DNA of 64,000 bases from Gnetum montanum (Eukaryota; Plantae; Gnetophyta), in the NCBI GenBank assembly GCA_015680685.1, contig MNCI01000751.1, forward strand, positions 186,001-250,000, in the 5' to 3' direction. Shown here one piece after another: positions 1 through 64,000 of the stretch (positions are counted from its first letter, which is position 1; each line of letters starts with the position of its first letter). Position numbers and translations under genes: made by a program. The notes below the pieces were generated by a model. That model was not told the DNA's origin. It made no database searches and saw only the letters and a list, made by a program, of their open reading frames with translations.

Positions 1-189
1 TTTGTGGAAAAGATCATTTCAAATGAGTCTATCCAAAATTACAAACAAAAGTACAAAGGACCAACCAAATCAGGAATAAAAAATCCAACCCAAACATGAA
101 CAAAAGAAAAATTCCAACCACCACCACAACTGTGAAGAAGATATTGGCATCAACTAAATTAGGTTTGTGTGAATTTGAATTTGCTTTAA

Positions 190-2306
190 TAATTTTTTAA
201 GGTTTAATTAAAGGTAAAAAAATTAAATTTTTGATTGATAGTGGTGCAAATGATAGCTTTATTTCTCCAAAGTTAATTAATTTGATGAAATTAAGGTTAC
301 CTTCCAAGAAAATTATTAGGATAGAATTGGTAGATGGAATGACTATGAGCAAGCATACCAGGTATGGAAAAATTAACTTTACCTTGCAAAACATGTGTTT
401 CATTGATGAATTCTTTGAATTTAAACTAGGTGATGTTGATGTAATTTTAGAAATGTTTTGCAAAAATTTGATATTACTAACCACTTTGGAACTCGTATTT
501 TAAAAGTTCCAACAATTGACGGAGTCAAGGTTCTAAGGGGGGTAGGAATAGCAAGGGAAATTTATATAATAATCATTAAGCAAGCCAAAAGATTAGTCAG
601 AAAGGGTGCTATGATGTTGGTTGTCAAAGTAATCCAACCTCAGAGATGTTCAGGTACTGAGATTCCAAAAGGACTTAAGGAGTATAAAGATTCAGTATTT
701 GGGGAAACTAAATAACTATCTCCAAAAAGAACCATTGAGCTTGCTATTGATATTTTTTCTAGTACACAACCTATTTTAAAAGCCCCTTATAGATTTTCTA
801 CTTCTAAGTTAAGAGAATTAAAAGTACAATTCAACCAATTATTGGAAGAAGGGAAAATTTGACCTAGGGTATCACCTTGGGGTGCACCAGTCTTATTTGT
901 TAAAAAGAAAGATGGTATGCTAAGATTATGCATTGATTATAGAGCATTGAATAAAGTGATGATTAAAAATACTTATCCTTTACCTAGGATCGATGATTTG
1001 TTTGATCAACTTACAGGTGCATGTTATTTTTCAAAGATTGATTTAAAATCAAGTTATCACCAAATAAGAATCAAGGAGAAAGATATTGAGAAAACTACTT
1101 TTAGAACTACGTATGGATTATACAAATTTGTTGTGAGGATGTTTGGATTAACTAATGCACCTGCAAAATTCATGGCATTAATGAATAATATTTTTCATGA
1201 ATATCTTGATTAGTTTGTTATAGTATTTACAGATGATATACTTGTTTATTCTAAGTCGAGAGAAGAACATGTCAAACATTTAAAAATTACAATGGAAATT
1301 CTTAAAGAGCATTAGCTAAAAGCTAAATTTAGTAAATGTGAACTCTTTAAGGAGGAAGTTTCATACTTAGATCATATACTTTCTAAGAAAGGATTGCAAG
1401 TAGATCTAGCAAAAATTAGTGCAAATTGAGATTGATTTGAATTAAAAGATATTACAGCGATTCGTAGCTTCTTGGATTTAGCTAGTTTTTATTGACATTT
1501 TATTAAATATTATTCCACATTGGTAGCCCAATTGACTGGCCTTTTGCAGGAGAAATGTGTTTTAAGTTTGATGAAAGATGCAGGGAAGCTTTCCTTACAC
1601 TAAAGATTCTACTTACTATAGCACCTATTTTGAGAATTTTGGATGAAGAATTACCATTTGAAGTATCCATAGATGCCTGTCAAATAGGAATTGATGCAGT
1701 TCTTTCACAAGACGATTAAGTGGTATGTTATGAATCTCTTAAATTACGAGGAGCTGAGGTAAATTACTCAACCCATGATTTGGAATTGCTAGCAATTGTC
1801 CATGCTTTGAAAGTTTGGAGACATTATCTTTGTGGAAAAAGGTTTGTACTAAAAATAGATCATAAAATTTTAGAATATTTGTAGAGACAACCTATTTTGA
1901 ATAGTCATCAAAGGCAATGGGTAGAATTATTGGCTGAATATGATTTTCAAATCAAATATATCCCTGGTAAGAAAAATATGGTAGCCACTGCCCTTAGTTG
2001 ATTGTGGAACTTAATGATAGATGTGGTAACGACGCCTATGGAAGAGGAAATCAAGGAACAAATAAAAGAAGATACTTATTTAAAGAAGACTTTGACCAAT
2101 ATTTCCTCTAAGCCTCGATATCAACTTACCTCTAATGGTTTATTGATGAAAGGACAAAGAGTGTGCATACCAGAAGGAAATATGAAACTAAGGTTGTTGT
2201 GTGAAGCACATGAAGTACCATACATAGGACACCTAGGTTATATTAAGACCTATATGATGATACACAAATCTTATTTTTGGCCTAGAATGAAGAATGATGT
2301 ATCCTC
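190..2306 (+). pseudogene. pol: Gypsy pol, 5' part: protease, RT, RNase H, N-terminal half of integrase Zn finger
   Basis: LIDSGANDSFISP (PR); [52 protein letters not shown] (RT); DAC-IGI, ELLAIVHALKVWRHYL (RH); HEVPYIGHLG (INT); many stops and frameshifts. Confidence 0.95.
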
Positions 2307-4296
2307 TGTAACGAACCACTTTTCCTTGAGTTTTTGCATTAATGATTATAATAGTCTTTTTGTGTGTTTGTATGCATGTTTTGTTGATGAGTTGTGTGTG
2401 TTCTTTGGTGGAAAAGGCTAATTGGAATAGTAATAAATTTGTTGACCATATTTTTATATGTATTATGATTAAATGTTTAAATATTTTATGCAGAAGAAAT
2501 ATGATTTAAAATACATGTTGGGAATGTTTTAGAATAATAATAACAGATGATATATGGGAAAACAAATATTTTCCATTCTATTTCAATAGAGATGCTGGGA
2601 AACAGAGGAAAATGCTCTAAGGTGTGCCTCAAGAGCTAAAATAGGTATGTTGAGATGCAAATGAATGCTCATATTGAGGAACTTGACCTATGAATGAAGT
2701 TGGAGGAATTTGACCCATGAATCAGGGATATGTTGTGCAAATACTGTAGCTTTATATTTTATTTTATCTAAATGTGATGCATTGATNNNNNNNNNNNNNN
2801 NNNNNNNNNNNNNNNNNNNNNNNNNNNNNNNNNNNNNNNNNNNNNNNNNNNNNNNNNNNNNNNNNNNNNNNNNNNNNNNNNNNNNNNNNNNNNNNNNNNN
2901 NNNNNNNNNNNNNNNNNNNNNNNNNNNNNNNNNNNNNNNNNNNNNNNNNNNNNNNNNNNNNNNNNNNNNNNNNNNNNNNNNNNNNNNNNNNNNNNNNNNN
3001 NNNNNNNNNNNNNNNNNNNNNNNCATTCATTATTCCTTATTCCACCTACAAATAGGAAGAAGAGAAGAGGAAAAAATAAGGACACACACAAGGGAAAAGT
3101 AACTTTGTAGAACACAAAAAAGAAGAATACAACAACAAGGAGTGTGGCTATGAAGGGAGAGAAGACTGTCACTGTTACAAGAGATAGGAAAGAGAAAGAA
3201 AACAAGTGCGACATAGCAATCCAATATTCAGATAATTCCTCCTAGTAAGCAAGATATCTAAGCAAGGAGGTAAAATGATCCATCTTTGTTATGTTTGATA
3301 ATGGCTAGCATGGGTTGATTTTCTTAAAATTTTCTCTTCTTGCTTGTCTAACCACCTTCACAATGCTTGTATGAAAATATCAAGATTGTTGTTGTAAGCT
3401 TAGACTTATTGTTTGGATCTCTTTGCCCATCCTCTGCACTCTCATACCTAAATGATTTGGATGAGAGTTGTTTTTGTAATGATTTAGAAACACGCATAAT
3501 GATTTGGGGCATTTTTGGCAAAGGATTGTCAACAGGGGCTATGGATCCCTGATATGAGGATTAGTACCACCGGCAGAAAGTGAGAGTATCCTTGGGCCCA
3601 TCGATAATTGGGAATTGTTGAATTCTTGGATTTTGGTTGATAAACCCTCCCCTTTTGAATGCACAAATCTTGGATCTAAATCTTGAATTATACTTATTTT
3701 CTTCCTACACCTTCTCAAGTCTGATTTTAATATCTTTCTATAAGTTGATGGAGTGGGGGAAAACCTAGGATGTTAATTTATGATTGCGATGTATCTATTC
3801 TATGCTATTGAACATATGAATTTCCTGATTAAATGCTTACTGGTAAAATGGTTACAAGAGTTAGATTAAGATTTTGTTTTTGTGTGTGGCTGGAAGTTAT
3901 AAAATATTATTATGTGGTTGAACAAATAGGAGATCATTAATTTATCTGCTTTTGTGGTCATTTCTTTGGTTTTCAAAATGTGCAGATGATCCTAATTAAA
4001 TATTTCTTTTTAGGTTGAATAATAAAAAGTTTGATATTTTTAATCTAATGAATATTGTACAGATATTTTACTATGCCTATTTCTTTTTAAAATTATCTCT
4101 TAATTCTTAAATTAATATTGATTAACCTATTTCAAAGCTAGATCTAGGCGTTATTGATCTCGTTTCAATTTTATAGGTTAATGCTAGTTCCATTGTTGTA
4201 GAAAGAAAGCCACATGGGCAATTTTCTTCTTTCAACTAGCTTTCTTTTTAGGGGGCTTTGAGTGTTAGCTTTTGCTCCCTATGAGTGGATGTTACA
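2307..4296. mobile_element. Solo LTR (~2 kb including N gap) inserted in the integrase HHCC motif
   Basis: Termini TGTAAC...GTTACA; flanks TCCTC (2302-2306) and TCCGC (4297-4301) form a 5-bp TSD with 1 mismatch; removing it restores WPRMKNDVSAYIKNCSTCQ. Confidence 0.9.
2787..3022. other. Assembly gap (N run)
   Basis: Run of n. Confidence 1.
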
Positions 4297-5370
4297 TCCG
4301 CATACATTAAAAATTGTTCAACATGCCAAAGAATAAAAGATGAACAGAGAAAACCTAGTAGATTATTACAACCTATGGAAGTTCCAACTTGGAAATTGGA
4401 AGATGTCACCATGGATTTCATTGTGGGATTGCCAATAACCAAAAAGGGAAATGACTCAATTTTGGTAGTGGTTGATCATCTATCAAAGATGGCACATTTT
4501 ATAGCTTTAAAATCTACAAACATAGTAGAAGACTTAGCCCGAAAATTCATATGTGAAGTATTTTGATTACATGGTTGTCCAAAATCTATTACTTGGGACT
4601 AAGATCCCAAGTTCATATCAAAATTTTGGAAACATTTCTTCAATGAGCTTGGAACCCAATTGAAATTTAGCACAACTTACTACCCTACGACTGATTGGGA
4701 AACTAAATGTGTGAATAGAATATTAGAAGATATCCTACGAAGCTATGTTGTAAGTAGACCAAAAACATGGGAGAATTATTTACACCTAGTAGAATTTTCC
4801 TATAATAACAATTATCAAGGTTTCATACATCAAACACCATTCAAAGTAGTGTATGGACGTAATTATCCTACATCACTAACTTGGGTAGATCCAACTTTAA
4901 GAACATAATGGAAGGAAGAAGAAATGAGAATAATGGAAAACATTGTCACAAGAGTTAAACAAAATTTACAAGCTACCCAAGATAAATAGAAAGGATATGT
5001 TGATCAACATCGACTTAAAAAATAATTTCAACTAGGAGATCAAGTAGTACTAAGAGTAAAACCTACCATAAGTTCTCTTAAACTTGGAAAATATACTAAA
5101 TTAGCATCCAAATTTTTTGGACCCTTTGAAGTCTCTAAAAGATATGGCAAAGTAGGATATTGGTTAAATCTTCCAACAACCTTAAAAATTCATCTAGTTT
5201 TCCATGTAAGCTTGCTAGAGAAATTTCATGAAAATGATCTACCATATGTGCTAGACTAGAATACTTTGCCATTATGATCTAACGTCAAATTTGAAGTTAG
5301 AACCATTACAATTAAGACCAACAAACCAAGAAATTATGAAATAAAACCATTAGTGAAGTACTTGTGATTA
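4297..5370 (+). pseudogene. pol: Gypsy pol, 3' part: integrase core, GPF motif, truncated chromodomain
   Basis: CSTCQ; WKLEDVTMDFIVGLP; VVVDHLSKMAHF; FSYNN; FFGPFEV; IH-VFHVSLL; frameshifted chromodomain-like TKKL-NKTISEVLV. Confidence 0.92.
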
Positions 5371-5626
5371 GCAGACTTGGGAAAAATAAGGATTTATTTT
5401 TAATACTTACCCCCAACTTTTTTATCATCATGATATTGAATGATAAAGTGTATTTATTATGGATGTAATAAATTATGTTTTATAATTTCTGGTCTTCTAG
5501 TTTTATAGATGATAATGAGAAAAATAAAAGAATTGAAGCTGAGGAGCATAACAATGAAGTAGCAGCTCAGTAGTTGGATATAGAGGAAGTGCTTGAGGAT
5601 GAGCTAGATGCCTAAAGGGGTAAGAT

Positions 5627-6119
5627 TATAATGTCTTGTACCTTATTAATGGTGGAAACAATTGTAAATAATATAATTAACCTTCAAATGAAGGGGCACC
5701 TGATTATGAGGAGTTACGATTATTCATGTATCCCTTGGGGAAGGGTTTGACCTATGCCATTTAAGGTCAAGTTTATAGATTGTACTAGCATGGAGTTGTA
5801 GAGTTGGGATAGGCAAGTGATGAAAGCTAGGTGAAGCAGGATAAGAAGGGATTGATCACCCCTTTGGTAGGATAGCCTAACCGTGGTGGCAGTGCCAGAT
5901 TGCCTCTAAGTCTTAAGTGGCATAGGGAGATAACCCAAAGGGTATTACCGTACTCTCTCCTATTAATAAAATTTTTCTATTTTCCTCTTTTTAATTCTAT
6001 AGTACTAATTATTTATTTATTAAGTATTTATGATGTTTCCATTATATTATCTAAGAAGATGATGAATGCGATAAATAAAGCAGTCATATTTTTACGACAT
6101 TCGAGAATGGGATGTCACA
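5627..6119 (+). repeat. Probable 3' LTR of the chromovirus (~490 bp)
   Basis: Follows the purine tract; starts TATAATGTC (TG decayed to TA) and ends GGGATGTCACA; partner LTR is outside the window. Confidence 0.65.
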
Positions 6120-6654
6120 GTCATGGTAGTATCAAGTTTGATACTTATGCATCAATTCCATTTCTTAACCATTTTTCAGTCTTTGATACTTTTTAAGTTC
6201 TTTTCAAAATTTTCTATTCTTATCATTTTTCTATGATTTTTCTACTATATTTCATGTACATATTCTTTTTATTTTCCCAATAATTATAAAAGAATAAGAT
6301 AAGATGTAGTCATAATAATGGGAATATCATCCTATATCATCAAGTGATTAAACGATTGATGTCATATATAGTGAGACCACATCATCCATCCACTCATTTC
6401 CAATAATAAGAAGTTTTTACCAGGACCATAATGACATTCTATTCATAATAAAACTAAAATAAATGTGTGATCATTATGCATGGATAGAAATGTAAAGGAC
6501 CTAGTAGGAATGAAAAGGGTGTGATATCTAGGGTATTTGTGGATTCTCTATGACTACTACTATGAGTCTAATCTTGTTGTTCAATTGTAGTCTTTACATA
6601 AGTTCTAACGAAAAATGGAAGTATGCCTTAAATAAGTGCTACCTTGCCATGCCA

Positions 6655-6868
6655 CTAGAAAGACATGTTACCCATGCTTGAAGGTAGTCCTTTGGTAAGG
6701 TTGACACAATAATAACATAATAAATGCACAAAATAAAAATTTTTGGAGGTTCCACTCAAAAGACATGTTACCCATGCCTGAAGATAGGTGACTTCTTAGA
6801 AATTTCAAGGTTTCTTGGACTTGCATTATTTATGGGGCTAGAAAGACATATTACCCATGCTTAAAAGC
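6655..6868 (+). repeat. Three spaced direct repeats (~28 bp)
   Basis: AAAGACATGTTACCCATGC(T/C)TGAAG-like copies at ~6659, ~6759 and ~6842. Confidence 0.85.
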
Positions 6869-8263
6869 ACTCCTTTGTCCAATGGCCAAATCTCCTTTTG
6901 AAAAATAAAAATGTGCTAAATAGTAAGTTACTTTATTGAACTTCTTTGCCAAGTGTTGATACTTTTTAAAATTAGGATATTTTTGTAGTTGTTTGTTTTG
7001 GGATGATACAATGCAATGTCATTGGTAAGTGGTATGGACTTGGTTTGGATCTTGGATGGAAGGGCTAATGATTACTTTAACCATGTACCACACATAAGAA
7101 TTCATTATGCCTATGATATGACACCTCATGTTCCATTGTTTGTAATTCCTGCTACCACCATTCCATCTCATTATTATTTATAATCATAATTTAATGGTTT
7201 TTTATAATATAGTATGATTTTCTTAGTAAGGTAAAATACTAACATGTGTGTTTTTAGAAGATAGGTATGTTTTACGTTCAACTCCTTTAGACACTTATAA
7301 GTTTGGTTATACAAGGACACTAAGGGTTAAAGCTTGCTTTGGGGAGGATGGACTTGCATAGCTCTTGTGTTTCATACCTGATGATCAATTACACATCATC
7401 TTATGCCTTCGAAAAAATTAGATAATTATTATTACTTTCTTGTATACTCACTATTAGTTATACATTTGACAATTTTTACCAACCATCTCCTATAAAGCTT
7501 AAATTGACTTACCTTATCCAAATTCCTTCTTTCACAACCTCTCAATGATAAATTCTTATATCGGAGCATCATCCATGATCAATAATCATATAGAACATAT
7601 CTATACATTCTAGACTATCTATTTTACTTAATTTTTCCATCAAAAATTGCTCAAAATATTGAAAATTTCAAAGGTGATATCATAGATACAATGTATTAGC
7701 CCTACAATATTGCATCCATGATGTCATATCTACTATGTAGCTTATATAAACATCTATATATACACATGAGGGGTTAGAAAGTTTTAATTTGCTTCATTTC
7801 ATACAAGGAGATTTCATGCTATTTTTCTAACCCTTTGATCCAAGCTTTGGAGCTTCATTAGTTCCTTGTGGAAGAGTGTTGCATGTAGTTTGTGTGATTT
7901 GTGTTAAATTTTTCTAATGCTTGGAAGAACTTATTAAGGATAAGAACAATAATTACTTTTTTAACTAAATAACCAAATAAAGGCTAATGAACTTAACAAT
8001 CCTTCTTAACCAACCATTCAAACACATGCTAAACAAGAGATTCAAGATTGTGAGAGGTCATAAAGAATAAAAGCATCAAGAGAATATAACAATTAGGGGT
8101 TTCTTTTCAAAATTTTTCTAACTCTATAATCTTAATAAGAACTAAATAATAATAAAAAGGATTAATCTTAATCAAATAGAAGAGCTTGAGAGAGAATTAT
8201 AAATTGTTAAGAAACTTATTCAAAATCTTTTGATAATTTTAAACAAACTCTTTATGATTGAAG

Positions 8264-9084
8264 ATGGCTCCTAAAAGACTTGTAGCTAAAGGACTCTCAT
8301 AGCAAAGGGGTAAGAGACCTAGAGGAAGAGGATAAGCTAGAGAGAAAGCTCCACAAGCTAAGTAGGAAGCCTAATATTACAACATCCATCATCCTACACC
8401 TATGATAGAATAATCTACACAAGCTATAGTTGATGCTCCACTTGCTCAAGAGTAAGGACAACATGTCATGCTATCGGATGAATGTCTTCAAGCCATTTAG
8501 GAGAAATCTATCATGTCCATAGTCATAGTGAAATTAAACTTTGAACTATTCATGAAGTTCATCCCTATTGATGGTCAAGAGAAACTCCAAGTCTCTCCTA
8601 TTTTACCCATACTTTCATTCAATGGTGAATGGTATCTAGGGGAAGTATATTAGTTTTGAAAGAATAAACAAGATGATGCCACTATCAAGATTGAAGGGAT
8701 CATAGTGTCATATTCAGTTGAGGTAATAGCTAAGTTACTTAATCCTTTCAATGCCAAAGGAAACATAGCCCAAATCTCCACTAGATTTAACAAAGAGGAA
8801 AGGAAGTTATAGGTGCTGAGGTTCTATGGAACAAGTGAAAAGAAATATTATGGATTTTCCATAGAAGAGAAGATCTATTGCAAGGTTGGGACCTATCACA
8901 TCTTTTGAACTAAAAGATTAAATAGAATTTCCACCTATGTTACTAAAGGAAGTGCCATTCTCATGGGGAAATTCCAAGCTAATATGGCTCATTTGTTATT
9001 TTTGGAAATCTAGAGGAGGTTTGAAGAAAAGAAGATGGGGAAACTCACCCTATAATTTGACACACATCAAGGAAAAATTCATGT
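8264..9084 (+). pseudogene. Athila-type env-like/accessory ORF remnant, interrupted by element C
   Basis: Starts MAPKRLVAK; contains FNGEWYLGEVY*F*KNKQDDATIKIEGIIVSYSVEVIAKLL, similar to FSKEWYMRETFLFWNNNQTSSMIKIKDISVSYLVHAIVEALGLP at ~58800-58930 (-). Confidence 0.7.
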
Positions 9085-10258
9085 TGTAGTATAAAAAAAT
9101 CCAAAGCCAAAATTTTTGTTGTAATTTGGTGGAAATATAAGGGCAGATACAATTGCCTTATTTTTTGCTTAAATATCCTACATTATGGCCTTGTATTGAT
9201 GGAATTTAGGGCAATGTTGAATGGAAAAAAATTGAGATATGTAGTCCACACACTGTAGATCTCATGCATCTTAGCTTGTAAAGGCTAAAAAATGCTTCAC
9301 AGGCTATGAATGTTTTGTATCCTAGCTTGTGGAAGCCAAAAAATGCTCCACATGCTACAAATTCCATGTATCCTAACTTGTGGGTTTTGCAAGTGCTTTG
9401 CAAGTTGTGAAATTTGGTATTTTCACCTCACATGATGAGCATTGTAGTTCCACACATTGGGAAAGCTATAGAGATAACATGTAAAATTTATGCTTTAAGC
9501 CCACATGTTGGGCATCTTAGTTCCACACATTGGGTAGCATGTGGGGGTAGTGTGTGGGGAAAGAAATTAGCTAAAATTGCTCACACTCTACCAAGAAAGT
9601 GCTCTAAACTTGAAAAAATTTGTTAGATATTTGGTAGCAATCATGGTAGAATTAATCAATAGCAAATTGGGACCTCTATAGCCTATTTAAACAAAAATTC
9701 ACTTCATTGAATGGACTTTTGGAATGCATCGCATTCAACTAAACTTGAAACTTTTAGAGCAGTGTAGATCTCCAAAAGTCCACAATTATTTCTTCCCAAT
9801 GCAAAGCATCTAAAGGAGAGTAGAGTTGTGGCAAGCAATGTTTAAGAGCAGATTGATTAGAGAAGGATAAGTGTAGATTTGGTGGTAGAATACATCCTAC
9901 TATCTGCATCAGACATCAAAAATATTTTTTTATTGGGTTTTTTTTATAGCACATAATCTATATTTTCTAAATCTTTGTCTTTATAGTGCATTAATACAAG
10001 GTTGTAGTTTTCTTTTTTTTGCTATATTATTTCGTTTATTTCTTTGTTCTTGTTCTTATATTTGGTGCTTAAACCACTATTGCATACATTCTTCATCTTT
10101 ATGTTTTCTAATTTGGTAATAAATTTATAAGTGCTTTGGTGATTGAAGAGACCTCCCAGGGTGCTCCAAATCCTTTTTTAAGGCCCATGGATCTACGAAT
10201 AAAACTATTCTATGCTAGAATTTTTGGATCTCTAGCATTCAATTCTTTAGGTGCTATA
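9085..10258 (+). repeat. 5' LTR of element C
   Basis: TGTAGT...GTGCTATA (decayed GCTACA, the same end as LTRs of A and B), directly followed by a PBS; internal ~57-bp repeats at ~9265-9385; left boundary approximate. Confidence 0.65.
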
Positions 10259-10264
10259 GTTTTA

Positions 10265-10283
10265 TGACGCTAGAACGAAGGCC
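10265..10283 (+). promoter_or_regulatory. Primer-binding site of C (tRNA-Asn type, decayed)
   Basis: TGACGCTAGAACGAAGGCC versus consensus TGGCGCTAGAAGGAGGG. Confidence 0.7.
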
Positions 10284-10329
10284 TATGACTTACACTTCTT
10301 TACTAAAATCTAATGCAAAATTTTTTTGT

Positions 10330-10830
10330 TAGTGTTGGTCTTAGCCTGTGAACCTGTCTCATACAATGAAAGTTTGTTTGGGATTTCTCAAAGCCCAGCA
10401 TGTAGACTGTAACCCATATTGCTTCATTAAAATTTATAAAAGTTTGTTGGATTTTCTTGAAACCCAATGTGTGGCCAATCACCAATTTTATTTGCATCAA
10501 TTAAACATAAGTTTTAGGTTTCCTAAAGCACAACATGTGTCTAGTAACATGTTCTATTCATTGTAATTTTTTACATCAGTCTTGGATTTTCTAAGATCCA
10601 ATGTGTGGCTTGTAATGAATCTTGCCTTGTTTAACTTTTAAAAATTTGTGTCACATTTTCTAGAAACCCAACATATATCTTGCCACTAATTTCATCTACA
10701 ACAATTCCAAAATTCAATGCTGGGTCTTTCTAAGGCCTAGCATGTGGCCTATAAATGGTTTCATTTTCAACAATCTTACATTGGTGTTGGGTTTCTTTAG
10801 GGTCTAGCATGTGAATTGCAGCTTGTTCTA
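10330..10830 (+). repeat. Degenerate ~60-bp tandem array in the 5' UTR of C (~8 units)
   Basis: Recurring TTGGATTTTCT-A-ACCCAA-ATGTGGC-TGTAA. Confidence 0.8.
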
Positions 10831-12869
10831 TCTTTAGAAGTTTTCACTTTAAACACTTGAATCATAGTCTCAGATGTTGAAACTTTCACATTAAAACACC
10901 ACCAAGAAAATGCATGTTGTAATCTTGTTGAACTATAGCTCTCACTCGATGAAACCTGAGGCTAAGCTTTCATTGTAAATTTGAATATTGTATTCTAGAA
11001 GGTACAATTTTACATACTTTATCTTTTGGGGCTGAAAAGTGCCTCATAAGTGGTCAAAGCCTTAATTCCCAAGTGAAAAAAGTTATATCATGCCTATATT
11101 TTGGCTTTTGACAGAGGGTGTGGGGGGTTGTGGGGGTATGACCTTTGCTAAATTGGAAACACCTATGGGGGTATAACATCATCTATGCCCAACATTGGAG
11201 GGTATAACTCTTGCATCCCCTATGTTGCTTCTTTGCCCCCAACGTTGCTCCAACATGGCCCCAACACTTTAGCATTGTTCTAGCTTCAGCGTTGATATTG
11301 CATCCCTAGCATTGTCCATGCATCTCAGCATGGCTATTGTAGGTGCAACATTGCTCTTGGAAGGCTAGCATGGGTGGAAGAAGCCAACATGGGTGAAATT
11401 TCCATTTACTATTTTGGGTAATAAAAATGGTTTTGGTACCATGGGGGTATCAAAACTTACCATACATAGAAACCATGCTGGATTTGGACACCTAAAACAC
11501 CTACATGTAACACCAATATGTAAGAAATTAGACAAAAATTTGTAGTAAAATTTATGACCATGAAAGCTATATAAACCAAGCTTCAACACCATGAAAAGAT
11601 TCCACTTATTTGGCATTCAAGAGCTTTGAAAATTCATTGCAGGCACAATGCTTTTGAAAGAAAATTTTAGTGTGGAACCCATAGCCATTGTAATCACTTC
11701 TACCCCGTAAGATTGTGTGTGATTTTGTGACAACACTAAGCCACCTGGGCATTGAGACTCCCAATTTAGCTCTTCTTTGTAGCCCAAAAACCCCACACAT
11801 CTTACCCCTTCTACACAACCAATGCTGTAGGTTTGGTGATGATTATAGTAATGTTTCACAATTTAGGAAGTTAGGAAGTTTATGGATCATGGAGTTGACT
11901 GCGACATCCAAGGATACCAACTTTAATAGTCTCCAATCCCCCAGTGAAGTGAACTCTTTTTGCTTCCTCAAGAATCACTTGTACACACTCTGAACTCCCT
12001 TTATTTTTGTTTAATAAATTTTATGGCTCTATTTATTATGCAAGTTAGAATACATTTATTTTCCATTCTATACATATATTTTTAGATATGCATTACATTT
12101 TTTTATTACCCCTTGTTTACACTTTGTAAGTCACTGGGTGATTGGCAAGATCATCTAGCACACCTTGGATCCTATTTTTAGAGGACCTNCACATAAAGTT
12201 TTGGATGATAGAATCACCAATGCTAGCCTTGCGAAAAAATTTACATAGTAGAGGGGTTTTGAGGTTTTGTAGAATAGAAACACTAGCTTTAAAATTTTTA
12301 ACAACTACTATGAAAATTTTCCCTAAACCCAAATCACTTGCAACCTCCATGCTAGGTTTTGGTGTCAGGGGGATGGGTGGTAGCATTGGTACTTCTAGCA
12401 AAAAAAAGAGTTATTAAAGTTGCATAATTTTTTATTGCAAATTTAAGGATTTACGCTTCAAAATAGCATTCTTGCAATGGCCAATAGGATTGGACATAGA
12501 ACTTGGGTAGACGTCCTCCTTTTANGTTATCTTATCCCATTCTTTCCCACTTTCTAGCTTCAACATGGGTCTTGCTGCTAGGCCTAGTGTGGTGGGGGTT
12601 TGACATAAAGCCCTAGGTGTTTTTTCTAAGTAAATGGTATATCCTCCTTTTAATACAACTTGCACTGTATTTTATAGTTGCAATGAATAGCATTTTGATA
12701 GTCATACCCACTTTTACATTTTAAAAATTTCTTTTGCTGAAATTTCTTATTTTACTAGTTAATTAAAAATTTTATCAAGCTAACTTTAACATCATCAACA
12801 TGTCATGTAGCCAATCAACCTTTTTTCCTTTTAACTTCATCAAGACAACATCTAGCCAATAGACTATAA

Positions 12870-15800
12870 GGGTTTATGACCCCAAAGACCTCACTGTAGC
12901 TGAGTGTAGGCAATCACTTAGGCTTAGTGGACGAAGCCCATAATTTTCAATAATAAATGAAGACCATTACCACTTCATTTGTGAAAAAATTTAGGCTAGC
13001 ATGCTTATCCCAAGGATGGAGACAAAGGTAAATGAGAGTACGAACTTATCCACTATGATGGAAAGGAATACATACCTTCCCCATACAATAAAATACATTT
13101 AAATGAGACCTATGCATGCATCCTTTCTCAATGAATTAAGATGGATGAAGAGGATGGGAAGGTTAGTTCAGATGAACAATTGGAGGAAGAAGACAAGTTT
13201 GGGGCTAAGTTTGAACATGAGAAAATCATAGGAAGGGCTCTTCCAACAATCGACCTCTAGAGCTACCATGTCTACTTTAAATCCCATCACCTCTTCCACA
13301 GGATAGATTTTTTAGTCCTTGCATCCCCCCTATTGAGCCATGTTCGGACTAGCACCTGTTATAGCGGCACACCAAACACAATCGATGTCACAAGCAATAC
13401 CATTTTTCATCTCCATGTCTTTTTTCATGTAACCATGATCTACATGGTCATCACTGGTGGTTGGGCCAAGACTTCCTCCTTTTCCACATAGATGGAACCC
13501 ATAGTGGGACCTCAAGTGACTCAAGGGTCACATACCCCTTTTGTCCCCTTTGTGCCCTAGATACTAGTACAAACCTCTTTCTCATTATTCAGCCTACCTG
13601 TAGCCATGATGATCCAAACTCTCCCCTCAATGTCACAACCTATCGCAAGGCCATAGGCCTCCCAGCTTATACCCCAATCTTTTGTGTAAACCCTATAGCC
13701 TAGAGTGGTATCTCAAGGATTGGATCAAGCCTTCTAGATGATCCAAGACCCAACATAAGAGTTACAGAGGCTCAAGGCTTCCACATCTCACACCGTCAAG
13801 ATAATGGATTTCTTTCAAGAGGATTCCATTAGTTTTGTGTCCCATAACTGACTCTTCTCCTAAGTGTCCCCATACCTTAGTTTACTAAGTACAACAGTGA
13901 GGGTAACCCCAACTCACATGTTATAACCTTCCACTTTGAGTGCTTGTTATTGCAAGCGTAGCCTCACATAATAATGCATATTTTCCCTATGTCTCTTACA
14001 AGGGAGGCTCGATATTAGTACCATGCTTTATTAAGAGAACCCATATACTCTTTAAAAGACCTTATTACACAATTTCTTAACCATTTCAAGTATAACTTAA
14101 AACCTAATATAATCCTTGACCAACTAATGAAGGTCAAGAAATGACCCCTTGAGCTGGTGAAAAAGTTCATCTAATGATAGACCTCTTTGCTAATGAGATT
14201 TCAAAACCGATAGCCAAAACTCACCTTCTCGCTATCTTCGAGTGGGAGGTTAATGATTTTATTAAGTTAAAATTATACTATGTAGATCCCCAACACTTAG
14301 TCAAGCCTTCTTCCAAACTAAGAACATAGAGAATGCTATGGAAGCTAGTCATGACCACACCTATGTAGTGTAAAAAAACCAATATGTGCAAAAGGACAAA
14401 TAGAGGGGAAGGAAAAACAATGTAGTGGTGGCTACTATGGAAAAGAAGAGAGAAATGACCATCCAGAGACTAAAAACAAACTAACGCAAGGCCCCTGTTA
14501 ACAACAATAACCAACCCTTAATGTCTAGGGCCTCTACATTGACTATTGCAAGGCCAAACTTGAAATGAAAGGATCACACAAAGTATTCTAGATTACCATT
14601 AAAAGCATTAAAACTCTTGAACCAATTATTAAAGAGTGGAAGGATATAATATAAGTGAATGATGGAAAATGTCCATAAGAGGCATGGGAGGCTATGTGAG
14701 ATAGCCAAAGATCCCACTTGTGCAACCAAAGATGATCCTTCAGTGGCTAGATACTTTATACTTGATCGATTCTATCACTACCATCAATTCCGAGGTCATG
14801 ATACCAAATTTTTGCTTGTGCTAAAAGATGACTTTCAAAAGATGATAGAAAAGGATGAATTGATGCTTGATGCCTCTAATCCAATTAGGCCTCAAAACTA
14901 GTTGATGCACATCTATAAGGACACATTGAATGCCAACAATAGCCCATATACCATAGTGATGTTCAATGTCAACAATGATCAAGGGCCTATGAGTGAACAA
15001 TTTATGATTTAGGTACCTCCTCGTAACAAAAGGTGCCCTTCAACTTCCACTATTACCAACATCCCCCAAGGATTCTTTCATAATCAAAGTGCTCCCTTCC
15101 ATGTCGACTGAATCTATCCTTACAACTGAACAACGTCCCCTTGTGGTAGCTAATGCAATTACTTATTTCTTCCAACCAAATAAAGATAACAAGAAGTTCC
15201 CAACCAAACAATGGAAGATGCCTATGCAAAAGCCTAAAGACAAAAATAATAAACAAGCCAAGGCATGAAAGGAAGTAGCCCTACAAAAGTCCACTCACAT
15301 CTCATCTATTTCCATGACCTATATTTCTTAGGCTACCTCAACCAGTAAAGCATGGGAGGAGCCTAAGCACCAAGGGAAGGGAAAATAGACAAAGTCACAA
15401 TTAGCAAAATATGAAGTTTGCATTTTGGAACATATAGAGGAAGTTAAGAACAATAGGGATGACATGTCCATGACCAACAATAAGGACTTCCTCAATGCGG
15501 TGGAATAGGTCAAATATTCACTTAAGAAAAAGAATAAAAATCTTAGCCTATATGTCTTGGTCATGATTTTTGTTGCACACCATGAAGCACTAGTCAAGAT
15601 GTTGACCTTTATTTTCATTAGTGAGGAAAACCCTACTAGCGAAGAATCCATCCATGTAGTGATGGTACCATCTTTACCTAGGAAAAAAGTAAAGTTGACA
15701 CCACTAGTGTTTTACAATAGTAAAATCAAGACCAGTCCTCAAAATAGCAAGGTAACCAAGGCTTCCCTCTTTATAGAGATAAGGGTAGGATAATACAAAG

Positions 15801-16420
15801 TATATAGAGTGCATGTAGATGATGGAGCAATGAAAAATGTGATATCCTATACCATCATTGAACATTTAGGCCTAACCAAACACATACAACATACCTCGAC
15901 ATTAGCTCTTAAATCCTTCAATGGATCATGGGTTGCTATTGAAGGATATATCTCTTTAGACTTTACAACAGGGGAGCAATTCCCCACAATGATCAACTTC
16001 TTGGTGGTGGTGGAAATACTAGGATTTAGCCTTATCCTAGGGAGGCCTTAGTTAGCTCAATTATGAGTTGTTTCCTTGCCCATTCACCAAGAAATTCACC
16101 TATCTTACGAGGGAGGTGAAATTATCATTCATGGAGACAATGTGGTCCCCCTAGCAATAAAAAATGTAGACATAGAAAAAAGGTTTGAAGTGGAGTTTCA
16201 AGAAGAAACTTTTAGCCATAAAGTCAAGTAGCCTAACGGAGCAGAAGAGGCCAAAATCAACAATGATGGACCTAGGGATATGCTATGGGGAGAGTTCCCC
16301 TTTAACATCATTAGAGAAGGAGATGGGGAATAAAAGTTTATGCAAAATAGACTGTATACATTTTCTAATCTCTCAAGGATTAGGAAACATTTGCACAGTT
16401 GATGTGTACTCCTAACCATT
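12870..16420 (+). pseudogene. gag: gag-protease of element C
   Basis: FTKYNSEGNPNSH and FKYNLKP (gag); FYHYHQFRGHDT (Zn-knuckle-like); RVHVDDGAMKNVI and FSLILGRP (PR); heavily decayed. Confidence 0.85.
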
Positions 16421-16805
16421 CTACCCTATGTACTTAGAACCATGTAGCCATATGTACTTATAGCCTTTAGCCTAGTTTACACTTTACTTGTATGCACCAT
16501 TTTTGTTTTGCTTTATATTAAATTTTAATTTACATGTAGCTTAAAGTTTACCTTTGTTTGCATTTTTACTTATTAAAGCCTTTCCTTTTCTCTTTTAGCA
16601 TGATAAATATAAAAATGCCATAAAAACTTCAAAACTAGAAAATCCATAAAAATCTTAAGACACAAAATAAACAAAAAATATTTTTTCCTTTGGAAAGTTC
16701 TTTGGGCCTACCATGGCCTAAAGCTAGCATAAATCATGATTCACTAAGCCCTAAAACTGGCAAACATCACATGGCCCACCATGGCTTGAAATTGCCAAAT
16801 CCTAT

Positions 16806-18888
16806 TGAAACACCACTAATTTCGGGCTTTTGTGCTCAACGGTAGATTTTTCTAAGTGTGAAAACTTAGGCAAAATTTTTCTAAGTCTAGTGTCACACTG
16901 TGCAATGTAGATAATGTAGCACACTGGAAGTCTTGCTATTTGCAAAATTTTTTTAAGTCTATCTGCTACGCTTCCTAGCACAGCCAACGTAGCACACGTT
17001 TCCAAGGCTAGTTTGCACGAATGTCAAGTTAAAAGCAGTAAAAAAGGCTCTAAGGATGGACTAAATAGTTCAGCAAATTTCCTATCTCCTGAGCCATCAA
17101 GCTTGCTACGCTCTTCAGCTTGCCTAGCTTGACACATGTTCCAGTTACCAGTCCACCCAAGTGCCAAGCTAGGAGTTGTCAAAAATGCTTAGGATGAAAG
17201 AAATAGTTTGGCAAATTTTCTACCTTTGGGCCTGTTATGCTCTACTACGCTACATAGCATAGACAGTGTAGCACAAGTTTTAGGGCTAAAATTTTTCTAA
17301 GTGTTAGACCAGACATGGAAGGTGCATTTGGCAATTTTTTGACTTCCGAGGTTACTTGTCCTGCTTCATCCTTGGAGTGTGATCAATGTGCCATGGAAAA
17401 CATTGCAAGTTTTGTCAAAATTCATCCAAAAATTGGTGTTACGCTTTGCTACGTTGCATAACGTAGATACCATAATAGAGGTTCCAGGGTACAAAATTTT
17501 CTAAATATGGAACAAAAAGCTATTAAGCCATTTTGACATGGGAGATGCATTTTCTAGCTTTTAAAGTTGCCTGCCCTACTACACCCTAGAGTGTGATTAG
17601 CATGCCATGAGAAAACATTTTAAATTTTGATAAAATTCACTGGAAAATGGGTGCTACACTCTGCTATACTGTGCAGCGTAGACAAGGTAGCAGGCCAAAA
17701 ACTACAAATATTTTCTAAGTGTTCATGCTATGCTTAGTCATGCTGGGTAGCGTAGACAACGTAACACTTGGAAAATGCCTTTGAATGTCTCTAGAAGCCC
17801 TCAAAACCCAACATTGACCTTCATTTCAGCTTTACCATCTCTCCGATGGTTAAAATTAGTAGTTTTCTTTATTTTTGTACCCCCTAGTGATCCCCAAAAT
17901 TGTCCCTACACTTGACCCTACTTGAAAGAGGAGGAAGACATAGTCCCAGAGCATAGGCTCCTAGTTGCATTTGTTTTGGCATTATTTGTAGGTACATGGT
18001 AGTCCCTCAAACTTTGGCACATGTAGTTTGGGTAGTGTGGTCACAGTTTGGTAGATGCTCAGTTCTTGTTCCTATTTTGCAGAGCTTGACACTTTAAAAT
18101 TGACACTTTGAGTGTAGCATGTCAATGTGACTTGCTTACACTCATGCTGCATGGAACCCAAGCCACGTGGCATCCAATCCACGTCTCCCATAAACCTTGG
18201 CTCTATAAATACCCTAGTAATTAGCATTCTAAGAGTTGGCTTTTGCAAAAGATTGGTGAGTAAAAGGTTGATGATTGACAAATCTTAGCATTAGAGAATT
18301 TCCATCATCTTTCTCTCCTCTGCAGTTAAGCACTTGAGCGTGACACCCTATCGAGCACCGTGATCCCATACCTACATAGCATGACAACGACCAACCCAGC
18401 AGGTTCAGCTCCCCTAGTGGCTATCAACATCGTGTCCCCAAGCATCCCAGAGATTGTGACCATACTACCTCACTATCTTATTGTGCCTATCTGATACTGC
18501 GTACCAATTTAATATACCATTTAATCAAGAGCTACGTTCCCCAAGCTTGGGACGGTCGATTTCTTCACCTAAACTCACACTTCATTTCCTTTTAGTATGT
18601 ATTTCAAATTGTTAGCATAATTTCTTAGTTCTATTATCAATATGCATTGGTACACTTACGTTGTTGTGTATGTCGCATTCTTGCCTGTCCCAGCTCCTGT
18701 GTATGGCACTCTGAAAACATTGTTTGCAAGCCGTTATGTACACCACGTATGTCCCTATTTGATCAGCTAGATCGTTTAGGGTACCCCATTTCTATTTTCT
18801 CCAACACGGCCCTCCCATGGACTCTGGGTTAGGCTATACGCTTGATGACCTCTTAGTGTTCTAGCCACCAATGTTTTTAGATGCTACA
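16806..18888 (+). repeat. 5' LTR of A (2083 bp)
   Basis: TG...CA termini; colinear with 34610-36054; TATA-like CTATAAATA at ~18203. Confidence 0.95.
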
Positions 18889-18893
18889 ATTTT

Positions 18894-18910
18894 TGGTGCT
18901 AGAAGAAGGG
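18894..18910 (+). promoter_or_regulatory. Primer-binding site of A (tRNA-Asn)
   Basis: TGGTGCTAGAAGAAGGG, near-complement of the plant tRNA-Asn 3' end CCCTCCTTCTAGCG-CCA. Confidence 0.85.
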
Positions 18911-19365
18911 CCTCCCTATTCCTTTTATGTGCCATGGGTAGTCTCGCGTGCTTTGTAGCCTTGTCACTAGTAGCAAGCTAGCGTAGACATAACACCCCTA
19001 TGAACCTACTGCTGTAGTAGCTAGATCATAGGCCAGCGTAGGAGTTGTTCACATTTCGGTTGGTGCAGATTGGTTCCAGTTGATGGTTCCTTTGGAACCT
19101 CACAGCACAGAAAGTCCAAAATTATTCACTACGTCAAGCTCTAAGTGTTTTGTAGAGCATGAAGACCTTATCAGCATGACAATCTTGTAGAGCACGACGA
19201 GCGTAATAGCACAGATTACCATTTTTTCAGCATTTTTAGACTTAGCCATTTTTGGCTTGTTTTCTTTACAACTTACCTACTTAATCATTTTAGCTCAAAA
19301 TTTACTGCATTCGAACATTTCTTACAAGTTTCTTTTCTTCTCATGTTTTTTTTGACATAGTGAAA

Positions 19366-22300
19366 ATGAACCCACCTAACACCTCAACTGCCACCTTGGG
19401 CTTGGAGATAACTCATCCTTTGCAACATGTGGTGGATGTTGAGCAACCACTAAGCCTAGTATGCCTACAACGGCAGTCTCTTAGACTGTAGCACCAATCT
19501 CCTAAACACATAATGCTTGATGAGGAATGGTCTATTTTTGGACCACCAAGAAATAGAAGAAAAGCATAGCTTTGAAATTATTCACTAGAATAGAAGGGAG
19601 TTCCTTGTCACCCCTGATGCAGTTATATCGCTTACTAAAACTTTCCAATGGATCTTGGACCAACATATTCGAATGAGTGGGTTAAAAGAGCAAGACACAG
19701 TGTCCCACTATGATGAGCTCATTCAAGATGGGTAGGAGAAGTTTAAATCCCATTCTAAAGGTGGTGGCCTGCTCTATGCCTTAGCCTCACAGTTTACCTC
19801 TGTGTTCCTTTTACACTAGTCACAGTCTTTCGCCTCCTTTGTGATAGCTATGACACTTCCACAGTCCAAACATTTGCTGGTGGTAGGTAGCCATCAAATG
19901 CTATCAATGCAACAACATGTAGGACCTTTGGCCTTCTTTCCCTTTATTATTCCTTTGTAGTCTGTTCAATTTTTGCAACTAGTGTCTATGATGCCCACGT
20001 TGCCATATGTGCATACTGTGCCCATATCGTAGCAACAAATGAGCCCTATTTCCATTACCCCTTCTATGCCAATCCCACCATCAATAGCTACTCCAACCTC
20101 AACTACATGGTGGGCAGTGACGTCTTTTCCTACTATTCAATTATCTCAGATGCCATAGTATACACATCCACAAACGTACCAAGCTTTACATATGGCACAA
20201 CGAACTATGAGGTTGTGGGCTACTTCGGCGGTATCACCAATGAGGCAGGTAACTGCTCCCATAGCACCATCAATGGTAGTTGCTCTAGCGGCACCACCCA
20301 CAGGGTTGTGGGTTGTTAAGATGACACCACCAATGGGAGCTGCCTTGATGGCACCAACAATGGGAGCTGCCCCAATGGCACCACCAATGGGATTTGCCCC
20401 AATGGCACCACCAATGGGAGTTGCTTCGATAACATCCCCAATGAGACTGGTAGGTGCATCGATAACACCACCCATGCTAGTTGCTCTAACGACACTACCA
20501 ATGGTACAACTAATGCAACCCTCTACAACATTCCCAAGTCTAGATCAAGCATTTTTAGCTCATCCAAACCCTCACTAATGAGGTCAAACAGCTTAAAGCT
20601 GCTAGCTCCAAAATAGTCCACATAATGGACTTCTATCAGGATGACCCTATTAGCTCCATTGTTCCTCCACTCACATTGTCTCTTGGAATCTAGCTTCCCC
20701 AATTTACGAAATACAATGGAGAAGGTGATCCAAATGGACACCTAGTCACTTTTTGATTAGAGTCTTTTTTACTACAATCATGGCCACACATGGTCACTTG
20801 TGTCTTCGCCATGTTTTTGACTAACAAAGCCTTAGATTGGTATCATGTGGTTTCTCACACTTCCATTTCAACTCTGTAGGAGTTGCTAAGTTAGTTCATA
20901 ACTCACTTCAAGTATAACTTGAAGCTAAAAGCCACTCTAGACCTCATGAATGTTAAACAACAAGTGCTAGAACTCATGCAAAAATTCATACAACATTGGG
21001 GTGCTACCCTAAATGAGATTTGTGAAGCCCACTTACTAGCCATTTTTAAGGGTGTTGTAAATGATTTCATTAAATCCAAACTATATTATTTAGCCTTGTG
21101 CTCCCTTAGTTAAGCCTTTGCTCAAATAAAGAGCATATAGGATGCGACAAAGGCTAGTAAGGACCTAGCTTACATAGCTTACAAGAATGCACATGCAAAG
21201 AAAGATAAGGAAAAGGGGAAAGCCATGACAACCACTGTGGTGGCTATGGGTAATGAAGACAAGCCCACCAACAATAAATAGATGGCTAAGACGCCTAAGG
21301 CCTTGGCCACTACCAACAAAATGTTAAGCTCTAGCAATGCGAAAACCAACCAACTCGCATCAACGACCATGGGGCAAGCTCTGCCAAGGCCAATCTTTAA
21401 GCGTAAGGATTGCTCAAAATATACCCCTCTATTGATTAAGCCATTGGAGCTTTTAGATCAACTGCTGAGTGTTGGGTGCATACAACATAAGTAAATGTTA
21501 GAAGATGCCCGCAAACATCATGAAAGGTACTGTGAGATCCTATAGGACCCTTTTGTAGCTATGCCCAATGAGCCTCCAGTGCTTAAATATTTTAAATTGG
21601 ATTGGTTCTACAACTACCATCAGTTGCAAGGCTATGACACAGATTACTATCTAGCTCTGAAAGATGATATCGAATGCATGATTGATCAACGCAAGTTGGT
21701 CCTTGATGAAAGCAATCCTATCCAGACAGAGAACCAATTTATGAACATCTATAAGGACCCGTTGAACGCTAGTAGTGCATGTTATACCATTAATGCTATT
21801 AGCAATGATGATGATGTAGAGGCAACACAGGAATCATTTGTAGTTTGTGCACCCTCTGGTGGCATTGAAGTGTCAATGTCAACTATGTCATAGGCCCCTT
21901 TTGTCATTAAGGTTTCATTGCAAGTGTCCATTACACCTTTCATGGTTAGGGCCCCGTAGCCTGTTGTGGAAACAACCCAAGAACTGTTTGTCCTAAGGTG
22001 CCAAAACATACAAATTCCCCATCTTCCTAGAATTTGGTGGTGGGGACTACATCATAACCTTCCTACCTGAGGAAATGTGATGAGTGCATAGCTAACAAGA
22101 TGGTTAGGAAATGCATTGAATTAGGTCCCCCAAAGACCACCCCCTTGTTAGCGATTCCCATGGTGCCACCATCTAAAGATAAGATGGAAATGCACTCACA
22201 AAAAGCAACTACTAAAGCCCAGAAGTCTACTACCCAACCAAAAGCCAAGTCCCCTCTTCCTTGGGAAATTTGTCTCTTAGGATGTGTAGAGGAAATAAAA

Positions 22301-23247
22301 ATCACCAAACAACTGGACGATGGAGAAGATTTCCTAGATGCACTTACAGAGGTTAGACAAGCTTTAAAAAAAAAAAAAAAACAAAACTTTAAGCCTATAC
22401 GATTTAATAATGAATTTTTCTACACATCATGAGGCTTTGATCTGCATGTTGGCATCCATTCGTGTTAAGGAAGATATGCCAACAAAGGAAAAAGCCATTT
22501 ATGCCATGATGCTTCCACCTACAATTGAAGAACCATGGTAAACCCTCTTAACTTTTCATGATGAAGCCATTAAAGCTAATCCTAAAAGGGGTCAAGTAAC
22601 CACTGACCTATGTTCATAACAATTCATGTGGGTCAGTACAAGATTCGTAGGGTGCATGTCGATGGTGGGGCCACAACCAATGTAATCCTGTTCCCTGTTG
22701 TTAACGAGCTAGGCCTAGTGGACCAAATCAGGTCCACAACAACTTCTTGTTTGAGGTCATTTAACGGGGCATGTGTTGTGGTTAAGGGAACCATCATTAT
22801 TGATTTTGTGGAAAGAGATCGATTGCCCACTAATGCAGAATCATCATGGTAGAGGAGATGCCTAGGTTTAATTTAATCTTAGGAAGATCTTGGTTAGCCC
22901 AATTAAGGGTTGTCTCTTTACCAATCCACTAAGAGATCCACCTACCCTATGCAGGTGGAGAAGTGGTGATCTTTGGTGATGACATAGCCCCTCGGGCTAT
23001 CAACAATATAGACACTGAGCAAGGGTTGGAGATAGAAGTCTTTGAAGATGCATCACCTGTTTGCAAGAAGATGCAATGTTGTTCGGTAAGTGAACCAAGC
23101 AAAACTAAAGATTTGCATGAAGAAACTCTATGGGTAGAATTGCATTTTTCAATGGCAGATGACAGCCTAGAAGAGTATTGTCTCAAGTCTTCTAGGCCAT
23201 ACGCATCACCTAACCCACATCAAGTTAGGAAACATCTATGTGATTAG
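19366..23247 (+). pseudogene. gag: gag-protease of A
   Basis: Pro/Met-rich N-terminus; KYNGEGDPNGHL, ALDWY, FKYNLK (gag); FYNYHQLQGYDT; RVHVDGGATTNVI and FNLILGRSWL (aspartic protease). Confidence 0.92.
20260..20500 (+). repeat. In-frame ~27-bp tandem repeat in the gag N-terminal region
   Basis: GCACCACCAATGGGAG-type units encoding (M/I)APPMGAA-like peptides. Confidence 0.85.
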
Positions 23248-23349
23248 GGCATGTCCCTAATTTACTCCTTTAGTTCTTTTGTCTTTAGTACTTTTGTTTG
23301 TATAGTTTTTATTTTGCATTATGTGTACTTTTTGCATTAGTTATGCTTT

Positions 23350-23610
23350 GTTTAACTATCACATGGCTTGGAACAACCTTAAACTATCACATGGCCCACC
23401 AAGGCCTAAAATTAGCAACCCACTCCCTCTTATAGCTACCCATGGCCCAAAATGGCCTTAAACTATAGCATGGCTAGAAATGACCTTAAACTAGCCATGG
23501 CCTGAAATGGCCTTAAACTATAATATGGCTCAAAATGGCCTTAAACTAGCCATGGCCTAAAATGGCTTTAAACTACAACATGACCCAAAATGGCCTTAAA
23601 CTATCACTTG
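23350..23610 (+). repeat. Tandem array (~29 bp) after the protease stop
   Basis: Repeated ATGGCC--AAATGGCCTTAAACTA(G/T)C. Confidence 0.9.
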
Positions 23611-24744
23611 GGGTCCACAAGGTTGCTAATTATATCAACAAAAATCCTAAGAAAAAGAAATAAAATAAGTATAGTGCCTTTTTATTAAATTGTAAATGAA
23701 ATACATGGTTCAAGATTACATCCACTTTCAAAGTTACTAATTTGCCCAATAATGGGATCACATTTCAAACATTTTAAAACATTAATGTATAGACTATAGC
23801 TCCTCTCCTTTGTCCTTATTTGCCACTTCGCTAGGTCCTGCATCTTTGTCTGTATCTTGTGCAAACCAAAGACAAAATAATAAACTAATTAGTAAGCAGG
23901 ACAACATGTGAAGCTATCATGAAATAAATGATAATAAAGTAAACTTAACCAACCTGATATGGGCTCACATCCATGTTTGACAGCATACTATTTAGGCTAA
24001 TCTCCAAGCATCAGAGGATTTCCTCCTCTGTCATATTCGCCCAGTCCTCCTCTCCTAAATCAACACTTATTAGGATCTTCTCTTTCTCCACGACTATTCA
24101 TACAGGTGGCCTTGAAGAAAATGTAGCAGATGTGGCTTCACCAGAAGGCATGGTCATTTTCCTCTCTTTAAACTCATTGACCACCAGGTGCTTCGCAAAT
24201 CTATTATAAGCTTGGGTAGCATCGATTGCGTTAAGGAATAGTTTGTGACCTCGATGTTCTACAGACTCATCTCTGTATTTTTTGCTATAGGCAGCATGTT
24301 CCATTTTGTACTGATGCTTGTGATTCTTTTGTGCTTGCCCCCATTCATACACCTTGTCACTGTAATCTTTCCAATCTTGGTTCTTTTGGGACAAGAGATC
24401 CATTTGTAGGCATTGCTTGATTACCTCATGTGTAGCTTCGTTCTTGCCCCTCACAGTTGACCAATATTTGGCATAATCAAATATGGCCATGCACTAGCTA
24501 CCATTTGATTTTTCATAGGCCATCACGAAGTTGTAGTACAATTGTAGGTCCTCTAGTTGAGCTTCCTAGCTCACTTTCTCTTTTTCAAGTTTTTGAACTC
24601 ACTTCCAGAGGTCCTCATTTACATGCATAGACTTCCACAGTGATTGTGCTGAGTGTAATGCATATTTTCTTGCCTCATCATATATATGATAAGGCACCTT
24701 TGCTACCTTAGGAGGGAGCTCAGGCACAGCTTCAACTTCAACTC

Positions 24745-24844
24745 CCTTATTGGGTCCTATTTAAGTCATGATGCTATTACATCAAAGAGAGGATCCTTAT
24801 TGGGTCCCATTTAAGTCGTGACACTATTACATCAAAGAGAGGAT
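24745..24844 (+). repeat. Tandem duplication of ~51 bp
   Basis: CCTTATTGGGTCC(T/C)ATTTAAGTC..GA..CTATTACATCAAAGAGAGGAT twice. Confidence 0.9.
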
Positions 24845-27559
24845 AAGACAAAGGAAAAAATGAAACAAATAAAAAAAAACACAACAACCCAAATATACCT
24901 ATCTTAGGATTTATTTTCTTTAGATGATCAACCATATCATCTACTATGCCTTGCATAAAGATAAACTTGTCTAGGGTTTTTGCTCACGGTTGTAAGCGAA
25001 AAGTGGATAAAGATTCAGGCATCTAGTTGAAGTATCACCCGCTGCATGACAAAGCATGTTAGGATTACAAAGAAAAAAGAAGGGAAAAACAAAAAGAGGA
25101 AAGAGAAGAGAAGAGGATGAAAGGAAAGAAGGAAATTAAGAGCATAATGTAAATGGTAGTGCAAAGCTCCTACCCAGCAAACCCTCAGGTATGAGTGTAG
25201 GGGGATCGCCCATTTGCACATTGTCAAACAAACCATCAAACTCACCATCCTCGAAATGCAGCCCCTCTTCTTTGAGCTACCTTAGGAGTGAGGTGGCATC
25301 TTTGGTTGTCATATGTTTCTTAGTTTATGGGAAATTTTCTACAAAAGGCTCCTCTTCCATTGAGGCCTCCTCTTCTATGGTAGGGTCCTCCTCTTCTACG
25401 ATAGGAGCCTCCTCTTTGACGGTGGAGGCCTTCTCCTTACCTACAATGCATAAGCTAGGATTAGAGAATCTATCTTAATATATATATGTAAAAAAAGATA
25501 AAGAAGCAAAAAATATGCTAACTAAGGCATACTGACTAGCAAACTCAAATCGCACATTGCAGACTTTGATGCATAACCTCTTACCCCTTTCTTCGATTGC
25601 ACGTAAGGGTACCACTGCAGGATGAGGCTTTTTGATTTGAAATTTTGATTTCATTGTCTCAATAATGAGATGTGCCCCCCTTACTACATTGCCCATGTTG
25701 ATGGGAGGAGCCTCTCCAAGACTGTTGTGTGTGTGGTAGGATGGGCTTGCCTGGTCCTTGGTGGTCATTGAAAAGGACTTGCCAATAGTCTCTAGAGGGT
25801 CTTGTGACCGAGTTGTGTAGAATATATGGTGGATCCACAACTTGGATATTTGGGTGCAATCTTGCACCACCCATATCCTATTTTCACGAACCACAAAAAT
25901 TTCTACAAACCTATGCAATCACACAATCAAGAATGTAAAATGAATTTGAGAACGTGCCTCAAGTTTGATCATCTCAGGCTGCAAGCCATTCGAAAGGTAT
26001 CTGGCCTAGTTGTACCGAGTTCCTTCCTCCATCACATCCCTCATGATCCAAGCTTGTTCTACCATAAGAACTTGTCCTTGGGAAAGTAGCTTGGGGAAAG
26101 CATGAGCCTAGAAGATGGGGTAAATGTGTTGGGCTACAACCAATTTGACTTTTTTCATGTAAATGCCCTTGTGATCTTTATTAGTGCCCAGCCATTCTTT
26201 GATGTCCCCTCAGTGGTTTAGATCCTTGCTAGTTTTTTCTTCCATGGGTAAACCATTAGAGGGGACATGAAAGAGATCTAAAAAAATATCATCAATGATC
26301 TCAAAGACCACTCGCATGTTGTAAACTTGCATGCAAAAGTAGTCAACCATTTCTATAAAGGAGTCAACAAGGGCAATCATTTCCACTATCAAGATGCTTA
26401 GGTTCACAGCCAAAAAAAGGTTCATAAGCCTAGCCTCTTGAAAATTTTGGGCAATTGTTGCTGGGACCTCATGGCATACCCAATGCTATGAATTATCAAC
26501 CTTGCCATATTTAAAAAGAAGGTTAGCCTCAGTGCACCTTAAGATGATCATTGTGACCTCCTTGGACTTGGCCACTATTGTAGTAAACAAAAATAGAATC
26601 AACCATGTAATGGAAAAGTAAAAATTAAAAATGCATGAAAATAAACAAATAATATAACTCACCTAGCATGAACGGTGTGGGGAATGGTGGTACTTGGACT
26701 GACACTTCTTTCCATTGTGGGTATTTGGTAGGACACCCACTCACCATCTAACCACCTGAGATCCCGATGCTTTGCATAGGATTTGGAGTACCTGGTTAGG
26801 TAAGTTCTCATATCTACCCCAAGTTATTTTATGATTCCAGCATGCATATTCTCAACAGAGAAGAACTATTGTAGTGCTATTTGGGTTAGGGCTAATGCCC
26901 CTTCTCTATCTTGAAGATCATCTTTATCAATGAAGAATCTGGCAATAGATAAAAACAACAATAAGCACTCCAAGTCATACAAAGAAAACAAAAAAAAATT
27001 TTCATCATCCCAATAAGACTTACACTCTAGCATAGTAGATGGTTCTAGGTGGGTTTTGGAAGGCCATACCCACATGGCAAGTAATGAACAAGGTATTGTA
27101 TTTATGGTAGCACTTAAACTCTAGCATTTTCCAAATCCAAGATAAGGTCTTAAGACTTTCGAGCATTGACTCGAGCTCCCTGCCCCTTTACCCTCAGCAA
27201 GTCCATCCATCATGAATTTTAAAATGCCTCAGTTTACCCTAGGTGATAATGTCTTAACCAAAATTCTTGTTGCTTCAATAGATAAGTGTGACCACATTAT
27301 TACACTGAAGTGGTGAAGCAGGAATTCCAAGAATTCCTTGTGTACCCTCTCACAACCAGACTGCCTGGTCTCCTATGCGTGCATGTGGTGCAGGGACATT
27401 GGGCATGGGGGCACTTATACAGCACAAAATCGCTACAAGCTCAACCACAAGGAGGATCACTTTTAGCATAATCTTGCATTGACACAATGAAAATGTCAAT
27501 ACGCAACAAGGGTAATAAAACAATAACATAGTGGACAAACTAGGCAAAAGAAATTTTTT

Positions 27560-27860
27560 TTTTCAAAAATTTTTCTAAGTGTTAGTTACACCCCTATAGA
27601 GTGTAACAATTTTCTATGCAAAATTTTTCTAAGTTTTTGTCATGCTCCCATGGAGCGTAACAACTGTAGGAAAAGTAGTCGAATGAAATTTTTCTAAGTG
27701 TTCGTCATGCTCCTATGGAGCGTGGCATTTTGGGAATAGTTTGCAGAGTGAAAATTTTCCAACTGTACATACTCCCATGTAGCATAGCAACTTTACATAA
27801 CTAGAAAAAATTTGAAAAAATGTACAAAGTCTTAGTCATGCTCCCAGGGAGCGTAGTAAT
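27560..27860 (+). repeat. Degenerate ~55-70-bp repeats in intron 1 of the antisense gene of A
   Basis: AATTTTTCTAAGT...TCATGCTCCCATGGAGCGTA recurring. Confidence 0.75.
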
Positions 27861-29199
27861 GAAAGAATGCAAAAATTCTTAACTTTCTAGTTATACTATC
27901 AAGGATGCCACAAAGCCTGAAAACCAACGCGAGACACCTACAAAACCCTTGCCTTGTTTCGTCACCTAGAACACACAAGAAACCCCTATTACATGACATG
28001 GAACACAAAGTGTCAAAAACCCTTCCCCATGTGCTATGCGAAATGGGACACGTGAAACCCCCATTTTGTATCGCTGCGTAGGATGCAATAGAACCCTTGT
28101 CTCACCTTACTTTGCTTAGCACTAGAGGCTTGTGATGAAACCCTTGCCTATTGCTGCAACGTAGAATGCCATCCAAACCCTTCAAAAAAAAAAACCAACA
28201 ACAGAAAATGTGATCTATGATGCCTGTGCTATTCCTAGCCATGGTGGCGGTGACGGTCGCCACGGTGTGATGGTCATGGCAAGGGTGGTAGCCATGGTGC
28301 AATGGCCATGATGGCCATGGTAGCCATGGTGTGCTAGCCATGGTGGATATGGTGGCAACAATGGCCCCTACTTAGGGCAAGTTGCCCCCAAAACCCCAAG
28401 GCATAAATGTGTAATAGGCAAAAAGGGAACAAAAAACCTTGAAGGCAACATGACGGCCTACTTGGCAGATGGTGCCTCCTGATGCTCTTCAATGCATGCC
28501 CTAGGAAGATGTCATAGGGTGTGCTTGCTTTCATCCACATTGGCAAGGCCAAGGTGTCTATGCTTGCTTCTATGCACCATTGTCTTGCTATCAAGCTTTG
28601 GCTTGTCAGTTGTCATGCTCTATAATTCCTACGCTCTACCCTAGATCGCGCTACACTTTGGACTATTAGCTTTGATAGTGGGAATGACAAGTTTACCATT
28701 GGTAAACTCCTATTTATACCCTCTAGGGTTATATGACGCATCACCTTTCTAGGATGTCCCATGTCCCATGCATAACACGGGATGCTCTATGTCCTGTGCG
28801 TAACGCAGAATGTCCTGTGTCCCACGCATAACATAGAACATCCCATGTCTCGTGCAGTGTAACACCCAGAGTTAGAAAAATTCCTAACTTTTTTGGCTTT
28901 TCAAATTTTGAAGTTTTTTACATTTTTTTTGGTTGTGCAATAAACATTTAGTTTAGCCCCATGGTGGGCACCACTTCAAGCCTTTCAAGTTTTGCTTAGC
29001 TTTACACTTTATGCATAGCATGGTCCACTAAGACCTTAAATTGGCAATTTTGAGATACTGCATATTAATTTTTATAGCATTATTTTTTCTCATTTTATGC
29101 ATTTTTCTTTATTAGATAGGTACCACTTAATGTTTTTTTGGTTATTTTGTAGGATCACTTGGGAAAATGAGCACACATGAGAATCTTCGTTTGCCTTTA

Positions 29200-32100
29200 A
29201 TCTTGATTGGATCTTATGGAAGACTCATGAGATGCATGAACACAAAGCTTTTGGACTTCGAACTACCTCCTTCTGACCCTGACATAGCATCCTTAGAAAC
29301 CTCACTAGATTGGCCAGAACATCTAGTCCAAGCCCTAGACTTAGAAGCAGGTGACGTAACTGAGGATCCACTCATAGAAATCCCCATAACAACATGTAAA
29401 GGTGAGGTAAGAACATTGAAGCTTAGCTCTTTACTAAAGTCTCAAATACAATAGAGTATCTCTAGAGTCCTTAACAACAATATCAAGGTATTCACATGGT
29501 CTTATGAAGATATGCTAGGCTTAGACCCACACATAATACAACACAATATTATCTTAGATCTGTGTATCAAGCTAGTCAAACAAAAAGCTTGTAAAATCAA
29601 GCTAGAAATTGCATTAGTTGTCCGTGATAAAATCACTAAACTCTACCAAGTTGGGTTCATCTAGGTAGTCGAATATGTAGACTGGGTCTCAAACATTGTG
29701 GTTGTTCCCAAGAAAATTGGGGATATACACATTTGCATAGACTTCCGAGACTTAAACAAGGTAACCATCAAAGACAATTTCTCATTGCCTAGTATTGACC
29801 AACTTGTCAATACTACAGCTGGTCATGCCTTGTTATCCTTCGTGGATGGGTTATTGGGGTACAACCAAATTCATGTAAACCTAGAACACCAACTTACTAC
29901 TACTTTCATGACTCCTTGGGGGATGTTTTGTTATACAATGATGCCCTTTGGACTAAAAAATGCTGAAGCAACATACCAACGTGTGATGACCTACATCTTT
30001 AGCGACTATCTTCTAGAACGGCTAAATGACTACGTTGATGATATAGCGGTTAAGTCCAAGAAGGCTCATGATCATGCAAATGACTTGAACCTTGTCCTTA
30101 AACATTGCTGTAGGCATGACCTTTGCCTTAATCTAAAAAAGTGTGTCTTCAGTGTGAAAATTAATCGCATGTTAGTCTTTGTAGTATTGGAAACAAGAAT
30201 ATGTGTGGACCTTGATAAGGTCAAGACTATTATTAGCTTAGCACCACTAGCAAACCTTAAGGAGCTACGTAGATTGCAAGGTAGAATACAATTAATACAA
30301 AGGTTTATTGCAAGGTTGATTGATAAGCTACACCCAAAGCAACACCTACTTAAAAAGGAATAAACTTTGAGTGGACTGATCAATGCCAAGAAGCATTTGA
30401 CAACCTAAAAAAGGAGTTGGCCCACCTTCTAATTGTCTATCCACTGTAAAGAGATAAACCTTTCTACGTCTACCTTGCAACCTTGAATACGTCCATTACT
30501 TCCTTTCTTTATCAAAAGAGAGATTATGGTTCTAAAATTCCTATTTACTACCTAAGTCATGTGCCAATAGCTCATGAGGCAAAATACAACAATGTGGAGA
30601 AAAACTATCTTGCCTTAGTTTTTGCATTTAAAAAATGAAGACACTACCTCTCTCATAGTCAAGTCAACATCATTTGCAAGAGTAATATACTTAGGGCCAT
30701 TACAACCAACATATATGAAAGTAGCATAATATTCAAGTGGAAAGCAATAACCATGGAGTTTGACCTGCATTACATAGCATAGTCATCCATAAAGGGGTAA
30801 GCAATAGCCATGTAACTCACAGCTTCACCCATGGACGATCAAGTAACAATAGATCCAAAATTCCCAGACGAGCATGTTAGTAGTAGAAGCTCGGTACTTG
30901 CAGACTTTGAGGCGATTTTACACTTTGATGGTGCTTCAACCACACAAGGTGGTAGTGCCACTACCTTTATCACATTTTCCTCTGGAGAGATTTGACCTTT
31001 TGCATACCACTTTGCATTTCTTTGTATAAACAATGTAGTGGAATACAAAGGTCTACTTAGAGGCATTCTAGCATCTCAAGAGTTAGGGATCCAAAATATA
31101 GTAATTCGAGGTGATTCACAACTGGTCATTAACCAAGTCACAAAGGTTTACACTTGTAAAGCACAACACCTACAACCTTACTATGATTTAGAAAAGCACT
31201 TATTGAAACAATTTGCAACCATAGATGTCCAACATGTCCCCCACAATGAAAATTCCATAGTTGATACACTAGCTACCTTAGCCTTAAGTGGATCGACAAA
31301 TATGTTGTCTACTTTGCCCACTTCAATAATGGATTACATTGAACCTATAATGCACACAAAAAGTATTGCATCCATAAGTACACCTCATGCCTAGGAATGG
31401 TATGACGATATCAAGGCATACCTCCAATAGGGGGAGTTCCCACAAAACTCAACATCTTCTTAAAAGGACACAGTGAAAAAATGATCATGGTAGTATATCC
31501 TCATAGCTGATAGTGCCTGATGTCGTAGATCTTATGATGAGATACTGTTAACCTACATTAGCAGCAGTGAAGCACAAAGGATCATTGACCAAGTCCATGA
31601 GGGACTATGTGGAGGGCATATAGCTACCAAGGCAATGGTGGAAAAAATTAGACATCTAGGCTACTACTAGCCTTATATGGAGTGTAATTGCGTCTCCAAG
31701 GTTAGGACATGTGACATGTGTCAATGGCATGGGAATCTAATGCATGTGTCCCATACTAAACTGCATACTACACAAATCAAATGGCCATTTCAACATTGGA
31801 GGTTGGACATCATAGGGCCCATAACACCTAAGTCTTCCACAAGACATAGCTTCATTATTACCACAATTGAATATTTCATGAAGTGGGTAGAAGCTATCCC
31901 CCTTAGGAAGACAACATCTCAACAAGTTTGCAAATTTATTCTTGAAAACTTGATGACCTGATTTGGTCTCCCTATGGCTACAGTAATAGACAACAAGCCA
32001 CAATTTAGTAGTTCAGAAACCAAAGCCTTCTATGGAAACCTCAGCATCAAACAATCCTTTTTATCACCATACTACCCTAAGGCAAATGGCTAAGCAGAGG

Positions 32101-32638
32101 CTACAAATAAGGTCATTGCCAATCTCCTGAAGAAAATGCTTAATAGTAGTAAGCGACGATGGCACGAACAACTAGTCTACACATGTTGGGCCTATTGCAC
32201 AACATGTAGAACTACAACAGGTAAAGCACCATATAGTCTTGTGTATGGATTTGAAGTAGTGTTGCCTTTTGAATTGTAGGTCTTGTCGCTTTGCGTGATC
32301 CTCTGGAACTTTATGGATGAGGCTCAAAACAATGAGTCAAGAACCATTAATCTCAACTCTATGGAGGAAGAGCACATCCAATTCTTAATTACATCGAGTG
32401 GTACCAATAAAAGCAACAACAAAAGCATCACTACAATCTATACCAATGGCGAACCAAGTAAGGGGACCTGGTCCTGAAGGCTATTCGCGAGCCCGCGAAC
32501 AAGTTCTCGGCTAACTGGGAAGGGCCTTTCTTGGTCATTAAGATGTATGAAAATGAAGCCTTTAAGCTTGCTGATTTAGATAGCAACGAGTTCACCAATC
32601 CTATCAACCACTTGTACCTGAAGTCGTATTACACCTAA
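29200..32638 (+). pseudogene. pol: RT-RNase H-additional (archaeal-type) RNase H-integrase of A
   Basis: CIDFRDLNK, GYNQI, MPFGLKNA, YVDD (RT); LHFDGAS, NNVVEYKGL, RGDSQLV, NSIVDTLA (aRH); HEGLCGGH...CDMC, LDIIGPI, KWVEAIPL, WEGPF (INT). Confidence 0.96.
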
Positions 32639-32679
32639 CATGCAGTATCGCATCAACAATAAAGCAAGGTAAGCAGAAC

Positions 32680-33015
32680 ATCCGCTATGACATTAAACTA
32701 GCATAGAATGTCTGTTATGATGTTAAATTAGCATAGAACATCCACTATGATGTTAAATTGACATAGATCATCTACTAGTATGTTAAACTGATACATAATA
32801 TCCTTAGGCTATGACATTAAATTGACACCCATAGAATGATCTACTATGACCTTAAACTAGCCATCGACCGTCCACTATGATGTTAAAATAGCATAGTTGT
32901 CTGCTAGGACCTTAAACTAGCATAACATGGTCAACCCGAACCTTAAACTGGGATCATGGTCTGCTGAGACCTTAAACTAGCACATCCAGTAGTCTACCAA
33001 GACCTAAAACTAGGT
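32680..33015 (+). repeat. 3' UTR tandem array, ~11 units of ~30 bp
   Basis: Core CTATGA(C/T)-TTAAA(C/T)T(A/G)GCAT with variable linkers. Confidence 0.9.
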
Positions 33016-34081
33016 TTGCAATTTAGCATCTACGGTTCAACATACATGGTTCTGCGAACAAGCGAGTAAGAATACTTTCAATCTTTCATTACTTGCCCAT
33101 GCCTCTTGGGTAGGATGGGGGTGGGGCGTTGCAGTTTCAAAATGAAGTTTGGATCATCAAGGAAAAACCATTTGGGACATTTGCAACATCGCTGTCCCTA
33201 GCATCTTGTTAATCTTTTGAAGATGCCATTTGGCATCTTGTTGACCTTCCAGAGCTACCACCACCACCGCCAATCATCTTGGTCATAACTCTCATCGTCA
33301 GCACCTCCTGCTGGAGTTCTAGCAGTATTTTGGCCTAGCCACAGTGCTTTCATCCTGTAGCGTCACCATTATCAAAGTCTGGAAGAGCATTCAACATCAT
33401 GGCTCTTCACCTTGCAACTAAATTTCCTGGCTCCCACCTTTGGTGGGAATGCCTGAGCACATGCATCACCATTACTCCTAGCCTTTTGAGTGCTCACTTT
33501 TGGTGTGGTTGCTGGAGCTTTTTAGCCTACCACCGCTAATGCTTGCACTAGCCTTCCTGCTTTGGACATTGCACATACCTAACACAACACTCGTAGCCCT
33601 TGTAATATCCTGGGTAGAAAAGACTTCAGCTTCATCTCACATGATGGTTATTTTTCCTATTTTCTCTATGTTGTGTTTGTAGGATGAAGCCTAGGTGGCA
33701 TTGTCCAAGGATGCGCTTCACTATGATAACAAGACATTACATTGTTCTGATGTGTCTGCTTTGGCTCACCTAACTACTTAAGAGTCACACCCCTCTTATC
33801 CTCTCAGCCAACCTAACCTCTACCTCTTGATCTTACAATTTCCCACATCCCTTGTAAGCTTCTCCAATGCCTATGGAACCCTTTCTTGCATTTAGCTATT
33901 GAACCCATGATAGACGTAACACAACTTATCCCATGGGGAGTCTTTGTGGGTTGGTCAAAGTCCCGAACGGATGTAACACAACTCATCCTAGGGAGGAAAC
34001 ACCTATCCTACAACTATGATGCGGTAGCCTCTAAGTAAGTTCATTTGGCAAAAAAAATTGTAAAAAAAATAAAATAAAAAG

Positions 34082-34087
<6 letters not shown>

Positions 34088-34140
<53 letters not shown>
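34088..34140 (+). repeat. (GA)n microsatellite
   Basis: Perfect GA run. Confidence 0.98.
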
Positions 34141-34144
<4 letters not shown>

Positions 34145-34596
34145 ANGAAAAAAAACAAAAAAGGAGAGGAAGAGAAAATAAAGAAGAAAAGAAAATGGGA
34201 CTAGCTAAACACCCAAGTTAATTGGCATAGTTGCTGTCTTGCAATTGGTTTGGCCTTGGATCGACCGTCTCATAAGCACTTCGATAAGAGGTTGAAATCC
34301 AAAGGGTAGGACACCTTTGCATGCTAACTCCCTCATAAGCGCTCTGATGAGGGATTATTCTATGGCAATAGGCTCTCATGGCATTGCATCCAATAGTTAT
34401 CCTTTCCATCGATTGTCCCCTAATCCATCTTCTTGAATTTATGCTTTGTTCCCTACCACACTTCATGTCCCTAGCACTCTCAAGCATAGCAAAGAATTAC
34501 CCAAGCAGGCACTAATGAATAGTGTTGGTGTCATGTTCATCATGGTGTTTCGTAGTCTTTGTCAAAGTCTCTTAGGTTAATCCTCCAAATGTTGAT

Positions 34597-34605
34597 AAAG
34601 AGGGG
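34597..34605 (+). promoter_or_regulatory. Polypurine tract of A
   Basis: AAAGAGGGG ending 4 nt before the 3' LTR; identical tract in B. Confidence 0.85.
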
Positions 34606-34609
34606 CTAG

Positions 34610-36054
34610 TGAAACACCACTAATTTTGGGCTTCTGCAACTCAATAGTATATTTTTCTAAGTGTCAAAGCTTAGGCAAAATTTTTCTAAGTTTTGTGTCA
34701 TGCTATGTAGTGTAGACAATGTAGCACACTAGAAGTCCTGCTGTTTGCAAAATTTTGCTAAGCCTATCTACTATGCTCCCTAGCACAGCTAGCATAGCAC
34801 ATGTTTCCAAGGCCAGTTTACATGAATGTCAAGTTAGAAGCGGTCAAAAGGGCACTGAGGATGGACTAAATAGTTCGGCAAATTTTCTATCTCTTGGGCT
34901 ATCAGGCTTGCTATGCTCTTCAGCTTGCCCAGCTTGACACTTGTCCTAGTTGCTAGGCCACCTAAGTGCCAAGCTAGGAGTTGTCAAAAATGCTCAAGAT
35001 GAAAGAAACAGTTTGGAAAATTTTCTATATTTGGGCCTATTACACTCTGCTACGTTGCATAGTGTAGATAGTGTAGCATAAGTTTTAGGGCTTAAATTTT
35101 TCTAAGTGTTGGACCAAACATGGAAGGTGCATTTGGTAATTTTTTGACTTTTGAGGCTACTTGTCGTACTTCATCCTCAGAGTGTGATTAGCATGCCATT
35201 GAAAAAATTGCAAGTTTTGTGAAAATTCATCCAAAAATTGGAGTTACACTCTACTACGCTGGATAGTGTAGATAGCGTAACAGAAGTTCTAGGGTCAAAA
35301 ATTTTCAAAATATGGAACAAAGAGTTATCAAGCCATTCTGACATGGGAGATGCATTTTCTGGCTTTTAAAGTTTCCTACCCTACTGCACCCTAGAGTGTG
35401 ATTAGTGTGCCATGAGAAAAGATTTTAAATTTTGACAAAATTCACTAGAAAATGGGTGCTACGCTCTGCTACACTGTGCAACATAGACAATGTAGTAGGC
35501 CAAAAACCTTAAATATTTTCTAAGTTTTCACACTATGCTTTGTCACATTGGGTAGCATAGACAGTGTAACACTTGGAAAATGCCTCCAAATGTCTCTAGA
35601 AGCCCTCAAAACTCAGCATTCACCTTAATTTTAGCTCTGGCATCTCTTCGACGGCCAAAATCAACAGTTTGCTTTATTTTTGTAACCCCTAGTGATCCCC
35701 AAAATTGTCCCTATGCTTGACCCTACTCAGAAGAGGAGGAAGATGTAGTCCTAGAGCATAGGCTCCTAATTTGTAAATTGTAGTAATTTCTTATTTCTAT
35801 TATCAATATGCATTGGTACACTCATGTTGTTATGTATGTCCCATTCTTGCTTATCCCAGCTCCCACGTGTGATGCTTTGAAAACATTGTTTGCAAATGGT
35901 TATGTACACCACGTAAGTCCCTATCTGATTGGCTAGACTATTTAGGGCATCCCATTTCTATTTTCTCCAACATGACCCTCCCATGGACTCGGGATTAGGC
36001 TATACGCTTGACGACCTGTCGATGTTCCAGCCACTGATGTTTTTGGATGCTACA
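34610..36054 (+). repeat. 3' LTR of A (1445 bp, with an internal ~640-bp deletion)
   Basis: Colinear with the 5' LTR except that ~17965-18600 is absent. Confidence 0.95.
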
Positions 36055-36429
36055 CCTATGACCCCCATGACCTTAAAGTGGCAAAACATCATAAATTATT
36101 TACAATTCATGTCTAGAACCTTCTTGCCTAGCTAATTTTAACCTTTTGTTACATTTTAACCATATGAGTTAGCCATCGTAGCCTTAAATCATAATTACAA
36201 TGTAAAACTGAGTAACATAAATAAAAACATAATGCTGGAACAATATAAAAAAAGTTAAAACTTAAAAATAATAATTGAAACATTTAGAACATGATAGGAA
36301 TATCCACCCAATGTTGCAAAATGTTTAAACAATACATCATAAAATAATGAAACTATTCACAATTGAAGCATTGGCTAACATTAGTTGTATCAACATCAAC
36401 ATCAAATGTTAATAGCAAGAATTACTAAA

Positions 36430-37141
36430 AACACATTGCTAGTGATGCTAGGAGGCATTTGGAGGAGGAAGTTGAGGGTCATTTCCACCCTCACCACTAG
36501 GATCGCCAATATCACTTGTTGCTTGTAACATAATAATACAAGGACAACTAGAAATGAACATACTACAAAACCAAGTTAATAACTAAAAAAAAATAAAAGA
36601 TAGCAAAATCATATAATAAACAAACCTAAGGGGACTCTGGCATGATATACTTTGGGAAATAATTTTTAAGGCCAACCTATAAATGATGGATGATTTGGTC
36701 CTCCATGATGTGGGCTCAATCTACATCTCCAAGATTAACACCCGTGAGGATGTTACACTCATTGACCTTCATCCATGTGAGTTTCTTCCATGACATTGTG
36801 GTAGTAGATACCTCACTCGTGGAAATAGAGATATGAGAAGTAGGTAATTTAGACACAATGAGAGTTTCTCCAAACAGGTTGAAGGAATTTTTAGGTTAAA
36901 CTCCCTTAAGGAATAGCTCCAACTTACATCATTCGATAGTCTTTGATGAGTAGTAGGTACCCCTTATGCCCAACCATATGAATCATGAAGCATTCATATG
37001 CGTTCCAGTCAAATTTCATGGACTCTCTATCTTTCAATACATTAGTCTTCTAGAAAGTGAACCTTGGCCTAATAGTCATTTGTTGTATTTCCAATTACAC
37101 TTGTAATGTACAAAGGTATGGTTAATTGTAATCAAGACATA
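36430..37141 (-). pseudogene. 3' exons of the antisense gene of element C
   Basis: EDQIIHHL*VGLKNYFPKYIMPESP*|GT at ~36626 parallels RHLKIGLDQVPFEMDPGPSQ|GT (B) and CLEISLNSMLSNMDVSPYQ|GT (A). Confidence 0.7.
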
Positions 37142-37863
37142 TGATATTTATTATTTTAAGTTTTATGTTCTTGGTGCTTAAAAATAAAGAGATGAAGTAA
37201 TTTAATAAGTAATTTAATTTAACTAATTAATTAATATCTAACTAATCCTAACATAAGTATTCGATTCCACTTTTTGTACACATCTTAAACCCATGTATCC
37301 ACTATTGGGATTACCAAGCACTATGCTACTGGGTGACCAAGCAATAACACTGCTGGGATTACTAAGTGAATACATGTTTTCACTTGAAGTGTTCGTAGTT
37401 ATGTGTTTAACCTATTTAGCTTAATTAATTAACTAATTAATTGAAGTCTAGCTTAGCTTAATTAGTTGCATGATTAATAAAAATGGTAAATTCAAAAATA
37501 AATAATTTATCTATTCTAGGTGTTGCAAGGTTTGATCAAAAGGCTTGTCTTTATTATTATTCACACTGGTGTGTTTAGGTACAACAGTGCTCGAATAAAG
37601 ATCCATACACTTTTTGATTCTTGTTGCAGGCACTTAGAGAAATATTCTAACTCTCAAATGACAAAACTACAAGAAATTTGTAGAATTATGATTTCTTTTT
37701 TCTTTTTATAAAAATGGTTGGTGAGCATGTATTTATAGACTTTATTATGGAACTATGTCAACAAGGCCCCATAGACGTAGTAAACATTGCCACATTGATA
37801 GGGTCCCATCAACGAGGCCACATTAATAGGGGCCCATCAATGTAACACTTTGATGCTTCATCA
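37142..37863 (-). repeat. Probable 3' LTR of D (~720 bp)
   Basis: TGAT...ATCA termini; CTATAAATA on the minus strand at ~37730; homology to the gene of C stops near 37141. Confidence 0.6.
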
Positions 37864-38069
37864 TATCCCTACAACTAAGTGAAATCTTGTCCTCAAGTTC
37901 CTTTAAAAATTGGAAAGTTATGGAATTATTGACTAACTCTTGACATAACAAATTTACTTGACAAAACTTAGTGCCAGAGTGTACAAATTAACAACATTAC
38001 AAAAATTGTGGTGTTTGTGACACAAATTTGAACACCATGACATGACTACTCAAAATTGGATAGCACATC

Positions 38070-38626
38070 CTCTAATGGCATGAAGGTGGTTGAGAAGATC
38101 AAACAGTCCTAGGTGGTGAAGGCTCTTAAGGTTCTGAATGACCTTCACTAGCTTTGGATTCATGTGGCGGTTGAGGTAGCTATGGTTGTCCTACAACAAC
38201 AACTACCTTTGGTGGAAGGCGGAAGGCATCTAGTAATGTCTTTATCTTCTCATCCTTGCTCCAGGGATCATTCATAGTTCACACAACATCATTAATGTGG
38301 GCTGGAACTAGGATATCCCATAGAAAGGGAATTATTAGGAACAACTCCTTAATGTTGACAAACTAGGTAGTGAATTGTTTGCATTCAACATTGAACACCT
38401 TGACTACATTCTGCAACTCATGATAGTCATTCATTCTTTTCACCAAGTTCTTGGAAATAGATATTTTATTGATGTATTTGCCCTTGAGAACCTCAAGTTC
38501 AGTGTTCACCACCACAAGCTTTTGCTTGGTGTCCTTGTGATGCATGAACTCGGCCTCATAGAACAAGTATGAGCTTGTCACCTACTTTTACAATTTTGAC
38601 CATAGCCATCTAGTAGTTAACATAGC
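38070..38626 (-). pseudogene. C-terminal coiled-coil part of the accessory ORF of D
   Basis: Joins in frame across B: VELANLRYANQAM|LTTRWLWSKL...FYEAEFMHHKDTKQKL. Confidence 0.75.
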
Positions 38627-40310
38627 TATAGCGACCGAAAATGTCAACGGCTGGAAAACACCGAGGGGTCGTTGGGCACGATAGTTTTGACCTCGTACCC
38701 ATGGGAGGGCTATGCTGGGTGTGAGTGGATATGGGGCACCTTGAATAGTCTGGTCGATCAAACAGGGACTTAATTGACGTCTATATAGCCTTTTGCAAGA
38801 TATAGTTTTGAAAACAGGAAAAAAATGCCAAGTAATGCTTGAAAGTAAATAAAGTAGAAAAAAATAGTGCAAAGCGCAGTAATAAGTAGGAAACAAAGTA
38901 AAATGCAGTTAGGAAAATGCATCGCTTCGAAGCTACAGGTTTTCTCTGTCAAGGTGGATACAGTTGATTGCACAGCATGGCAGAGTGTAGAGATCTCAAG
39001 AGTAACCAAGACATGCAAGCAAAATAGGTTGTGCACTTGGGCATGGACTTGGGTGCTGACGATGCGGGGATTCTACCAAGGTGGTAGAAGGGGGATGGAA
39101 CAAAATGCCAGCTAAAAATGCTAACTATTTGTAGTGTCAAATAGAAAGCTTACAATGCTTGATGCTAGAATGTGCTGGGAAGAGAACTTGAGTGCCAGAG
39201 GAGAAGTTGAAGGATCCAGAAAATATTCCAACTTTTGAATGCTGCTTGTTGGAAAAAATTCCAAACTTCTTTGAATGCTACTACTTGTAAGAAATTCCAA
39301 CCAGACGTTTTTTTGAATGCCGCTTGTTGGGGTATATATAGGAATAAGGGCATGCAAAAGGGGTGGTTTGGACGCCATGTGCCTTAGGCCCATGTTGACT
39401 TGCTTGTGCTGCATGTGCCATGCATGATCATTGGACTTGCATGACTATTGTAATGCAAGTTTGCCATGCCGTAACTATGAGCCTACCATGCCGTAATTGC
39501 ACAGTCAGTGTCTAGAGATGTGTGCCAACGGTCCAATTAGGTGAAGTGCATTGATGTCGCACAACCACCCGCATGCCTTGCTGTGCTTTGTAGCGTAGCA
39601 TGCTTGGTATAGCGTAGCACCTTATCGCGTGTTCTGCTACATGTGTATTGCATGCTTGCTATGCTATGCTACGCTACGTAGCATAGCGACTGGCCTTAGT
39701 CGCAAAAACTTTGCCAACTTACAAACTTTGCTTCTTGTGTTGCGAGACTCGCAAACTTGCTAATTCTCCCCTTTGAGTTGCCTTTTGTCTCTTCCACATG
39801 ATTGCTATGCCTCACTGCACCATGTAGCTCAGCGTAGCATAGCAACAGACATGGTCCCCACTTCCTGACAGAAAGGGACATTGTTGAAGGACTTGGAGTT
39901 GAGCGAGGGAACTGGTTGTATAGCTCTTGCCATGCTACGCTATGCTGCGTAGCATAGCATAGCATGGCACTTTGTTCCACAATTGTTTCCTGAAGCTTGC
40001 TACGCTACATAGTGGGGTATAGCGTAGTGTAGCAGACTTTGTGAATTTGAAATCTTACCGAACTGTTCCATGCATCTTGAACGCTGCTGTCAACTTCATG
40101 CACTATCTTTGAGTAGGCTGTCGGCTGGGCAAACTACTTAGGTAGATAGGTGGGATGATTTGTAGAGCCTGTTTACATCTAAAGTAGAAAATTTTCCGAA
40201 TAGGCCAGCCCGAATTCAGAATGTTCTCCTCCTGAAGAACTGTCGTTTTGCTGTGTGAATTGTAAGGCTTGGTGAAGCAAGAATGACTTCGAAGTTTTTG
40301 GGGTATTTCA
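38627..40310 (-). repeat. 3' LTR of B (1684 bp)
   Basis: Colinear with 55291-56995; minus strand reads TGAAATACC...GCTATA. Confidence 0.95.
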
Positions 40311-40314
40311 TTGG

Positions 40315-40323
40315 CCCCTCTTT
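40315..40323 (-). promoter_or_regulatory. Polypurine tract of B
   Basis: CCCCTCTTT on the plus strand = AAAGAGGGG. Confidence 0.85.
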
Positions 40324-41204
40324 GTCGACGTCTAGAGGACGGACTCGATAGACGTCGATAAAGAATACGAAACACCGCAGTAGGCAAAATGCTGAGGTTG
40401 TCACTCGGTGAGTGTTGAGATGTCACTTGGCCACACTTGAGAGTGTTGCATTGGTTTTGCAGAGGTTAAGGCAGAGAGCAAAGATGATGTTTAGCAGAGT
40501 CCCTCGTCGGAGTGGTCATGAGGGACTCATTCACATTTTTATCTTTGGTTGGTGCTATTCTTCAACCTCTTGTAGGGTAGGTGTTTCCCTCGTAGGATGA
40601 GTTGCATTACATCCATGAAGGGTTTTGACCTGCCTATAGATGCTTTCCATACAATGAGTTGTGTTAAGCATGTCATAAAATTTGCACTCTGAAGCGGCTG
40701 AGCTAGCTGAGGCACTCTCTTCGCGACGCTGTAGCATTTGCTGTTGTAGTAAGACATGCCTGCAGGGGCAAAGGTCTTTCTGGCTGCTGGCATTGTTGAA
40801 GCTGTTGGGCATCATTGCTGGTGTGTGATGTCCAAAGCAGGAAGGCCAGCAGCAGCCTTGACAGAACTAGCGTGGAGAAGCTAGCCTCTAAGGCGCCGGG
40901 AGTTGCTGTGGGTGCGGATGCTCTGGAATCCCTGCCAAAGGCATGCATTCTCATTTCAGCTATGGGATTAGCTACCACATAGCTAAACGTCATGCGAGCC
41001 AAGGCATTGGTAGGGGTATGGAGAGTAACAATATTGTGGTTGAGCCACAATACTATTGGAACTCCAACTACAGGAACTAGCCAAGGAACTACAATCAGGG
41101 CAATGGGCCATGGCGACGGTAGGTCCGAAGGGTCGGTATCATGTCATATGATATTTTTGGAGGGTCAGCATGATGCCAAGGATGGTGGTGTTGTGTGTGT
41201 TCCA

Positions 41205-41644
41205 NNNNNNNNNNNNNNNNNNNNNNNNNNNNNNNNNNNNNNNNNNNNNNNNNNNNNNNNNNNNNNNNNNNNNNNNNNNNNNNNNNNNNNNNNNNNNNNN
41301 NNNNNNNNNNNNNNNNNNNNNNNNNNNNNNNNNNNNNNNNNNNNNNNNNNNNNNNNNNNNNNNNNNNNNNNNNNNNNNNNNNNNNNNNNNNNNNNNNNNN
41401 NNNNNNNNNNNNNNNNNNNNNNNNNNNNNNNNNNNNNNNNNNNNNNNNNNNNNNNNNNNNNNNNNNNNNNNNNNNNNNNNNNNNNNNNNNNNNNNNNNNN
41501 NNNNNNNNNNNNNNNNNNNNNNNNNNNNNNNNNNNNNNNNNNNNNNNNNNNNNNNNNNNNNNNNNNNNNNNNNNNNNNNNNNNNNNNNNNNNNNNNNNNN
41601 NNNNNNNNNNNNNNNNNNNNNNNNNNNNNNNNNNNNNNNNNNNN
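41205..41644. other. Assembly gap (N run) at the position where A has its 3' UTR tandem array
   Basis: Run of n directly after the integrase stop. Confidence 1.
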
Positions 41645-41668
41645 GATGGTGGTGGCTGTTGTTGTGCT

Positions 41669-44600
41669 TCAGACGTAGTATGGCTTAAGGTACGAGTGAT
41701 TTACCAGGTTGGTGAACTCGTTGCCGTCCATGTCCGCCAGCTTGAAGTCTCCATTCTCAAAGGCTTTAGTGACCACGTAAGGACCTTCCCAGTTGGCTGA
41801 GAATTTTCTCACGTGCTCATGGGAAGCCTTGAGGACAAGGTCTCCCTTCTGCACTGGCCATCGATGCGGGTTTGCACAGTGCTTCTGCTGCTGCTTACTC
41901 TGGTAGTGCTTGATGCATCTTAGTGTCTGCACATGGTCCTCCTCTATTAAGTCGAGGTCGATGATTCTCAACTTGTTGTTTTGGGCTTCACTCATGATGT
42001 TGGATAGGATCATCCGGAGTGATGGTATCTGCAACTCAAGAGGCAACACAACTTCAGATCCATAAACAAGGTTGTAAGGGGCCTTACTTGTGGCAGTCCT
42101 GCACGTCGTTCAGTAGGCCCACAGAATGTAGAGGATTTGCTCATGCCACGACCTCTTACTATTGTTAAGCATCCGCTTTAGCAAGTTGATGAGGGACTTA
42201 TTTGTAGCCTCCGCCTATCTGTTCGCCTACAGATAGTATAGTGAGAAAAATGATTGTTTAATTCTTAGATTGCTATAGAAGGTTCAGGTTTTTGTACTGC
42301 TAAACTATGGTCCATTGTTGGTCACAATAGTCATTGGAAGCCCGAACCTTGTTACGATGTTATCAAGGATGAAATGGAAGATTTGCTGAGACGTCTTCTT
42401 CCTTAGGGGAATAGCTTCCACCCACTTGGTGAAGTACTTAGTGGTAGTGATAATGAAACTATGCCCTACGGAGGACTTAGGTGTGATAGGCCCTATGAGG
42501 TCTAGTTCCCATCGTTGGAAGGGCCACATGATTTGCATTGGATGCAGGTCCGTAGGTGCTATGTGTATGAGATTTGCGTATCTCTAGCACGTGTTGCACG
42601 TCTTGACTTTTGGCAGGCAGTCACGCTCCATGTGGGGCTAGTAGTACCCTAGACATCTAATTTTTGTAGCCATAGCCTTGGGTGCTATGTGTCCACCACA
42701 CAGCCCCTCATGCACTTCATTAACTACCTTCTACACTTGCTCGCCACCCACGCATGCTAGCAATATCCCATCATAGGAGCGTCGACATAGGGCATCATTT
42801 CCCATGAGCACGTATTGCTAGGGGCATGCTTACAGATTACATCTCTCTGGGCAGATGTCAATCCACTTGGGGGTTTGCCATGCTGTAGATAACTTTTAAC
42901 ATTGGAATACCACTCCTGGGTATTCGTAGCACTGACAAAGGCCACATGTTCCACCTGAGTGATAGGCTCTACGCATTCTATAATCGAGGTTGGCAGGTTT
43001 TCCAAGGAATGTGATGGAATGTTTAACACAAGGGTAGCTAAGGTGTCTGCCACAGTGTTCTCGTTGCATGACACATGTTGCACATCTGTGGTCACAAATT
43101 GCTTAAGCAGGATTTTTGCTAGGTCGCAGTAGGGTTGCAGGTGCGTAGCCTTGCAGGCGTAGACCTTGGTGATTTGATTCATGACTAGTTGTGAATCTCC
43201 CTAGACTACCAGGTGTTGTATGAGCGATGCTCAGGTAGTTAAGAGGCCTCTGAGTAGCCCCTTGTATTCTGCCACATTGTTGGTGCAAGGGAATGTAAAA
43301 CGATAAGCGGATGGATGCATTTCCCCAAAGGGGAACGTGATGATGGTAGTGGCGCTACCTCCTCGCACGGTTGAGGCACCGTCGAAGTGTAAAGTGGCTT
43401 CAAAATGTGATGGGACGATGTTGACATTGCTAACGTATTTATCTAGGAATTCGGGGTCTATGGTTGTCTGGTCGTCGACTAGCGAGGCCGTGAGTTGGGT
43501 CGCTATGGCTTGACCCTTTGTCAACGATTGACTTACATAGCGTAAATCGAACTCCATGGTTATTGCCTTCCATCAGGCTATCTTGCTACTTTCGTATAGG
43601 TTGTTAGCAATAGCCCAGAGTATATTACTTTTACAAATGATATTGGTTGTACCGTGGAATAGGTAATGCATCCACTTTTTTAGTGCGAACACTAAGGAAA
43701 GGCAGTTCCTCTCCACTTCGTTGTATTTCGCCTCATGCGCTATTAGTGCGTGGCTCAGATAATACACTGGTATCTTAGAATTGTCATCTTGCTTCTGACA
43801 TAGTAGTGCTACAACAGATGTGTCAGCGGTGGCGAGGTAGATAAAGAAGGGTTTATCCCTTTGTGGCGGATGCATAGTCGGGAGGTGTGAGAGTTCCTTC
43901 TTCAGGCCATTGAAGGCTTGTTGACACTAGGTTGTCCACTCAAAGTTAACCCCTTTCTTTAGAAGATGTTGCATGGGATGTAACTTGTTGGTCAACCTTG
44001 CTATGAACCTTGGAATGAATTGCACTGTACCTTGCAAACCATGTAACTCCTTAAGGTTTGTGGGAGGCGCCAGGTTGACGATGGTCTTGAGTTTTTTAGG
44101 GTCCACCCATATTCTAGCCTCTGATACTACAAACCCTAACATGTGTCCAGTTTTCACCCCGAAGATGCACTTCTTAGGATTGAGGCGTAATTCATGCATT
44201 CGATAGCATTTGAGGACTACCCCTAGATTGCGTGGATGATCAGCTGCCTCCTTGGGCTTGACTGCTATATCATCCACGTAGTTGTTTAACGTTTCTAGGA
44301 TGTAGTTACTAAAAATGTAAGTCATGGCTCACTGGTAAATTGCTCTAGCATTCTTGAGCTCGAAGGGCATCATAGTGTAGTAGAAGGTCCCCCATGGGGT
44401 TATGAAGGTTGTTGACAGCTGGTGCTTTGGGTTAATGCAAATTTGGTTGTATCCGGAGAAACCATCCATGAAGGATAGCAGAGCATGACCATCCATGGTG
44501 TCGATGAGCTGATCAATGCTTGGAAGTGGGAAGTTGTCCATGATTGCTGCCTTGTTCAGGTCCCATAAATCTATATAGATTTGTATTCCTCCCATTTTCT

Positions 44601-45088
44601 GTAAAACCACAACGATGTTGAACACCCACTCTGAATATTCAACCACACGGATGATACCAGCTTGGTGATTTCATCCCTCACGGCTGGTGCGATTTTTGGC
44701 TTAACTTTGCAAGCCTTCTACTTGACTGCCTTCATGTGTGGGTCTAGGATGATGTTGTGCTGAATCAGCCATGGATCTAGACCCAACATGTCACTGTACG
44801 ACCATGCGAAGACATTGATATTATCTTGCAGAATCTTGGCTACATTTTTGTGCATTTGTGTATCTAGGAGGGAGCTGAGTCTTAACGTTTTCACCTCCCC
44901 CTTTGACATGGTCATAGGAATCTCAATGAGAGGGTCCTCAGTTACATCCCTAGCCTCTATGTCTAGTGCTTAGACCAGATGCTTGGGCCAATCTGGGGAT
45001 GCTTCTAAGGCTGCTACTATGCTAGTTGTGGTCGATCCCTAGTCGATCATGGTGGGGTTCAACTATCTCGTGAGCCTGCCCTGTGGCC
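41669..45088 (-). pseudogene. pol: RT-RH-aRH-INT of B
   Basis: FMDGFSGYNQI and YVDD (RT); LHFDGAS and TNNVAEYKGL (aRH); LDLIGPI, KWVEAIPL, WEGPY (INT). Confidence 0.96.
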
Positions 45089-45889
45089 CTGCTAACGTTA
45101 AAGACATGGAAAGGTTGTGATGGGTTTCCATCTCTTGCTTGTCCTATCATCATGAGATAAAAGCTTGGTTAAGAGGTGTCTTTTGGCAGAGATTATGTGT
45201 AACGAAGGTTTGCAAAGCAGCGATGAGATGCAACTTGTGAAGTATGATGATTGAAAGTTTGCCAATTTAGGGTCATGGTTGACTGCCAAGGTGCAAGAGT
45301 GTAGAACTGCTAAAGGTGTAAAATTGCTAATGCAGAGTGCAAAGCTGTGTCGACATATGCAAATGCCAAACTGCTAGTTTAGTGTCATTTCGGACTGCCA
45401 AATTGTAACATACAAAGTCTTAACATGCAAAATGATAGTATGCAAAACGGGAAACCACGGGTATGAGAAGTGCCAAACCGTCAACGTGAAAATATGAACT
45501 GCTATCATGAAAACATGAAACTGCTAGAGTTGTGACACTGCCAATGTGGAAGAAGATGCAAAAATCGCCTATGTAAGCATGTGGTGTTGTTAGTTTAATG
45601 TCATTGCGGACTACAAACGTAATAGGTTGAAACTTCTAGTTTAGGGTCTTTTCAGACCCTTAGAGGTGCAACTATGCTAGGATTGCTAGTTTAAGGTCTT
45701 TTCAGACCCTTAATCAAAAAAAAAAATATATATTTTTTTATTTTTGGAAAAGTAAGTGGTTGGTTTGAAGTGTGTCAAAGCTTTAATGCCAATAGTGCTA
45801 GGATGTCGTGGTGAGCATGGTACGTTGTACAGCATGCTTCGCATTAATTGGAGAGAGAGCGGCAAGTTTCCCTATATTATCATTACGAC

Positions 45890-45897
45890 CATAAATA
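45890..45897 (+). promoter_or_regulatory. Candidate TATA box of the antisense gene of B
   Basis: CATAAATAGG ~155 nt before ATG 46049; equivalent TATAAATAGG ~130 nt before the ATG in A. Confidence 0.55.
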
Positions 45898-46048
45898 GGG
45901 GTTAAACCTTGGTAATTTTGCCATTCTCCATCGTAAGAGTGTAGAGCCTACATCGGAGCACAAGGTGATTTCAAAGCGCAAAGCAATTGTGTTAACGACT
46001 AACAAGGCAAGTTTTTATAGAGAAGGGTGTAAATCTGCAAGAAGGACA

Positions 46049-49000
46049 ATGGCTCTTAAGACTCATCTAGTGCTCGCAAAGGTTGAGAAGGCGAAGAAGA
46101 CCCTAGGGCACGTGACACAATCACGCGTTGCGATGTGGAAGAGCACACCGTTGACCCATTAGGTTACTGTGCTTCCTTTGCTTTTTTATTTTGTGCTTTC
46201 TGTTGTTCTCTACTTTTGTTTTGCATCCTATTTTCTTTGCGTTCATTCTTGGTTGCCCATGTTTTCTGTGGTCGCATCATTTTGGCCTTTGCATCGCCCC
46301 TGTCACCATTTAGGCTACGATAGATGCATAATTGTTATGTCATAGTTGCATGCAAGGTCACTTAAACTGTCACTGCTACAGTCATCATAACCGTGGGGGC
46401 TAGGGCTATTTAAGTTGCTTGACCTTTGCATGGCGTGATGTAGGACCCTCAAGAGGGTTAGGCTATGCATTTTTTATTAGGGAATGTTGTCGATTGCTCT
46501 GTTGCTACGCTAAGATTTTTGTTTTGCATGTTTTTTCTATGCTACACTTTTGTGTTCTTGCTATGCTATGTGCGAGGAGAGGGTTATGCTATGCCACATG
46601 CATGAACTATGAGTTGTTGTTACACTGCATGTGTATTGCACTTAGGCATGATGCTAACGCTCATTGATGGGTTGCATAGGACGAGGCTGAGGCCTAGGCT
46701 GATTGTTTTGGAGATTAGAGGGGTCCTGTGCCATGTGGGCAGACCTATGGCCAATGTTCCTCCTCCCTAGATATGTGTGGGGGAGCGGGGGTATGGTTCA
46801 GGAAGGGGGCATAGGGCTTTTTGCAATTCCTTCTTGACCACTTTAGTGTGATCGTTTGGTCCTCCATGGAGGAGGAGGAGGCGTCCAGTATAAAAGAAGC
46901 CATTTTGCCTAGGGCGAGTCGAGGCATTCTAAGGTTTTTGATCGATGGGGCGATCATGAGCAGGCAAGGGGAAGGATCTAGTCAGCACCCAACAGGGTGA
47001 AGGCGCTTGGTTTGGATCTGGAAAATGCTTGAGTATAGCTGCTACCACCATTTCAACACATTGTTCCTTGCATGTTTTATGATGATGTGCTTTCAGAATC
47101 CTCAAGGAACTGTCTATTGTGCCGGCGGGTGGGTTTTGCAGCTTTGTTCTACCATGTTTGTGCGATGCTGGCCATAGTGGCCTAATGCTAATAGTATTCT
47201 CTTACTATCAGGTTCTTCATCAACGAGGATGGGGTTCATGACCTACCGGATTTACTAGCTACAGCACAATTGGCCTTGTAGGAGTTCTCTTCTGCTGAGA
47301 ACCTTCAGGCAGGCGTGATTGGTCAATGCGAGGGTGAATAATACACCTACCTAGATGTATATTCTTCCCTCTACAATCAGTGCAGGGGGTAGGATTGGCT
47401 AGATGAGATGTGGATGAAGCACTTTAAACTGTTTATGGTTGAATAGGCTTTGGTTGCACTCCCAAAGTTCCCACTGCCATACCGACCTGGTAGGTTGAGT
47501 GGTAAGTGCCACATGTGTAAGTGTCTTTGCAATTTTTGAATTCTCTACATTTTTTGCTAAATGTTCTTTGTGGAACTGTTGTAGGGGCAAAGAAGCCTCA
47601 AGAGGTGACAGTGGTTACCGCCGAGGCACAGGGGGCGAATGTCTACTTCAAGTATGGGGAAGTAGAGATGAGCCAACACTAGTTGAATGGTGGGGCTTTA
47701 GAATCCTTGGTCCAGAACATTGAAAAGGTGGGGCTTCTGGATCTATTCTTGAGCTTGAATCTAGGCGTTCCTGCCACCGAGATGCTCACCCTAGTCGAGT
47801 CCTTCTTCGACAAAGTAGGCCGCTTTCGCCTGCGTGTGAATGGCATGCGAGTGATCATTGACATCAATGACCAACTGTTCGTAGACCTCTTCGGTGTCCC
47901 TGCTGAAGGTATTTTGATAGGGTCAAAATCCAAGACGGAGTTGACCCTCTAGAAGAAGGACCTTCAAGAGTGGTTAGGGCTCACCGAGGAGTGTAAGGGG
48001 CTCCCTATGAACAAACTCAAGAAGGAACCCACCAAGGAGTTCTACCCTATCTTCCGTGCTCACACATTCCCCTAGCTACTCACCCAGGGAAAGGTCCTGG
48101 GGCTTGAGCAGGCCTAGGTCATGCGTGAGGTTATGGAGGAGGGGACCCATTACAACTGGGCTGAGCCCCTGTGTAAAGGATTGTGGACTGAAATCTTGGG
48201 GAACTGTATGAAAATGGAGTCCTGTTCCAACATCCACTACACCTTCTACATAGGCTATCTTAAGTGCTTCGCGGAGTTCTTGGTGGTTTGGGAGAAAGGA
48301 GGCTAGGTTGTGCAAAATCGTGACCAGATTTTCAGACCATGGATTCACCAGGTCTTTCGTACCATCTGAGCCGAGGATCCCCCAGAAATGATTGGGGGGT
48401 CATTTTCTGTAACAATGAAGGACTGGGTGGCCTGCAATGTTCATGGCTAGAATAGTGTAGGCGAGATGCCCCCTGGCATGGACGGTAGCGTATCACAGGG
48501 TGGACGTCTCATGGTTGAGACTATGGCCAACAAGTTGCCGCAGAAGAGGCCTTCCCTAGTGAAGGAAATCCTTTGTGTGAGGGAGGAGGAGGGGTGAAGA
48601 TTGCAGCTTAAACTACAGAGGACGCGACCTCCTGTTGGTAAGTCCTTTCGTTCAATGCTTACTTTGTTGTTGTCTGCTACGCTAGGTGGCGTAGCGTAGC
48701 ATAGCATCTACCTTAGGCCTACTTGGTTTGAAATAATTTAAATGCATTTTTTTGACCACTAGAAGAAAAAGAACAACGTGATGAAGAGGTGTTGGCCCTT
48801 AGGATAGAGATAACAAATAAAGATGCGGGGGCCCCAGTCTTAGAGAGAAGGGCCCTGGTCGAAAAGCAGAGAGCTCATGCAGCTAGGGCAGGGGCTCTCG
48901 TTATTAGGGAGAATCATCCTATTGAGGAATCTTCCTTGAATAAAAAAGATGCTAGTCTCCTCAAAGGAAAAGCACCAGCGCATGAAGAGGAGGTCCACAG

Positions 49001-50434
49001 GGACCTGGGAGGAACTTCTTGCCAGGCTTCTGTCATCGTTTTACATCATCCAAAAGAGAGACCGGAGCCAGGCGTTGGTGAGTTTGGCAATATGTCTACC
49101 TTGTCTTAGTCCGTTTTGTTCATTGCTAATGTGTTTGGCTATGTGACAGATGCTATTGCTGATGCCACGGGACCTCCTCTAGTTCACGTAGGATCCTAGG
49201 TTGAAATCCCCAACAAATTCATGTATATGCAGGGGATTGTTGATGACATGATTAATCACCTTCAACAGGTGGACCCTGAGGTGGGTAAGTAGTAGTGCTA
49301 TTTGCTCTCATGTTGTTATGCTAAAATTTCTTGCATTTTCTGCTCGTGTTATGCTAACATGACTAGTGTGTTCTTCATGTCATGGCAGCTTCTCAACTCA
49401 AGTGGGACCCGACACGACCTTTGAAAGTTGGTGCTATGTTCACATTCCCATTGGACGTGACCAAGGTGTCTTGTTGTGCATACGACAAGGTCTACAAATG
49501 TGCTTTGCACTCGGTGCACTCCCTGTGGGAGTTCAAACGTACCAACGAGGAGCTATGGAAGTGAGCCCAAAGGGCAGAGTAAAGAGAAGTTGATCTAAGG
49601 GCCAAGGTGGAGGACCTCAAGTTGAGGAACGAGTTTCTCATGGCCCGTAGCACTAACAACGAGGACTGGTGCATAGCCGTGGTTGACCACGCCAAGTTTT
49701 GGATAGTTGCACGTCAGAATGTCGAGACTACCCACAAATTGATAAAGCAGCAGATGCATATGGACCTACTATATCAGAAGTGTTAGGATCTTAGAGACAT
49801 CAACGCGAAGATTTTCGAATGGGGGAACACCTAAAGAAACCATAAATATATGTATAAACAGGAAAATGCCACCCATTGTAAATTATAAGAAGACGTTGCT
49901 GTGAAGGCATTTATGTATGAAGCATTCATAAATGCCATTGACGCTTCTGAGGCCTATACCAGGTTTAGAGAGCAGGTCAAGGTTACGAAATCTCCTGACT
50001 GGAAGGTGGCCCTTCCCACAGGAGAGACTGCGACCGTCTCCTTTTCTTCAGGTATGATAATGTGGACACTCGTCGAAAGGGAGAGAGCTGCTGTAGCAGA
50101 TGCTACATTAGGCAAGAGGCATTGGGTTGATATCATAACAGAGGGGGTCTAGCGTCATCTCAAGATTGGTTTAGACCAGGTACCCTTCGAGATGGACCCG
50201 GGCCCTTCTCAGGTTAGCCACTTTCTATCATGTTGATGTTTATGCTCGGTTGTAGTTTGCGTTTGTTGCCCTAATTGACCACTTCACCCCTATGATGCAG
50301 GCCCTAGGTGATGGCGCGACACCCGTAGAGGGAGGAAATGAAGAGCTGGCAAGGGACAAAGCAGGGAAAGGTGATGCACAAGGAAATGATGCGGGAACGG
50401 AAGGTGAAAACAACACAAATAGAGACAACCCATG
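46049..50434 (+). pseudogene. Antisense multi-exon accessory gene of B (~7 exons): NIF/FCP1-like domain, plant-transposon accessory domain, coiled coil
   Basis: Approximate exons 46049-46162, 46680-~47501, 47584-48637, 48763-49077, 49150-49284, 49389-50212, 50301-~50434; GT...AG introns that are T-rich, several with CTAA(C/T) branch sites. Confidence 0.82.
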
Positions 50435-50844
50435 ACTGCATGGGATTTTTTTTTGAAAATTTGAAATTTTGGATTTTTTTTTGCAACTTTGTGTAATGAA
50501 TTTTTCCAACATTGAAAAACAATAGTTTTGAATAAAGCTAGAGGATTTTGCGCTAACTTGTGTATTGCATACGTGCGTTTTGTATAAAATGTTCATGCTT
50601 TCATGTGCTAGTTTTAGGCCATCTCGGGCCATTGCGTAACATTCCAAAGAGATGATGCATCAACCACTTGAACAAAGGCTAACTGGTAACTTATGCTAGT
50701 TTTAGACCATTTTGGGTCATAGCATAGTTTTAGGGCATTTCGGGCCGTTGCACATTGCTAGTTTTAGGCCGTTTAGGGCCGTAGCGTGGAAGCATATGAG
50801 TAGTGTGTGGGCAGGAAGCAGTGGGGTTGCTATGCTAGGCGAAG

Positions 50845-53800
50845 CTACTTCTTGACCCGATGCGGGTTGAGTGAGACATAAGGCCGAGACATTCTGCTAG
50901 GGCCTTTGTCTACGTCATCGCCTCCCTCTTGGAAGGGCAACTCAGTCCATGTGTTTTCGTTTTGAGGATCAATTTGTTGAGCTGACCCCTCTACCGGGTA
51001 GTTAGTGTAGATTGCTGTAGGTGCTTCATTCTTAGAAGTTATGACTTTTGAGCCTTGTTCCATGCCTACATTGTGAATTTCCTGTGTTGCTACATCGTCA
51101 CCGTGGATCACCACTTCTCTGCCTATGTACGACAGGTGGATCTTCTGGTGTATGGGTGAGGAAACAACCCTAAGCTATGCCAACCATGATCTTCCCAGGA
51201 TCAGGTTAAACCTAGGCATTTCCTTGACCATGATGAACGTTGCGCTTGTGGGGAACTGGTCCCCTGCTATGAAGTTCATGTGAACTATGCCCTTCACCAT
51301 GACCTGTGCCCCATTGAACGACCTTAGGCATGAGGTCATCATGGATTTGATCTGGTTGACCAAGCCTAGCCTATCCACAAAGGGGAAGGGGATGACATTC
51401 GTGGCGGCCCCATCATCAATGTGTACCCTTTGAATCCAGTGTTGGCCTACCCAAATTATGATGAAAAGGGGCACTGCAGTCACCTGAGCCCCCTCAGGGC
51501 CTTCCCTAATGGCATCGTTGCGAAAGGTTAGTTGAGGTTGTTTTGATCGTGTAGGCGTGGAGGGAAGCATGACTGAGTAGATCATTTCTTCCTCCACTGG
51601 AATGTCTTTGTTGACCGGTGTCACTGTCAACATGCAGATTAGAGCCTAGCGGTGTGGGATAGATGTCATGATTAGGTCGTACAAGCTCAACGTAGTGTTT
51701 TTTTTTGTTTTAGAGCTTGTTTGACCTATATGAGGGCGTCCAAGAAGTCTTGGCTGCCCCCTTGTTTGATGCCTTCTTCCTCTTCTATTCACCTCAGAAG
51801 AAGAACTTCTCGAGGAGAGGAAACTTTAGATCTGGGTTTAGATCCTCGTTGGTAGAGTGATGTAGGCTGTGTAGTCGTGTCGACCTTCATCTTTGGTGGT
51901 GAAGGTACAGGTGTGTGGGGTGAAGACGTAGGCTTGGAGGTACCTTTGATGATACTTTCCTTCAATGTCTCGCCTGCAAAGTAGACTTCTTGCCTTACGG
52001 GGCGAGAAGGCTGTTCAACTACGTTGCGTGGGGTAGTGGCCGTCGAGGGCATCAGTTCCCTAATGACGAATCGAGCTAGAGGTGTTAATGGGTGGGATCG
52101 TGTGGCTCCGCTAATAGGTGAGGCAAAGGTGGATGCCCGTGGTGGGACTTTTAGGATGAATGGCTACTGTGAGCTTGGACCAGCTATTGGTGGTGATGGT
52201 GCACTACGCTGAGGCACACGGTCCATGAATGGTCACCAGGGTGGCCTAGAATCACTGTCAATGCTGATGGCGTTGATTATGTAACTGGCATTGTTGGCAT
52301 TGAGGGGATCTATGTAGACATACATAGATTAGTTTTCAGGGTGCACTGGGTTGCTTTCGTCCGACACTAGCTTCCCTTGGTCAATTAATATTTGGATGTC
52401 GTCCTGCAGCGCCAGACAGTAATCAGTGTTGTGACCACACTGTTGGTGGTAGTCACAAAACTTGTCTAGCCTGAAACCCCTAGGAACTAGAGGCTCATTG
52501 GGCAAGACCAAAGAGGGGTTCCTAATGAGCTCACAGTAGTGTTGATGTCTCTCATTTGCTTCTTCCAACATATGCTTGTGTTGGATGTATCCCACTACCA
52601 ATAGTTGCTTCAGGAGCTTCGAAGGTTTGAGAGGTAGTGGGTGTACTTTGAGCGATCTTTGTGCTCAAAGTTGGGTTTGGTTTGCACAGATGTCTCAGGT
52701 GTAGCAAGTTTCAGTACGTGGACCTGCTTGGGCATGGGGCTAGCTGCAGGTTTGGCTGATTTCTTGCTGTTCTTACTACCATTGTTGCTAGGTTTGGGCT
52801 TGGCCTCAGTCGCCACAATGGCTACTGTTGTTTTTTGGGCCTTACCCTTGTCCTTCTTTGCAAAGGTGTTTTTGTAAGTGATGTAGGTCAGGTCTTTTCT
52901 TGTCTCGGCCACGTCTTGTATGCCCTTAGTTTGAGCGAAAGCTTGACTAAGAGAGCAAGGAGTGAGGTAGTATAGTTTGGACTTGATGAAGTCATTCATT
53001 GCATCCTTAAAGATGGCCAATAGATGGGCCTTTGCGATGGGCTCGTAGATTTCGTTAAGGGTTGCAGTCCAACGTTGAATAAAATTTTGGACTGGTTCTA
53101 GCAGGTCTTGCTTCACGCTCATCAACTGATCCAACATGGTTTCTGGCTTCAAGTTGTACTTGAAGCATGTCATGAATTGGGTTAGGAGTTCTTCCAAAGT
53201 TGAAATGGATGAGCATGGTAACATGTAGTACCAGTCTAGGGCTTTCTTGGCTAGGGACATGGCGAAGATGCGAATGATCGTGTGCAGCCATTGTTGCAGT
53301 AACAAAGATTCAGACCTGAAGGTGAAAAGATGTGCATTGGGATCTCCCTCCCCATCGTACTTCGTGAAGTATGCGAGAGACATCCCTGGGGGTAGTGTCA
53401 ATGCAGGGATTACAGGGCTGATGGGGTCATCCTGGTAGAAGTCTATGATTTTCTCCGTGTTAGACCCAGCAGCCTTAAGGCGTTTGATTTTCTTAGTGAG
53501 GGTCTAGATGAGTTGGAACGCTTGGTCCAAACCTGGTGACGTTGTAGATAGTTGGGGAATTACGGAGGCAGCTCCCACCTATGGCATGATGGGGGCAGGA
53601 GCATGACCTATTGGCGGTACCATCACGATGACCCCCACGAGCGGTGCTATTTGCATTGTCCACCACCCAGTAGGTGGTGTTGTTAAGGCAACAACCGCGG
53701 GTTGGGCTGCTGGATGGATTGCTTGTGTCATCGATAGCATAGACCATAGCCCCATGTTAGGTTGTACCGTTTGCGAGGCTTGGTGGGTTTGAGAGCAAAC

Positions 53801-54655
53801 GTAGTGAGACATCTGCGATGATTGTGGAATAGGTGAAGAAGCAAATGGGGTCCACCATGCAGACGGGCCAGGGACCACCACAATGGATGGAACGGATGTG
53901 AATGTAGGAATGGCAACAGAAGTTACATACGATTGTGAAATAGGCACGGTATGAACATGTGGTAGGGTAGCTGCGTTTGGCATATGGTGTGCTATAGGGA
54001 TGGACTGTTGAATAGTTTGTAAAGGGATAGTAGTTGCAAATGAAATAGGTGAAATAGGCGAAAGAGGGCATTGAAACCCCATAGGATTGGCATGGCTACC
54101 CATAGCGGATGTAATCGTAGGTTGCAAAAGCGTAGGTGTAATCACGAAGGGAGCAGTGATAGGCAGTGGCTTGGCTCAGAAGGACTGGGTAAGAGGGATC
54201 AGAACGGGGTTGGTTGGACCTCCCTTGTCTGATTGGGAATCAAGTTCCTCTTATCCATCCTAGAAAGCGTCATCTTGGTTGGACGCTGTGTGCCATTACT
54301 CCCTAAGCCTAGCCAATTGGATTAATTGGTCTAGAAGCCTTTGGTCTACTTGTGTTAAAGGTAAGGAAACATCGAGAGTAGGAACAAACTCCTTCCTGTT
54401 GCAGTAAGCGAACTCGAAGCTGTGTTTGTCCTCAAGTTTGTGTACATCCAAGGGAAGATTTTCTTGCACCTTTGCATAGAGGAAACTATAACGTTCATGT
54501 TGCTGGGCCAATCCCTTAGGTCCTTGATTTTGGATTCTAAGAGATCGACGCATCTCCAACATCTAGTTCAGCAGTTGTTTGGCACTAGTAGTGCCTCTAA
54601 CTACGATCGGAACTTCGACATTGAAGGTGTGAGTGGCAGTGTTCGAAAAAATCAT
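50845..54655 (-). pseudogene. gag: gag-protease of B
   Basis: FTKYDGEGDPNAHL, ALDWYY, FCDYHQQCGHNT; RVHIDDGAATNVI and FNLILGRSWL. Confidence 0.93.
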
Positions 54656-54784
54656 TGTTAAGCAAATAGTTATGCAAAAAGTACAAAAAGTTATGCAAAA
54701 GAATGTGAAAGAACAAAGAAATTGGAAAACAACAAAAAGAAAGGCTTTACGTCTTGCCGGATTCTCGAGGAACTGCCAAGGCAA

Positions 54785-55170
54785 CCATTCTACACCACAC
54801 GTGATGGGGTACAGAAGACATGCAAGACTACTGTAAAATGGGCAAGCTAGCTAGCGATCAAGAAGGCTTTGCATCTCGCAAGATCCCTGAGGGACCGTCG
54901 AAACGACCAATATTTACCACACGAGATGGGGTACAAAACGCATGCAAGACAACCGTAAGATGGGCAAGCTAACTAGCGATCAAGAAGGCTTTGCGTCTCA
55001 TAGGATCCCCGAGGGACCGTCGAAGTGACTGATCTGTACCATGCGAGATGGGGTACGGAACACATGCAAGACTACCATAAAATAAGCTAGTTAGGTAACG
55101 ATCGGAGGCCTTGTGTTCTGTAGGGCTCCCGAGGAACCGTCGAGGCGATCGATCTGCACTGCACAAAGCG
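54785..55170 (-). repeat. Three ~123-bp tandem repeats in the 5' UTR of B
   Basis: GATGGGGTAC...CATGCAAGAC...AGCGATCAAGAAGGC...CCGTCGA repeated. Confidence 0.9.
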
Positions 55171-55267
55171 CAAACAACCATAAAAGGGTGTCATGTTTAC
55201 GCTTATGCATATTAGGGTGTAGAAGGCTCATAGAACTACCATGACACGTGAAAAAGGCACCAAAAGG

Positions 55268-55284
55268 CCCTCCTTCTAGTGTCA
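55268..55284 (-). promoter_or_regulatory. Primer-binding site of B (tRNA-Asn)
   Basis: Minus strand TGACACTAGAAGGAGGG, 6 nt inside the LTR end. Confidence 0.85.
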
Positions 55285-55290
55285 GAAAAC

Positions 55291-56995
55291 TGTAGCAATT
55301 GAAAACGTCGGTGGCTAGAAAACACCGAGGGGTCGATGGGCATGATAGTTTTGACCCCATACCCACGGGAGGGCTGTGCTAGGTGTGAGCAGATATGGGG
55401 CACTCTGAATGATCTGATCGATCAGACAGGGACTTAATTGACGTCTATATAGTCTTTTGCAACATATAGTTTTGAAAACAGGAAAAAAATGTGAAGTAAT
55501 GCTTGAAAGTAAATAAAGCAGAAAAAATAGTGCAAAGTGTAGCAATAAGAAGGAAACAGAGTAAAATGCAGTTAGAAAAATGCATCGCTCCGAAGCTACA
55601 AGTTTGCTCTGTCAAGGTGGATACAATTGGTTGCACAACGTGGCGGAGTGCAGAGATCTCGAGAGTAACCAGGACATGCAAGGAAAACAGGTTATGTGCT
55701 TGGGCACGGACTTGGGTGTTGACGATGCGGGGATTCTACCAAGGTGGTAGAAGGGGGATGGGACAAAATTCCAGTTGAAAATGCTAACTATTTGCAGTGT
55801 CAAATAGAAAGCTTACAATGCTTGATGCTACAATGTGCTCGGAAGAGAACTTGAGTGCCATAGGAGAAGTCGAAGGATCCAAAAAATCTTCCAACTTTTG
55901 AATGCTGCTTGTTGGAAAAAATTCGAAACTTCTTTGAATGCTGCTTGTTGGAAAAAATTCCAAACTTCTTTGAATGTTGCTACTTGTAAGAAATTCCAAC
56001 TAGACATTTTTTTGAATGCTACTTGTTGGGGTATTTATAGGACTAAGGGCATGTGAAAGGGGCAGTTTGGATGCCAGTTGCCTTGGGCCCACGTTGACTT
56101 GCTCATGCTACACATGCCATGTATGACCATTGGACTTGCATGACTGTTGTAATGCGAGTCTGTCATGCCGTAGCTGTGAGCCTGCCACGCCGTAATTGCA
56201 CAGTCAGCGTCTAGAGACATGTGCCAATGGTCCAATTAGGTGAAGTGCATTGATGTCGCACAACCACCCACATGCCTTGCTGTGTTTTGTAGCGTAGCAC
56301 CTTATCGCGCGTTCTGCTACATGTGTGTTGCATGCTTGCTATGCTACGCTATGCTATGTAGCATAACATAGCGTAGCGACTAGCCTTAGTCGTGAAAACT
56401 TTGTTGACTTACAAACTTTGCTTCCTATGTTGCTAGACCCACAAACTTGCTGATTCTATCCTTTGAGTTGCCTTCTGCCTCTTCCACAAGATTGCTACGC
56501 CTCACTGTGCCATTTAGCTTAGCGTAGCATAGTAGTAGACATGGTCTTCCACTTCCTGATAGAAAGGGACATTGTTGAAGGACTTGGAGTTGAGCAAGGG
56601 AACTGGTTGTATAGCTGTTGCCATGCTATGCTATGCTGCATAGTGTAGCGTGGCACTTCATTCTGCAGTTGTTTCCTAAAGCTTGCTACGCTACATAGCG
56701 GGGTGTAGCATAGCGTAGTAGACTTTGTAACTTAGAAAACTTGCTAAACTATTTCATGCATCCTGAACCCTACTGTCAACTTCATGCATCGTCTCTGAGT
56801 AGGCTGTCGGTTGGCAAACTACTTAGGTAGACAGGCAGGATGATCCGTAGAGCTTGTTTACACCTAAAGTAGAAAATTTTCCGAATTGGCCGACCCGAAT
56901 TTAGAATGTTCTCCTTTTGAAGAACTATCGTGGTGCTGCACGAATTGCAAGGCCTGGTGAAGCAAGAATGACTTCAAAATTTTTGGGGTATTTCA
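55291..56995 (-). repeat. 5' LTR of B (1705 bp)
   Basis: TG...CA termini; CTATAAATA at ~56032-56040 (-); 36-bp repeats at ~55897-56030. Confidence 0.95.
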
Positions 56996-57000
56996 ATAGC

Positions 57001-59287
57001 CTGGTTTGCATATCGAAGATTAGCAAGCTCCACGTATTCTATCATTTCCTCTATCTACAAATCCTTCAAGAAAATGTCTACTTTATTGTACTAATGAATT
57101 TCATCAATGATGGGCTTTTATAATTTATGTCCTTGTTGGAGGATCTCATTCACCTTTACCTTCGCCACTTGGATATGTTTTCATTTACTTCTTTTTGTAG
57201 ACCAACCTAGCCTTTATAGTGATCCTTGACTCTCTCAAATTTGAGAGACTTTAATTTTTAGGTAGCTACCTCTATTGCAATCTTTTGACAAAGGGCATGG
57301 ACCTCTTCCATGGAGAGGTTTCTATTTTCAGCTACCAATCTCCTTAGCTCTATGTTTGCTCTGGCTAGTTGTTCTTGCTATTGATGGATGAAATTGGTCA
57401 ACTATTGTTTATGTGCATCCACATTTCACAAGTGATGGCTCTTTCTAATTAGTTGCACATTCTCTTGGTGGGTCAGATCCATGGCCTGCTAAATTTTATG
57501 TTGGGTAGCCTCTACCAAGGATGAGTAGAACACCACCATCTCCATCACATTCTCAACCCCTTTTAGTTTAGTGTAAAGCTATTCAAGAGCTTCATCTCTT
57601 GTCAATGCCAGGTTGAGAAATGTAGGCTCAGTGATTTGGGCTCTTAATTTAGCAACTTTAATAGCCAAGCATTCGTTCAGCTTGCTAGCTATTTCAAGTT
57701 GCCCTTCCAAGATAATGTTTTTGTCCCTTGCCTCTAGCACCTCTAATTGCAGTAATACTATCTAAAAGGTCAAGGACATCTAAAATTGATTTCTCAATTC
57801 CCACTAGTTGGTCTAGTAGTTCTTCATGTTGTGCTATGCTTAATCTACTATTTATGATCCTTGAGGACATCTAGACATCTTTAAGTTTAGTGACATTTGG
57901 TATAGATACTACAGGTGCATTGAATTTTTTTGGAAATTCTATTAGTAATAACCTCTACTACTATTTGTTATCTTTTGTACTACATCACTAGTATAGTTGC
58001 CCCCTCATCTTTCTCCAAGTGCATCGAGAAGGTCATGGCATTCCTAGAAATCTTTGGGAGTGGCTGTTGTTCTATAATAGATACCTTTATGAAGCTAGGA
58101 TTCAACCTCATATATAACTGCATATGTTGGGCCTAACAAATGTATCCACCTACACTCAGCCGGATGATTGTTTGGACCACCTAATTTAGGTGACTTATCA
58201 TTGGTTGGTACACAAATGGATCCCCATCACTTGTGCCTACTCATTGATCTTTCTCACTCAAGAGCCATGCTTGGTATTCATGCAACTATTGGGATGTTGT
58301 AGTGATGTGCAGCATAATTTTTTGAGTGGTAGGTGGGGGTGGTGGCTACTTCTCATCTTCTTGAATAGTTGTTGCAGGCATCTTATCCTTCATCATCTCT
58401 ACCCAATTAGTAGTTGGAGCACATCTAATAGCATCATTTGTATAGCAGACTATTCCTCCCTTTCAACAAAGGTTTTTAATGAGGCATGGGAAGGGGAGTA
58501 CCTTCCTTCCATGTTCATTCTCTTTAAACTACTCTTACTCTAGATAGATCAGTTATGAAAGGTTGATATGGAATCTCCCACTTAGAGTAGTGCATGCACA
58601 GGTAGAAAAACTAGTGATCTTGCTAAGCCTCATCGTGGTGTTTAGGTGAAAGGCCGCAATCTTGTAGTAGATTCTTTCTACCAATGTGAGTGCAATGTAC
58701 TCCTTACGGTTGATGCCATAGCACCATTGAAGTGATTCCTTTTTGATGATAGGGTTTACCTACATTGGAATCTCAATGAGATTTGTCCTAGTTTCTGGCA
58801 ACCCAAGTGCTTCAACAATGGCGTGCACCAAGTAGGACACTGAAATGTCCTTGATTTTGATCATTGAACTAGTCTGATTGTTGTTCCAGAATAAGAATGT
58901 CTCTCTCATGTACCACTCCTTACTGAAAGTGATAATTGGTCAAATGGAAGAGGTCTTTAATTGGTCTTGTACTTCTTTAGGTTCTTTCTCCAAGAAAGAG
59001 TCAAAATTTAACTTCCGGAGCACTATTTTTTGGATCTCCCTTGATCTAATTTGATTCAAGTAGGCTTTCATCAAGGTCACATCAAGGTTTTCTTACTAAG
59101 CTGATGCCTCATCTTGGTGGGAATGTTTTGTTGCTACTACTAGTTCTAAAATCTAACAAATAGATTCCACTTGAACCTCTTCCCCAAGAGGATCCATGGC
59201 TACTTCTTGGCCCCTTCTCATTCTAGGTCATTTCTCCTTAAGTTGAGACAATCCTCCTTCTTATGTGTGTTTGCCTTTTGGTGTCAT
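57001..59287 (-). pseudogene. Accessory (env-like) ORF of D, N-terminal and middle part
   Basis: ATG at 59287; conserved EWY...FW...LGLP block; Pro/Gln-rich linker; long heptad-like region; many stops. Confidence 0.75.
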
Positions 59288-59428
59288 CTACGATCACAAC
59301 ACATTCAGTAATTAGTAGATATAATGTGTAATTTCAAATTTTCGAATACCTTATCTCATTAATTAGTCATACTTTGGCTAAGGTTGGACCATGGTAGATT
59401 GATTATTTTATTAATTATTTATTGTAAA

Positions 59429-60717
59429 TGTCACAGGAGCTTATTGGAAAGGTTTAACTCTTGTAATTTGGTATTTAAATATTGATTTCTTAGTTAAACC
59501 TTTGTGGGAGTTAGAAAAATGGCAAAAAATTTCTATCAAAAATGGCACATTTGTGGTCCCCATGACTAAGAGCTTACCTTTTATAGCTACAGGGTTGAAG
59601 AACAAAGTGATTTGGATAAACGATTAGGAAGTTATGGGCTTTGAAAATTTGAAAAAGTCCCTTGGCATTTATGATCAAATGTGAACATTTCTAAGGGGGT
59701 TGCACATATTTATACTATTTTTGCACTACATTGATGGGGCTGCATATATGAGGCCTCGTATATGCATGGGCTTCATCGATAAGGTCCTGTTTATGGTGTT
59801 TGTAAATAAAATTTGGAAAATATTGAAAAATACATAGATTTTTTAAATGAATATGGGGTTCATGAAGTCCCAGAAAAGCCAAGAATATGATGAAATCATT
59901 GAAGAGGACCTTTGAAAACTCAAAAATTTGATGGATAATGTGGAAATTAAAGAAAATATGTAAGGGAGCACATGGTCGGATGCAAGAGATGGGTGTATGA
60001 AAGATTCTAATTGCAAGGATGCCTAGGGATAAGGTGCTTAACAATCCAACTAAGAGATATGCAAGTGGCTCCTCCCCATAGTAGGCACATGCCTTATTTG
60101 CCCTTGCATAACCTCAACTTGAGTCCATGGGCCCCATCAGTGATGAATGGTTGATGGAAGTTAAGGACCAAAACCCAGAAGGTTCTATCCAAGAATTCAA
60201 GTACGTTAGACAAAGACACTAAATCAAGAATATGGACATTGGGAGTGAGGTGTGTTATGGGGACCAGGGATGGATGATGGAGAAGGTGGAATGGAATTTT
60301 TAATTAAGATAATAAGAAGTCCCTTGTGGATTGGTGTTTAATTGACCTAAGAAGATCCATCCTTAGCTTAGATCAAAACCAACCTCTTTTAGTGACTTCG
60401 CATCGCTACTTTAAGACTAATCTACCTCCTTGAGAGACAAGAGTGCTTCTATAGAACAACCACCATTCTTGAAGAAAAAGAAAAGAGAAGTAGGAAGTGA
60501 GAGAGGGCCTTAGTTAGAGGGCACCTTTAGGCATAGGTAACATGCTATTCTAGTCTCATAACCAATGCTTGTAGCCCGTTTACCTGTCTAAGGAGTGTGC
60601 TTTAATTTCCCATCATGTTTTTGTTTATTTATTTTATTTTATTTTTTCCTTCTTTTTTTCTTTCTGGGGAACCACACCATGCAAAGACTTTATTCAACTT
60701 CATATTATTGGTTGACA
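59429..60717. mobile_element. Possible solo LTR inside D
   Basis: TGTCA...TGACA termini and LTR-like composition; flanks GTAAA and CGAAA match at only 3 of 5. Confidence 0.4.
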
Positions 60718-61399
60718 CGAAATGGTAAAAAGTCCATGAAAACACTCATGCACCCAAGCAAGTAGAAGAGTACAAAGAGTATTGAGTCCCTTGAAGTCAT
60801 ACCCTGTGCAAACATTTGAATCCTTCCCAATTCTAGAAACTACCAAGGTCACAAATTTATTAAAAGTTTATTTACTGAAAGGGACCTCAAACTTCCAAAA
60901 CAAGGAAAACCATAGAATTTTTGGATGGGTGGATGTCGTGGACTCGCTCCTTGTTCCATGAAAAAGAAACCATGTTTTAGCCATTGATATGAAAATTAAA
61001 AAATAGAAAGTAGCTAGTAGCAAAAAAAACATTAAGCACAAACCACCATTAGCAATATCTATAACACCATTGTGTCCTATTGGCATAAAGCACATTTATT
61101 AAGAAAAGTTAGAAAATCACACTAAAATAAAGTAAAATATATAAGAAAGTGTAAAATACTCAAGAAAGATTTAAATGTACTAATGATGGTGTAAAACAAA
61201 AATGATGTAAAATAAGAAAAGGTTTTAAAAATCAAAAAGGTGTAAAATAAATAATTTGCAAAGACAAAAATGTGTAAAATAAAAGATAGAGAAATTGAGG
61301 AGGCAGGCATATGATTAGCATAAATGACCATCTCACCCATGACTGAGTTGAAAGGAAGAGATCTAAAAAATTGAGTGTAGTTGCCCATCCATTGAGGTA

Positions 61400-64000
61400 T
61401 TTTTTGCACTGGCTTGCTTGGGCTTATGAAAAGGCTTTATCTGTTGGATGTTGACCAACTGCTTCTCGGTTGGGCTCTTAGGTTTGTATATGGTCATGGC
61501 CATAGATGAAGAGGTTTCATCAATTATATAAGGCCCCTCCCACAATGTTTGAAATTTGGTTTGTTGAGGTACATGTGTGGGATTCCAATAGAGAATCTTA
61601 TCTCCTGGTTGAAATTTTACTTTCTATATTCTAAGATCATGTCATTGTTTGTTAAATGCCTTCTGCACTTCATTCAAAGATAGGGCCACCAATCAATTTT
61701 TGTCTAGCACATTTAAGTTGATCAGTCTTTCTTTTTGTGCCAAACTTAGATTAAGATCTAGGTCATAAGCCATTGAGAGTGTATGAAGCTCAGATTGACT
61801 TGGGAGCATTGGAATTTTTCTATACATCAACTCATAGGGAGAGTAGCCAATAGGAAGTTTCCATGTTGAGTGGTAGGCTCAAAGGGCATTGTTGAGTTTT
61901 GTGCTCTAGTCTCTCCTATATTTGCTAATAATTCTTGTTAGAATATTTGTGATCTCCCTATTAGTCACCTCTATTTGATTGTTGGCTTGGGGGTGATATG
62001 GTGTTGTTAATTTATGTTCAACCCTCAAGTGTTGCATGATTTTTCAAAAAGTAGCACTTGCAAAATGGGTTTTGTTGTTAGAAATTAGTACACGTGGCAC
62101 TCCAAACCTATTCACACAATTTTTTTGTACAAATCGAGCAATAGTAGATGATGTATAGTCACTGATGGCCACTGCTTTTGCACATTTGGTATAGTAGTCA
62201 ATGGTGACAATTATATCTGCCTTCTTATTGGACATGGGTGTGATGGAATCCATAAAGTCTATGCCCCATATGTCAAAGGGCTCTATTGGTTGAATCCACT
62301 ATTGAGGATCCTCTATTTATGTAGTCATCCCATTATATCATTGACAGCACTCATAGGATTAGATAAATTGGTGGGCATCGTTGAAGATTGTGGGCCAATA
62401 GTATGCTGCCATCAGAATTTTTATGGCTGTGTGTCTCCTAGCATAGTGGCCTCCATAAGGGCTTTCGTGGACATCTTGGAGAATGTGCAATTGATCCACA
62501 TTAGGTACATACCAATGAACTAGGCCATCAACACACACCTTGTAAAGTTGTTTATTGATTTCTATGAAGTGCTTAGCCTAATGGAGAAATTGTTGTTTCT
62601 TTTGGGGTCTAGATCTTGTGGCATCTCCTAAGTGATAAGATAAGTGAGGATGCCATTATACCATTTTGGTTATGGAGGAACTTATTTAGTTATAGCCCTG
62701 ATAAAGAGTTCATCAAGAAATAGATTAGATAGTGGACTTTTCTCCTCTTTGTTATTCCATTACAACTGAGACAAGTGATTAGGGACCACATTCCTAGTCT
62801 CCTTTTGATCTACCATTGTAAGATTGAATTCCTATAAGATCACTAGCCACCATATGACATAAGGGCTCATTATTGATTTGTTCATGAGGAAGTAGATGAC
62901 ACTATGATCAGTGTGCACAAACACTTTATATCCAAGCACATAGTGCCTAAACTTTTCTAGACCATACATCACTACCATTAGTTCTTTTTCTATTATCATG
63001 TAATTTAGTTGTGCACCCACAATGCTTTGACTTGCATAGTGGATGCAATATGGACATTTTTTATCATCCAACTGTGTAAGAACAACTTCCAAGACATAGT
63101 TAGATGCATCTATCATGATATGGAATGGTTTGGATTAGTCAAGTGCTTATAGAATTGGAGTCTCTACAAGCTTCTACTTGAGGCTCTGGAGTGCATTTTC
63201 ACATTCCTTGGTCTAGATGAAGGGTACATATTTCTTTGTTAGCTCAATTAATGGTTTCGTGATCTTAATGAAATTCTCTATGAATCACCAGTAGTAGTTA
63301 GTGTGTCCAAGAAATGATCAAACATCTTTTACAATTTTTGTTTGATGAGCAATTCCTTGGATGACCCTTATCTTTTTGGGGTCTACGTCAATCTCTTCCT
63401 ATGAAATTCTATACTCTAATACAATGCCTTCTTGGACTATGAGATGACTCTTTTGCTAATTGAGCCATAGATTTGTTTCCATACATCTTTTTAGTATTTG
63501 CTCAAGGTAGTCCAAGGCTTGCTCGAATGTAGTATCATAAGTGGAAAAGTCATCCGTGAAGGCTTCCACTTCACTACCTATTTGCTATTGAAAGATGCTA
63601 ATGACTAGATGTTGAAAAGTGGTAGGAGAATTTCATAGATCAAAAGGCATCTTGTGATATACAATGGTCCCCCAAGGACCTCTGAATGTTGTTTTGGCCT
63701 AATCTTCTAGTGCAATCTAGATTTGGTTATAGCTACTATAACCATCTAGAAAATTGTAATAGCAATGCCCTAATATGGTGTCCAACACCTAATTAATGAA
63801 TGATAATGAAAAATGATCTTTGAATGTTGCCATGCAGCTTGAAGTTGATACAAACCCGCAATTTGCAATCTTTCTTTGGCACTATCACAAGTGGGTTAAT
63901 CCACTCACTATCTACAATGGGGTAGATAAAACCTACCTTAAGGAGTTGCTTAGTCTCCTCTTTGATGATTTGCTTCAATTTTGGGTTCAGCCACCATTGT
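61400..64000 (-). pseudogene. pol: Athila-like pol (RT-RH-INT)
   Basis: IYPIVDSEWINPLVIVPKK and FLDGYSSYNQI (RT); DASNY...EKELMVV...HTDHS (RH); WGIDFM, DYYTK, RFGVP, WEGPY (INT). Confidence 0.93.

What the first reader, a model, noticed from the sequence alone, without database searches (positions are those of the whole stretch)
46680..47125. Retrotransposon-encoded FCP1/SCP (NIF, UBLCP1-like) HAD phosphatase-like domain with catalytic Asp residues replaced (element B)
Seen: manual translation across one frameshift and a few stops gives RPRLIVLEIRGVLC...VWFRKGA*GFLQFLLDHFSVIVWSSM...ILRFLIDGAIM...RRLVWIWKMLEYSCYHHFNTLFLACFMMMCFQNPQGTV. The ORF track misses it. Established: FCP1-homology/NIF phosphatases such as UBLCP1 have the ordered blocks LLVLDxD/NxxL, RPxxxxFLxxxxxxF/YxVxVWSS, FxxD, KxLxxIW and YxxxNTLxxDD...NP. 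All five blocks occur here in order with similar spacing. The DxDxT nucleophile motif reads E-I-R-G-V and the distal DD reads A-C. Inference: a captured CTD-phosphatase fold that became a pseudophosphatase, possibly a phospho-CTD-binding decoy or adaptor that manipulates host transcription or silencing. I do not know of this domain being described in LTR retrotransposons, but I cannot search the literature.
Basis: partly seen in the sequence, partly recalled or inferred. Interest (0 to 1): 0.93.

Follow-up and report, generated by a model that had tools for sequence, protein, structure and literature searches.

The report
Dead-phosphatase gene inside a retrotransposon
A plant-type jumping gene carries, backwards between its protease and reverse transcriptase genes, a broken six-intron gene whose first exon is related to NIF-family phosphatases but lacks their catalytic aspartates in both copies here, so it likely served the element as a non-enzymatic binding module.

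Summary
Window 46680-47128 is a decayed exon with real NIF/FCP1-family homology. Pfam NIF scores E 7.8e-4, below its curated cut-off. A profile of two window copies retrieved 25 proteins from 1.84 billion, and 23 of them are NIF. The nearest relatives are the uncharacterised D-x-N-G subfamily (plants, protists, metagenomes), not the CTD phosphatases FCP1/SCP1. The exon opens a ~1,060-codon, six-intron gene lying antisense between protease and RT of an 18.4-kb Tat-type gypsy element (B). A second, diverged element (A) carries the same gene at the same place with matching introns. Both copies lack the motif I and motif IV aspartates, yet the exon was constrained between them (pN/pS 0.48; pol 0.27). 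It was therefore probably kept as a pseudophosphatase, although five RNA reads from a relative show Asp at the nucleophile position. Nothing supports phospho-CTD binding specifically. No spliced reads were seen and the donor is unresolved. I found no paper describing this cargo or position. Earlier unchecked scan notes report NIF-like cargo in moss CACTA elements, not in LTR elements. Verdict: new variant of antisense accessory genes.

The parts
46680..47128 (+). Exon 1 of the antisense gene: NIF/FCP1-like domain (one frameshift near 46787, 3 stops). Motif I E-I-R-G at 46711-46722, motif II WSS, motif IV A-C at 47070-47075
   Evidence: constrained against the element A copy
47129..47211 (+). 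Intron 1 (83 nt, GT..AG, phase 2), same position in element A (85 nt)
47212..47489 (+). Exon 2, no family match
   Evidence: 48% aa identity to A over 60 codons, pN/pS 0.46; no Pfam hit
47585..48637 (+). Exon 3, ~350 codons; weak lead only to plant transposon protein PF20167 / ATHILA ORF1
   Evidence: 42% identity to A; Atlas 0.87 and 0.86, below its 0.9 mark; no Pfam or homolog hits
48763..49077 (+). Exon 4, charged and poorly conserved
   Evidence: phase-compatible GT..AG introns, 0 stops in 105 codons
49150..49284 (+). Exon 5
49389..50212 (+). Exon 6, conserved; looks coiled-coil-like by eye (no predictor run)
   Evidence: 41% aa identity to A over 222 codons, pN/pS 0.45
50301..50435 (+). 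Exon 7, ending in a stop codon
55291..56995 (-). Element B 5' LTR; 5-bp target-site duplication GCTAT on both flanks of the element
38627..40310 (-). Element B 3' LTR, preceded by a polypurine tract; LTR pair K2P 0.13
52300..54400 (-). Element B gag (broken; limits approximate)
   Evidence: Pfam Retrotrans_gag E 7e-4
50845..51699 (-). Element B aspartic protease region, ending in a stop
   Evidence: Pfam RVP_2 E 0.028
41700..45130 (-). Element B RT - RNase H - additional (archaeal-type) RNase H - integrase (broken; integrase read by eye)
   Evidence: Pfam RVT_1, RT_RNaseH, RVT_3; 64% aa identity to A over 1073 codons
27024..27472 (-). Homologous NIF-like exon of element A (two frameshifts); motif I E-L-V-A, motif III Lys kept, motif IV T-C
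16806..36054 (+). Element A, same layout (gag-PR, antisense gene about 27.5-23.8 kb, RT-RH-aRH-INT), target-site duplication CCTAT

Best explanation
This is the first coding exon of a now-broken, six-intron antisense gene of a Tat-type gypsy retrotransposon; it encodes a NIF-family (HAD) domain that lacks the catalytic aspartates and likely worked as a non-enzymatic binding module of an accessory protein serving the element. Shown: the homology, the gene structure, the shared position in two diverged elements, the missing aspartates, and coding constraint between the two copies. Inferred: the gene was transcribed from its own promoter upstream of RT, spliced, and made a ~1,060-residue protein (dead NIF fold, transposon-type middle domain, helical C-terminal part). 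That protein would use the former phosphate pocket or fold surface to grip a host nuclear partner and ease the element's expression or escape from silencing. The partner is unknown, and Pol II CTD is only one low-odds candidate. Odds: NIF ancestry about 0.97; catalytically dead in the common ancestor of A and B about 0.8; binding role that benefits the element about 0.55.
For: Homology; hhalign 99.5% over 143 columns (circular). Real spliced gene: 6 of 6 predicted introns in B are GT..AG, 72-125 nt, and keep one frame (22 stops including the terminal one in 1027 codons, against 64 and 66 in the other frames). In A, 4 of 6 introns show both sites, 1 only the acceptor and 1 only the donor. Constraint: 127 NIF codons, 49% aa identity, pN/pS 0.48 (95% 0.35-0.63), with 1 stop per copy among the aligned codons, against 0.60-1.52 and mostly many stops in the other five frames. 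The exon aligns far above shuffles, while the upstream 450 nt and introns 1-2 do not. Catalytic loss shared: Glu at the nucleophile position in both copies (Asp in 39 of 42 other domains); A-C and T-C at motif IV (Asp in 41 and 35 of 42). Relatives are transcribed at low level, and in run X11 the first-mate strand over 46570-47339 fits the antisense gene's direction (depth 3.4-9.9 against 0-0.2). Precedent for nuclear antisense accessory proteins with their own promoter: Grande gene23 (PMC7264820, parts 1-2 read).
Against: Only two dead copies were examined, and no intact copy or close protein relative was found. Five X11 reads from a related copy read D-I-A-G at motif I, with a 1-nt gap just upstream, so Asp occurs at the nucleophile position in at least one relative (table 7, my parsing). 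No spliced joint was seen in any of 4 RNA runs, and X11 reads cross intron 1 unspliced. Most laid reads are under 90% alike (153 of 175 in X11) and start at few places, and the oligo-dT runs show no strand bias. Constraint is weaker than on pol (0.48 against 0.27) and no stronger than on the other exons (0.34-0.53), so the fold may be kept only as a structural part. Pfam stays under its cut-off. No test bears on binding or on benefit to the element.
Confidence: 0.55

Rival explanations
1. The domain is kept only as a folded structural or oligomerising part of the accessory protein; the old active-site pocket has no ligand.
For: Constraint on exon 1 (0.48) equals that on the other exons (0.34-0.53). 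The element branch is very long (2.57 substitutions per column). Motif III Lys is Arg in B.
Against: The most conserved block between A and B (59% identity, WIWKMLE...NTLF...FQNP) spans motifs III-IV around the former pocket. Motif II Ser is kept in both copies and motif III Lys in A.
Confidence: 0.2
2. Active members of the family were atypical but working phosphohydrolases; A and B belong to a sub-lineage that lost activity, or the chemistry uses Asp/Glu plus Cys.
For: Five RNA reads show Asp at motif I. Enzymes with non-canonical motifs can keep activity (PMC13216928, passages).
Against: Those reads have Ala at motif I +2. No change restoring motif IV is among the 40 best-supported rows, although neighbouring changes carried by 7 of 8 X11 reads are listed (278 rows not shown). 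The A-C and T-C codons are several changes from Asp-Asp in both copies.
Confidence: 0.12
3. One reading: a decoy or adaptor that binds the phosphorylated RNA polymerase II CTD.
For: The nearest solved structures of the related subfamily are UBLCP1 (E 1.4e-12), CTDNEP1 and SCP1. The model's best structural match is SCP1, Z 7.0, rmsd 2.5 over 93 aligned residues.
Against: The nearest sequences are the DxN subfamily, for which no CTD activity appeared in the papers I read. From recalled knowledge, UBLCP1 acts on the proteasome, CTDNEP1 on lipin and Tim50 on presequences, so the fold does not imply CTD binding. The Z score is under 8 and the model was built on an alignment of NIF proteins.
Confidence: 0.1
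4. The antisense gene is a passenger, a host gene or DNA-transposon gene nested in the PR-RT intron and carried along without use to the element.
For: It has its own introns and direction. Earlier unchecked scan notes report NIF-like domains in moss CACTA second genes, a possible source.
Against: It sits at the same place in two elements whose pol differs at 36% of residues with saturated synonymous sites, and it was under constraint over that time.
Confidence: 0.05

Closest known systems
Antisense additional ORFs of Tat-clade gypsy elements: Ogre/TatIII PMD-coiled-coil eORFs, Retand TRP28 ORFs, maize Grande gene23 (PMC4408406 section 6 and passages; PMC6317226 passages and supplements 2-3; PMC7264820 parts 1-2; PMC11963269 part 1 of 5)
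   Same: Large Tat-type element with aRH between RH and INT, gag-PR separated from RT, and a conserved antisense accessory gene of unknown function with a helical C-terminal part.
   Different: Here the gene lies between PR and RT, not between pol and the 3' LTR or upstream of gag. It has six introns and no PMD or TRP28 Pfam hit, and it begins with a domain that has clear cellular homologs; PMC7264820 says such ORFs lack similar sequences outside transposons.
D-x-N-G subfamily of NIF/FCP1-homology proteins (plant 'FCP1 domain HAD' proteins such as P0005, P0018, P0053; fungal DxNxT NIF pseudophosphatases of PMC13216928, whose link to these hits is inferred from the motif)
   Same: All sequence blocks in order, 27-30% identity over about 140 residues.
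   Different: The element copies have also lost the first Asp and motif IV Asp-Asp, lack the LPW insert of seed-plant members, and form a long separate branch outside the land-plant clade in a quick tree.
UBLCP1, SCP1/CTDSP, FCP1, CTDNEP1, Tim50 (solved NIF structures)
   Same: Same fold family. Fungal Tim50 is a precedent for a NIF domain without DxDxT used non-catalytically (PMC13216928, passage).
   Different: No ubiquitin-like or BRCT domain was hit in the exons scanned; no catalytic motif; mobile-element context.
Ogre PR-RT intron (PMC6317226 passage)
   Same: gag-PR ends in a stop and is separated from RT-RH-INT by non-pol DNA.
   Different: Average 274 bp in Ogre; about 5.7 kb here, holding a whole antisense gene.

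Membership tests
NIF/FCP1-homology domain (PF03031) | Score above the Pfam gathering cut-off (21.8 bits) | tested here: not met
   19.6 bits, E 7.8e-4, on a single-frame piece lacking the first strand
NIF/FCP1-homology domain (PF03031) | Full-length sequence homology with ordered motif blocks | tested here: met
   23 of 25 hits are NIF, most covering profile positions about 3-145; hhalign 143 columns
NIF/FCP1-homology domain (PF03031) | HAD Rossmannoid fold | tested here: inconclusive
   Model pLDDT 72 built on an alignment with 13 NIF proteins; Foldseek gave nothing at E<=0.001; VIA top rows nearly all HAD, best SCP1 Z 7.0
Active FCP/SCP-type HAD phosphatase | Motif I DxDx(T/V) | tested here: not met
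   E-I-R-G-V in B, E-L-V-A-I in A; D-I-A-G in 5 reads of a relative
Active FCP/SCP-type HAD phosphatase | Motif IV acidic pair (DD) | tested here: not met
   A-C in B, T-C in A
Active FCP/SCP-type HAD phosphatase | Motif II Ser/Thr and motif III Lys | tested here: inconclusive
   Ser in both; Lys in A, Arg in B
Active FCP/SCP-type HAD phosphatase | Mg-dependent phosphatase activity or phospho-CTD recognition | not testable with these tools
   Needs an assay
UBLCP1 / FCP1 orthologs | Ubiquitin-like domain (UBLCP1) or BRCT domain (FCP1) (recalled) | tested here: inconclusive
   No such Pfam hit in exons 1-4 and 6; exons 5 and 7 were not scanned, the copies are decayed, and the 5' end of the gene is uncertain
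Ty3/gypsy Tat clade | LTRs, 5-bp TSD, gag-PR-RT-RH-INT order, additional archaeal-type RNase H | tested here: met
   integrase read by eye
Ogre/Retand subclades | aRH between RH and INT; gag-PR separate from RT | tested here: met
   against PMC6317226
Ogre/Retand subclades | Extra ORF 3' of pol or 5' of gag, with PMD or Transposase_28 | tested here: not met
   The gene lies between PR and RT; no PF10536 or PF04195 hit at E<=1. A 440-N gap at 41205-41644 hides part of the 3' region
Ogre/Retand subclades | Placement in the RT/RH/INT phylogeny | not tested
   No reference sequences were in hand; the Atlas gave only generic RVT_1 clusters
Ogre/Retand subclades | Primer-binding-site type (Ogre tRNA-Arg; Retand Lys, Arg, Asn) | tested here: inconclusive
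   A PBS-like motif follows both 5' LTRs; its resemblance to tRNA-Asn is recalled, not computed

The most novel reading that the evidence does not exclude
An undescribed Tat-type lineage carries, inside a giant PR-RT intron, a spliced antisense gene whose catalytically dead NIF domain traps a phosphorylated host chromatin or silencing factor. The same DxN-type NIF module would have been recruited independently by LTR and CACTA elements of non-flowering plants as a shared counter-silencing tool.
Probability: 0.2. Interest if true: 0.85.

Novelty: new variant of a known kind. Interest (0 to 1): 0.58.

Why it matters
The origin and function of antisense accessory genes in plant LTR retrotransposons are open questions; a 2020 review (PMC7264820) notes they have no clear relatives outside transposons. 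Here one domain can be traced to a cellular enzyme family and appears to have been kept after losing its catalytic residues, which gives a concrete biochemical handle: find what the dead pocket binds. The layout, a multi-intron gene nested backwards between protease and RT, is also outside the 5' and 3' positions used in current classifications, and ORF-based surveys (250-codon cut-off in PMC6317226) would miss most such spliced genes.

Tried and rejected
No whole genome is held, so no copy survey was possible. Word-index homolog searches with the NIF piece and with exon 3 gave no hits, nor did the metagenome scan (235 pattern matches, none confirmed). PDB sequence searches with the piece or the 4-row profile found no NIF chain (one unrelated row at E 0.34). 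The idea that exon 2 continues the NIF fold (an 'AENLQ' look-alike) was rejected: B is no better than shuffles (98 of 500 reach it), and A's 2 of 500 aligns elsewhere. Donor inference failed: the careful tree did not finish, and the quick tree puts A+B on a 2.57 branch with weak placement (11 near-duplicate cluster members and the 2 non-NIF hits with their cluster members were left out). The higher score with non-plant than with plant profiles (76.8 against 36.5 bits) is circular and was not used. The exon 3 fold was unusable (pLDDT 27). No RNA holder was listed by index, which is no evidence either way. Literature: searches (listings only) showed no paper on a NIF/FCP1 domain in a retrotransposon; searches showed none on an antisense gene between PR and RT; one search gave nothing on the plant DxN proteins. 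The eORF domain table of PMC6317226 (supplement 2, domains in at least 5 elements) has no NIF entry. Its element table and FASTA supplements were too large to read and could hold related elements. Subscription journals are mostly not searched.

Full report
Observation. A single-frame piece hits only Pfam NIF, E 7.8e-4, 19.6 bits, under the 21.8 cut-off.

Context. The stretch lies in element B, a complete 18.4-kb Ty3/gypsy element on the minus strand (38627-56995). It has LTRs of about 1.7 kb, a perfect 5-bp target duplication and LTR divergence K2P 0.13. Its order is gag, protease, 5.7 kb of other DNA, then RT, RNase H, an additional archaeal-type RNase H and integrase (integrase by eye). An extra RNase H between RH and INT marks the Ogre/Retand side of the Tat clade (PMC6317226, passages and supplements 2-3); I did not test placement by phylogeny. 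Element A (16806-36054, + strand) has the same layout, its own target duplication, and 64% amino-acid identity in pol. That the host is a land plant is inferred from the element type; no genome was held.

The gene. The 5.7-kb gap holds an antisense gene. In B, six GT..AG introns of 72-125 nt join seven exons into one frame: 22 stops including the terminal one in 1027 codons, against 64 and 66 in the other frames. Element A shows both splice sites for 4 of the 6 introns and one site for each of the other 2. The NIF-like block is exon 1 (46680-47128). The start codon is uncertain: A has a Met at the domain start, and the DNA upstream is not conserved. The product would be about 1,060 residues. 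The other exons have no family match; exon 3 has only a sub-threshold lead to PF20167/ATHILA.

Homology. A profile of four frame pieces of A and B was scored against 1.84 billion representatives. It gave 25 hits at E<=1e-3 and none at 1e-10; 23 of the 25 are Pfam NIF and 2 are unrelated. Named hits are plant 'FCP1 domain' proteins and a protist protein; many are unnamed metagenome or Logan records. A profile of the 23 scores B at 50.2 bits and two A pieces at 13.4 and 11.3, against at most 0.6 in 10 controls. hhalign gives 99.5% over 143 columns. These last two tests are partly circular. The relatives belong to a D-x-N-G subfamily: 35 of 42 domains have Asn at motif I +2. Their nearest solved structure is UBLCP1 (E 1.4e-12), then CTDNEP1 and SCP1. 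A model of the B piece built with 13 NIF proteins has pLDDT 72. Foldseek found nothing significant, and VIA ranks HAD folds first (SCP1 Z 7.0, rmsd 2.5, 93 aligned), which is compatible but not independent. No close protein relative was found, so the element gene seems unannotated in the collections searched. The donor is unresolved.

Catalytic state. Both copies have Glu at the nucleophile position, Arg or Val at +2, and A-C or T-C in place of Asp-Asp; motif II Ser is kept in both and motif III Lys in A. The codons are several changes from Asp, and Glu and Cys are shared, so the loss most likely predates the A/B split rather than reflecting decay after insertion (inference). Against a family-wide loss: five reads of run X11 from a related copy read D-I-A-G at motif I, with a 1-nt gap just upstream (my parsing). 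No motif IV restoration is among the 40 rows shown (278 hidden). Fungal DxN NIF proteins are already classed as pseudophosphatases on motif grounds (PMC13216928, passages), so the donor may never have been a canonical CTD phosphatase.

Selection. Over 127 aligned NIF codons, A and B are 49% identical with pN/pS 0.48 (bootstrap 0.35-0.63; corrected dN 0.45, dS about 2). Pol gives 0.27, the other exon blocks 0.34-0.53, and the other five frames of the NIF codons 0.60-1.52. The exon aligns far above shuffles; the upstream DNA and introns 1-2 do not. The exon was therefore under protein-level constraint while the two lineages diverged, apparently without the catalytic residues.

Expression. In 4 RNA runs of the same species label, 45-175 reads were laid per run, mostly under 90% alike, so they come from other copies. 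In X11 the first-mate strand over 46570-47339 fits transcription in the antisense gene's direction, if the library follows the usual convention. The oligo-dT runs show no bias. Related reads lack two of B's stops and show a canonical donor at intron 1, but no spliced joint was seen and X11 reads cross intron 1 unspliced. Present-day productive expression is not shown.

Mechanism. The best reading is an accessory protein, made from the element's own antisense spliced gene, with a dead NIF fold used for binding. Grande gene23, nuclear and transcribed from its own promoter, is the model (PMC7264820, parts 1-2). The binding role and the benefit to the element are inferred from retention under constraint; no partner is indicated. 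The CTD-decoy idea is possible but has no specific support. The rivals are a purely structural role, an active sub-lineage, and a passenger gene.

Comparison and novelty. Antisense extra ORFs are well known in Tat elements (PMD-coiled coil, TRP28; PMC4408406 section 6; PMC11963269 part 1), located 3' of pol or 5' of gag. Ogre has a short PR-RT intron. I found no report of a NIF domain in a retrotransposon (searches; supplement table) or of an antisense gene between PR and RT; two large supplements could not be read. Earlier unchecked notes of this scan describe NIF-like cargo in moss CACTA elements and an antisense spliced enzyme gene in another LTR family; none covers this DNA. Verdict: a real feature and a new variant of a known kind, interest 0.58.

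Noticed in passing
window 45130-50845 (B) and 23230-29150 (A): Pol is cut off from gag-PR by 5.7-5.9 kb. Both elements have a GT at the same place after PR and an AG plus a Met just before RT (strong pyrimidine tract in A), which suggests a giant Ogre-like intron or a separate pol start. The phases do not agree in A.
   Followed up: partly
window 50560-50790 (B) and 23350-23620 (A): Both elements carry a related short tandem array (unit about 21 nt, by eye) between the protease stop and the 3' end of the antisense gene.
   Followed up: no
window 54741-55106: Three tandem copies of about 122 nt just inside the 5' LTR of element B.
   Followed up: no
window 41205-41644: A 440-N gap between integrase and the 3' LTR of B; the long ORFs listed at 40983-41800 are artefacts of it.
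   Followed up: yes
window 16806-18888 against 34610-36054: Element A's LTRs differ by a gap of about 640 nt; K2P 0.16 and 0.19 in the two aligned parts.
   Followed up: partly
proteins P0026 and P0050: Unnamed records with an intact DxN NIF domain inside a long protein; P0026 also has a weak Ulp1 protease hit (E 0.0085), an arrangement that looks transposon-like.
   Followed up: partly
proteins P0003, P0005, P0013, P0022, P0027: Plant proteins (four named as Asteraceae) with tandem NIF domains whose second copy has degenerate motifs (for example E-M-D-G and E-N in P0013), a cellular parallel for catalytic loss.
   Followed up: partly
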